DNA of 32,000 nucleotides from Nostoc sp. PCC 7120 = FACHB-418 (GTDB lineage: Bacteria; Cyanobacteriota; Cyanobacteriia; Cyanobacteriales; Nostocaceae): positions 90,001 to 122,000 of the forward strand of contig NC_003276.1 in assembly GCF_000009705.1 (NCBI RefSeq). Direction: 5' to 3'. How positions within the stretch are numbered: position 1 is the first letter of the stretch; every line of letters starts with the position of its first letter. Made by a program: the position numbers and the translations under genes. Shown here piece by piece: positions 1 through 32,000 of this stretch. Below the pieces are notes generated by a model, which saw only the letters and a program-made list of their open reading frames with translations, had not been told where the DNA came from and ran no database searches.

Positions 1-114
1 GCACGAGGGATTATCAACAGAGTGGCTTTTTTCAATCTATGAATTAACCAAAAAGAGTAACTTACCTCAACAAATTTCTTAGAGTCTCAATCCAATGACA
101 TTTTAACGACAATT

Positions 115-438
115 ATGAGTTCCCCTATTTCCCATGCTGAAGATCCAGACTTCCATTCATCTATTCAGGAAAACCTAAAACAGCTTTCGGCTCAGTTGGG
201 ATCTCCCTTGGACGAATCATCAGTCATGGAAATATACCAGGATGCGTGTGATCTACTAAGCCACCTTTCCCCTTCACCTCTTACTCTTGCCCGTGTTGCC
301 GGAACATTACTGGTTTACCAGGTCAATGACACAGAACTGGAAGAATCTAAGTGGTTCAGCAACCAGGTGAAACAATGTCTGGACGAAGAAGAAGTTGAGG
401 AGTTGATTGAATCTATGTCTCGCACTGATGCTTTATGA
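115..438 (+). CDS. hypothetical small acidic protein (107 aa)
   Basis: Uninterrupted ATG ORF from the track with an acidic C-terminus (DEEEVEELIE). No family recognised by eye. Confidence 0.4.
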   Translation: MSSPISHAEDPDFHSSIQENLKQLSAQLGSPLDESSVMEIYQDACDLLSHLSPSPLTLARVAGTLLVYQVNDTELEESKWFSNQVKQCLDEEEVEELIESMSRTDAL

Positions 439-924
439 ACTTCAAGTAAATAACTCAGACCGAAAATTTTGGCTGAATAACCGCAAAAAAGTTAACAATT
501 ATTGTTGGTTCCAAAAAATTAATATCGCTGGCTGTGCGGACTACAAATGACCAGCAAAGCACAACAGACTATGGCAAAGGCTCTTACAACCCCATCAATA
601 AAAGCTCAAAGCTTTTACTAGTGTCAATTGATGCTAAATTCTGTATGCTTCATTAATATGCACTGCACTCCTCACACAAGAAGACTATGCCAAAAAATTG
701 GGCTTTGAAAATAGACCAGTTTTTTAATGCAAACCCCCACTGCATCATCGCTACCGCCCATGTAGACACATTTCCCGCCGACCTACCCTTAGAACCAAAT
801 ATCCGAGAACCGAACAAGAAAAGTGCAACATACAGACAAATATTTGACTCGGTGACGACTCAACCAGAAAAATTCTTTGAGCGTCATAGTGGAATTGTAC
901 TGTGTGCCAACAAGGTTAAACCCA

Positions 925-932
925 ATAAAAAT
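925..932. repeat. target-site duplication ATAAAAAT, left of IS copy 1
   Basis: Identical 8-mer directly abuts both IS termini (925..932 and 2610..2617). Confidence 0.85.
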
Positions 933-950
933 CTAGCGTGGCAAAACTTA

Positions 951-1697
951 CTAGAGAAGACGACTCTCTAGATTAGCCAAGTAAGCCTTGGGGTCTCTGC
1001 GAAATCGATACTGTTCAATTCTGGCTTTGTGGTGTTTTTGCAATTGAGAGCGTAATTCGAGCCAAGTATGAATATCAACTTGTGCTAAATCAGATGCGGT
1101 AAAAGAATGAAGCTTAGTAGCTATCGCACAGGCAAGTTTGACAGAACCACGAATAACGAGAGATGAGGGGGCAACCTTACGACCGGTACAACGACGTTGA
1201 TGATAACGTAGCATACCAAAAGCGTGTTCTAAGTCATTATTAGTTCTAGGAAAATCTTCAATTTCATAACAATGAAAAAGTCCAGACCAGTAGCTGTGGG
1301 TGGTTTTTATAAAGTTATCGATTGCAGTGTTCAGGGTACCAGCTTTCTGCTTTTGTTGAGACATTTCTGTCAACAGTTGCTGATAACTTTGTTTGACCCC
1401 AGCAGCATCAAGACCTATTTTATTGTTGAGAATATTACTAGCTTTATCAACCCACTGATATGCAACCCTCACAGGTGAAAATAAAGATGCAGTAGCAGAT
1501 AATCCCTTAGCTAGAAGGTGTTTTAGGTTAACTAAAGGTGGTGGTAAAGCACTTCTTTTTTCCATCCTTTCTAAGCTTTGTTCTATCAAAGTCAAATTTT
1601 CTTGTAACTTTAATCCAGATGCCTCTAACGGTGGATGTCCATCATTGGTTATAGAACTACGGACTGCCGAGCAATAATCTTCAATAATAGTCACCAA
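951..1697 (-). CDS. transposase orfB (C-terminal part; frame is open upstream to 1757)
   Basis: 248-aa ORF containing RTNNDLEHAFGMLR. The same frame reads VRGLREIERSVTNEDKDL directly from the A10 run, so the track's GTG start is probably not the real N-terminus. Confidence 0.75.
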   Translation of the reverse strand: MVTIIEDYCSAVRSSITNDGHPPLEASGLKLQENLTLIEQSLERMEKRSALPPPLVNLKHLLAKGLSATASLFSPVRVAYQWVDKASNILNNKIGLDAAGVKQSYQQLLTEMSQQKQKAGTLNTAIDNFIKTTHSYWSGLFHCYEIEDFPRTNNDLEHAFGMLRYHQRRCTGRKVAPSSLVIRGSVKLACAIATKLHSFTASDLAQVDIHTWLELRSQLQKHHKARIEQYRFRRDPKAYLANLESRLL

Positions 1698-1743
1698 ATC
1701 CTTATCTTCATTGGTAACACTACGTTCAATTTCTCGTAATCCT

Positions 1744-2532
1744 CTAACTTTTTTTTTTCAATTCCTTTTTTGCATTTCTATCCGCCTCATATATGGGTTT
1801 AATTGCTTCTTTCAGGTAATGGTAATGACATAAACCATGAGCAATTTTAGGTAATGCTAACCCAACAGCTTTACGAATTGATTGTTGTCCATCACTAACA
1901 ACTCCATCAATTGGTACATCCAGTGTATTAGCCACTTCTAATAATAACGCTACTAAATCTTCATTCCTTGATGATAATAAAGTTTTAGCAAGTAAAATTT
2001 CTCCTGATAGACAATCTCGAATTACCCATAATACCTCATGTCCAATTTCTGGCTGCATCCCATCAATGGCTAATATCACCCGTCCTTGATTAGCCACTAT
2101 TGCTTTTAATCTTTTATGGTCTTTTAGCCATAAAGAAAGTAACTCGTCATATCTGTCAATTAAGTGTGTGACCGTTCGTTGACTTATACATATACCCTTT
2201 AATTCAAGGTGAGTATGTATTTGAGGAACACTTCTATGTTCCTGGTAGCGTAATGCTCCTATATAAGCAATCACATCCAAACCAAATTCGTTCTGTGGTA
2301 GAGCGAGTGACCCTTCTTGCTCTGGTCGATATGCTTTTTTATACCGCATACATGACTTATTTTGACATCGCCGAATTTTTAGCTGTAGTTCTACTACCCC
2401 ATTTAGCGTTCTTATATGTCGAGGATTATTGTATTCATTCCACATTGCTTGACCACACGAAGGGCATTTTTTTTGAACACAATCGAGTACTTCAAACGAT
2501 GTTGCTTCTGGTTTTAAACTTTTTCTTACCAA
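1744..2532 (-). CDS. transposase orfA (262 aa; zinc-finger-like N-terminus plus first part of DDE-type core)
   Basis: Cysteine cluster CPSCG...CQNKSC near the N-terminus. Acidic motifs ILAIDGMQPE and VVSDGQQSI. The ORF ends ...KELKKKS* inside an A10 run. Confidence 0.8.
   Translation of the reverse strand: MVRKSLKPEATSFEVLDCVQKKCPSCGQAMWNEYNNPRHIRTLNGVVELQLKIRRCQNKSCMRYKKAYRPEQEGSLALPQNEFGLDVIAYIGALRYQEHRSVPQIHTHLELKGICISQRTVTHLIDRYDELLSLWLKDHKRLKAIVANQGRVILAIDGMQPEIGHEVLWVIRDCLSGEILLAKTLLSSRNEDLVALLLEVANTLDVPIDGVVSDGQQSIRKAVGLALPKIAHGLCHYHYLKEAIKPIYEADRNAKKELKKKS
1749..1758 (-). other. A10 homopolymer at the orfA/orfB junction (candidate slippage/recoding site)
   Basis: T10 on the plus strand. 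orfB is in the +1 frame relative to orfA, and an A9 (or A12) message would give one ~527-aa fusion. The run is identical in both IS copies. Confidence 0.45.
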
Positions 2533-2609
2533 GTTTTTGTACCATTATTTCGTTACAAGCTCAAGATTACAGGATCTCTGCTCCTCTCTAGTAAGTTTTG
2601 CCACGCTAG

Positions 2610-2617
2610 ATAAAAAT
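2610..2617. repeat. target-site duplication ATAAAAAT, right of IS copy 1
   Basis: Identical 8-mer directly abuts both IS termini. Confidence 0.85.
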
Positions 2618-3665
2618 AAGACACAGCTAGAGCTAGAGGTACTGGAAGCTTGTGAAGGTGGTAGCGACGGCATTATTAATGGTGGGCATACGGTTTTAGC
2701 GTTTGAGCAAGCAAGAAATTATAAATATGACCTAACCGAAGCTAGAGTCAAAGTCACAATTCATATTGGTTTAACAGAAGATGAGGCTAAGGATATCGCT
2801 CTGGCATCAAACACATCTGCCCCTGTGGATGCGCGTTCTAAAGTCAACGCCAGGGGTGACTACAAATTCCTCAAGCAGTTCTTAGCACAATTGGAACGTG
2901 AGCAAAAGACAAAGTTCAGAATTGCGTATTACCAAAACCAAAGCGGTGCGCCCAAGAGTCCACAGTGTAACGTCAACCATTTGATTAAGTTGATGAACTG
3001 TTTGGACAGGAATAAATATAATCCAGACTCTAAAAGCAGAACCAAACACCCACCTGTGAGCAACACCCCGTCCTTGAGTGAGACGGAAAGACAACGCCTG
3101 TCGAAACTGTTACCGCTACTGTCCAAAGGGTTATGGATTGAGCAACGACTATTTCAGGTAATTGAGGAGCATATCACCAAGCCTAAAAGAAAGGGGGTAG
3201 TTGACCTCGCATCAATTGACCCACGTAAGAATACACTACTGCCCGACAGCAGATATTCGTTTGGTTTCAGTGCGCCGGCTGATATTGCCATGCCGATTGT
3301 TGCTGCCTACCGGGTGTTTTTAGATGAACAGTACAACTGGATAATACCTTTTGATGACTTTGCTGAAGATTTTCTGCAACATCTGTGGAATAACTATTAC
3401 CGCAAGTATTTGGTGTCTGAGAAGTTGGCAGGCAATACAGTTGGCAGCAAAATCTGTCGTAATCCTGTCATCTGGGACAATCTCTACGTTTCAGCGCAAA
3501 GCTACCTGAATCAGCAGTTACTGAAGATGGTTAGCTCCAGCACTAAGCGCGAAGAATTGAAGCTGGTGAATTGACGATAATTATTGGGAAAGGCAGCTAT
3601 GCTGGAGGCAGAAGGCATCTGATTCCTACACTCTGCACTCTCATTGGGAGTAAGGGTTTAAGACC

Positions 3666-3688
3666 CCACCAAATTTTCAATTTGGTGG
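3666..3688 (+). terminator. perfect 10-bp stem / 3-nt loop hairpin downstream of the AIPR-like gene (weak terminator candidate)
   Basis: CCACCAAATT-ttc-AATTTGGTGG lies ~90 nt after the stop at 3574 and is followed by CTCTTGTTC, which is only a weak U-tract. It could instead be a small dispersed repeat. Confidence 0.25.
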
Positions 3689-3952
3689 CTCTTGTTCAGG
3701 AGGGGTCGGAATCCCCGAATATACAAAACCTTCTGACTTGAAAATGCTATTTAGATGAGTATCTATGTAACTCAGTCCCACACCACATTTTCAAGCTTGG
3801 CTGTGAAACTTGTTTCATCGGGACTGCCTTGTGCCTTCTTCAATGCCAGTCGTGTTTCCCGGACAGTTTAGATATAATGGCACGAAATAGTTCCCTAAAC
3901 CGATCTGGATTTGATTCGAGCCAACCGGTAGCATTCATTTATATATCTCCTA

Positions 3953-4456
3953 CTAATTTTTGATGATATAATCTTTCCATTGCCAGACAATTTCTAGTTC
4001 GGCTTGACTTTCTGCATTTTCACCATCTTCGCCAACGACAAACCGTAGAAAAGCAGCAATTGCCAAGGCTTGATGACGATCAAAACCATATATTTTAATC
4101 ACCTCACTAGGGATACTTTTTCGTAAACTTCCCAACATTGGTGATATCTTAAAAAACGGGATATGGGAACTAATATGCCCTTCCAGAGCAGCAATCATAA
4201 ATGCGGGTAGATAGTAGTGAGTTCCCCCTTCGTCCATAAATGATAAGGCTGATTCAAAATTGATGAGGGTTGCACGGGGGATTTCCATCCATTGATTTTC
4301 GGTATCTTGCGCTCAGGCGGCGACAACTTCCTCGTCAGTACAGTAATTGTCGAGAGCGATTGCTTGGTGTAAAGTGATGCCATCGCCAAGTTGTATATGT
4401 GCAAATGCAGTTTGAATCAGATCGATAACTGCTTTTGAAGATAAGAATGCTGACAT
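3953..4456 (-). pseudogene. small cytosolic protein gene with an in-frame TGA (codon 48, at 4313..4315)
   Basis: The ATG at 4456 opens MSAFLSSKAVIDLIQTAFAHIQLGDGITLHQAIALDNYCTDEEVVAA-TGA-AQDTENQW. This runs in the same frame into track ORF 3953..4288 (MEIPRATLINFES...THYYLPAFM...). It is one 167-codon frame with a single stop. It may be DUF6714-like; that is a low-certainty recollection. Confidence 0.55.
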
Positions 4457-4504
4457 AATTAATTTGATATCTGCACTTTGTAGTCAAACAAGAATATTCG
4501 ATTA

Positions 4505-4936
4505 TCATGAATTTTTCGTGCTAAGTATTCCCCATAATAATGCGATTGCATATCCTAATAAAAGTCCTAAAAAAGCATCTTCCACTAATGTCCAATGGGG
4601 TAAATTAGAATATCCGGTAGGCGGGATATTTTCTATCAAAATTTGCAGATTAGAATAACATCGACCACTTTGTTTTACTCCATAGCAATTTCCCGGCGAT
4701 GTCAGTAAAACCGCTAATTGCAGTCCTAAGACTATGCCCCAAATTTTGTATTTTATTTTTACTGTTCTAGTACGATTTTTAACAATAAAAATCCATGTTA
4801 ATAATAAAATAACTCCAAAAAATGGCAAAAGCAGAAAGAAATAAACTATCCCACCAATAATAGTATTTGATGCAGCCAAAAAGAAACTAAAACTCAATAA
4901 AATATAAGCCGTAAAACCCAATCCAAATTTAACCAT
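4505..4936 (-). CDS. hypothetical integral membrane protein (143 aa)
   Basis: ATG ORF with several long hydrophobic segments, 34 nt downstream of 4971..5825 on the same strand. Confidence 0.55.
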   Translation of the reverse strand: MVKFGLGFTAYILLSFSFFLAASNTIIGGIVYFFLLLPFFGVILLLTWIFIVKNRTRTVKIKYKIWGIVLGLQLAVLLTSPGNCYGVKQSGRCYSNLQILIENIPPTGYSNLPHWTLVEDAFLGLLLGYAIALLWGILSTKNS

Positions 4937-4970
4937 CTTATTATTATTTTGATTTAATTCATGAAAATAT

Positions 4971-5825
4971 CTATGGTTTGTGTTCAGAAATAAACGAGTT
5001 AATTGCAGTTACTACTTCCCCACTTCCATCGCGAGCAAATTTCTGTTGATGAAATATAAACGGTCGGCGGTTTGCAAATAGCAGGCGGATATTTTGGTAA
5101 TTTCTGCGTCGATTATAAACATCGCCACCATAAATTCCAAATTTTTCAGAAAGTATTCCTAGATGCCCTACAATCTGAGTATCGGCTGCAATCAGTTGAG
5201 TAAAGAGGGATAATTGCGAACGGAATCTTCCCAGCTTGATTATGGTGACTGTATTAGCATTAGCATCTATTTCTAAGGTGTTGTATCGTTGATTGACAAT
5301 TATTATCAGACCTAAGATAAACAGCAATAACCCAACAGGTAGAAGGAAAAACATAATAAATTTACTCAGGTTTGCAGAGGCATACAGATTCATTTCCCAT
5401 GTTTTATTACCACTATTTAATCGTCCTAAACCTTGATTGATGAATTTAATATTTTCAAAATTATTAGATGTTGATTCTAGGACAATCCAAGGTTTTGAAC
5501 TAGTAAGAACAATATTTTGTTGGTTCACACTCTGTGAGGATATCGCATTTTTGACATCTGTAATTTTAATTGTTTTTCCATTTATGATACCAGGAACTCG
5601 ATAATTACAGGTTGTAGTTTGCTGCTGTCGCCAGCAGGTAAGCGTTCGAGGTAAATTGGCTTCCCAAAGCATAACTGCTAAAAGTGAATTGATGAAAATA
5701 ACGACCCCGAAATAGGTCAAGAAAAATAACCAAAAAGCTAATCCTGCATCTTGATGAATGAGCAAAATATCATGACTATGCTTGCGAACCCTAAACTTTC
5801 CAAAAATATGGACAAAAATATTCAT
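4971..5825 (-). CDS. hypothetical membrane protein (284 aa, about two TM segments)
   Basis: ATG ORF with hydrophobic stretches GLAFWLFFLTYFGVVIFINSLLAVML and FIMFFLLPVGLLLFILGLIIIV. The terminus of IS copy 2 lies 18 nt upstream of the start codon. Confidence 0.6.
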   Translation of the reverse strand: MNIFVHIFGKFRVRKHSHDILLIHQDAGLAFWLFFLTYFGVVIFINSLLAVMLWEANLPRTLTCWRQQQTTTCNYRVPGIINGKTIKITDVKNAISSQSVNQQNIVLTSSKPWIVLESTSNNFENIKFINQGLGRLNSGNKTWEMNLYASANLSKFIMFFLLPVGLLLFILGLIIIVNQRYNTLEIDANANTVTIIKLGRFRSQLSLFTQLIAADTQIVGHLGILSEKFGIYGGDVYNRRRNYQNIRLLFANRRPFIFHQQKFARDGSGEVVTAINSFISEHKP

Positions 5826-5835
5826 TACTTTGAAC

Positions 5836-5843
5836 GAAATTAT
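5836..5843. repeat. target-site duplication GAAATTAT, left of IS copy 2
   Basis: Identical 8-mer at 5836..5843 and 7521..7528, directly abutting the IS ends. Confidence 0.85.
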
Positions 5844-5861
5844 CTAGCGTGGCAAAACTTA

Positions 5862-6608
5862 CTAGAGAAGACGACTCTCTAGATTAGCCAAGTAAGCCTT
5901 GGGGTCTCTGCGAAATCGATACTGTTCAATTCTGGCTTTGTGGTGTTTTTGCAATTGAGAGCGTAATTCGAGCCAAGTATGAATATCAACTTGTGCTAAA
6001 TCAGATGCGGTAAAAGAATGAAGCTTAGTAGCTATCGCACAGGCAAGTTTGACAGAACCACGAATAACGAGAGATGAGGGGGCAACCTTACGACCGGTAC
6101 AACGACGTTGATGATAACGTAGCATACCAAAAGCGTGTTCTAAGTCATTATTAGTTCTAGGAAAATCTTCAATTTCATAACAATGAAAAAGTCCAGACCA
6201 GTAGCTGTGGGTGGTTTTTATAAAGTTATCGATTGCAGTGTTCAGGGTACCAGCTTTCTGCTTTTGTTGAGACATTTCTGTCAACAGTTGCTGATAACTT
6301 TGTTTGACCCCAGCAGCATCAAGACCTATTTTATTGTTGAGAATATTACTAGCTTTATCAACCCACTGATATGCAACCCTCACAGGTGAAAATAAAGATG
6401 CAGTAGCAGATAATCCCTTAGCTAGAAGGTGTTTTAGGTTAACTAAAGGTGGTGGTAAAGCACTTCTTTTTTCCATCCTTTCTAAGCTTTGTTCTATCAA
6501 AGTCAAATTTTCTTGTAACTTTAATCCAGATGCCTCTAACGGTGGATGTCCATCATTGGTTATAGAACTACGGACTGCCGAGCAATAATCTTCAATAATA
6601 GTCACCAA
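5862..6608 (-). CDS. transposase orfB, IS copy 2
   Basis: Protein identical to 951..1697. Confidence 0.75.
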   Translation of the reverse strand: MVTIIEDYCSAVRSSITNDGHPPLEASGLKLQENLTLIEQSLERMEKRSALPPPLVNLKHLLAKGLSATASLFSPVRVAYQWVDKASNILNNKIGLDAAGVKQSYQQLLTEMSQQKQKAGTLNTAIDNFIKTTHSYWSGLFHCYEIEDFPRTNNDLEHAFGMLRYHQRRCTGRKVAPSSLVIRGSVKLACAIATKLHSFTASDLAQVDIHTWLELRSQLQKHHKARIEQYRFRRDPKAYLANLESRLL

Positions 6609-6654
6609 ATCCTTATCTTCATTGGTAACACTACGTTCAATTTCTCGTAATCCT

Positions 6655-7443
6655 CTAACTTTTTTTTTTCAATTCCTTTTTTGCATTTCTATCCGCCTCA
6701 TATATGGGTTTAATTGCTTCTTTCAGGTAATGGTAATGACATAAACCATGAGCAATTTTAGGTAATGCTAACCCAACAGCTTTACGAATTGATTGTTGTC
6801 CATCACTAACAACTCCATCAATTGGTACATCCAGTGTATTAGCCACTTCTAATAATAACGCTACTAAATCTTCATTCCTTGATGATAATAAAGTTTTAGC
6901 AAGTAAAATTTCTCCTGATAGACAATCTCGAATTACCCATAATACCTCATGTCCAATTTCTGGCTGCATCCCATCAATGGCTAATATCACCCGTCCTTGA
7001 TTAGCCACTATTGCTTTTAATCTTTTATGGTCTTTTAGCCATAAAGAAAGTAACTCGTCATATCTGTCAATTAAGTGTGTGACCGTTCGTTTACTTATAC
7101 ATATACCTTTTAATTCAAGGTGAGTGTGTATTTGAGGAACACTTCTATGTTCCTGGTAGCGTAATGCTCCTATATAAGCAATCACATCCAAACCAAATTC
7201 GTTCTGTGGTAGAGCGAGTGACCCTTCTTGCTCTGGTCGATATGCTTTTTTATACCGCATACATGACTTATTTTGACATCGCCGAATTTTTAGCTGTAGT
7301 TCTACTACCCCATTTAGCGTTCTTATATGTCGAGGATTATTGTATTCATTCCACATTGCTTGACCACACGAAGGGCATTTTTTTTGAACACAATCGAGTA
7401 CTTCAAACGATGTTGCTTCTGGTTTTAAACTTTTTCTTACCAA
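6655..7443 (-). CDS. transposase orfA, IS copy 2
   Basis: Identical to 1744..2532 except Q117K (ISQRT vs ISKRT) plus two synonymous changes. Confidence 0.8.
   Translation of the reverse strand: MVRKSLKPEATSFEVLDCVQKKCPSCGQAMWNEYNNPRHIRTLNGVVELQLKIRRCQNKSCMRYKKAYRPEQEGSLALPQNEFGLDVIAYIGALRYQEHRSVPQIHTHLELKGICISKRTVTHLIDRYDELLSLWLKDHKRLKAIVANQGRVILAIDGMQPEIGHEVLWVIRDCLSGEILLAKTLLSSRNEDLVALLLEVANTLDVPIDGVVSDGQQSIRKAVGLALPKIAHGLCHYHYLKEAIKPIYEADRNAKKELKKKS
6660..6669 (-). other. A10 homopolymer at the orfA/orfB junction, IS copy 2
   Basis: Same T10 run on the plus strand as 1749..1758. Confidence 0.45.
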
Positions 7444-7520
7444 GTTTTTGTACCATTATTTCGTTACAAGCTCAAGATTACAGGATCTCTGCTCCTCTCT
7501 AGTAAGTTTTGCCACGCTAG

Positions 7521-7528
7521 GAAATTAT
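7521..7528. repeat. target-site duplication GAAATTAT, right of IS copy 2
   Basis: Identical 8-mer at both IS ends. Confidence 0.85.
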
Positions 7529-7541
7529 ACTCAAGCTATCT

Positions 7542-8057
7542 CTACTCAAATTCAGGTGGCCAAAGTTCTGCGATCTCTAATTCCCAACCTGGAAGTAACT
7601 CTGGTAGAGTCAGTTTGTCATTATCTTTCAAAACAACTGGTTCAAGGTTACGGCGGTAAACTGTCACCAAAACTTTGTCAGGGTCAATAAGGATACCCAC
7701 TGTAGAACCAAGTTCAAGAAATAGCTTGATTTTTTCTTGTAATGGTTTGATGCGGTCACTTTTAGATTTGACCTCAACAGTGAGATCAGGTACTAACTCC
7801 ACAAAGTCACGCTGAGTTTTTTTTAGTCGTTCAGCGCGAACAAAAGACACATCAGGAGCGCGTAAGTTTCTTTTTTCAGGGTTGCCTGTGTTGTCATCAT
7901 TTTCCAGACTAGGCAAGATAAAGCCAGCACTAGAACCAGTCACTCTGCCTAACTTGCGAGGCATAACCCACATATTGAGGAAAGTTAACAGGCGAGAACC
8001 AATTTCATCTGACTCGTAATCGGATGGCCCGCAACCACATAACCCCACTGTGAACAC
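7542..8057 (-). CDS. Uma2-family (DUF820) putative endonuclease, 5' region apparently degraded
   Basis: RAPDVSFV...LVPDLTVEVKSKSD...ELGSTVGILIDPD...LPGWELEIAELW fits the Uma2 pattern common in cyanobacteria. The track ORF begins at a GTG, and an Uma2-type N-terminal motif (GEIQDGEFVEK...SHG) sits upstream at ~8105-8175 in another frame. Confidence 0.6.
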   Translation of the reverse strand: MFTVGLCGCGPSDYESDEIGSRLLTFLNMWVMPRKLGRVTGSSAGFILPSLENDDNTGNPEKRNLRAPDVSFVRAERLKKTQRDFVELVPDLTVEVKSKSDRIKPLQEKIKLFLELGSTVGILIDPDKVLVTVYRRNLEPVVLKDNDKLTLPELLPGWELEIAELWPPEFE

Positions 8058-8453
8058 TTCCGCACCATCCCCCTAATCACAATCTGCACTCGCAGGGTCA
8101 TCATTCCAGCACTCCATGAGAAAATCTAAGCCTGGTTTTTTCAACAAATTCCCCATCTTGAATTTCTCCATGCGCCAAGGTCTAGCCTTGGCTCTCTCTG
8201 CGATACCTACGGTGGGTTTTGCCTACGTCCGACTCAGCCTTCATAGGCAAACACCAAAAACCTTGTACCTTCATAGCTGAACTCTGCCATTTGGCACATC
8301 CCCATTTTTCGATGAGCTTGAAGAGATGGTTCATTGTGACCTTTGATAAATAGTATTCCTTGGCGTTGAGGTAATAAATTCTTCAACTTAGCAAACATTG
8401 CCGCAGCAATACCTTGACCTCGCATACTTTCCTCAACGCATATAGGGCCATAC

Positions 8454-8459
8454 AAATAA
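8454..8459. repeat. target-site duplication AAATAA, left of the IS4-like element
   Basis: The same 6-mer is found at 9914..9919. The GNAT frame is restored when one copy plus the IS is removed. Confidence 0.7.
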
Positions 8460-9913
8460 CAATACCTCTGCCAAATTACGAGGGTTCAACACCCGTAGAA
8501 ACGGGATGAATGCGTCCTAAAGAAGTAAGCTTGGCAAAAATCTGGTTTAATAAAATAGGCTCAGGGATTTCGGGAAGCATTTTTAACATTTCACGGACAT
8601 ATCGAAAACCACTCTGGGTGAGCTTTAAGATCAATAATGCCGGAGTCAGGATTAAGGAGACGGAAATCAGATAGAAGATGATGGGATAAGTTGACCATAA
8701 AGAATGCTAGATTAACAGCATTAGTTACAGCAGTTTGACTTAAATTCATAAAATCTTCCAATCCCCAAAACTGCTTCGCATCACGAAAGTTAAACTCGAT
8801 TTGAAAGTGCAGTTTATAGTAATCAATTATCTTTTCGTATGACAACTTTAGGTCACTAGAAAATAGGATTACATGACTATGAGCATTAGTTTTAAGATTG
8901 GTTTTGACCAAAATAACTATATTCAGTGCTTGGGCAAATTCCTTGTGGAGTAAAGTAGCTTGATAAATATCAGTTTTGATATCGTCTTCAATGGTACTTT
9001 TACATAAATATTTATCAGGTATGTTACAGTAGTCAATCTTATCACCGTATTTACGACGAGAGCGACTATTGGAGTCAGGATGTTGATAGGGTATATACAA
9101 TGAGGAATCATGGCGCAACTTGGAAATTATGTGCAAGTTAACTTGCCGAACCATTTGCAAGGCATTATTGTTTCCAAAATGACCGTCTAAGACTAAGTAA
9201 GTTAGGGGGATAAAGTTAGCTATTAACTTGAACAACTCATTAATCATCTTCTTAATTCTTAGTAATTCAGATGTGAGAATTACTTCTGTTTTGTTTTTAT
9301 TTTTACTACCTTTTGGTCGTCCACGTCCACATATTTCTTTGGGTTTGATTTCTGTTGTTGGCGATACACTACTTTTTTCTACATCGCTCTTGATTACCTG
9401 TTCTATTTTAATCGGAAATGAGTGTCTTCGCTTCACACTTACTAATGATAATGTAAAAAAAGATAGCCCTAATATAGGTTTGCTGGCGAGGCTAGAAAAA
9501 AATCTATCCAGCCCATAAGTTTGTTTCCCTGATTTACTGATTACAACTTCATCTCCTGCCAGCAAATACACCTCATTTGCACGGAACAAATGCTTACGAA
9601 AAAATACCCAAAACAACGTTGCCCAAGGTATTACTGTCTGAAAGAATCTTAATATTGTCCGATAACTACCACCAGTCCCTGCCCAACGAGACATTCCCAA
9701 CATTGTGACTCTCCCGCTCATCGCTAACATCGCCAGGATTATCTGGTTCATTCGGCGCATCGTCGTCGCGTTGATCTGCGGTAGCAGGCATTGTAACAAT
9801 GATAGGATGTCTGGCATGGGTGGTTTGTAGTTTTTGAGTTGTCGTTGTGAGAGACAATAACTCTACTACAAAGCGCCCTACCTCTTTATGCTCTTATTTT
9901 GGCTAAGGTATTG
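8460..9913 (-). mobile_element. IS4-superfamily-like IS element (1454 bp), decayed
   Basis: Imperfect terminal inverted repeats match 19/23 by eye (CAATACCTCTGCCAAATTACGAG vs CAATACCTTAGCCAAAATAAGAG). It is flanked by the direct 6-bp AAATAA and carries one long transposase frame. Confidence 0.8.
8476..9817 (-). pseudogene. DDE transposase (IS4-superfamily type) with a 3' frameshift
   Basis: LVLDGHFGNN and YYKLHFQIEFNFRDAKQFWGLEDF fit the Y-2-R-3-E-6-K signature, except that H (CAC, 8807..8809) occupies the R position. The track ORF stops at 8591. A shifted frame continues as ...GFRYVREMLKMLPEIPEPILLNQIFAKLTSLGRIH... to the TAA at 8476, so an indel lies around 8608..8615. Confidence 0.7.
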
Positions 9914-9919
9914 AAATAA
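9914..9919. repeat. target-site duplication AAATAA, right of the IS4-like element
   Basis: See 8454..8459. Confidence 0.7.
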
Positions 9920-10269
9920 GCGTCTTTATTACCGGGGTAGACTTGTAACATTGTGCCTATAATTGGCATCTGTACTGTTGCCTTTGGCCAAGTCAGTAAA
10001 AATCCTACGACTTGATTATCTTTACGGGCAACAATACTGGGCATCTGCGAGATGGTTTTGCTTACTGCTTCAGTTTCAAGACGACCTAGCAACATCCCAC
10101 CATGTTCTGGATCATTGGCTTGGGCTAACGCTATAATTCCTGCCACATCTGCTTGATTAGCTTGGTCAATCACAATATTAGACAAACACATACAGCGACA
10201 CTCTAGTAAATTTGTAGTATGGCTTTTGGATTTGGGTGAAAGTTGCTTCATCAAAGCTAATCAAGTTAG

Positions 10270-10578
10270 TTAACTAACTTTCTGCTCTGCAAACAGTGAC
10301 AACTGCCCAGGAGAAACATTACCTCTGCCAAAACGGTGGTATGACAGGTGACAGCCACTACACAGACAAACTAAGTTTTCTAAGCGATTGTCAGACGGAT
10401 CTCTATTCCAATGATGGACTTGCAATGTGTGGGCTTTACGTTCAGAAAAAGTTAAATTATCGGGTTTTTCCCCTGGCCGTAAGCAGACCCTACCGCATTT
10501 AGAACAACGCCAGTTAGAAGCCGCTTTCAATGCTGTGGCTAGTTGTTTCCAATTGTCTGGATACTTACCCTGAATCAT
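10270..10578 (-). CDS. HNH endonuclease (102 aa)
   Basis: CSKCG...LQVHHWNRDPSDNRLENLVCLCSGCHLSYH is a classic zinc-finger-flanked H-N-H motif. Confidence 0.8.
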   Translation of the reverse strand: MIQGKYPDNWKQLATALKAASNWRCSKCGRVCLRPGEKPDNLTFSERKAHTLQVHHWNRDPSDNRLENLVCLCSGCHLSYHRFGRGNVSPGQLSLFAEQKVS

Positions 10579-10621
10579 AACAGTGTTTTATAACTGATGA
10601 AGTAAGTTAATAGCTGATTAA

Positions 10622-10816
10622 TTAGAAGAGCTTACCGCATTCATCAGACCAATTCAAATACTCTTGCATTGACATGGCGATCGCTTTGTTGTGATCGCCA
10701 TAATTCACTTCAGTTAACAAACAAGTAATTATCAGGGTGTAGATACTTGCGCCATCGCACCCACTCCATTGGGCCACAACATTTTGATTATTCTTCCCAA
10801 GATGGTTGGTAATCAA
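10622..10816 (-). CDS. hypothetical small ORF (64 aa), doubtful
   Basis: Track ORF only, with no recognisable motif. It overlaps the tail of the monooxygenase remnant. Confidence 0.2.
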   Translation of the reverse strand: MITNHLGKNNQNVVAQWSGCDGASIYTLIITCLLTEVNYGDHNKAIAMSMQEYLNWSDECGKLF

Positions 10817-11186
10817 ACAACCATTTAAACTGCAAGTCAGCTAACCAAGTTGGAGTCAACCTATAAATCCAATCTCGTAGGAAACATCCAATTGCTCCCG
10901 TTAGTTTGTCCAAGCTGACCAACTTGCCGAGAAGTCGTAAATACACGAGTGACTCGTTTGCTACGAATACTCTCAAATTGACGTAACATTGACACCACTT
11001 GATCGCTGTTTGGGTTATTTTTGAGCAACTTGACGAGTTCAAAGGCATCTTCTACTGCCATACAGCCGCCTTGTCCAAGATTTGGTTGTACAGGATGTGC
11101 TGCATCGCCAATTAAAGTCGCTCTCCCTTTACCCCAAGCATTGCCTAATGGTTGGCGACTTCTAATGAAGGGAAAAGTTAAGTGTT
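10788..11186 (-). pseudogene. C-terminal remnant of a FAD-dependent monooxygenase (5'-truncated and frameshifted)
   Basis: The frame reads ...GKGRATLIGDAAHPVQPNLGQGGCMAVEDAFELVKLL... (the GDAAHP...GQG...EDA motif of flavoprotein hydroxylases). About 280 N-terminal residues are missing. The last ~27 residues (...WLADLQFKWLFDYQPSWEE) are in a different frame (track ORFs 10861..11061 and 10788..11048). Confidence 0.65.
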
Positions 11187-11804
11187 AATAGCGTTAATGT
11201 CTGTCGGGGATGCTTCCCTGCTTATGACCCTTTGAAAAGCTACTGCTTGCTTTCGTTTTCTCCACCAGCCAAAACCAATAGCAAGTAATGAGCCAACTAC
11301 TGTATGAGGTTCTGGAACAGAACGTGGATTAATACTAAAGTTTCCATAATCTACATCACTTGAAAGCTCTGAATAACCTTCGTTGAAACTACTGTAGAAT
11401 ACATTAACGTTCCCCAAACCATCTTCTCCACTACCAGAAACCAAATAAGAAAAACCATTCGTGGTTAACAGTGGCTGACTCGCATTCAACAAATTATCGT
11501 TGACACCATATGTACCAGGTAATAGCAAACCAATTATTGTCTCTGTAATTCCTTTATCTGTTCGTTTACCATTTATACCTATAATTGTGTAACTATTGTT
11601 AATAGGATCTAGATCAGTTGTAGTAAGAGTTCCGCTAGCATAAATAGGCGTACCGTTTACTTCATAACTGGGAAAAGAATACTGAAAATTAAATAACTGT
11701 GCAGCTTGTGCTGTAGAACAGGCACTCATACCAGTTAAGCCAACAACAGCAATGACGGTAGCAATGCGAAGCTTTCTGACTATTTCCATGCGATAATCCC
11801 TCAA
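11178..11804 (-). CDS. PEP-CTERM sorting-domain exoprotein (208 aa)
   Basis: Signal-peptide-like N-terminus (...VIAVVGLTGMSACSTAQA). C-terminal VPEP + hydrophobic helix + WWRKRK matches the PEP-CTERM anchor. The start could be the second Met (MEIVRKL). Confidence 0.8.
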   Translation of the reverse strand: MRDYRMEIVRKLRIATVIAVVGLTGMSACSTAQAAQLFNFQYSFPSYEVNGTPIYASGTLTTTDLDPINNSYTIIGINGKRTDKGITETIIGLLLPGTYGVNDNLLNASQPLLTTNGFSYLVSGSGEDGLGNVNVFYSSFNEGYSELSSDVDYGNFSINPRSVPEPHTVVGSLLAIGFGWWRKRKQAVAFQRVISREASPTDINAINT

Positions 11805-12083
11805 AAAACTAAAGTAAAAATTTGCTTAGGAGTCAGAATATTCTCTCTTTTAGCTCCCAAAGCCCTGGATCTAAACAAAAATTCATATTTGGGAATGCAA
11901 CTCCCTAATACTGTTTCTCCAAGTTAGCGTGCAGTAAACAGTTATCAAGGCGTATGGTGAGGGACTGCTGCTACCCAGCACCATACGTCTACTACCAGTT
12001 GATGTGGTGTTTCACCAAGGATTTTAGTAATAAGTGATAACTGTCAAAGGTAGATTTACTGTTTGTATTAGCCTCAGTTTCAA

Positions 12084-14177
12084 TTAGAAGCTACCAGGAT
12101 AGTCATCAAGTGCTAGTAAGAAATTAATCAAGTCTGTTTGCTGGTTTGGATTAAACCCAGCCTGCCGATCTACATAGAAATCATGACCTGTACCATCAAT
12201 GTTACTAAACACTAACCCCGGATTAGCTTTATTAGCTTTGATAACTAACGCACGAAGATCACGATCAACTAAAGCACGCAAGCTGCTAGCAGCATCGGCA
12301 GGTATACCTTGGTTGAGAGTGTTAGTTAATCCTAATCCACTCTTGTCAGCAATAGTGAAACTACCATTGGGGTTAATTTTCAGACTTTTTGCTCGTACTG
12401 CTACACCACCATCATGCAAATATGGCGCGCTTAAATAAAGACCACGTAAGGAAGTAGTTTTGTAACCACCTTTAGGCAATATACCTTTAGGCAGAGTTGT
12501 GGGAGTATCGGAAATACCCTGTGTTGGTACATCCAGCACTTCAGCGTTATCTGGAATCGGAACGGGAGTATTAAAAGTGTATAACTTGGATGGCACTAGC
12601 AAATTCTTCACCGCAAGACGAGACTGGGCGCGAGCTGGATTAGTACCTATTTCATCAAGAGGATGAATTTTATTGTCAGTGAAGAAGGGCGGAATATGGC
12701 AAGTTGCACAATTAGCTTTCTCAAATATTTTCGCCCCGCGCTTCACAGAATTGCTGTTTAATGCTTGCCAATTTTCTTGAGTCTGGTTAGCAGGTGGTAC
12801 TAAGCTATTTTGAAAAGCAGACATAGCATTGTTAGCAAATAAGAAAGTCCCACTGGCAATATCTCTAGGATTACCAGTATTTGGACTGAAAACCAAACCG
12901 TTGCTTGTAAATAAATTGATTTGTAAATCAGGGTAAGTTCCTGTATCAGGTGCAGCAACTTGGTCTTCTAATTCTGCTTGTGTAGGATTCGGGGCAAGCA
13001 CTCCTCGTAGCCATTCTGAAGGTTTTAATGTCACTCCTTCTGGTAAACGTAGACGTGGGTCAGCCGCATTTTGGAGAAATGTCCCAATATAAACTTCTGG
13101 GTCAATACCAAGAGTTTTTGAACTTAATTGAGCCGCAGCCAACAAATTAATTTCTGAAGAATGGACAGCACTGGTAAGAGAAGTCAGTCCTCCAAATGGG
13201 CCAAAAGCCGCAGCCCCGTCTGCACCATAAGGCTGACTTTTAAAGGTGAATAAACTCGGAATTTGCGTGGTGTTATTAATGCCATCTGGTGAACTCTCAA
13301 AATTTCCAGAAGGTAAACCTAGTAAGGCATCATCAAAAGCTTTTTCAAACTTTTCCGGATCTGGTAATCTGACTACATTACCTTTACTGTCAATAATAGT
13401 TTTGCCATCACCTTGATATTGTGGATCTAGAGGATTGAATTTTGCCCGTGCAAAGGCCGCCGCCGAATTTGGTGCTATGGCAAGAAAAAAAGGAAAGGCA
13501 AGTTCACTATTCGGGACTCCCGGAAGACGTTTCCCTTCCTTGGAAAGAGTTACATGACAAATTGCACAAGTAATGTCACCATTAGGCGCACTTCCTACAA
13601 TATTCCCCTGCTTGTCCACTTTTAAGCCTGTATTAATGGCAGTTCCCTTGAGAAACGTCTTACTACCCAAAGGAATATCCTTCAAGAGGGTGATTTGTAA
13701 GTTGTTCGTTGCCTGACCTTGCAAATTATTAATTGCTCTGGCATATTCTTCTGCAAGAATCGCAGATCCCTGACCAAGACCGAATACACCTTGCAAACCA
13801 AATGTATCGCCAATTTTACGGTTGAAGAATATATTTTCACCTTGAGCTATTAATTCCTGAGTAATTTTAATAGCCCCTACTCGCTGATAAGAAATAGGGT
13901 CATTCGGGTCAAGTCCCTTTTTTACAAGCATTTCTGCCGCTTCTTCAGGACTCAGCAGTTTGCCAAAATAATCGTAATAACCTAGTGGTTGACTAGGTGC
14001 TGGTTGCAAAAGATCGGTTTTTGCGAAGGCTGTCTGGCTTGTCATCAACAAATTTGATAACAAAATACCAAAAACACTCATCATAAAAACGCAGATTAGT
14101 AATAAAATCTTGGTTTTTGCAGCACGAAATACCCTAACTATGCCTGTGTTGGGGTTGTTTTTTTTCATCGTAAGCAA
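12084..14177 (-). CDS. di-haem cytochrome c-type protein (cytochrome c peroxidase-like), N-terminal membrane anchor
   Basis: Two CXXCH haem-binding motifs (DITCAICH and ANCATCH) and an N-terminal hydrophobic helix. The track start at 14177 is a TTG; the ATG at 14168 (MKKNNPN...) is more likely. Confidence 0.7.
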   Translation of the reverse strand: MLTMKKNNPNTGIVRVFRAAKTKILLLICVFMMSVFGILLSNLLMTSQTAFAKTDLLQPAPSQPLGYYDYFGKLLSPEEAAEMLVKKGLDPNDPISYQRVGAIKITQELIAQGENIFFNRKIGDTFGLQGVFGLGQGSAILAEEYARAINNLQGQATNNLQITLLKDIPLGSKTFLKGTAINTGLKVDKQGNIVGSAPNGDITCAICHVTLSKEGKRLPGVPNSELAFPFFLAIAPNSAAAFARAKFNPLDPQYQGDGKTIIDSKGNVVRLPDPEKFEKAFDDALLGLPSGNFESSPDGINNTTQIPSLFTFKSQPYGADGAAAFGPFGGLTSLTSAVHSSEINLLAAAQLSSKTLGIDPEVYIGTFLQNAADPRLRLPEGVTLKPSEWLRGVLAPNPTQAELEDQVAAPDTGTYPDLQINLFTSNGLVFSPNTGNPRDIASGTFLFANNAMSAFQNSLVPPANQTQENWQALNSNSVKRGAKIFEKANCATCHIPPFFTDNKIHPLDEIGTNPARAQSRLAVKNLLVPSKLYTFNTPVPIPDNAEVLDVPTQGISDTPTTLPKGILPKGGYKTTSLRGLYLSAPYLHDGGVAVRAKSLKINPNGSFTIADKSGLGLTNTLNQGIPADAASSLRALVDRDLRALVIKANKANPGLVFSNIDGTGHDFYVDRQAGFNPNQQTDLINFLLALDDYPGSF

Positions 14178-14239
14178 TGTAGTAAAAGCTTACAGCTAGA
14201 TATATCACACTATTACGTAAATATATCTAAAGGTAAGTG

Positions 14240-14407
14240 GAGTTTTCTGTTTTGCCATATTCAGGTAATTGAACTGTTTGGACACAAAAAAAACACAACC
14301 CAGACAGCAAGAGCAGAACTAAACACCCACCTATGAGTAACACCCCGTTTTTAAGTGAGGCTGAAAAACAATTGACGCTGCAAGAACAATGGAAGCCGAT
14401 GGCGTGA
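14240..14407 (+). pseudogene. relic of a second AIPR-like gene (internal fragment only)
   Basis: NPDSKSRTKHPPMSNTPFLSEAEKQ (14297..) matches NPDSKSRTKHPPVSNTPSLSETERQ in the AIPR-like gene (3021..). Several codon changes are synonymous (tct->agc Ser, acc->act Thr). The upstream GAACTGTTTGGAC is also shared but is out of frame across an A8 run. Confidence 0.45.
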
Positions 14408-14624
14408 TGAATACCTGGAACTACCAAATCTAGAATCACCTGGACAAAGGTGGTGGAATACCGCCGCTAAATTATGGGGGTACGATTTACGCAATCAACT
14501 TGTTGCAGATTTGTTTTATGACAACGGTACAGAGTTTATCAAATTCACCAATGGGAAGGAAATTATGGTAGAGACTGCATGGCGTTGGGAATGGGAACGA
14601 GTTCTGGAATATGCTACTAATTAA
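14376..14624 (+). pseudogene. start-less plus-strand ORF remnant (82 codons), unknown family
   Basis: The frame ...RDEYLELPNLESPGQRWWNTAAKLWGYDLRNQLVADLFYDNGTEFIKFTNGKEIMVETAWRWEWERVLEYATN* looks more protein-like than the antisense track ORF 14487..14687. It has no start codon near its 5' end. Confidence 0.3.
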
Positions 14625-14698
14625 TATTTTATAGTAAAAATCTTCAGCAAAAAAATCGCTTTTATCTCCTAATTCAACCACTAGCAATCATACTGAGA

Positions 14699-16102
14699 CT
14701 AAGCCTGTATCGTGATCAGCGTGAAGTAAGCTACAGCAATACCTGCCAGAACTAGACTAGATCGCGTCCCTTGTCGATTTCTCTGAGCAACAGTTGCAAC
14801 CGCATGAGCAATAAACCCTGCTGCCATGCCATCGGCGATCGAAAAAGTTAGGGGTGTAATTAAAATGACCACAAATGCCGGAATTGCCTCTGCTAAATCA
14901 TTCCAATTGATCAGACGCACACCACTCATCATTAAAACACCAATCATCAGAGGAATAGGAGCAGTAGCAAACGCCGGAATCGCGGCAAATAAGGGTGTGA
15001 ACAACGTCGAAATGAGAAAGAGTAACCCCACCACAATCGCAACAAATCCACTACGCCCACCTTCAAAGATTCCAGAAGCCGCTACTAGATAGGGCATGAC
15101 AGGAGTACTACCCACGATTGCACCAAAGACGGTTCCGAGTGCGTTGGATAATAAGGCTTGTTTCGATCGATATAGTTCACCGTCGGGCTGCATGCAGTCG
15201 ATTTGTCGCCCTAACACATTGAAACTCATCGCATCGGATAAGGACATAAATAGCAGCACAAAGACGACTGCCACAAAATTTCCCAGTTGCGACCAGGAGA
15301 GATATTGTACTCCAACGAGCGCTTGCCCAATCAAGTCTTGAGGCAACTGGGGCAGAGCGAGAATGCCTTTAGGGCGGGGTGCTACTCCTGTCAGCCAACC
15401 GAGCGCAGCCGTGCCAAAAATCACAAACAGGAATGCGCCTTTGACCTTCCGCACCGTAAGCAGTATTGTCAATAAAATCCCAAAAATTGCCATCAGCGTA
15501 GCTGGCTGCTTCAGTGTTCCCAGGCTGGTCAGCGTGGCAGTATTCGCAACGATGATCCCTGCACCGACCTGGGAAGAAGCGACTTTTCCCGACAGCGCAA
15601 TAGATGAGAGAAACAGACCCAAGCCAATCACCATCGCCTGTTTTAGCGAATTGGGAATGGCATTATGCAGTTGGCGACGGAGTGGACTGACAGACAACGC
15701 TGTGAAGAGAATTCCCTCGACTAAGACAGCAGTTAGTGCCAATCGCCAATTCATTCCCATGCCTAGCACGATAGAGAAGGTAAATAGTGCGGCGGCTCCA
15801 GTCGCCGACCCCAGGACAAAAGGATAATTAGTTAGTACTCCAATTAGGAAACTAGATACCGCAGCACAAAGGGCAAGTGCCACCAAAATTTGCTCCAATA
15901 AATCTCCGGCCTGCTGTAGAAATATCGCATTTCCTAAAATATGAGCATTCACGACCAGAATCGGAGCCGTGGTTATAAAAATCGTCAAGCCAGCTAGTAA
16001 TTCTGTGCGGAAGTTTGTTTCCAACTGTTTAAACCGGAAGAATTGACTAATGCGATTGAGACAGGATGGGGGCTTGGAAAATGGCATTGTTTGTCTGTTC
16101 AT
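14699..16102 (-). CDS. NCS2-family nucleobase permease (adenine/guanine/hypoxanthine-type, AzgA/PurP-like)
   Basis: 467 aa and polytopic. The N-terminal FRFKQLETNFRTELLAGLTIFITTAPILVVNAHIL matches the characteristic opening of this permease family. Confidence 0.85.
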   Translation of the reverse strand: MNRQTMPFSKPPSCLNRISQFFRFKQLETNFRTELLAGLTIFITTAPILVVNAHILGNAIFLQQAGDLLEQILVALALCAAVSSFLIGVLTNYPFVLGSATGAAALFTFSIVLGMGMNWRLALTAVLVEGILFTALSVSPLRRQLHNAIPNSLKQAMVIGLGLFLSSIALSGKVASSQVGAGIIVANTATLTSLGTLKQPATLMAIFGILLTILLTVRKVKGAFLFVIFGTAALGWLTGVAPRPKGILALPQLPQDLIGQALVGVQYLSWSQLGNFVAVVFVLLFMSLSDAMSFNVLGRQIDCMQPDGELYRSKQALLSNALGTVFGAIVGSTPVMPYLVAASGIFEGGRSGFVAIVVGLLFLISTLFTPLFAAIPAFATAPIPLMIGVLMMSGVRLINWNDLAEAIPAFVVILITPLTFSIADGMAAGFIAHAVATVAQRNRQGTRSSLVLAGIAVAYFTLITIQA

Positions 16103-16711
16103 ATAACATTGAAGAGTTGGTGTAATGCCAAGCTACTACCTGACTTGTGAACCGATGTAATTTTGATAAGTACTGAAATCAGTTTGATGCAAATTTTTTC
16201 AGTCTTGTAAGCTGGGCAGAAACGCACAAGAAATATTTACAGCGATATGAAAAATTTAGATTTGCTGTTGTAACCGAACATTTTATAACTTGTTTGAAGC
16301 TTCTTTTAATGGTTGAATTTAGATATTTTTGTGATTTTAAAAAACAGATGACTCGCAGTCAATAATCCTTCAAACTGGTCAATATTTTGAGAACACGATT
16401 CCGCAGGTTGAGCAGCATTTAGCATATTTCCTAATACGCTAGTTAGAGACTGTTGCAATTCCAAATTTTCTCTAACTGTCAGATTTCTGATAGTTTTTAA
16501 ACTTCATTAACACGATATTTTGGCATAAGCAGTGCATTTCATGTATGTTGCAATGTGTACAGTGACAAATTCTCGGAATCAGGAGTACTTATGATACTGG
16601 GTAGAACTGTAAGTCTAGGCATAATCAAAATCTTTCTAACGTCTTTACGTAATGTTAAATATTAGCTATCTGATACTTAGCTGTGAGTCTACTAAGTAGT
16701 CACTTCAAAAT

Positions 16712-17713
16712 TTAACTTTTCTGCAAAAAGCTAAAAATCTTACAAAACTTTATACTTGTTCTTGTCCTGCTCATGAGGTGGTTGTCAATCACTTTTGACA
16801 TCACTCCCCCATCGGATACCGCCGCATCATCTGAGCCAATGCCACAGCCTCCCCCAAGGAGCGTGTACACAACCTCACCCGACATCGCAATCACAATCCG
16901 CTTCTGCCTCGCCCACTCAAACCAAGCGATCGCTTCCGATTTAACTTGCACTGACTCCGGCTTCCTCCCCTCCCTACAAGCAGCCACGAATACAGCCTCC
17001 GGTGACTTAACCCCCTTCCAAGTCCGTACTGCCTCCTTCAAATACGCGATCTGCTGAAAGCAGCAGCGCTTCGCTATCGCACCCGGCACATTCGCCCAGT
17101 AACGCTTGACTGTACGCTGAATCTCTCCGTTTAACCGGAACTGAGGCGTACAAGGTATTTCCCGTAGCTGTTGCAATACCTCCTGAACCTCCTGCTGACT
17201 GGGTTGTACTGATTTTTCTTGTGGCTCGGTGTAATCATCATCACTATCATGAAAATTTGATCCAACAGGGGCGGCGGAAGAATGGCCCTCATGATGGTCT
17301 GTCTCGGTAATCGAGTCAACCTGTTCTATCTCTTCAACAAAGTGAGTAATCTGGGGTAACTCTGGTTCCTCCTCACATTCCAAAATCTTGCTTTCCACTT
17401 CCTCACTTTTTTCAAGCTCAACAGCACTGTGTTGTTGTGAAGCGAAGTCTTTGAGAGGGAAGTCTCTGTTATGATCTGCCGGCTGTGAGCAGATCGATAT
17501 GTCCAAATTGCTCACATCGATCTGTTGATTTTGACAAATGCGATTCCACAAGGCTTGTACGTTCTCGACGTTAACCGTGAACCAGTTCGCTTGATACCAA
17601 GTCTTCTCACTGTGACGACAGACATCAATCAACTTAAAATTATCTCTCAAGTTAGCGATCGCACGTCTGATGGCTGATGCACACAAATTTTTCAGTGGGT
17701 CTTTGCCTTCCAA
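16712..17713 (-). CDS. hypothetical protein with a highly acidic central region (333 aa, TTG start in the track)
   Basis: Long ORF with an acidic low-complexity middle (EEVESKILECEEEPELPQ...DSDDDYTEPQE). The C-terminal half, ...AYLKEAVRTWKGVKSPEAVFVAACREGRKPE..., resembles a motif I associate with cyanobacterial plasmid/mobile-element proteins. Both ends are uncertain. Confidence 0.45.
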   Translation of the reverse strand: MEGKDPLKNLCASAIRRAIANLRDNFKLIDVCRHSEKTWYQANWFTVNVENVQALWNRICQNQQIDVSNLDISICSQPADHNRDFPLKDFASQQHSAVELEKSEEVESKILECEEEPELPQITHFVEEIEQVDSITETDHHEGHSSAAPVGSNFHDSDDDYTEPQEKSVQPSQQEVQEVLQQLREIPCTPQFRLNGEIQRTVKRYWANVPGAIAKRCCFQQIAYLKEAVRTWKGVKSPEAVFVAACREGRKPESVQVKSEAIAWFEWARQKRIVIAMSGEVVYTLLGGGCGIGSDDAAVSDGGVMSKVIDNHLMSRTRTSIKFCKIFSFLQKS

Positions 17714-17974
17714 ACCTTTAGCTGGCGGTGTTTAGCTGCGATTGTCGCCCCTTGAACTTTGAGCGTCTTCCAGAACCAACGCCTACCGTCACGCTTGATG
17801 TGCTTGGAAATTTGGCAAAATTAGTGAATCTGTTGGAGTATTACCAATACAAACTGAAAAAGAGATTATAGCAACCAATATCGGTTTACTTGCCAAGAAA
17901 TCTTGTGCTAAACTCCGTACAAGCACATACTTAAGCTTTATACAGTATAAACTATCGCTTTTATTTGCCTAACC

Positions 17975-19735
17975 ATGCTAAAAGATTTCTCTGGTCAAAA
18001 TCTCAGAGGTCGTTCGTTCAAAGGCGAAGACTTGGGCGGGGCAAACTTTAGCTATGCAGATATCCGAGGGGTAGATTTTAGTGGGTCTAATTTGAGCGGT
18101 GCAAACTTTAGTCATGCTGAAGCTGGGCTACCGTTATATTGGGCAATTGGATTGATTATAATTTCATCTTTATTGACAGCAGTTATAGGGATATGTTTAC
18201 TATTTACTCATATTGTATTAACAGCCATTCTTACGTTTTCTAATAATATCAATATTAGCTTTAAATTTGGCATAATTTGTTCAATTATATTTGCTGTTGC
18301 TTTTACTATTCATAAGAAATTTGTAGCAGGTTTAGAAGCACTTTGTTTGGTCTTTACTGTGGCAGTAGCTATGGCAGTAAGTACCAGTATTATTTTAGAC
18401 ATTACTGCCAATGCTAAAGTAAATGTTCTTGGGAATTTTGCCGTAGCAGTTGCTTTGACTGTGACTATCATTTTTATTATATTTTTTACTGTTGTTGGCA
18501 TTATGAGTATTGCGGTGAGTGCCGGAATTGCAATAGCAGTTTTGGAGTCTGAAAAATTTCTTGTTTTAATTTTTTTCACTATTATTGTCACTATTCTTAT
18601 TCTTTTCTCTTTCATTATCTCAGTTTTTAATATTTATGAAGCTGGAATTTTTACTGGAATTTTCGTGATTTTAAGTGCCTATATGGGAATATTTGTTACA
18701 ACTTCTAAAAAGTATGAGACTGGTATTAAAGAAATTTCCATAGCTGTTGCTGCTATGAAAGGCACTAAATTTCATTTAACCAACTTAAGTAATGCCAATT
18801 TCAGTCATGCCAAACTAAAAAATACAAACTTTGAAAAAGCTAACCTAACTAACGTCTGTTGGAATAATGCTAAAAAGCTTAAATATATTTATCCTATTAG
18901 AATTCATCAAGAGAATGGACAAGTAAATTCAGATAATATAGATTCCCATAAGAGCATTAACTTCACATTCAAAAAGGGGATTGTTTGGGAAGCTTTTTTG
19001 TCTACTTATAAAATAATTGTTGATAATGAAGGTGTCGAGCTAAATATTCAAAGTATTGAGAACAAGAATAATAATGTTTTAGTCATAAAAGTTCAAGTTC
19101 CTGAAGGAGCCAATAAAGCAAATATTTCTAATATTTTTAGACAAAAATACAAAAATGCACTGAAAGCTATAGAAGCGAAATACGAAGGAGAATTAAAAAA
19201 TAAAAACAATCAAATGACCATTTATCGTCAAGTTTATGAAGATAATTTACAACAAAATGCAAATTTGTTAAATATTATAAATAAAATGGCTACAAGTCAG
19301 TCTATAAATATTCAAAATATAGCTAAATCAGAAAGCGAATCTATGTCAGAAAGTTCTAAGAAACAATCTAGCTTTGATCTTAAAGGCGCTCAATTCGGTG
19401 GCGGTCTAGTCAACGCCGATACAGTAAATGCAAACCAAATCGGCGGTAACATCACCAACTACAACCCAGAGCAAAAGCAGAATCTCGCCCAAGCCGCAGC
19501 AGACATTCAGCAGCTTCTCAACCAACTGAGCCAAACCTACCCCACGACTACAACATCGGAGAAAATGAGCGTTGTGGCTAGGGCTGTAGATGAGATTGAG
19601 AGTAACCCAACATTAAAAGCACGGGTAATAGGTGCGTTGAAGGCTGGGGGAACCGAGGCGTTGAAGGAACTAATCGATAATCCTTTGATTAATATACTGC
19701 TGGCATCAATCGACGGGTGGCAAGATGCGGAATAG
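17975..19735 (+). CDS. pentapeptide-repeat / six-TM membrane protein with C-terminal shared motif (586 aa); candidate effector 1
   Basis: Pentapeptide runs occur at both ends of a ~200-aa hydrophobic block (~18130..18710): ANFSYADIRGVDFSGSNLSGANFSHA and TNLSNANFSHAKLKNTNFEKANLTN. A ~85-aa domain shared with the next gene follows, then a K/N/Q-rich stretch, then the motif AQFGGGLVNADTVNANQIGGNITN, then a ~90-aa helical tail. Confidence 0.85.
   Translation: MLKDFSGQNLRGRSFKGEDLGGANFSYADIRGVDFSGSNLSGANFSHAEAGLPLYWAIGLIIISSLLTAVIGICLLFTHIVLTAILTFSNNINISFKFGIICSIIFAVAFTIHKKFVAGLEALCLVFTVAVAMAVSTSIILDITANAKVNVLGNFAVAVALTVTIIFIIFFTVVGIMSIAVSAGIAIAVLESEKFLVLIFFTIIVTILILFSFIISVFNIYEAGIFTGIFVILSAYMGIFVTTSKKYETGIKEISIAVAAMKGTKFHLTNLSNANFSHAKLKNTNFEKANLTNVCWNNAKKLKYIYPIRIHQENGQVNSDNIDSHKSINFTFKKGIVWEAFLSTYKIIVDNEGVELNIQSIENKNNNVLVIKVQVPEGANKANISNIFRQKYKNALKAIEAKYEGELKNKNNQMTIYRQVYEDNLQQNANLLNIINKMATSQSINIQNIAKSESESMSESSKKQSSFDLKGAQFGGGLVNADTVNANQIGGNITNYNPEQKQNLAQAAADIQQLLNQLSQTYPTTTTSEKMSVVARAVDEIESNPTLKARVIGALKAGGTEALKELIDNPLINILLASIDGWQDAE
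19388..19459 (+). other. shared signalling-type motif, instance 1 (AQFGGGLVNADTVNANQIGGNITN)
   Basis: Read codon by codon in the frame of 17975..19735. Confidence 0.8.
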
Positions 19736-19772
19736 TTTGTTGTCAACAGGTGAGCAGAAGGGTTAGCTGAAG

Positions 19773-20882
19773 ATGGCGAATGAGGAGCATCTGGCGATAC
19801 TGAGACAGGGGGTGGAGGTTTGGAATGCGTGGAGAGAAAATAACCCAGATATAAATCCTGACCTTAGCTGTTTGAATTTTAATAAAATTGATTTAGATGG
19901 ATTTAATTTTAGTAATACTGTTATTTTTGGTTCTACTTTTGGCAGTTCTTCTCTCCGAAAAACTTTATTTACTAGAGCCTTTCTACAAAATACAGACCTT
20001 GCAGGCGTTGATTTAACTGGATCTAATTTGCGTGGAGCATTTCTCAATAAAGCTAATTTATTAGGTGCTAATTTGTGTCAGGTAGATTTAAGTTATGCTG
20101 ATCTTTCAGAAACTGATCTGAGTAGTAGCTGCCTGATAAAAGCCAAGTTACTTCAAACAAACCTTGTAAGAGCTTATCTGGCAGGAGCTAATCTTGTAGA
20201 TGCGGATCTCAGCCACGCTAATTTAATGTTAACTACGGCAGCGTACACCAATTTTGAAAGAGCAATATTAACTGGTGCTTGTATTGAAGCTTGGAATACT
20301 AATGAACGTACAAATTTCAATTTTGTGACTTGTGACTATATTTATCTTCGGCACGAACAACAAGAACGCCGCCCCAGCAGTGGTAACTTTGCCCCTGGCG
20401 AGTTCACCAAGTTATTCCAGAAATCTCTAGAAACCGTTGACCTAATCTTTCGCAATGGTATCGACTGGGATGCTTTCGCTTACTCCTTCAAAAAGGTAGA
20501 AGTCGAAAACCAAGGCGCACAATTGGATGTCCAAAGCATTGAAAAGAAAGGCGATGGCATTCTTGTAGTTAGAGTGGCTGTTGCCCCTGATGCAGATAAG
20601 GCGAAAATTCACAACGATTTCATGCAGGGGTATGAATTTGCGGCTAAGACATTGGAAGCACAGTATCAAGCAAGACTTGAAGATAAAGACAAAGTAATTA
20701 ATCAGCTATTTTCCACCATCGACCAGCAAAATCAGTTACTAGCTCAGACTGGCGATAAAGTTTCAATTTACTATCAACCGAACTCTCAGTTTGCAGGTGG
20801 CATAGTGGATGCCAATACTGTCGATGCACAGCAAATTGGTGGTAATATTCAAAACAATAACACTGAAGACTTCTCAAGTTGA
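19773..20882 (+). CDS. soluble pentapeptide-repeat protein with C-terminal shared motif (369 aa); candidate effector 2
   Basis: The opening ILRQGVEVWNAWRENNPDINPDLS and ~130 aa of A(D/N)LXX repeats are typical. The shared domain (DLIFRNGIDWDAFAYSFKKVEVENQGAQLDVQSIEKKGDGILVVRV...) and the motif SQFAGGIVDANTVDAQQIGGNIQN lie 9 codons before the stop. The stop is 3 nt before the next start. Confidence 0.85.
   Translation: MANEEHLAILRQGVEVWNAWRENNPDINPDLSCLNFNKIDLDGFNFSNTVIFGSTFGSSSLRKTLFTRAFLQNTDLAGVDLTGSNLRGAFLNKANLLGANLCQVDLSYADLSETDLSSSCLIKAKLLQTNLVRAYLAGANLVDADLSHANLMLTTAAYTNFERAILTGACIEAWNTNERTNFNFVTCDYIYLRHEQQERRPSSGNFAPGEFTKLFQKSLETVDLIFRNGIDWDAFAYSFKKVEVENQGAQLDVQSIEKKGDGILVVRVAVAPDADKAKIHNDFMQGYEFAAKTLEAQYQARLEDKDKVINQLFSTIDQQNQLLAQTGDKVSIYYQPNSQFAGGIVDANTVDAQQIGGNIQNNNTEDFSS
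20784..20855 (+). other. shared motif, instance 2 (SQFAGGIVDANTVDAQQIGGNIQN)
   Basis: Frame of 19773..20882; 9 codons from the stop. Confidence 0.8.
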
Positions 20883-20885
20883 CCC

Positions 20886-22841
20886 ATGCCGGACTCACAA
20901 GACCCGAAGCAAGTCAATAACAACGACTTACGCAATGCCCAGTTTGGAGGCGGGTTGATAAATGCTGAGAATGTCAATGCTGGCAGAATTGGCGGAGATA
21001 TTTGGAATATTTTCTTAGGACAGCAGACAACACCAATAGGCAATCCGGCTCGACCAAGGAACGAACGGATACTACTCGCCGCAGCTAAGGAAGAAGTTAC
21101 AGCGCGGTTAAGGCAATCTCTACATAATGCCGTGCTGATTAATTTAGGGAAGGAGTCACAACCCCAGCAGGTAAAACGCCCTTGGGATGCAGAAATAAAA
21201 ATCGGCTTGAAGCCGGCCGTTCCTCTTTCAGACACGACAACTATCTTGGAAGTTTTTAATTCCCCGGAAATTGCAGGAAAATTACTAATTTTGGGTGCGC
21301 CAGGGTCAGGTAAGACAACCACACAACTAGAACTGGCTCAAGAATTAGTTAAACGTGCAGAAGAGCAGTCTGATTATCCTGTTCCCGTTTTATTTAACTT
21401 ATCTTCTTGGAAAGATGATCGGCAATCTATAACTGATTGGTTGGTGGCTGAACTTAAATCTAAATATGGGGTTTCAAAAAAGCTTGGCCAAGAGTGGGTA
21501 GACAACCACCAATTACTACCATTACTTGATGGTTTAGACGAACTTGAACCACAACGTCAAGAACTCTGCGTTCATGCAATCAATCGATTTTTAGGAGGCG
21601 AAGATAGACCACTTTATTTAGCTATTTGTAGTCGGAGTGAGGAATATAGTAACTATGCGACTCAATTACAACTTAATGGTGCGATTTACTTACAGCCTTT
21701 AACTAACAACCAAATTTATGATTATTTAACTTCTATAAATTATATAGAACTGTGGTCAACTATCAGTAACGACTTAGATTTAATAGAGTTAGTAAAAACT
21801 CCCTTACTATTGGGCATTACTGTTCTAGCCTCTCAAGAAATATCTGTTGAAAAATGGCAGCATTTAACTTCTACAGCAGACCGGGTTCAATATTTGCTAG
21901 ATGTCTATATAGTACGGATGTTGACACGAAATATTAACAGTAGGACATATTTGAAGAACAAAACTCCTAATACTAGACAAACTCAAATGTGGCTTGTTTG
22001 GTTAGCCAAACAAACACAAAAGCAATCTAAAACTGAATTTTTAATTGAAGAAATACAGCCTAGTTATTTAAATGGCAGATTTGAAAATTTCAGTTATTAT
22101 TTTCTATATACTTTAAGCATATTCTCGATTTTTGGAATTGGTCTTGCTTTAATGATACATGATATATTAGCTAGTATTTTATTTATAATTTTTGAAATAT
22201 TTATGGGTTTGATTACAGGTCTAATTTTAGGGCTGATTTTAGATATGGAACCTAAATCGATAATTTTAGTAGAAAAACTCACTTTTTTCCCAATCAATGT
22301 AGATATTTTACTATTTTCTATATTTGTAACTATGTTGCCTTGGATGCTTTTATCAATTTCCTTAAAGATACCTTTAGGAAATTTTATACTGAATTTAATA
22401 ATAATTTTAGGTCTATTTTATGGTTCTCTTTCTAAAGAACCTGACCGAGTTATAGACAATAAAAAAGTTCCGAATCAAGGTATTTGGAAGTCCGGATTCA
22501 ATGCTGTTTTTTTAGGGCTTGTTGCAATAGGATCTTATGGGTTGATTTATGTATTCACTCATAACGAGATTTGGTGGCTATTTTTAGAGCCAGTATGGAG
22601 GCTAGGATTAGGGCTAACACTGGTGCTGACATGGGGTTTATTTTATGGTGGTGATGCGTGCATTCAACACTTTGCCCTTCGCCTTACCCTTTACTTAAAC
22701 GGACACATCCCCTGGAACTACGCCCGTTTCCTCGACTACTGCACCGAGCGTATGCTACTCCAGCGTGTCGGCGGCCGCTACCGCTTCATCCACAAATTGC
22801 TGCAAGACCACTTCGCCCAAATGGAGTTCAGGCGAGATTAA
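20886..22841 (+). CDS. NACHT-family STAND NTPase 1 with N-terminal shared motif and an embedded multi-TM region (651 aa)
   Basis: Walker A GAPGSGKTT (21294..21320), Walker B LLPLLDGLDEL, and the motif AQFGGGLINAENVNAGRIGGDIWN at residues 18-41. A hydrophobic block lies at ~22090..22670. The terminal YRFIHKLLQDHFAQ is typical of the end of NACHT modules. Confidence 0.9.
   Translation: MPDSQDPKQVNNNDLRNAQFGGGLINAENVNAGRIGGDIWNIFLGQQTTPIGNPARPRNERILLAAAKEEVTARLRQSLHNAVLINLGKESQPQQVKRPWDAEIKIGLKPAVPLSDTTTILEVFNSPEIAGKLLILGAPGSGKTTTQLELAQELVKRAEEQSDYPVPVLFNLSSWKDDRQSITDWLVAELKSKYGVSKKLGQEWVDNHQLLPLLDGLDELEPQRQELCVHAINRFLGGEDRPLYLAICSRSEEYSNYATQLQLNGAIYLQPLTNNQIYDYLTSINYIELWSTISNDLDLIELVKTPLLLGITVLASQEISVEKWQHLTSTADRVQYLLDVYIVRMLTRNINSRTYLKNKTPNTRQTQMWLVWLAKQTQKQSKTEFLIEEIQPSYLNGRFENFSYYFLYTLSIFSIFGIGLALMIHDILASILFIIFEIFMGLITGLILGLILDMEPKSIILVEKLTFFPINVDILLFSIFVTMLPWMLLSISLKIPLGNFILNLIIILGLFYGSLSKEPDRVIDNKKVPNQGIWKSGFNAVFLGLVAIGSYGLIYVFTHNEIWWLFLEPVWRLGLGLTLVLTWGLFYGGDACIQHFALRLTLYLNGHIPWNYARFLDYCTERMLLQRVGGRYRFIHKLLQDHFAQMEFRRD
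20937..21008 (+). other. shared motif, instance 3 (AQFGGGLINAENVNAGRIGGDIWN)
   Basis: Residues 18-41 of NACHT-1. Confidence 0.8.
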
Positions 22842-22927
22842 GAAAGAATTTGCATCTGTTGAACTCAAAAACTTGAGTGATATTATTTTCAGTAACAACG
22901 CTTAAGCTTGCCCAAATAAACTAATCC

Positions 22928-25078
22928 ATGCCAGACTCAGAAAAACCAAAGCAAGTCAACAATAATAATCTACAAAATGCCCAATTTGGTGGTGGGTTGA
23001 TTAATGCCGACACGGTGAACGCCCAAAGAATAGGTGGTGACATTTGGAATTTTTTCTTTGGGCAGCAGCTAGCACCAGAAGCAAACTTTTTAAGACCAGA
23101 AAATCAGAGACTAGTACTAGCTGATGTTAAGCATGAAGTTAATGGGCGACTGAAACAATCTCTACATAACACTGTGCTAATTAATCTGGGAAAAGAGTTA
23201 CAACTGCAACAAGTAAAAAGATATTGGGATGCGGAGATAAAAATTGGGACTAAACCACCTGAACCCGTTTCAGAGAATACAACTATCTTATCAGTTTTTG
23301 ATTCTGAAGAAATAGCCGGTGAATTGTTGATTTTAGGTGCGCCAGGAGCGGGTAAAACAACTACACAGTTAGAACTAGCACAAGCACTAATTAAGCAGGC
23401 TGAAGAAAACCCTACTTATCCTATACCAGTATTAATTAATCTTTCCTCTTGGAAAGATAAAAATCAACCAATTAGTGAATGGTTGGTAGTTGAACTCAAG
23501 TCCAAGTATGGTATTACAAAACAGCTTAGTCAGCATTGGTTAATAAATCGACAATTACTTCTTTTATTAGATGGTTTAGATGAAGTTAAACCAATATTTC
23601 AAGAGGCTTGTGTTAAATCTATTAATCAACTAGTGCGAGGAGAATATCGATCTTCATCTATAGTAATTTGCAGTCGTTCTCAAGAATATCAAAATTATAA
23701 AACTAACCTTCGGATTAACGGGGCAATTTGCTTAAAACCTTTAACTAAAAAGCAAATAAACAAATATCTCATTGAAATTAATAATGCTGATTTATGGGAA
23801 ACTATTAACAATGATTTCAATTTACTGGAGTTAGTTAAATCTCCCTTACTACTTAGTATTACCATTATAGCAGCAAGAGAAATATCTCTTAGTAAATGGC
23901 AGCATTTAGAGTCTACCCAAGAGCATCTTGAGCATTTGCTCAATGCGTATGTGCAGCGAATGTTAACAAGAGAGATTAATAGTAATTTATTTGTTAAAAA
24001 TAAGGCTCCTAATGCTGCGAGAACTTGCTTTTGGCTTGGATGGTTAGCGCAGAATTTACAAAGAGAATCACAAACTGAATTTTTAATTGAAAAAATGCAA
24101 CCATCTTGGTTAGCAGATAGTATTCTCAAAAAACAATATCGAGTTCAGGCTTACCTAATTGGAGGTCTTGTTGTATTATGTTTTAGTTTAGTTGTGGGTC
24201 TAATTGCAGGTCTAATTGGAGAACTGTTAGACATCCTTCAAGGATTCGGATTAATTGAAGGCTTAATTGCAGGTTTATGTATTGGTTTAATCTCTGCACC
24301 AGTTTTTGGTGTTTTTTTTGGATTAAACAAAGAAATAAAACCTATTGAGACTCTAATTTGGTCTTGGAAAAGAGCTAAATTGGGTTTTAAAAATGGTTTA
24401 GTTCTAGCTGCAAAGATTGGGATGTTTATTACAATTTTTTGCTTAATAATTGCCATTACTATTGATGTAATTTCTAATGGGGTAGCCATAAATTTTCATC
24501 GAACAATTGTGTTAATTTATGCAGTAATGTTTGGGCTAATATTTGACCTATTTTTTACGTTGCTCTTTGGTTTGCTATTGGGATTACTTTTTGCTCTAAA
24601 TGATGGACTTGTTAATTTGGAGATGAAAGCAAAAGTCACTCCAAATCAAGGTATCTCAAATTCAGTAATTAATGCTGGGGTCACTGGGATAATTCATGGA
24701 TTGAGCCTTAGTTTCTTTTTAGGGTTGATGAGTGGGTTAATCGGTTGGCTTAGTTTGTTGAGCCTAAAGATTAGCTTTCCTCAAGAAGCTGTATCAGCAG
24801 AAGCATGGTTCTCGACGACTTTAAATATTACTCTTTTTGCATCTATCACTGGACTCGTTTTTGGGTTAGTTAGTGGATTAATTAGCGGTAGAGTTTGTAT
24901 TGAACACTTTACTCTCCGCCTCATCCTTTACTGTAACGGCTACATCCCCTGGAATTACGCCCGTTTCCTCGACTACTGCACCGAGCGTATGCTGCTCCAG
25001 CGTGTCGGTGGCCGCTACCGCTTCATCCACAAACTGCTGCAAGACCATTTCGCGCAAATGGAGTTTAGGCAAGATTAA
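22928..25078 (+). CDS. NACHT-family STAND NTPase 2 (paralogue; 716 aa) with N-terminal shared motif and an embedded multi-TM region
   Basis: Walker A GAPGAGKTT (23336..23362), Walker B LLLLLDGLDEV, and the motif AQFGGGLINADTVNAQRIGGDIWN at residues 18-41. A hydrophobic block lies at ~24148..24890. The last ~45 aa are nearly identical to NACHT-1. Confidence 0.9.
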   Translation: MPDSEKPKQVNNNNLQNAQFGGGLINADTVNAQRIGGDIWNFFFGQQLAPEANFLRPENQRLVLADVKHEVNGRLKQSLHNTVLINLGKELQLQQVKRYWDAEIKIGTKPPEPVSENTTILSVFDSEEIAGELLILGAPGAGKTTTQLELAQALIKQAEENPTYPIPVLINLSSWKDKNQPISEWLVVELKSKYGITKQLSQHWLINRQLLLLLDGLDEVKPIFQEACVKSINQLVRGEYRSSSIVICSRSQEYQNYKTNLRINGAICLKPLTKKQINKYLIEINNADLWETINNDFNLLELVKSPLLLSITIIAAREISLSKWQHLESTQEHLEHLLNAYVQRMLTREINSNLFVKNKAPNAARTCFWLGWLAQNLQRESQTEFLIEKMQPSWLADSILKKQYRVQAYLIGGLVVLCFSLVVGLIAGLIGELLDILQGFGLIEGLIAGLCIGLISAPVFGVFFGLNKEIKPIETLIWSWKRAKLGFKNGLVLAAKIGMFITIFCLIIAITIDVISNGVAINFHRTIVLIYAVMFGLIFDLFFTLLFGLLLGLLFALNDGLVNLEMKAKVTPNQGISNSVINAGVTGIIHGLSLSFFLGLMSGLIGWLSLLSLKISFPQEAVSAEAWFSTTLNITLFASITGLVFGLVSGLISGRVCIEHFTLRLILYCNGYIPWNYARFLDYCTERMLLQRVGGRYRFIHKLLQDHFAQMEFRQD
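22979..23050 (+). other. shared motif, instance 4 (AQFGGGLINADTVNAQRIGGDIWN)
   Basis: Residues 18-41 of NACHT-2. Confidence 0.8.
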
Positions 25079-25159
25079 AAGAAATTTCGTTTCAGTTGAC
25101 CTAAAAACAAAGGTGATAGTATTTACAATAACAACGCTTAAGCCTGCCCAAACTGACCT

Positions 25160-25327
25160 ATGCCGGACTCCCAAGACCCAAAGCAAGTCACCAATAACAA
25201 TGCACCCAATTGTCAGTTTGGTGGAGGGTTGATTAATGCTAAGTCTGTCAAGGCAGAGCGGATAAGATGCTACATTTACAACACTTATCCACCCTGCGTT
25301 TGCGTTAGACAATTACAATACTTGTAG
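25160..25327 (+). pseudogene. truncated 5' end of a third NACHT paralogue
   Basis: MPDSQDPKQVTNNNAPNCQFGGGLINAKSVKAERI... parallels the first ~35 residues of both NACHT genes, and the preceding spacer matches the spacer before NACHT-2. Similarity is lost by ~25275, and the frame runs into the 3' end of the convergent giant gene. Confidence 0.6.
25211..25282 (+). other. shared motif, instance 5, decayed (CQFGGGLINAKSVKAERIRCYIYN)
   Basis: Lies in the truncated third NACHT start. The first two thirds are conserved; the IGGDIWN part is degraded. Confidence 0.6.
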
Positions 25328-28300
25328 AGTTAATCGCAATTTTATTTGACAGAGTGGCAATTTGAACGGCAGTATTCGCCCCTATACCGTCAACATCAAA
25401 CAACAGAGCGCCAGTTGCTTGATTGTAGATAAAGCGATCGCTTCCATCTTGTGCAGATGAACCCAAGACAAATTGTGATGCGTCCAGATTACCAGCTACA
25501 AGCCCACTACCGAACCCAGCAGCATTGACACGAATTTTGTCATCAGCAACGCTAAAGTCTGTAATGGTGTCAATGCCATCAGCAAGAGAAGAGAAGCTAA
25601 AAATATCTTTCCCACTACCACCAGTTAAGCGATCGTTACCGCTACCACCGACGAGAATATCATCACCGTCATTGCCAGTTAAGTTGTCATTACCTCCGAA
25701 ACCAAAAATGGTATCGTTGCCAGCACCACCAGAGACATTATCACTGCCATTGCCACCTATAAAAGTATCGTCGCCACCTCCCAGGTCAACAATTGCATTT
25801 TGGTAGCTTCCTAATAGTGTAATTACATCATTACCGCCTTGAGCGTTATTAACTGGCTCATCACCCTTCATGTTGATGAAGAACTTGCTATTATTCATCG
25901 TTACTGTAATGTTATCGTCGCCGTAGCCTCCAGTAATCTTGCCATCAGAACGTGGGGAGTTGTTGGGATTACTATCATTATCCCAGTTGGCAGCAAAAGT
26001 AACGTTGATTGTATCGTTGCCTAAACCACCATGCGCTCCTAAGATTCCATCTGGATCGGTAATTGCATCATCTCCATCACCGCCAAACAACCGATCAAAT
26101 CTTCCAATCCCACCATCTATTGTGTCATTCCCAGCTAAACCTTCTATATAATCATCACCACCAAAGCCGTTGAGAACATCTGCACTAGATGTACCAGAAA
26201 GGGAATTATTAGTATCATTACCAGGATTGATATTGGAGGCTGTTACTGTCAACGCAAAAATGTCTGTAACAGTAGTTCCTTGATTATCGCTGGCTGTAAC
26301 TTTGATATTCAAAATACCCGCATTGTTAGTAGTAGGATTGCCGCTAAAGGTACGAGTATCAGTATTAAAATTCAACCAACTTGGTAAGGGATCACCATTT
26401 TCTAAGGTGGTGCTGTAGCTGAGGATATCACCAGTATCTACTTCAGAGAAAGTATTTTCGGGAATGGTAAAGGTGAAGGTATTATTGGCTGCAACGGCTT
26501 GATCAGCGATTGCATTCGCTAGTATCGGTGCGTCATTGGTATTAGCAACTGTCAAGGTAAAGACATCACTAACATTTGCACTAGACTTATCAGTTGCAAT
26601 AACTTTAATGTTGAGTGTGCCAACCTCGCTATTAATTGGCGTACCAGCAAATGTGCGGTTAGTGGGATTAAACGTTAACCAACTTGGTAAAGCCGCACCT
26701 TCTTCTAAAGTTGCCGAGTAAGCTAGGATATCGTCTGCATCTACATCAGCAAAGGTATTCACCGGGATGATGAAGCTGAAGGTACTGTCTTCAGTGGCAG
26801 TTTGGTCAGCGATCGCATTCTCTAGTGTGGGTGCATCATTAGTATTAAGGACTGTCAGGGTAAAAACATTACTAGCACTTGCTTGGGATTTGTCAGTAGC
26901 GATGACTTTAATACTGAGTGTATCAACTTCGCTGTTGGTTGGTGTGCCGCTAAAGGTTCTAGTTGCTGCATCAAAGGTTAACCAACTTGGTAATTCATCA
27001 CCATTTTCTAATGTCGCTGTATAAGTTAGGGTGTCGCCTGTATCAACGTCGTTGAAAGCATCAGCAGGAATTTGGAAGTTGAAAGCTGTGTCTTCTGTCG
27101 CTGTTTGGTTTGCGATCGCATTTGCTACAGTTGGTGCATCATTAGTGTTAATTACTGTCAGGGTGAAGATATCACTTAGGCTTGCACCAGCATTATCAGT
27201 TGCGGTGACTTTAATATTGATTGTGCCAACTTCATCGTTAGTTGGTGTACCGCTAAATGTACGAGTGCTGGGATTGAAGTTTAACCAATTTAGTAAATCT
27301 GCACCGTCTGCTAATGTTGCACTGTAAGTTAGGGTATCGCCTGCATCTACATCAGCAAAGGTATTAGCTGGGATAGTGAAGGTAAAGGCGCTGTCTTCAG
27401 TTGCAGTTTGATTGGCAATCGCATTTTCTAATGTCGGTGCGTCATTAGTATCACTATTAGCCACCGTCAGGGTGAAGACATCACTTACACTTGCACCAGC
27501 ATTGTCAGTTGCGGTAACTCTGATATTGACTGTGCCAACTGAGTTGTTAGTGGGTGTACCAATAAATGTGCGGGTGCTGGGATTGAAGCTTAACCAATTT
27601 GGTAAATTTGCACCGTCTGCTAATGTTGCGCTGTAAGTTAGGGCATCACCTGCATCTACATCAGTAAAGGTATTAGCTGGGATAGTGAAGGTAAAGGCTG
27701 TGTCTTCGGTTGCAGTTTGATTGGCGATCGCATTTGCTAGAGTTGGTGCATCATTAACAGCCGTAATCTCTAAAGTAATAGTTTGAGATGCTGTACCACC
27801 TTTGCCGTCACTGACGGTGTAACTGAAACTTCCAGCACTGCCATTGGCGTTGACAACTGAGACAAAAACTAAGCTTGTCAGTTGTTGAGTAGTTAGGGTT
27901 GTGTTAACAGTGACAACTGTGTTATCAGGTAAGCGAATTATGCCTTTGCTTGCTTCTGGAACGGCGGTTATAGTGATAGTTAAGAGATCGTTATCTGTAT
28001 CAGTTGGGGTTGCGATCGCTAAAGGAGTAGTTACAGAATCTTCTGCAACTGTCAAAACTTTATTTGCCTGGGTTACAGGAGCCTGATTTGCGGAATTACC
28101 AAACAGTTTGTTTAAAATATCAGTACCAGAAAGGTTATCAACCTTTTCAATAAATCCTGTACCTGCACTACTGGAATTGAAGAAATTTATTATACTTAAA
28201 TCACTTTCTGGGGTTGTGATACCATCTTGATTTAAGTCAATGAGTAGCGTGGTTCCAAGTCTTTGTATTCCGGCCGTACCAATAGTTGGTGTAGATAGCG

Positions 28301-31300
28301 AGAGATTGATATCTGTAAGGTCGAGAGTATCGTTTTCTCCGTCATCTTCAATTTTGCTGCCTCCAGCAGTTTGGGCTGCCAAGATATAAGTATCATTGCC
28401 TAAACCAGCTTTGAGAGTATCTGCACCGCCGCCACCTGTGAGTTTATCATCAAGATTGCCACCTAATAATTCATCACCGTAGCGAGTTCCAGTAATATCA
28501 AAACGTTCGATATTACTGTAGCGAACATGACTTGGCCCCCAAGTAGAAATTTCACCACTTCCGGTGGCTAAGTCTAAAGAGTTATAGCGAACGCCGATAT
28601 CAACGTAAGAAGACAGAGCAAGGGAACCGTAAAGCCCGTGATTGCTTGTTTCATCACGATTAACTGTAGTAACGAGAGTTGCTTGTCCAGTTTTATAAGG
28701 ATCTGCGACGTATAAGCCGTATGAACCATAACCTTGATTATCTGCATTAATAGCTTTGATAAACGCTACTTTTGCTCCATCAGCAGCTAACACTGGCTCA
28801 GATCCACCAACAACCCTAAAATCATAGCTTTCTGCTACTTGCTGAATTTCTGTACTGTTTGTGCTACTAACAGATAGGAAATATCTGTCTTGCCAGATAG
28901 CTTTTATTCCATCACTACTGGATAAGCTAAGATTGCCGTCCACTAATGATTTTACGACTGGAAGACTGGTACTGGTACTAGCTGACCAAATGCCATATTT
29001 TTCTCCTTGATATCCAGCCCAGATAATTTGAGAACCATTTTCTGAGAGAAAGCTTTTAGTAGAACTTTGGGTTATCTCGCGGATATTTGTACCATCCGTA
29101 TTGGCAACCAAAAGTTGATTCCCATTGTTCCAAGAAACTTGACTGCCATCACCTGAAAGGGACAAGCTGTATATATAGCCGTTGATATTATTCAGATTAA
29201 TCCTAATCTTTTCAGTTCCGTTGGTATTAGCTACATAAACCCGCCATCCGTCACTCCAAGCTATCTTTTCGCCGTCTGTTGAGAGCGCAATTTCAGTGGC
29301 AATTTCATCAATTTTTACAAGGCCACCAGAATCATCTATTTTTTTGATCCATAGACCATTAGCTGGGTCGTTATAGTTTATATACGTGTAATAAGCATAA
29401 GTTGTACCGTCAGCAGAAAGAGCAAATTTATCACTAACAGAATTGGTTTCTCTAATTTTTAGTGGAGTTCCCAAACCGTAGGCATTACCGATGAAAAACT
29501 TTTGAAGATAGTTACCTGATGTGCCAGAGAGAGTCCTCCAAGCTACGGCACGAGTATTTAAATTAGAGTAGTCCAACACTAAAACATCTGTGCCTGCACC
29601 GCCATCAACAACATCATTACCCCAACCCGGAGTCAGGGTATCGTTGCCGTTTCCTCCCTGGAGTGAATCATTGCCATCTTCACCGTTGAGGAAATCGTTG
29701 CCATCCTGCCCCCATAAGGTGTCATTACCAGCACCACCACTCAAGGTATCGTTACTTAACCAACCATCAATAAAGTCATCTGCCGCGCTACCAGAAATCG
29801 TATCATCGCCAACTTGTAATTTGCTGAGAATCTCAGCACCAGCTAAATTAGCGACGGTTTCAATAAAACCTGTTCCAGCACCAGTTCCAACAGTATCAAA
29901 GAAGTTGAGAATGGTGAGGTCAGTTTTGGAAGCAGCAATTCCGTCTTTGTTGAGGTCAATTATTAAGCTTGTACCAGCCCGTCTCATCCCGAAAATTCCT
30001 GTTGTTGGAACTGCTAAGGAGAGATCAGCATCTGTAATTCTTGGGGTATTCGTAGCGCCAGGATTCCTTGTTGTCAGCCTTAAAGTATCTGTACCCCCAG
30101 CATCCTCGATTTGACTTCCGCCAGCATTTTGAGTATCGAGAATATAAATATCATCGCCTAAGCCCGCTTTGAGGGTATCTGCACCACCGCCACCCATAAG
30201 TGAATCATCAAGGTTGCCGCCGAATAACTCATCGCCATAGCGAGTTCCGATAATGTCGAACCTTTCAAAATTGCTGTAGCGGATGCGACTTGGCCCCCAA
30301 GTGTAAATTTCACCGCTACCTGTAGCTGGGTCAAAGGAGTTATAGCGAACGCCAAGATCAACATAGCTAGATAAAGCATGACCTCGACCAATACCTATAT
30401 TGGGTGAAGAAGCATCAATGAGAATTTGAGGCTCTATGCCATCTATGTCACCTACGTACAGAGAATAGTCGGAACCATTAAATTTAGTAAAAACAACTCT
30501 TCTGCTGTCTCCTGCTAGAGATTGTTGGGCAAATTCTCCAACTTCTTCGGTGTTAGGAACAACCCAGAAGCGAGAACCATCTGTAGTAGCTGCATAGAGA
30601 TTGGTTGAAGCGTAGCCGGCTCCTTGATAACCTGCCCAAACAACTGTAGAACCATCAGCAGATATAGAGGGGTTAATATTATACCCATAAAGATTACCTG
30701 AAAGTTCTCTGATGTTAGTGCCATCTGTATTAGCAACCCATACCCCACCTGGGCCATACCCTCCATCCTGAGACCAAGTAATTTTAGAACCATCGGCAGA
30801 AAGATCGAGTTCACGAACACCACCGCTACCGGTAGGTATGTTAATCTGTCTTAAATTTTTACCATCAGCGTTAGCAATGAAAATTGTGTAGGTAAATTTG
30901 TTGTCGTTACGTTTACTACGTAACCACGCGATAGTGCTACCATCCTCTGAAATAGTCGCTAAGTAGTCACCATCGCCATAGCCAATGTTTATACTTAACT
31001 TGGTCAGTTGTCGAACTTGAGTTCCGTTAGTATTAGCAATCCAAATACTATCCCCTTGACTCCAAACAACTTTGCTGCCATCTTCTGAAAGCAGAGGTTG
31101 ATAAACCTGATTATTAGGAATGACTCTCACGGCCGGGTCTGAGCTATGAATCTTCTTAACCCAAAGACCTTGATTGCCACTACCATTGCTTCCCAATATT
31201 CCAGAACCTGCAACCGTTAACCCATCTGCCGAAAGAGTAGCATGATAATTGCCAGATACATTTATATCAGTCTTGATGGGTGCGCCAATCCCATAAGCAT

Positions 31301-32000
31301 TAGCGACATAGACAAACCAATCGCTAGTATTTGGATCTAGTTCTGACCAAGCGACAGCCTGCGTGGGTAAAGAAGAATAATCAATGACTAAGGTATCTGT
31401 ACCAGTACCCCCATCAATGACATCATCTCCCCAGCCAGGGCTGAGTCTGTCATCGCCTGCACCACCACTAATAAAATCGTTACCCTCGCCACCATCAAAT
31501 TCATTATTGTCCTCATCACCAATTAAGGTATCGTCATATCGAGAACCAACAATTTGTTCGATAGATTGAAAGACATCATCGGCTGCATCTCCCGTTGATA
31601 CCTGAGTTACTAAGTTAATAGAGATAGCACTGGTAGCACTTGTATAACTAGCAGTATCAAAGCCTGCACCACCATTAAGGATGTCTGCACCTGCACCACC
31701 ATCTAACCAATCATCACCATCATCGCCATAAACGAAATCATCCCTATCACCACCATAAAGACGATCCCAATCTGCACCTCCACGAATTGTGTCACTCCCA
31801 CTACCTCCGTAGATTAAATCTTCTCCAGCACCGCCTTTTAAGTCGGCGGAAATTTCAATATCTGGTTTGATCTCAATAGTGTCATTTTTTGTACCGCCAT
31901 CAGCAATTATCTTGCTAACACCACTATAAGTCTGTGGAATGTTAAACGCAGAAACAGTCAATTTTCCATCGGTTGTGAAAACGGTAAAAACTTCTGCACC
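25305..32000 (-). CDS. giant RTX-type calcium-binding exoprotein with TolB/PD40-like beta-propeller modules and cadherin-like repeats (>2218 aa, 5' end outside the window)
   Basis: The frame stays open upstream of the track's TTG to the window edge. Many GGxGxD nonapeptide repeats occur at the N-terminal region, mid-protein and C-terminal region. Repeated ...SADGSKITWSQ...VWVANTDGTNIRE... blades are present. There are five NDAPT...FTLTV repeats. The tail ...DKIRVNAAGFG...DRFIYNQATGALLFDVDG... is typical of T1SS-secreted RTX proteins. Confidence 0.9.
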   Translation of the reverse strand, partial: GAEVFTVFTTDGKLTVSAFNIPQTYSGVSKIIADGGTKNDTIEIKPDIEISADLKGGAGEDLIYGGSGSDTIRGGADWDRLYGGDRDDFVYGDDGDDWLDGGAGADILNGGAGFDTASYTSATSAISINLVTQVSTGDAADDVFQSIEQIVGSRYDDTLIGDEDNNEFDGGEGNDFISGGAGDDRLSPGWGDDVIDGGTGTDTLVIDYSSLPTQAVAWSELDPNTSDWFVYVANAYGIGAPIKTDINVSGNYHATLSADGLTVAGSGILGSNGSGNQGLWVKKIHSSDPAVRVIPNNQVYQPLLSEDGSKVVWSQGDSIWIANTNGTQVRQLTKLSINIGYGDGDYLATISEDGSTIAWLRSKRNDNKFTYTIFIANADGKNLRQINIPTGSGGVRELDLSADGSKITWSQDGGYGPGGVWVANTDGTNIRELSGNLYGYNINPSISADGSTVVWAGYQGAGYASTNLYAATTDGSRFWVVPNTEEVGEFAQQSLAGDSRRVVFTKFNGSDYSLYVGDIDGIEPQILIDASSPNIGIGRGHALSSYVDLGVRYNSFDPATGSGEIYTWGPSRIRYSNFERFDIIGTRYGDELFGGNLDDSLMGGGGADTLKAGLGDDIYILDTQNAGGSQIEDAGGTDTLRLTTRNPGATNTPRITDADLSLAVPTTGIFGMRRAGTSLIIDLNKDGIAASKTDLTILNFFDTVGTGAGTGFIETVANLAGAEILSKLQVGDDTISGSAADDFIDGWLSNDTLSGGAGNDTLWGQDGNDFLNGEDGNDSLQGGNGNDTLTPGWGNDVVDGGAGTDVLVLDYSNLNTRAVAWRTLSGTSGNYLQKFFIGNAYGLGTPLKIRETNSVSDKFALSADGTTYAYYTYINYNDPANGLWIKKIDDSGGLVKIDEIATEIALSTDGEKIAWSDGWRVYVANTNGTEKIRINLNNINGYIYSLSLSGDGSQVSWNNGNQLLVANTDGTNIREITQSSTKSFLSENGSQIIWAGYQGEKYGIWSASTSTSLPVVKSLVDGNLSLSSSDGIKAIWQDRYFLSVSSTNSTEIQQVAESYDFRVVGGSEPVLAADGAKVAFIKAINADNQGYGSYGLYVADPYKTGQATLVTTVNRDETSNHGLYGSLALSSYVDIGVRYNSLDLATGSGEISTWGPSHVRYSNIERFDITGTRYGDELLGGNLDDKLTGGGGADTLKAGLGNDTYILAAQTAGGSKIEDDGENDTLDLTDINLSLSTPTIGTAGIQRLGTTLLIDLNQDGITTPESDLSIINFFNSSSAGTGFIEKVDNLSGTDILNKLFGNSANQAPVTQANKVLTVAEDSVTTPLAIATPTDTDNDLLTITITAVPEASKGIIRLPDNTVVTVNTTLTTQQLTSLVFVSVVNANGSAGSFSYTVSDGKGGTASQTITLEITAVNDAPTLANAIANQTATEDTAFTFTIPANTFTDVDAGDALTYSATLADGANLPNWLSFNPSTRTFIGTPTNNSVGTVNIRVTATDNAGASVSDVFTLTVANSDTNDAPTLENAIANQTATEDSAFTFTIPANTFADVDAGDTLTYSATLADGADLLNWLNFNPSTRTFSGTPTNDEVGTINIKVTATDNAGASLSDIFTLTVINTNDAPTVANAIANQTATEDTAFNFQIPADAFNDVDTGDTLTYTATLENGDELPSWLTFDAATRTFSGTPTNSEVDTLSIKVIATDKSQASASNVFTLTVLNTNDAPTLENAIADQTATEDSTFSFIIPVNTFADVDADDILAYSATLEEGAALPSWLTFNPTNRTFAGTPINSEVGTLNIKVIATDKSSANVSDVFTLTVANTNDAPILANAIADQAVAANNTFTFTIPENTFSEVDTGDILSYSTTLENGDPLPSWLNFNTDTRTFSGNPTTNNAGILNIKVTASDNQGTTVTDIFALTVTASNINPGNDTNNSLSGTSSADVLNGFGGDDYIEGLAGNDTIDGGIGRFDRLFGGDGDDAITDPDGILGAHGGLGNDTINVTFAANWDNDSNPNNSPRSDGKITGGYGDDNITVTMNNSKFFINMKGDEPVNNAQGGNDVITLLGSYQNAIVDLGGGDDTFIGGNGSDNVSGGAGNDTIFGFGGNDNLTGNDGDDILVGGSGNDRLTGGSGKDIFSFSSLADGIDTITDFSVADDKIRVNAAGFGSGLVAGNLDASQFVLGSSAQDGSDRFIYNQATGALLFDVDGIGANTAVQIATLSNKIAINSTSIVIV
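26241..27755 (-). repeat. five tandem ~303-bp coding repeats (cadherin-like / putative Ig-type domains) inside the giant gene
   Basis: The NDAP(T/I) unit boundary recurs with period ~303 nt, visible as ggtgc(a/g)tcatt on the plus strand at ~26528, 26831, 27133, 27436 and 27745. Units 1 and 2 are the most similar to each other. Confidence 0.85.

Follow-up and report, generated by a model that had tools for sequence, protein, structure and literature searches.

A plasmid of Anabaena/Nostoc encodes two pentapeptide-repeat proteins, PRP1 (a membrane protein) and PRP2 (a soluble one), directly followed by two STAND NTPases of the NACHT type, and all four carry one short peptide, hereafter the tag. 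What does this peptide do in proteins of such different kinds? We addressed the question from the genes themselves, within a stretch of 32,000 nucleotides (the window), and from the relatives of the tag and of its carriers in other genomes.

Gene order and copies of the tag

ORF calling recovered an operon-like row of PRP1, PRP2, NACHT1 and NACHT2, all on the plus strand and separated by 37, 3 and 86 nt, as the initial annotation had described (Table 1). The five copies of the peptide that it listed all lie where it had placed them, the four intact 24-mers being exact on translation. These four score 61-64 bits against the motif profile HMM (E about 1e-17 to 1e-18). Against the proposed length of ~24 residues, conservation extends over closer to 32, including flanks that are specific to each class; the consensus of the PRP1-flavour class, from 29 orthologues, is NLQGAQFAGGLVNADTVNANQIGGNITNYNPE.

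Table 1. Features of the tagged locus (positions in the window).
Feature	Position	Strand	Description and basis
PRP1	17975..19735	+	586 aa; ORF, Pfam Pentapeptide
PRP1 hydrophobic block, about six TM helices	18119..18706	+	aa 49-244; Kyte-Doolittle scan
PRP1 copy of the PRP1/PRP2 shared module	18947..19234	+	aa 325-420; BLASTP
Tag copy 1, PRP1 flavour, AQFGGGLVNADTVNANQIGGNITN	19388..19459	+	PRP1 residues 472-495; HMM 61 bits
PRP1 C-terminal tail, about 87 aa	19460..19732	+	after the tag; also in many other partner proteins
PRP2	19773..20882	+	369 aa; ORF, Pfam Pentapeptide
PRP2 shared module and long helix	20415..20747	+	aa 215-325; homologue alignment, AF2
Tag copy 2, PRP2 flavour, SQFAGGIVDANTVDAQQIGGNIQN	20784..20855	+	PRP2 residues 338-361; HMM 63 bits
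NACHT1	20886..22841	+	651 aa; ORF, Pfam NACHT
Tag copy 3, NACHT flavour, AQFGGGLINAENVNAGRIGGDIWN	20937..21008	+	NACHT1 residues 18-41; HMM 64 bits
NACHT1 Walker A	21294-21317		GAPGSGKT
NACHT1 Walker B	21522-21542		LLDGLDE
NACHT1 TM block	22077..22697	+	aa 398-604; hydropathy scan, AF2
NACHT2	22928..25078	+	716 aa; ORF, Pfam NACHT
Tag copy 4, AQFGGGLINADTVNAQRIGGDIWN	22979..23050	+	NACHT2 residues 18-41; HMM 63 bits
NACHT2 Walker A	23336-23359		
NACHT2 Walker B	23555-23584		
NACHT2 TM block	24137-24901	+	hydropathy scan
Tagged-gene remnant	25160..25327	+	55-codon ORF
Tag copy 5, decayed, CQFGGGLINAKSVKAERIRCYIYN	25211-25282	+	in the remnant ORF; HMM 36 bits

Only 172 among 1.84 billion representative proteins matched the tag at E<=1e-3 in a profile search (alignment A3, related to the motif HMM and slightly longer). 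Such rarity excludes chance. The PRP1 and NACHT1 tags have 71% of their residues in common, with different codons at 14 of 17 conserved residues, and the copies are thus not a recent DNA duplication. The tag is enriched in G (3.2-fold), N (2.05), I (1.5), Q (1.26) and V (1.16) and depleted in K (0.04), P (0.09) and L (0.25). Among relatives, one partner protein bears two copies in tandem. AF2 assigns the PRP2 tag no secondary structure (pLDDT about 30) and leaves NACHT1 residues 1-54, tag included, unstructured (pLDDT 25-30), a disorder that does not discriminate between the readings weighed below.

The tag matched no PDB chain, is absent from Pfam, NCBIfam and PADLOC and, by word-level matching, from the published BASS sets, and six tag-specific strings of 6-7 residues have zero occurrences in any indexed paper. 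The initial annotation had not recognised the motif as a described family, and we likewise could not find the tag family or its partner proteins described earlier. PADLOC gave the pentapeptide-repeat proteins no match and the NACHT proteins weak, sub-domain P-loop matches only; neither PADLOC nor NCBIfam assigned the NACHT proteins to a defence family (in NCBIfam a weak match, to EruA, fell far below its cut-off).

The remnant downstream of NACHT2 had been read as a third NACHT start. Its upstream spacer resembles that before NACHT2, but the sequence that it matches best is the N-terminal part of a 795-aa AAA-like gene on a Nostoc plasmid (locus L078; 51 bits), ahead of the roughly 45 bits obtained for a NACHT. 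A third NACHT is therefore not established; the remnant is that of a further tagged STAND gene, which may not be a NACHT.

Architecture of the tagged proteins

PRP1 comprises, in order, pentapeptide repeats, a TM block, further pentapeptide repeats, a module shared with PRP2, a helical or coiled stretch, the tag and a helical tail, an architecture kept upstream of tagged STAND genes at many loci. The Pfam Pentapeptide matches (E 1e-19) cover residues 19-48 and 260-298. Orthologues have 4-8 TM helices, and an even number in PRP1 would leave both flanks cytoplasmic. In many unrelated architectures the stretch C-terminal of the tag has the same length, 87 residues, and it belongs to no Pfam family; EAD9 was considered for this tail and rejected (0/21 EAD9 matches). 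CHAT directly follows the tag in PRP(TM) relatives.

PRP2 matches Pfam Pentapeptide at E 6e-24, and its AF2 model is a beta-helix at residues 25-200 (pLDDT above 90), for which Foldseek returned HetL, NP275/276, MfpA and Qnr. Confidence is low at residues 218-270, followed by a helix at 276-325; module and helix hold many invariant residues across 71 homologues. The tag lies 8 residues from the C-terminus of PRP2 and stands at the end of 91 of the 115 homologues listed. The initial annotation had related PRP1 to PRP2 by the motif; the motif is indeed common to both, but so are about 200 residues made up of the conserved module and the long helix (BLASTP, 33% identity over 256 columns, E 7e-34). 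For the PRP1 module, Pfam gave no match and the PDB no relative by sequence. Pfam, AF2 and Foldseek concur on tandem A(D/N)LXX repeats and a quadrilateral beta-helix in these proteins. They share the right-handed quadrilateral beta-helix of HetL, NP275/276, MfpA, Qnr and AlbG, but add the conserved module of about 100 aa, the long helix and the tag, and in PRP1 also the six-helix membrane block and the tail. To our knowledge, none of the solved pentapeptide-repeat proteins has been linked to a STAND NTPase.

NACHT1 is built of the tag, a linker, the NACHT NTPase, about six TM helices and a conserved winged-helix-like C-terminal end; NACHT2 is a paralogue (51% identity) of like architecture. 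The two NACHT domains score 35.2 and 43.5 bits against a Pfam cut-off of 26.7 (NACHT1, E 1.4e-8, above the curated cut-off), and the NTPase motifs are intact (Walker A, GxxGxGK[ST]; Walker B, hhhhDGhDE). The TM block, six long helices in a low-confidence AF2 model of NACHT1, is poorly conserved between the paralogues, whose alignment is divergent and gapped there. The last 57 codons of the two genes are 90% identical at the DNA level and, since these are tandem paralogues, some gene conversion is plausible. With the bNACHT proteins (10.1101/2022.07.19.500537) they share the NACHT module and intact Walker motifs, and one bNACHT class likewise has several TM regions, in some cases placed within the module (10.1101/2022.07.19.500537); they differ in that a short tag takes the place of an effector domain at the N-terminus.

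Placement and exchange of the tag across genomes

Across the 73 tag loci compared, nearly all from Nostocales, the tag has two positions: STAND NTPases bear it at the extreme N-terminus, and the proteins encoded immediately ahead of them close to the C-terminus. An HMM scan of the kind that the initial annotation had proposed, run in part, found it almost only there. This near-exclusive placement rules out a generic linker. N-tagged STAND proteins at these loci were of the NACHT-TM, AAA_35, nSTAND1, NB-ARC/TPR and TIR-NACHT types; the upstream tagged partners were mostly pentapeptide-repeat proteins, with CHAT, alpha/beta-hydrolase, FGE-sulfatase, kinase and TRADD-N proteins besides. In a domain census of the profile-search matches of at least 200 aa, a tag at residues 1-48 was found in NACHT (15), NB-ARC (6), AAA_35 and WD40 proteins, to which the loci add nSTAND1, NB-ARC+TPR, NACHT+HEAT and tag-TIR-NACHT. 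The C-terminal-tag matches included Pentapeptide (27/56), CHAT (8), TRADD-N, TIR_2, AbiTii, REase, SLOG, Pkinase and Abhydrolase, and FGE-sulfatase was added from the loci. Tagged proteins of the AAA_35 type, about 466 aa long, lack both sensor and effector domains of their own.

Another tagged ORF lay directly upstream on the same strand for 60 of the 76 N-tagged STAND ORFs, a figure from loci sampled by the motif itself and so not an unbiased genome-wide statistic; gaps within such pairs were mostly -29 to about 100 nt. One plasmid array holds six tagged genes, and natural fusions carry the tag internally. Conservation of the tag extends from Nostoc to Symploca and takes in unrelated protein families; its flavours are strongly class-specific and conserved across genera.

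The N-terminal slot of the NACHT proteins is where alternatives to the tag appear. NACHT1 has 2100 homologues. The present tag (type A) was carried by 58 of 120; in others, which keep the same sequence downstream, the slot is taken by EAD1 (E 2e-29), by EAD10 (E 1e-24), by a fused CHAT domain or by a short G/N/Q-rich tag of another type (B, C or D). At NACHT loci of types B, C and D, the cognate tag was present on the upstream pentapeptide protein in 5/5 examined, and one pentapeptide protein that bears both B and C tags is encoded upstream of two NACHTs, one of each type. These slot alternatives and their cognate upstream tags point to matched-tag coupling of the BASS, HET-S/NWD2 or EAD kind. 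Within the type-A family, tags of one locus are no more alike than those of different loci (0.652 vs 0.644 and similar), and fine-scale co-evolution is therefore not seen.

Probable matched-tag coupling and competing explanations

The closest parallel is with BASS motifs. Like these, the tag is a motif of about 25 aa common to the C-terminal region of a partner and the N-terminus of an adjacent collinear NACHT or NB-ARC protein, with very short gaps between genes; it is restricted to filamentous bacteria, occurs also on CHAT, TIR and alpha/beta-hydrolase proteins (which parallel the non-Bell BASS pairs), and is found in 'all-in-one' fusions. Its composition (G/N/Q/V/I up, K/P/L down) agrees with the bias reported for BASS (10.1101/2020.01.06.895854, section 9). 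In the BASS11 pair Bab/Agp an antiphage amyloid relay has been demonstrated by experiment, and BASS11 occurs also with TIR, CHAT, NACHT and NB-ARC (10.1101/2024.11.07.622273). By word-level matching, however, the tag belongs to none of BASS1-11 and lies outside the published BASS1-10 sets: QFGGG, QFAGG, GGLINA and GGLVNA occur in none of the supplementary sets of PMC8086366 or 10.1101/2020.01.06.895854. (IGGNI and IGGDI have a few occurrences in the PMC8086366 sets, within unrelated motifs.) In place of Bell pore-formers or other cell-death domains, the window has pentapeptide-repeat partners with their conserved module; the PRP1 tag is followed by the 87-aa tail, the NLRs have TM blocks instead of TPR or WD repeats, and arrays reach six tagged genes.

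Fungal HET-S/NWD2 and FASS pairs likewise match an NLR N-terminal motif to the C-terminal motif of a neighbouring effector, and two tandem copies on the partner side recur in some relatives of the window genes, but here there is no HeLo-like domain, the window PRPs are single-copy and no PDB chain is similar. As with EAD1-EAD11 (PMC7159879), one copy sits on a core NTPase and others on variable partners of the same operon, and EAD1 and EAD10 fill exactly the tag slot in close NACHT1 homologues. EADs fold into domains of 60-90 aa that are largely alpha-helical, and are proposed to be homotypic adaptors (PMC7159879), whereas the tag is 24-32 aa long, G/N-rich and predicted to be unstructured, and the Pfam EAD1-11 models had no match in the window proteins. 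The comparison with BASS and EADs that the initial annotation called for, run in part, thus yields a slot shared with EAD1, EAD10 and CHAT and a sequence of its own.

Sequence comparison shows that the tag marks co-encoded proteins, fills the adaptor/effector slot of the NTPase and is swapped for other tags in concert in the two partner genes. The bipolar placement, slot sharing and concerted exchange bear out the NLR-type tag-coupling module envisaged at the outset: a coupling role for the tag is highly probable, and the locus as a whole is best explained, with fair confidence, as a matched-tag coupling module. The NACHT proteins would sense a signal, probably via the variable TM block, bind NTP and oligomerise, which would bring their disordered N-terminal tags together. 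The clustered tags could then nucleate a homotypic beta-assembly that takes in the PRP1 and PRP2 tags, and for which amyloid-like templating, as in BASS and HET-S/NWD2, would be the likeliest form, although we hold that form to be slightly short of an even prospect. The assembly would concentrate or switch the partner proteins, among them PRP1, whose six-helix membrane block may act as executioner; relatives of PRP1 have a CHAT caspase-like protease immediately behind the tag. Growth arrest or death of the cell would be the outcome, and defence against phage the putative function. On whether the pentapeptide proteins form the output arm our judgement is evenly divided, and we know of no killing activity for the pentapeptide beta-helix, the commonest partner.

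The same wiring could, less probably, work through a non-amyloid contact, the tag being a short linear motif for interaction within small complexes of defined make-up, for example by beta-augmentation or by contacting the oligomerised NTPase in a 1:1 or ring arrangement, as proposed for the globular EADs and without a templated, self-propagating fold. The slot common to EAD1 and EAD10 (PMC7159879), flavours conserved across genera as expected of a fixed interface, and the internal position of the PRP1 tag, ahead of an 87-aa domain or CHAT, fit such a contact; yet the tag's length, make-up, predicted disorder and tandem copies are the BASS and fungal amyloid signature, and EADs, as folded domains, are unlike it. 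A rather unlikely reversal of direction would make the PRPs the input arm: as beta-helices that mimic DNA, they would bait or sense DNA-binding proteins of phages, and the tag would relay the signal to the NACHT-TM proteins, with their membrane block as executioner. In its favour, the gyrase-binding proteins MfpA and Qnr are similar to the PRP2 model; sensor-like carriers of the tag, namely FGE-sulfatase partners and a tag-WD40 protein, tell against an effector view, and the tagged AAA_35 proteins lack a sensor or effector of their own. Pentapeptide repeats have also been classed as sensor-type repeats in bacterial NACHT proteins (10.1101/2022.07.19.500537, supplementary discussion). The STAND N-terminal slot, however, is normally the effector/adaptor side, held in NACHT homologues by CHAT, EAD1 or EAD10; the majority of partners other than PRPs bring a classical effector domain (CHAT, TIR, hydrolase, REase), CHAT directly follows the tag in PRP(TM) relatives, and variability, which is to be expected in a sensor, is greatest in the NACHT TM block.

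It is very improbable that the tag serves a third factor as a signal for processing, sorting or degradation, such as a double-glycine leader or protease site. The conserved IGG[ND], the position at protein termini and CHAT proteases in related loci would suit such a role, but the tag occurs at N-termini and near C-termini alike and internally in fusions, the window encodes neither a C39-peptidase transporter nor any other common reader, and the residues preceding GG do not, on inspection, follow the double-glycine leader pattern. Nor would a generic signal be expected to come in four types that partner genes exchange in concert. We give almost no credence to a functionless by-product of low complexity or of recent duplication or gene conversion in the operon: the ends of the tandem NACHT paralogues, 90% identical in DNA, speak for it, but the differing codons and the extreme rarity of the tag contradict it, and conservation from Nostoc to Symploca in unrelated families does not fit.

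If matched-tag coupling is the right reading, what is new would be the tag family and its unusual class of partners, the matched-tag principle of NLRs being already known. The locus is probably on a PCC 7120-type alpha plasmid and should accordingly be open to testing in a genetically tractable cyanobacterium.

Tagged genes and their products in the window

The candidate operon at 17975-25078 encodes two pentapeptide-repeat proteins (PRP1 and PRP2) and two NACHT NTPases with a transmembrane (TM) block (NACHT1 and NACHT2). These carry a 24-32-aa G/N-rich peptide (the tag, type A), placed near the C-termini of the former and at the N-termini of the latter. The four intact 24-mers described in the initial annotation are exact translations of the DNA at their reported positions, ORF calls reproduce the co-directional arrangement with gaps of 37, 3 and 86 nt, and the decayed fifth copy is present in a 55-codon ORF at 25160..25327 (the remnant). 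The motif profile scores 61-64 bits on the four intact copies. A related, slightly longer profile (A3), searched exhaustively against 1.84 billion representative proteins, matched only 172 at E≤1e-3 (a word-indexed short-profile search yielded 11 short fragments only, and the exhaustive search was needed). Given this rarity, chance is excluded as the source of five copies in 7 kb, and an artefactual repeat is likewise excluded. Since codons differ at 14 of 17 conserved residues between the PRP1 and NACHT1 tags, the copies do not represent a recent DNA duplication. Scans of the window proteins returned Pentapeptide repeats alone (PRP1, PRP2) or NACHT alone (NACHT1, NACHT2) from Pfam, with the motif covered by no Pfam, NCBIfam or PADLOC model. 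A promoter/terminator scan of the operon gave no excess over shuffles, and the intergenic gaps lack a terminator, a result that fits co-transcription but carries little information.

PRP1 and PRP2 have more than the motif in common: about 200 residues match (33% identity, E 7e-34), running through a conserved module and a long helix as well as the tag. PRP1 has two further parts, a hydrophobic stretch (aa 49-244) of about six helices and, behind the tag, a tail of 87 residues; membrane blocks are found on PRP1 as well as on the NACHTs. Given 71 homologues, AF2 predicts for PRP2 a confident pentapeptide beta-helix (25-200), a poorly defined module, a helix (276-325) and an unstructured tag (pLDDT about 30). 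Structural matches to the beta-helix include HetL, NP275/276, MfpA and Qnr, while no solved structure is credibly related to the shared module. A protein identical to PRP2 is annotated on a plasmid of Anabaena sp. FACHB-709. ORF calling splits the PRP1 gene of another strain (CP183474.1; L077:7089-8850) into ORFs of 218 and 356 aa, so the gene is probably disrupted; PRP2 and both NACHT genes are called there at their window lengths.

NACHT1 and NACHT2 are 51% identical, with well conserved N-terminal halves and last 57 residues, intact Walker A and Walker B motifs, and a divergent TM block that aligns with gaps. The AF2 model of NACHT1 is of low confidence (mean pLDDT 56.7) and was used for two points only: residues 1-54 are unstructured, and the TM block has six long helices (within residues 398-604). 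An earlier study (10.1101/2022.07.19.500537) noted bacterial NACHT proteins with several TM regions, which in some cases lie within the module. The last 57 codons (NACHT1, 22668-22838; NACHT2, 24905-25075) show 90% DNA identity and agree at 52/57 residues, although the TM blocks of the two proteins align poorly; these near-identical ends could reflect gene conversion on a local scale or very strong constraint. The spacers before NACHT2 (22842-22927) and before the remnant (25079-25159) are also alike (…AACAACGCTTAAGC.TGCCCAAA…), and gaps of 82-83 nt recur at other loci between tandem tagged genes of the STAND class (NTPases including NACHT and NB-ARC), which suggests a conserved intergenic unit.

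The two IS-like copies, an AIPR ORF that looks truncated or interrupted, the Uma2 endonuclease, the DDE_5 transposase and the RTX-like adhesin nearby indicate a variable, mobile plasmid region. The adhesin-like gene converges on the operon, with an overlap between its 3' end and the end of the remnant ORF.

Features of the window and of loci (L) and homologous proteins (P) gathered for comparison
Feature	Coordinates	Strand	Description
PRP1	17975..19735	+	586 aa
PRP2	19773..20882	+	369 aa
NACHT1	20886..22841	+	651 aa
NACHT2	22928..25078	+	716 aa
87-aa helical tail	19460-19732		PRP1; also C-termini of many partner proteins in L001-L087
P0345, P0377, P0383	homologues of 20886-22841		EAD1, EAD10 or fused CHAT replaces tag
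Tag type B			NINTGGGNYNERIEGDYIQGN
Tag type C			VVQGNQNRVVQGNENQSVLGDNNTVVQGNNN; weak match to antifreeze beta-roll model
Tag type D			FGGGQQAAIGNDNIQNQGNNNW
Type B/C/D NACHT loci	L083:1-4753, L084:5800-10097, L085:3035-7115, L086:3823-8313, L087:4187-7992		
IS-like ORF pair, two copies	951-2532 and 5862-7443		248 + 262 aa; weak MULE transposase match
AIPR abortive-infection ORF	2537-3574		begins right beside first IS-like copy
Uma2-family endonuclease; DDE_5 transposase	7542-8057; 8591-9817		
Giant RTX/Big_9/He_PIG adhesin-like gene	25305-31961	-	3083 aa in full contig

Distribution of the tag and its carriers

Scanning one genome per species for the pattern gave 73 loci, nearly all from Nostocales (Nostoc, Dendronalium, Anabaena, Scytonema, Calothrix, Brasilonema, Aetokthonos, Rhizonema and Stigonema); two come from Symploca MAGs. 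Loci were analyzed by six-frame ORF calling and a motif HMM. Single-linkage clustering of the tagged ORFs placed 151 of 155 in one cluster and was dropped for Pfam scans. The recurrent gene order is PRP(TM)-module-tag-tail, PRP-module-tag and a tag-bearing STAND gene, often followed by more tag-bearing genes. A tagged ORF lies directly upstream on the same strand for 60 of the 76 N-tagged ORFs of ≥200 aa (gaps typically -29 to about 100 nt), a descriptive figure from a sample biased by being seeded on the motif itself.

N-terminal carriers comprise NACHT-TM, AAA_35, nSTAND1, NB-ARC+TPR, NACHT+HEAT and tag-TIR-NACHT-HEAT proteins, together with a tag-WD40 protein without an NTPase and a tag-CHAT-AAA_35 protein. 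Pentapeptide-repeat proteins are the most frequent C-terminal carriers (27 of 56 representatives); others have CHAT, TRADD-N, TIR_2, AbiTii, restriction endonuclease, SLOG, protein kinase or alpha/beta-hydrolase domains. An FGE-sulfatase protein (L004:5274-6680) has two tandem type-A tags, one STAND-flavoured and one PRP1-flavoured, plus the tail, and a natural fusion (L043:3983-6067) reads Pentapeptide-tag-AAA_35 with a type-C-like stretch ahead of the tag. Related cassettes reside on plasmids of many Nostoc strains, including an eight-gene row in Nostoc sp. TCL26-01 (L078:7361-23754; PRP, PRP, tag-WD40, tag-NACHT-TM, tag-AAA_35, AAA-like, tag-AAA-like, AAA-like), which adjoins a strawberry-notch-like NTPase and XisH/XisI genes. 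No phage-encoded tag copies (possible decoys) were present in the viral contig collection. Type-A tags show no within-locus co-variation, identity being the same within and between loci; thus tag specificity, if any, acts between tag types and not individual loci.

After the tag, proteins either end or continue with the 87-aa tail or with a CHAT domain (about 195 aa); the CHAT form gives PRP(TM)-module-tag-CHAT proteins encoded upstream of NACHT-TM genes. Proteins of the PRP, FGE-sulfatase, hydrolase and kinase classes have the 87-aa tail (…QNLAEAAAEIQQLL…ALKAGG.EALK…GWQEAE) behind the tag, and the tail is also found after types B and D. L086 and L087 show a tail of another, unrelated type that has a hydrophobic end, and neither tail could be assigned a family or function. 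Identity of the PRP1 tail with the effector-associated domain (EAD) EAD9 was rejected, with 0 of 21 diverse tails matching EAD9 at E≤1; one relative (P0059) has a sub-threshold EAD9 match of 21 bits.

N-termini of NACHT1 homologues

Among 120 close homologues of NACHT1, 58 have the type-A tag. The remainder share the same downstream sequence (…GQQTTPVGNPARPKNERILL…) and have different starts: EAD1 (E 2e-29), EAD10 (E 1e-24), a fused CHAT domain, no extension, or one of three further short G/N/Q-rich tags (types B, C and D). In all five type B/C/D loci looked up, the directly upstream pentapeptide protein carries the cognate tag, placed before its tail. At one locus, C and B stand in tandem on a single upstream protein, followed by a NACHT gene beginning with B and then one beginning with C. 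These comparisons show both matched tags on co-encoded partners and slot equivalence of the tag with EADs and CHAT. The tag thus occupies the NTPase adaptor/effector slot, and when one type is exchanged for another, both partner genes change together. Slot occupancy and concerted exchange are the strongest grounds for regarding the tag as a partner-matching element, and it very probably serves as a coupling tag.

Relation to known relay motifs and possible mechanism

Over its 24-32 residues the tag is enriched in G (x3.2), N (x2.05), I (x1.5) and Q (x1.26), with K at 0.04, P at 0.09 and L at 0.25, a bias like that reported for bacterial amyloid signalling sequences (BASS; section 9 of 10.1101/2020.01.06.895854). 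As a monomer it is predicted to be disordered, and some partner proteins carry two copies in tandem. In their genomic arrangement the tag loci follow the logic of Bell/NLR BASS pairs, of the BASS11 Bab/Agp relay, which is proven by experiment (10.1101/2024.11.07.622273; the BASS11 motif is also found with TIR, CHAT, NACHT and NB-ARC), and of the EAD coupling principle (PMC7159879). The initial annotation did not recognize the motif as a described family, and our searches agree. Word-level matching against the published BASS1-10 sequence sets found no QFGGG, QFAGG, GGLINA or GGLVNA and no type B-D string, and IGGNI and IGGDI have a few occurrences there in unrelated motifs. Six tag-specific strings are in no indexed paper, no PDB chain matches the tag, and no Pfam EAD model matches the window proteins. 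Pentapeptide-repeat partners are unmentioned in the BASS preprint (10.1101/2020.01.06.895854).

A reading of IGG[DN] as a double-glycine leader was rejected by inspection and by the C-terminal and internal tag positions. By eye, the tag has a five-residue periodicity (GGLVN / ADTVN / ANQIG / GNITN); its equation with one pentapeptide beta-helix coil is kept as a speculative reading only, as single tags and four-tag concatemers match no Pfam Pentapeptide model even at E≤10.

We propose that NACHT-TM proteins would be triggered via the variable membrane block and oligomerize upon NTP binding, and that their clustered N-terminal tags would nucleate a homotypic beta-assembly with the PRP1 and PRP2 tags, concentrating or switching the partner proteins. 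In relatives that bear CHAT, a caspase-like protease would thereby be activated by induced proximity; for the window, the proposed outputs are PRP1 with its six helices and PRP2, a soluble beta-helix. MfpA and Qnr act on DNA-binding enzymes, and by analogy PRP2 might do so as well.

Amyloid-like templating by the tag has slightly less than an even chance of being correct, the rival being the same wiring through a non-amyloid adaptor contact. Whether the PRPs form the output arm and not the input arm is close to a toss-up: they could instead be sensors or baits with NACHT-TM as the executioner, as suggested by the sensor-like FGE-sulfatase and WD40 tag carriers and by bare AAA_35 proteins that carry the tag. 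A processing or sorting signal is unlikely, as tag positions and concerted exchange both count against it. A further proposal, which we consider improbable, is that in Nostocales PRP/NACHT-TM systems at least four mutually orthogonal amyloid-like address tags (A-D) wire several STAND sensors to shared PRP outputs, each tag being one quadrilateral beta-helix rung that could stack on, or be templated by, the partner pentapeptide beta-helix. If true, pentapeptide-repeat proteins would be a new class of polymerization-controlled immune effectors.

The motif finding is real, and the interpretation first placed on it is supported in its core. Short amyloid-type NLR-effector relay motifs are established in fungi and one E. 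coli system, and for most bacteria they are predictions only. The principle of NLR-associated short relay tags is known, and the locus is not a categorically new system; the evidence points instead to novelty in a tag family not found described, an unusual partner class and several interchangeable tag types. The locus contributes a tag family that is one of at least four interchanged in a concerted way between partner genes, NLRs whose sensor position is taken by a membrane block, and pentapeptide-repeat partners (one of which sits in the membrane), a class whose cyanobacterial role has long been puzzling. It appears to belong to the alpha-type plasmid of a PCC 7120-like Anabaena/Nostoc strain; such a genetically tractable host would open tag orthogonality, cross-seeding and induced-proximity activation (including that of CHAT-bearing relatives) to testing, and the locus could suggest what some of the numerous pentapeptide proteins of cyanobacteria do.

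Follow-up and report, generated by a model that had tools for sequence, protein, structure and literature searches.

Nostoc/Anabaena PCC 7120 carries two tandem plasmid genes, N1 and N2, for NLR-type NACHT ATPases, and in their products a block of six TM helices lies between b1 and a2, inside the winged helix (WHD) of the STAND module, a reading that is well supported. As the best explanation we propose, with a probability of roughly 0.45, that the WHD-inserted TM block of these NTPases acts as a signal-input element. Positions refer to the window, the whole 32,000-nucleotide stretch of DNA that was analysed (Table 1).

The NTPase core and the winged helix

The open reading frames of N1 and N2 were found at the coordinates given by the first-pass annotation. 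Both are intact and code for NACHT-clade STAND NTPases, with Pfam NACHT scores of 35.2 bits (N1) and 43.5 bits (N2) against a gathering score of 26.7. Walker A and the D[GAS]hDE signature (LLDGLDE in N1) are invariant in an alignment of 142 sequences. The best Foldseek match of the N1 model was NOD2 (9e-7), followed by NLRC4, NLRP3 and NAIP5, and the alignments to these animal NLRs, of about 340-370 columns, end upstream of the block. As first annotated, TPR, WD40 and LRR repeats are missing from both proteins: Pfam gave no matches to them, and each protein stops 57 aa past the hydrophobic block.

An AlphaFold2 (AF2) model of N1 was built on the 142-sequence alignment (pLDDT 79.9, pTM 0.75). 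Before the block it has a helix at residues 363-379 (a1) and a two-residue strand at 384-385 (b1); after the block it has helices at 569-604 and 612-621 and strands at 625-628 and 631-634 (pLDDT 85-92). The modelled order is a1, b1, six TM helices, a2 as an extension of TM6, a3 and the b2-b3 wing. In the second half of the domain IQHFALRLTLYLNG (a2, continuous with TM6) is followed by YARFLDYCTE (a3), LQRV/RYRF (wing), the FIH histidine and KLLQDHFAQ, and the post-block b-hairpin contains YRFIH. The 384-385 strand was seen in models solely along with the 625-634 hairpin; a shallow-alignment model did not reproduce the tail successfully. Secondary structure suggests that b1 pairs with the wing and that H636 may contact the nucleotide. 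By MI-APC, a covariation score, the top inter-flank pair was E384 (b1)-R633 (wing), whose columns combine E/D and R in 60 sequence pairs vs V/I/L/M and I/V in 74, a pattern confounded by two subfamilies.

That the block is inserted in the module and not appended to it, as the first-pass annotation had proposed, is borne out by what lies on its two sides. The stretch of N1 from HD1 to TM1 is about 50 residues long and has a single helix and a two-residue strand, not enough to make up a complete winged helix; a2, a3 and the wing come downstream. Several relatives (P0080, P0081, L022, L025, L046, L032, L036, L066) have WD40, TPR or zinc-ribbon modules downstream of the tail, and the a1/b1 head and the tail are kept together from cyanobacteria to archaea. 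The NACHT module could instead be complete upstream of the block, the 57-aa tail being an unrelated small domain appended by simple C-terminal fusion. The early end of the Foldseek alignments would agree with this, as would the profile comparisons: HMM searches against the PDB and hhalign against a canonical NACHT protein aligned NBD-HD1 only and left the WHD unbridged, and the spliced WHD, with its halves joined, had no Pfam match. The sole PDB match of the tail wing was to NLRP1 SYSFIHLCFQEFFAAM (E=3.8), and in local hhalign it aligned with the wing of a canonical neighbouring NACHT protein, where 5/200 shuffles scored as well. The earlier reading of the tail as a NACHT wing motif stands insofar as the two wings align, the match being weak, and the alignment to NACHT profiles that had been suggested places N1 and N2 among NACHT proteins but does not reach the WHD. 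We nonetheless consider such a fusion quite improbable, since the tail provides exactly the missing a2, a3 and wing with the Y.F.H...FA motif, head and tail covary and are conserved together, and repeats come after the tail.

Table 1. Coordinates of N1, N2 and neighbouring features in the window
Feature	Position	Strand	Remarks
PP1, pentapeptide-repeat protein	17975..19735	+	586 aa; Pfam Pentapeptide 70 bits
Shared motif in PP1	19391..19459	+	aa 473-495; 91 aa from C-terminus
PP2, soluble pentapeptide-repeat protein	19773..20882	+	369 aa
Shared motif in PP2, QFAGGIVDANTVDAQQIGGNIQN	20787..20855	+	aa 339-361; ends 8 aa before stop
N1, NACHT NTPase gene, plasmid-borne	20886..22841	+	651 aa; BAB78210.1
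N1 N-terminal motif QFGGGLINAENVNAGRIGGDIWN	20940..21008	+	common to PP1 and PP2
N1 NTPase core, Walker A to Walker B with NACHT signature	21294..21542	+	
N1 Walker A, GAPGSGKTT	21294..21320	+	
N1 Walker B and NACHT signature, LLPLLDGLDE	21513..21542	+	
N1 winged helix, modelled first half	21990..22070	+	a1 (WLVWLAKQTQK), b1 (TEFLIE), then IQPSYL; AF2, family conservation
N1 membrane block	22077..22655 (about)	+	aa 398-590; six predicted TM helices as three hairpins; G+C 30%
N1 loop-4 island KKVPNQGIWKSGFNA	22461..22505	+	predicted cytoplasmic
N1 winged helix, modelled second half	22662..22841	+	includes IQHFALRLTLYLNG; AF2; GC3 0.74
N2, NACHT NTPase gene	22928..25078	+	716 aa; BAB78211.1
N2 N-terminal motif	22982..23050	+	
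N2 Walker A	23336..23362	+	
N2 Walker B	23555..23584	+	
N2 winged helix, putative first half WLGWLAQNLQRESQTEFLIEKMQPSWL	24032..24112	+	homology to N1
N2 membrane block	24137..24892 (about)	+	aa 404-655; six predicted TM helices; GxxxG-rich
N2 loop-2 island EIKPIETLIWSW	24332..24367	+	
N2 loop-4 island KVTPNQGISNSVINA	24632..24676	+	
N2 winged helix, putative second half (tail)	24899..25078	+	GC3 0.72
Third array copy, shortened, MPDSQDPKQVTNNNAPNCQFGGGLINAKSVKAERI	25160..25327	+	55-codon ORF keeping N-terminal motif region

Layout and divergence of the membrane block

Hydropathy dynamic-programming segmentation gave six TM helices in each block, at residues 406-424, 427-452, 459-484, 487-511, 540-557 and 565-581 of N1 and 410-437, 440-466, 491-515, 527-556, 588-613 and 634-652 of N2. 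The N1 block forms six long helices in the AF2 model (pLDDT mostly 60-82), and the helices are called on hydropathy, on these AF2 helices and on loop charge statistics. Several TM helices per block had been expected, at positions (~22090..22670 and ~24148..24890) close to those measured. The six-helix layout was found in 149/255 non-redundant blocks from relatives; 64-76% of blocks are predicted to have an even number of helices, six being the most frequent count, and the number ranges from 2 to about 10. In the 149 six-TM blocks, loops 1, 3 and 5 have a median of 5-6 aa and 0.7-0.8 K+R each, and loops 2 and 4 a median of 24 aa with 4.5 and 3.5 K+R, respectively. This positive-inside pattern fits a topology with cytoplasmic flanks on both sides, in which the WHD halves and the two conserved loops of ~24 aa are predicted to be cytoplasmic and the periplasmic loops to have ~5 aa. 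That the layout recurs among relatives with positive-inside loops indicates that the block is not due to chance, and periplasmic loops of just ~5-6 aa rule out a sizeable periplasmic sensor domain.

Two loop motifs are conserved, 'I.P.E.L.WSW' and 'K..PNQGIW.S..NA', and residues N530, Q531 and I533 of the loop-4 island are at least 90% conserved family-wide; this is the island, common to both blocks, that the sequence had first drawn attention to. The TM helices are of low complexity (L 17%, G 15%, I 13%), the blocks have 4.4 GxxxGxxxG per 100 aa, and the N2 block holds 12-nt (GLIx) micro-repeats. For the AT-rich N1 block, the earlier hand counts of G+C at 22081..22200 (13/60 and 11/60) are exact, and the final 130 nt of the gene contain 73 G+C, near the estimate of about 75. 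Codon usage jumps in the tail (GC3 0.73 for the two genes).

The blocks were said to be far more divergent than their flanks, and they are: N1 and N2 are 62% identical in the core and 92% in the 57-aa tail (90% in its DNA) vs 30% of aligned columns, or 23% of the longer block, in the membrane region. Among pairs, block identity and core identity are related by r=0.08, and cores at least 90% identical carry blocks as different in length as 82 and 292 aa, or 125 and 200 aa; on near-identical cores block length ranges over 82-369 aa. In the Nostocales clade, block length and sequence thus change almost independently of the NTPase core. Because the helices are of low complexity, this fast change could reflect weak constraint and slippage at 12-nt repeats rather than selection for diversity.

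Neighbouring genes, relatives and known systems

PP1, PP2, N1 and N2 have an operon-like arrangement, with 3 nt between the PP2 stop and the N1 start codon. All four products share a short, G/N/Q-rich motif of 23 aa, and the paired-motif synteny is kept at 7 further Nostocales loci. PP1 has a multi-TM block of its own (~195 aa; aa 50-245 by hydropathy). Another PCC 7120 assembly annotates a shortened N2 of 594 aa.

The family is large, and a survey of relatives found the same inserted block again and again, in cyanobacteria, Chloroflexi and methanogen/ANME archaea, the architecture being present in hundreds of species. N-terminal modules are swappable among relatives (CHAT, kinase, cyclase, AAA_35, EAD1, EAD10), and an enzymatic effector is missing from the N-terminus of N1, N2 and the archaeal members. 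Apart from the block, most members offer no candidate sensor, but part of the family carries the block and WD40/TPR repeats together. The block, therefore, need not be a sensor, and it does not simply stand in place of a repeat sensor, as had been supposed.

A 'TM regions' sensor class among bacterial NACHT proteins was described by Kibby et al. (2022/2023, 'Bacterial NLR-related proteins protect against phage') and Kaur et al. (2020, 2021). Like N1 and N2, this class combines a NACHT domain carrying D[GAS]hDE with several TM segments where the sensor would be; variable N-terminal effectors or adaptors (EADs, caspase-like, kinase, cyclase) are likewise shared, as is the enrichment in multicellular cyanobacteria, whose genomes hold many paralogues. 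Kibby et al. give it one sentence, without anatomy. The N1/N2 clade may be the one they meant; 'TM+' architecture strings are absent from their Table S1. KAP and YobI/Tmn proteins (Aravind et al. 2004; PMC13001434) are also signalling or defence P-loop NTPases with internal TM helices, and for the membrane NTPase Tmn an anti-phage function is proven (PMC13001434), but their NTPase families differ from NACHT. YobI has two TM helices inside the P-loop domain, whereas N1 and N2 have an unbroken P-loop domain and HD1 and carry the insertion in the WHD. In gene layout, N1 and N2 resemble the NLR-associated amyloid signalling pairs (NWD2/HET-S of fungi; BASS of bacteria, Dyrka et al. 2020; BASS11 Bab/Agp), where a short G/N/Q-rich motif at the NLR N-terminus recurs in the product of an adjacent gene, at its C-terminus or close to it. 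Here, however, the role of partner falls to a pentapeptide-repeat protein, which may or may not have TM helices, and not to a Bell/HeLo, TIR or CHAT protein, and in PP1 there are 91 aa between the motif and the C-terminus.

With animal NLRs (NOD2, NLRC4, NLRP3, NAIP5), N1 and N2 share the NBD-HD1(-WHD) fold (Foldseek E 9e-7 to 1e-4), Walker A and B, the TPL motif of HD1 and the WHD wing motif Y.F.H...(E/D)(F/H)FA; unlike them, they have no LRR, and their WHD is broken by ~190-250 aa of membrane helices. To our knowledge, animal NLRs contact membranes only peripherally, through lipidation or polybasic patches.

Possible roles of the block

The WHD of NLRs locks the inactive, ADP-bound state, and we expect H636, the invariant histidine of FIH, to correspond to the one that contacts ADP in the NLRC4 and NLRP3 structures. 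By analogy with the TM2-to-cytoplasmic-helix piston of chemoreceptors, with a helix bundle inserted in the WHD the hinge that switches the NTPase on and off would be coupled to the state of that bundle in the membrane. The trigger would be a change within the membrane, in the form of a membrane protein of phage or foreign origin, of lipid packing or of membrane potential; it would shift TM6/a2 and release the WHD, permitting nucleotide exchange and oligomerisation. Output would pass through the N-terminal position, occupied by CHAT, kinase, cyclase or EAD modules in relatives and by the 23-aa motif in N1 and N2, which probably interacts homotypically with the co-transcribed PP1 and PP2 in a beta-solenoid or amyloid-like manner. 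Judged from sequence, the position and behaviour of the block seem typical of a sensor, with variable N-terminal modules and evolution uncoupled from the core.

An anchor or effector role of the block fits the data about as well as the sensing of membrane perturbation. As an anchor, which we hold to be somewhat unlikely, the block would merely keep a NACHT signalosome at the inner membrane face, near the membrane partner PP1 or phage-entry sites, and sensing of the trigger would fall to the conserved cytoplasmic loops, to the NACHT surface or, in members that have them, to C-terminal repeats. On this view, hypervariability would mean low constraint on generic TM hairpins, in line with the low-complexity G/L/I helices, slippage-prone 12-nt repeats, variable helix number, minimal periplasmic loops and conservation confined, within the block, to cytoplasmic loops; the polytopic nature of PP1 and the members with both block and WD40/TPR also agree. 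An anchor could, however, be terminal, and insertion in the WHD with TM6-a2 continuity, strictly conserved across phyla, would be an odd way to build one; in most members, moreover, no other candidate sensor is present. Less probable still is a membrane-damaging effector, in which NTP-driven oligomerisation of a NACHT ring would gather glycine-zipper helices into a pore or ion leak and abort infection, as in the ZAR1 resistosome, PifA or Tmn. The GxxxGxxxG density and the missing enzymatic effector in N1, N2 and archaeal members speak for it, and the membrane-embedded Tmn works through its membrane part (PMC13001434). Yet many members already have CHAT, kinase or cyclase effectors, the adaptor-like motif of N1 and N2 pairs with neighbouring genes, an effector would be expected to keep a constant length, unlike these blocks, and most members would be left without a sensor. 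That there is no real membrane domain, the block being a decaying or low-complexity stretch or the genes pseudogenes, is hardly credible: the AT-rich, low-complexity sequence, the shortened third copy adjoining N2 and the 594-aa version of N2 might suggest it, but the intact frames, regular loop length and charge, conserved islands, long AF2 helices and an architecture conserved family-wide contradict decay.

The idea of a membrane-embedded NLR is not new; it has been mentioned in print and never studied. What N1 and N2 bring to it is the modelled site of insertion, at b1/a2 of the WHD, a predicted layout of three hairpins and two conserved loops on the cytoplasmic side, the uncoupled evolution of block and core, and the link to pentapeptide partners.

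Gene array and shared motif

Four genes lie head to tail: two pentapeptide-repeat genes, PP1 and PP2, and two NACHT genes, N1 and N2, the latter coding for proteins of 651 and 716 residues. Their products are BAB78208-BAB78211, from a source labelled 'plasmid' of Nostoc/Anabaena sp. PCC 7120, and the intergenic gaps (PP1/PP2, PP2/N1, N1/N2) are 37, 3 and 86 nt. A truncated third NACHT gene copy of 55 codons keeps the N-terminal motif region (MPDSQDPKQVTNNNAPNCQFGGGLINAKSVKAERI...) and overlaps the 3' end of a convergent gene. The junction formed by the end of N1, the spacer and the start of the next gene is duplicated in its entirety. The convergent gene codes for a 2218-residue protein with many tandem repeats, cadherin-like and calcium-binding in appearance (GGxGxD). 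Elsewhere in the window an insertion sequence is present twice in near-identical form; each copy carries two ORFs, of 248 and 262 aa, with a difference of one residue between the copies. A further transposase-like ORF of 408 aa lies near them, and this stretch has the look of a mobile, accessory section of the plasmid. A scan for promoters and terminators gave the same number of matches as in shuffled sequences.

Features of the NACHT array and its surroundings (positions in the window)
Feature	Position	Strand	Remark
Insertion sequence, copy 1	951..2532	-	
Insertion sequence, copy 2	5862..7443	-	
Transposase-like ORF	8591..9817	-	
PP1	17975..19735	+	
PP2	19773..20882	+	
N1	20886..22841	+	
N2	22928..25078	+	
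Third NACHT copy, truncated	25160..25327	+	
Gene for 2218-aa protein	25305..31961	-	
23-aa motif in PP1	19391..19459		aa 473-495
23-aa motif in PP2	20787..20855		aa 339-361
23-aa motif in N1	20940..21008		aa 19-41
23-aa motif in N2	22982..23050		aa 19-41
Membrane block, N1	~22077..22655		aa 398-590
Membrane block, N2	~24137..24892		aa 404-655
12-nt micro-repeats, N1	22198..22247		
12-nt micro-repeats, N2	24177..24313		
Last 57 codons, N1	22668..22838		
Last 57 codons, N2	24905..25075		
Junction	22659..23077		
Junction, duplicate	24896..25309		

A 23-residue motif, QF[GA]GG.[IV].A..V.A..IGG[DN]I.N, occurs near the N-terminus of both NACHT proteins and in the C-terminal region of both PP1 and PP2, where in PP2 it ends 8 aa short of the stop. 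The same gene order, together with the motif, was found at seven more Nostocales loci (L001, L002, L003, L008, L012, L014 and L029). Because a hydrophobic residue recurs every five positions, the motif would correspond to about one coil of a pentapeptide beta-helix. A short motif shared by the N-terminus of an NLR and an adjacent gene is the signature of NLR-associated amyloid signalling (Dyrka et al.; BASS11 preprint). Like the BASS-type pairs, N1 and N2 carry an N-terminal motif that recurs in the C-terminal part of the adjacent PP1 and PP2 products, its amyloid nature being putative; unlike those pairs, the partners are pentapeptide-repeat proteins, in which neither a Bell/HeLo-type domain nor another known death effector was found. 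Pentapeptide-repeat families were the only profile matches of PP1 and PP2, and PADLOC gave none; some homologues showed a sub-threshold match to the beta-roll family PF21300. PP1 is interrupted by a multi-TM block of its own (about 195 aa, aa 50-245). The region that PP1 and PP2 share between repeats and motif has no match in Pfam, NCBIfam or PADLOC.

Position of the membrane block within the NACHT module

Both N1 and N2 carry the hallmarks of NACHT NTPases. The Walker A motif GxxxxGK[ST] is present (GAPGSGKTT in N1, GAPGAGKTT in N2), with G137, G140, G142 and K143 invariant in an alignment of 142 sequences. Walker B is followed by the NACHT-specific D[GAS]hDE signature as defined by Kibby et al. 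(LLPLLDGLDE and LLLLLDGLDE), and D215 and E219 are invariant across the family alignment. The Pfam NACHT profile (PF05729) scores 35.2 bits with N1 and 43.5 bits with N2, against a gathering cut-off of 26.7. In the AlphaFold2 (AF2) model of N1, the NBD (aa 132-270) and HD1 (aa 274-347) have uninterrupted strands and helices, and the top PDB matches, NOD2 (5irm, 9e-7), NLRC4 (4kxf), NLRP3 (7alv) and NAIP5, with E values from 9e-7 to 1e-4, identify an NLR-type NBD-HD1 fold. To judge from the sequences, the catalytic residues of both proteins look intact, and NTP-dependent switching and oligomerisation are predicted. No repeat-domain match was found in either protein, as the first-pass annotation had claimed, and NCBIfam and PADLOC returned no defence model above noise for the array.

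The hydrophobic block that the first-pass annotation had placed in both proteins was borne out at those positions, and all the descriptive claims of that annotation hold. Hand counts of 13/60 and 11/60 G+C in the N1 block were right on recount, and the G+C-rich final 130 nt of the gene stands at 73/130, in place of about 75/130. A first, crude TM counter yielded many odd helix counts, and a dynamic-programming segmentation of hydropathy was used instead; it predicts six TM helices in each protein. The N1 model also has six long helices (398-423, 427-451, 472-492, 497-514, 531-559 and 569-604). Among 255 non-redundant blocks of relatives, six is the modal number (149 blocks), and 64-76% have an even number, depending on parameter choice. 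In the 149 six-helix blocks, loops 1, 3 and 5 are short (median 5-6 aa, 0.7-0.8 K+R apiece) and loops 2 and 4 are longer (median 24 aa), with 4.5 and 3.5 K+R. A positive-inside pattern of this kind would result from a cytoplasmic position of the NTPase, of loops 2 and 4 and of the 57-residue tail that follows the block. The PNQGI island, noticed earlier as shared by the two blocks, is real and nearly invariant family-wide, and lies within loop 4 in 129 of the 149; a second island, I.P.E.L.WSW, lies within loop 2 in 88. The motif GxxxGxxxG occurs 4.4 times per 100 aa of block.

With an alignment of 77 sequences, AF2 modelled the tail at pLDDT below 50; a second, more distant subfamily was then added, and the deeper alignment gave a model of N1 with a mean pLDDT of 79.9 and pTM of 0.75, reaching 85-92 over most of residues 590-649. 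In this model the HD1 helices extend to residue 347 and are followed by a helix (363-379), a strand (384-385) and the six TM helices, the last of which continues to residue 604 via CIQHFALRLTLYLNG; then come a helix (612-621), a hairpin (625-628 / 631-634) and a helix (637-645). The succession of modelled elements is that of a winged helix (a1-b1-a2-a3-b2-b3) in which the block separates b1 from a2. The C-terminal winged helix-turn-helix of the NACHT clade is, in the AF2 model, present but split, with a1-b1 before the six TM helices and a2-a3-b2-b3 after them.

Some relatives of N1 and N2 carry further modules beyond the same block and tail, namely WD40 repeats (P0080, P0081, L022), TPR repeats (L025, L046, L032) or a zinc ribbon (L036, L066). 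Therefore, the tail is the end of the NACHT module and not the end of an appended domain. Covariation was computed over 258 non-redundant pairs of head and tail sequences, and the top inter-flank MI-APC pair was E384-R633. In 145 pairs, E or D occurs with R in 60, and V, I, L or M with I or V in 74; this pattern fits a salt bridge between b1 and b3 swapped for a hydrophobic pair, with the existence of two subfamilies as a confounder.

Searches by sequence and profile reached less far. Searches of PDB sequences with N2 (phmmer) and with HMMs of the full family alignment (A1) and of its block-deleted version (A2) went no further than the Walker A region (RFC, RuvBL) and the Walker B-HD1 part of NLRC4, at E values of 0.005-0.1, with nothing reaching the winged-helix domain (WHD). 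Against a canonical TM-free NACHT protein from L013, hhalign of A2 gave a probability of 98.4%, confined to NBD-HD1. The sole PDB match of the tail profile was a segment of the NLRP1 WHD, SYSFIHLCFQEFFAAM, at E=3.8, and a local hhalign of the WHD only placed MLLQRVGGRYRFIHKLLQDHFAQ opposite LLIKRAQGIWSFSHLTFQEYLAA of that protein, a score that 5 of 200 shuffles equalled; these alignments suggest a weak but specific likeness in the wing motif. A global-mode hhalign of the WHD against the same protein gave no usable signal, and a Pfam scan of spliced WHD sequences, with E values up to 10, found no winged-helix family. Profile searches (PDB, Pfam, hhalign) did not bridge the WHD. The 57-residue tail as a protein query retrieved only fragments below 100 aa, and insert-free relatives were not found in that search.

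From the structure model, the module order of relatives, the covariation, the wing motif and the NLR-type fold together, we conclude that the block is very probably inserted within the winged helix, to which we assign a probability of about 0.9. A simple C-terminal fusion of block and tail would have the winged helix complete before the block. In the AF2 model only about 50 residues, with one helix, precede the block, and the winged helix is therefore incomplete at that point; a simple fusion is very unlikely, and the earlier proposal that the block lies inside the STAND module is supported. That the block is an artefact is scarcely credible.

Family distribution and variation of the block

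Scanning one genome for each species yielded at least 386 relatives, the best 80 of which belong to Nostocales, Oscillatoriales, Leptolyngbya-like cyanobacteria, Pseudanabaena, Crocosphaera, Chloroflexi (two, L045 and L054) and archaea (two, Methanocrinis L076 and ANME-2c L080). The last four show that NACHT proteins with a split WHD also occur beyond cyanobacteria. Many members are located on plasmids. For the 70 sequences divisible into a head and a tail, the consensus of the head flank is WL.WLA...SQT(E/V)FLIE.MQP.WL and that of the tail flank CIQHF.LRL.LY.NG.IPWNYARFLDY.TER.FLQ(R/K)VGG(R/G)Y(R/I)FIH..L.EHFA. The N-terminal position is variable: N1 and N2 have the short 23-residue motif there, other relatives have CHAT, Ser/Thr kinase, kinase plus cyclase, AAA_35, EAD1, EAD10 or nSTAND1 modules, and the archaeal members have two extra N-terminal TM helices in place of an effector domain.

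The block is far more divergent than its flanks, as had been noted for the two proteins: N1 and N2 share 62% identity in the NTPase core, 92% in the tail (over a 52-residue segment) and 30% in the block (of aligned columns; 23% of the longer block). Averaged over the 3486 pairs that 84 Nostocales members form, identity amounts to 72% for the core, 86% for the tail and 29% for the block, and core and block identities are uncorrelated (r=0.08). Cores are at least 90% identical in 19 pairs; in 42% of these the blocks are less than 35% identical, and block lengths in such pairs differ widely (82 vs 292 aa, or 125 vs 200 aa, for example); across the family they range from 82 to 369 aa. Within the TM-coding DNA are 12-nt periodic micro-repeats, GGTCTAATTGCA-like, that encode G-L-I-x and are a plausible substrate for slippage and length variation. 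P0039, a Trichormus orthologue, is 100% identical to N1 in core and block, and differs at 6 of 52 compared residues in the tail. The block patterns are compatible with slippage combined with exchange or conversion among paralogues, and fall short of proving selection for diversity. A diversity-generating retroelement seems unlikely: an informal look noticed no reverse-transcriptase-like ORF among the ORFs of the window, and the block varies by length and not by A-specific substitution.

Codon usage jumps in the tail. GC3 of the last 57 codons is 0.74 in N1 and 0.72 in N2, against 0.23-0.32 elsewhere in both genes, and C occupies 0.59 of third positions in the tail, against 0.04-0.10 in the remainder. 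Since the jump is measured at third positions, amino-acid content is not its cause; RNA structure was also rejected, the tails being less structured than shuffles (z of +0.74 and +1.87). The jump is common to the closest Nostocales relatives and absent from most other clades. The jump may stem from GC-biased gene conversion at a recombination arm or from selection for accuracy on the most conserved residues.

Possible roles of the block and known systems

N1 and N2 have an intact NACHT NTPase whose WHD is split by a predicted six-helix bundle, with both ends of the bundle cytoplasmic and TM6 continuous with a2. The predicted cytoplasmic loops are conserved, and the block and the N-terminal output position are variable. 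The WHD would normally clamp the ADP state; the histidine of FIH in the tail presumably corresponds to the histidine that contacts the nucleotide in NLRC4 and NLRP3. If the bundle shifted, TM6/a2 could then transmit the movement and release the clamp, and output might pass from the N-terminal motif to PP1 and PP2. The way in which NLR-type switches sense membrane events is still under debate, NLRP3 being the best-known case.

Anti-phage activity of N1 and N2, or recognition of intramembrane or periplasmic signals by them, is putative. That the block serves as signal input has, in our view, slightly less than an even chance; what speaks most strongly against its being purely a sensor is that some members have both the block and WD40 or TPR repeats. 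The block may instead be a mere anchor, which seems rather unlikely and would make the present finding an anatomical footnote to the list of Kibby et al. A pore-forming effector, in which the block itself would act as the output, is distinctly improbable. A more elaborate form of signal input, which we regard as doubtful, is that the block plays, within the membrane, the part of the hypervariable repeat sensors of NLRs, with cassette diversification and a gene-conversion footprint. The block would be built of stacked glycine-zipper TM hairpins made of 12-nt GLIx units, and would diversify through slippage and cassette exchange among paralogues, with the conserved NACHT core and the 57-codon tail as homology arms. 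The aberrant C-ending codon usage of the tail (GC3 0.73 vs 0.25) would be a trace left by frequent gene conversion, and each cassette might recognise different phage or foreign membrane proteins and switch the NTPase directly via the TM6-a2 helix.

Kibby et al. sorted bacterial NACHT sensors into five types, of which class 4 has a TM-region sensor. With six predicted TM segments each inside the NACHT module, N1 and N2 belong to this kind, which is therefore already in print; 'TM+' architecture strings are absent from Table S1 of that study. The details that appear to be new are where the block is inserted, its plan of three hairpins, the conserved loops, the uncoupled evolution of the block and the pentapeptide partners. 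Internal TM helices are also a feature of KAP and YobI/Tmn NTPases, but there they lie within or next to the P-loop domain, in other families of NTPases, whereas the insert of N1 begins at aa 398, in the WHD.

These proteins form a widespread natural family of NACHT NTPases that have their regulatory winged helix physically joined to a bundle of membrane helices, so that coupling between membrane and NTPase is directly testable. The hypervariable region consists of membrane helices and not of soluble repeats, a kind seldom considered for immune receptors. The array also hints that, in filamentous cyanobacteria, pentapeptide-repeat proteins may be partners acting downstream of NLRs.
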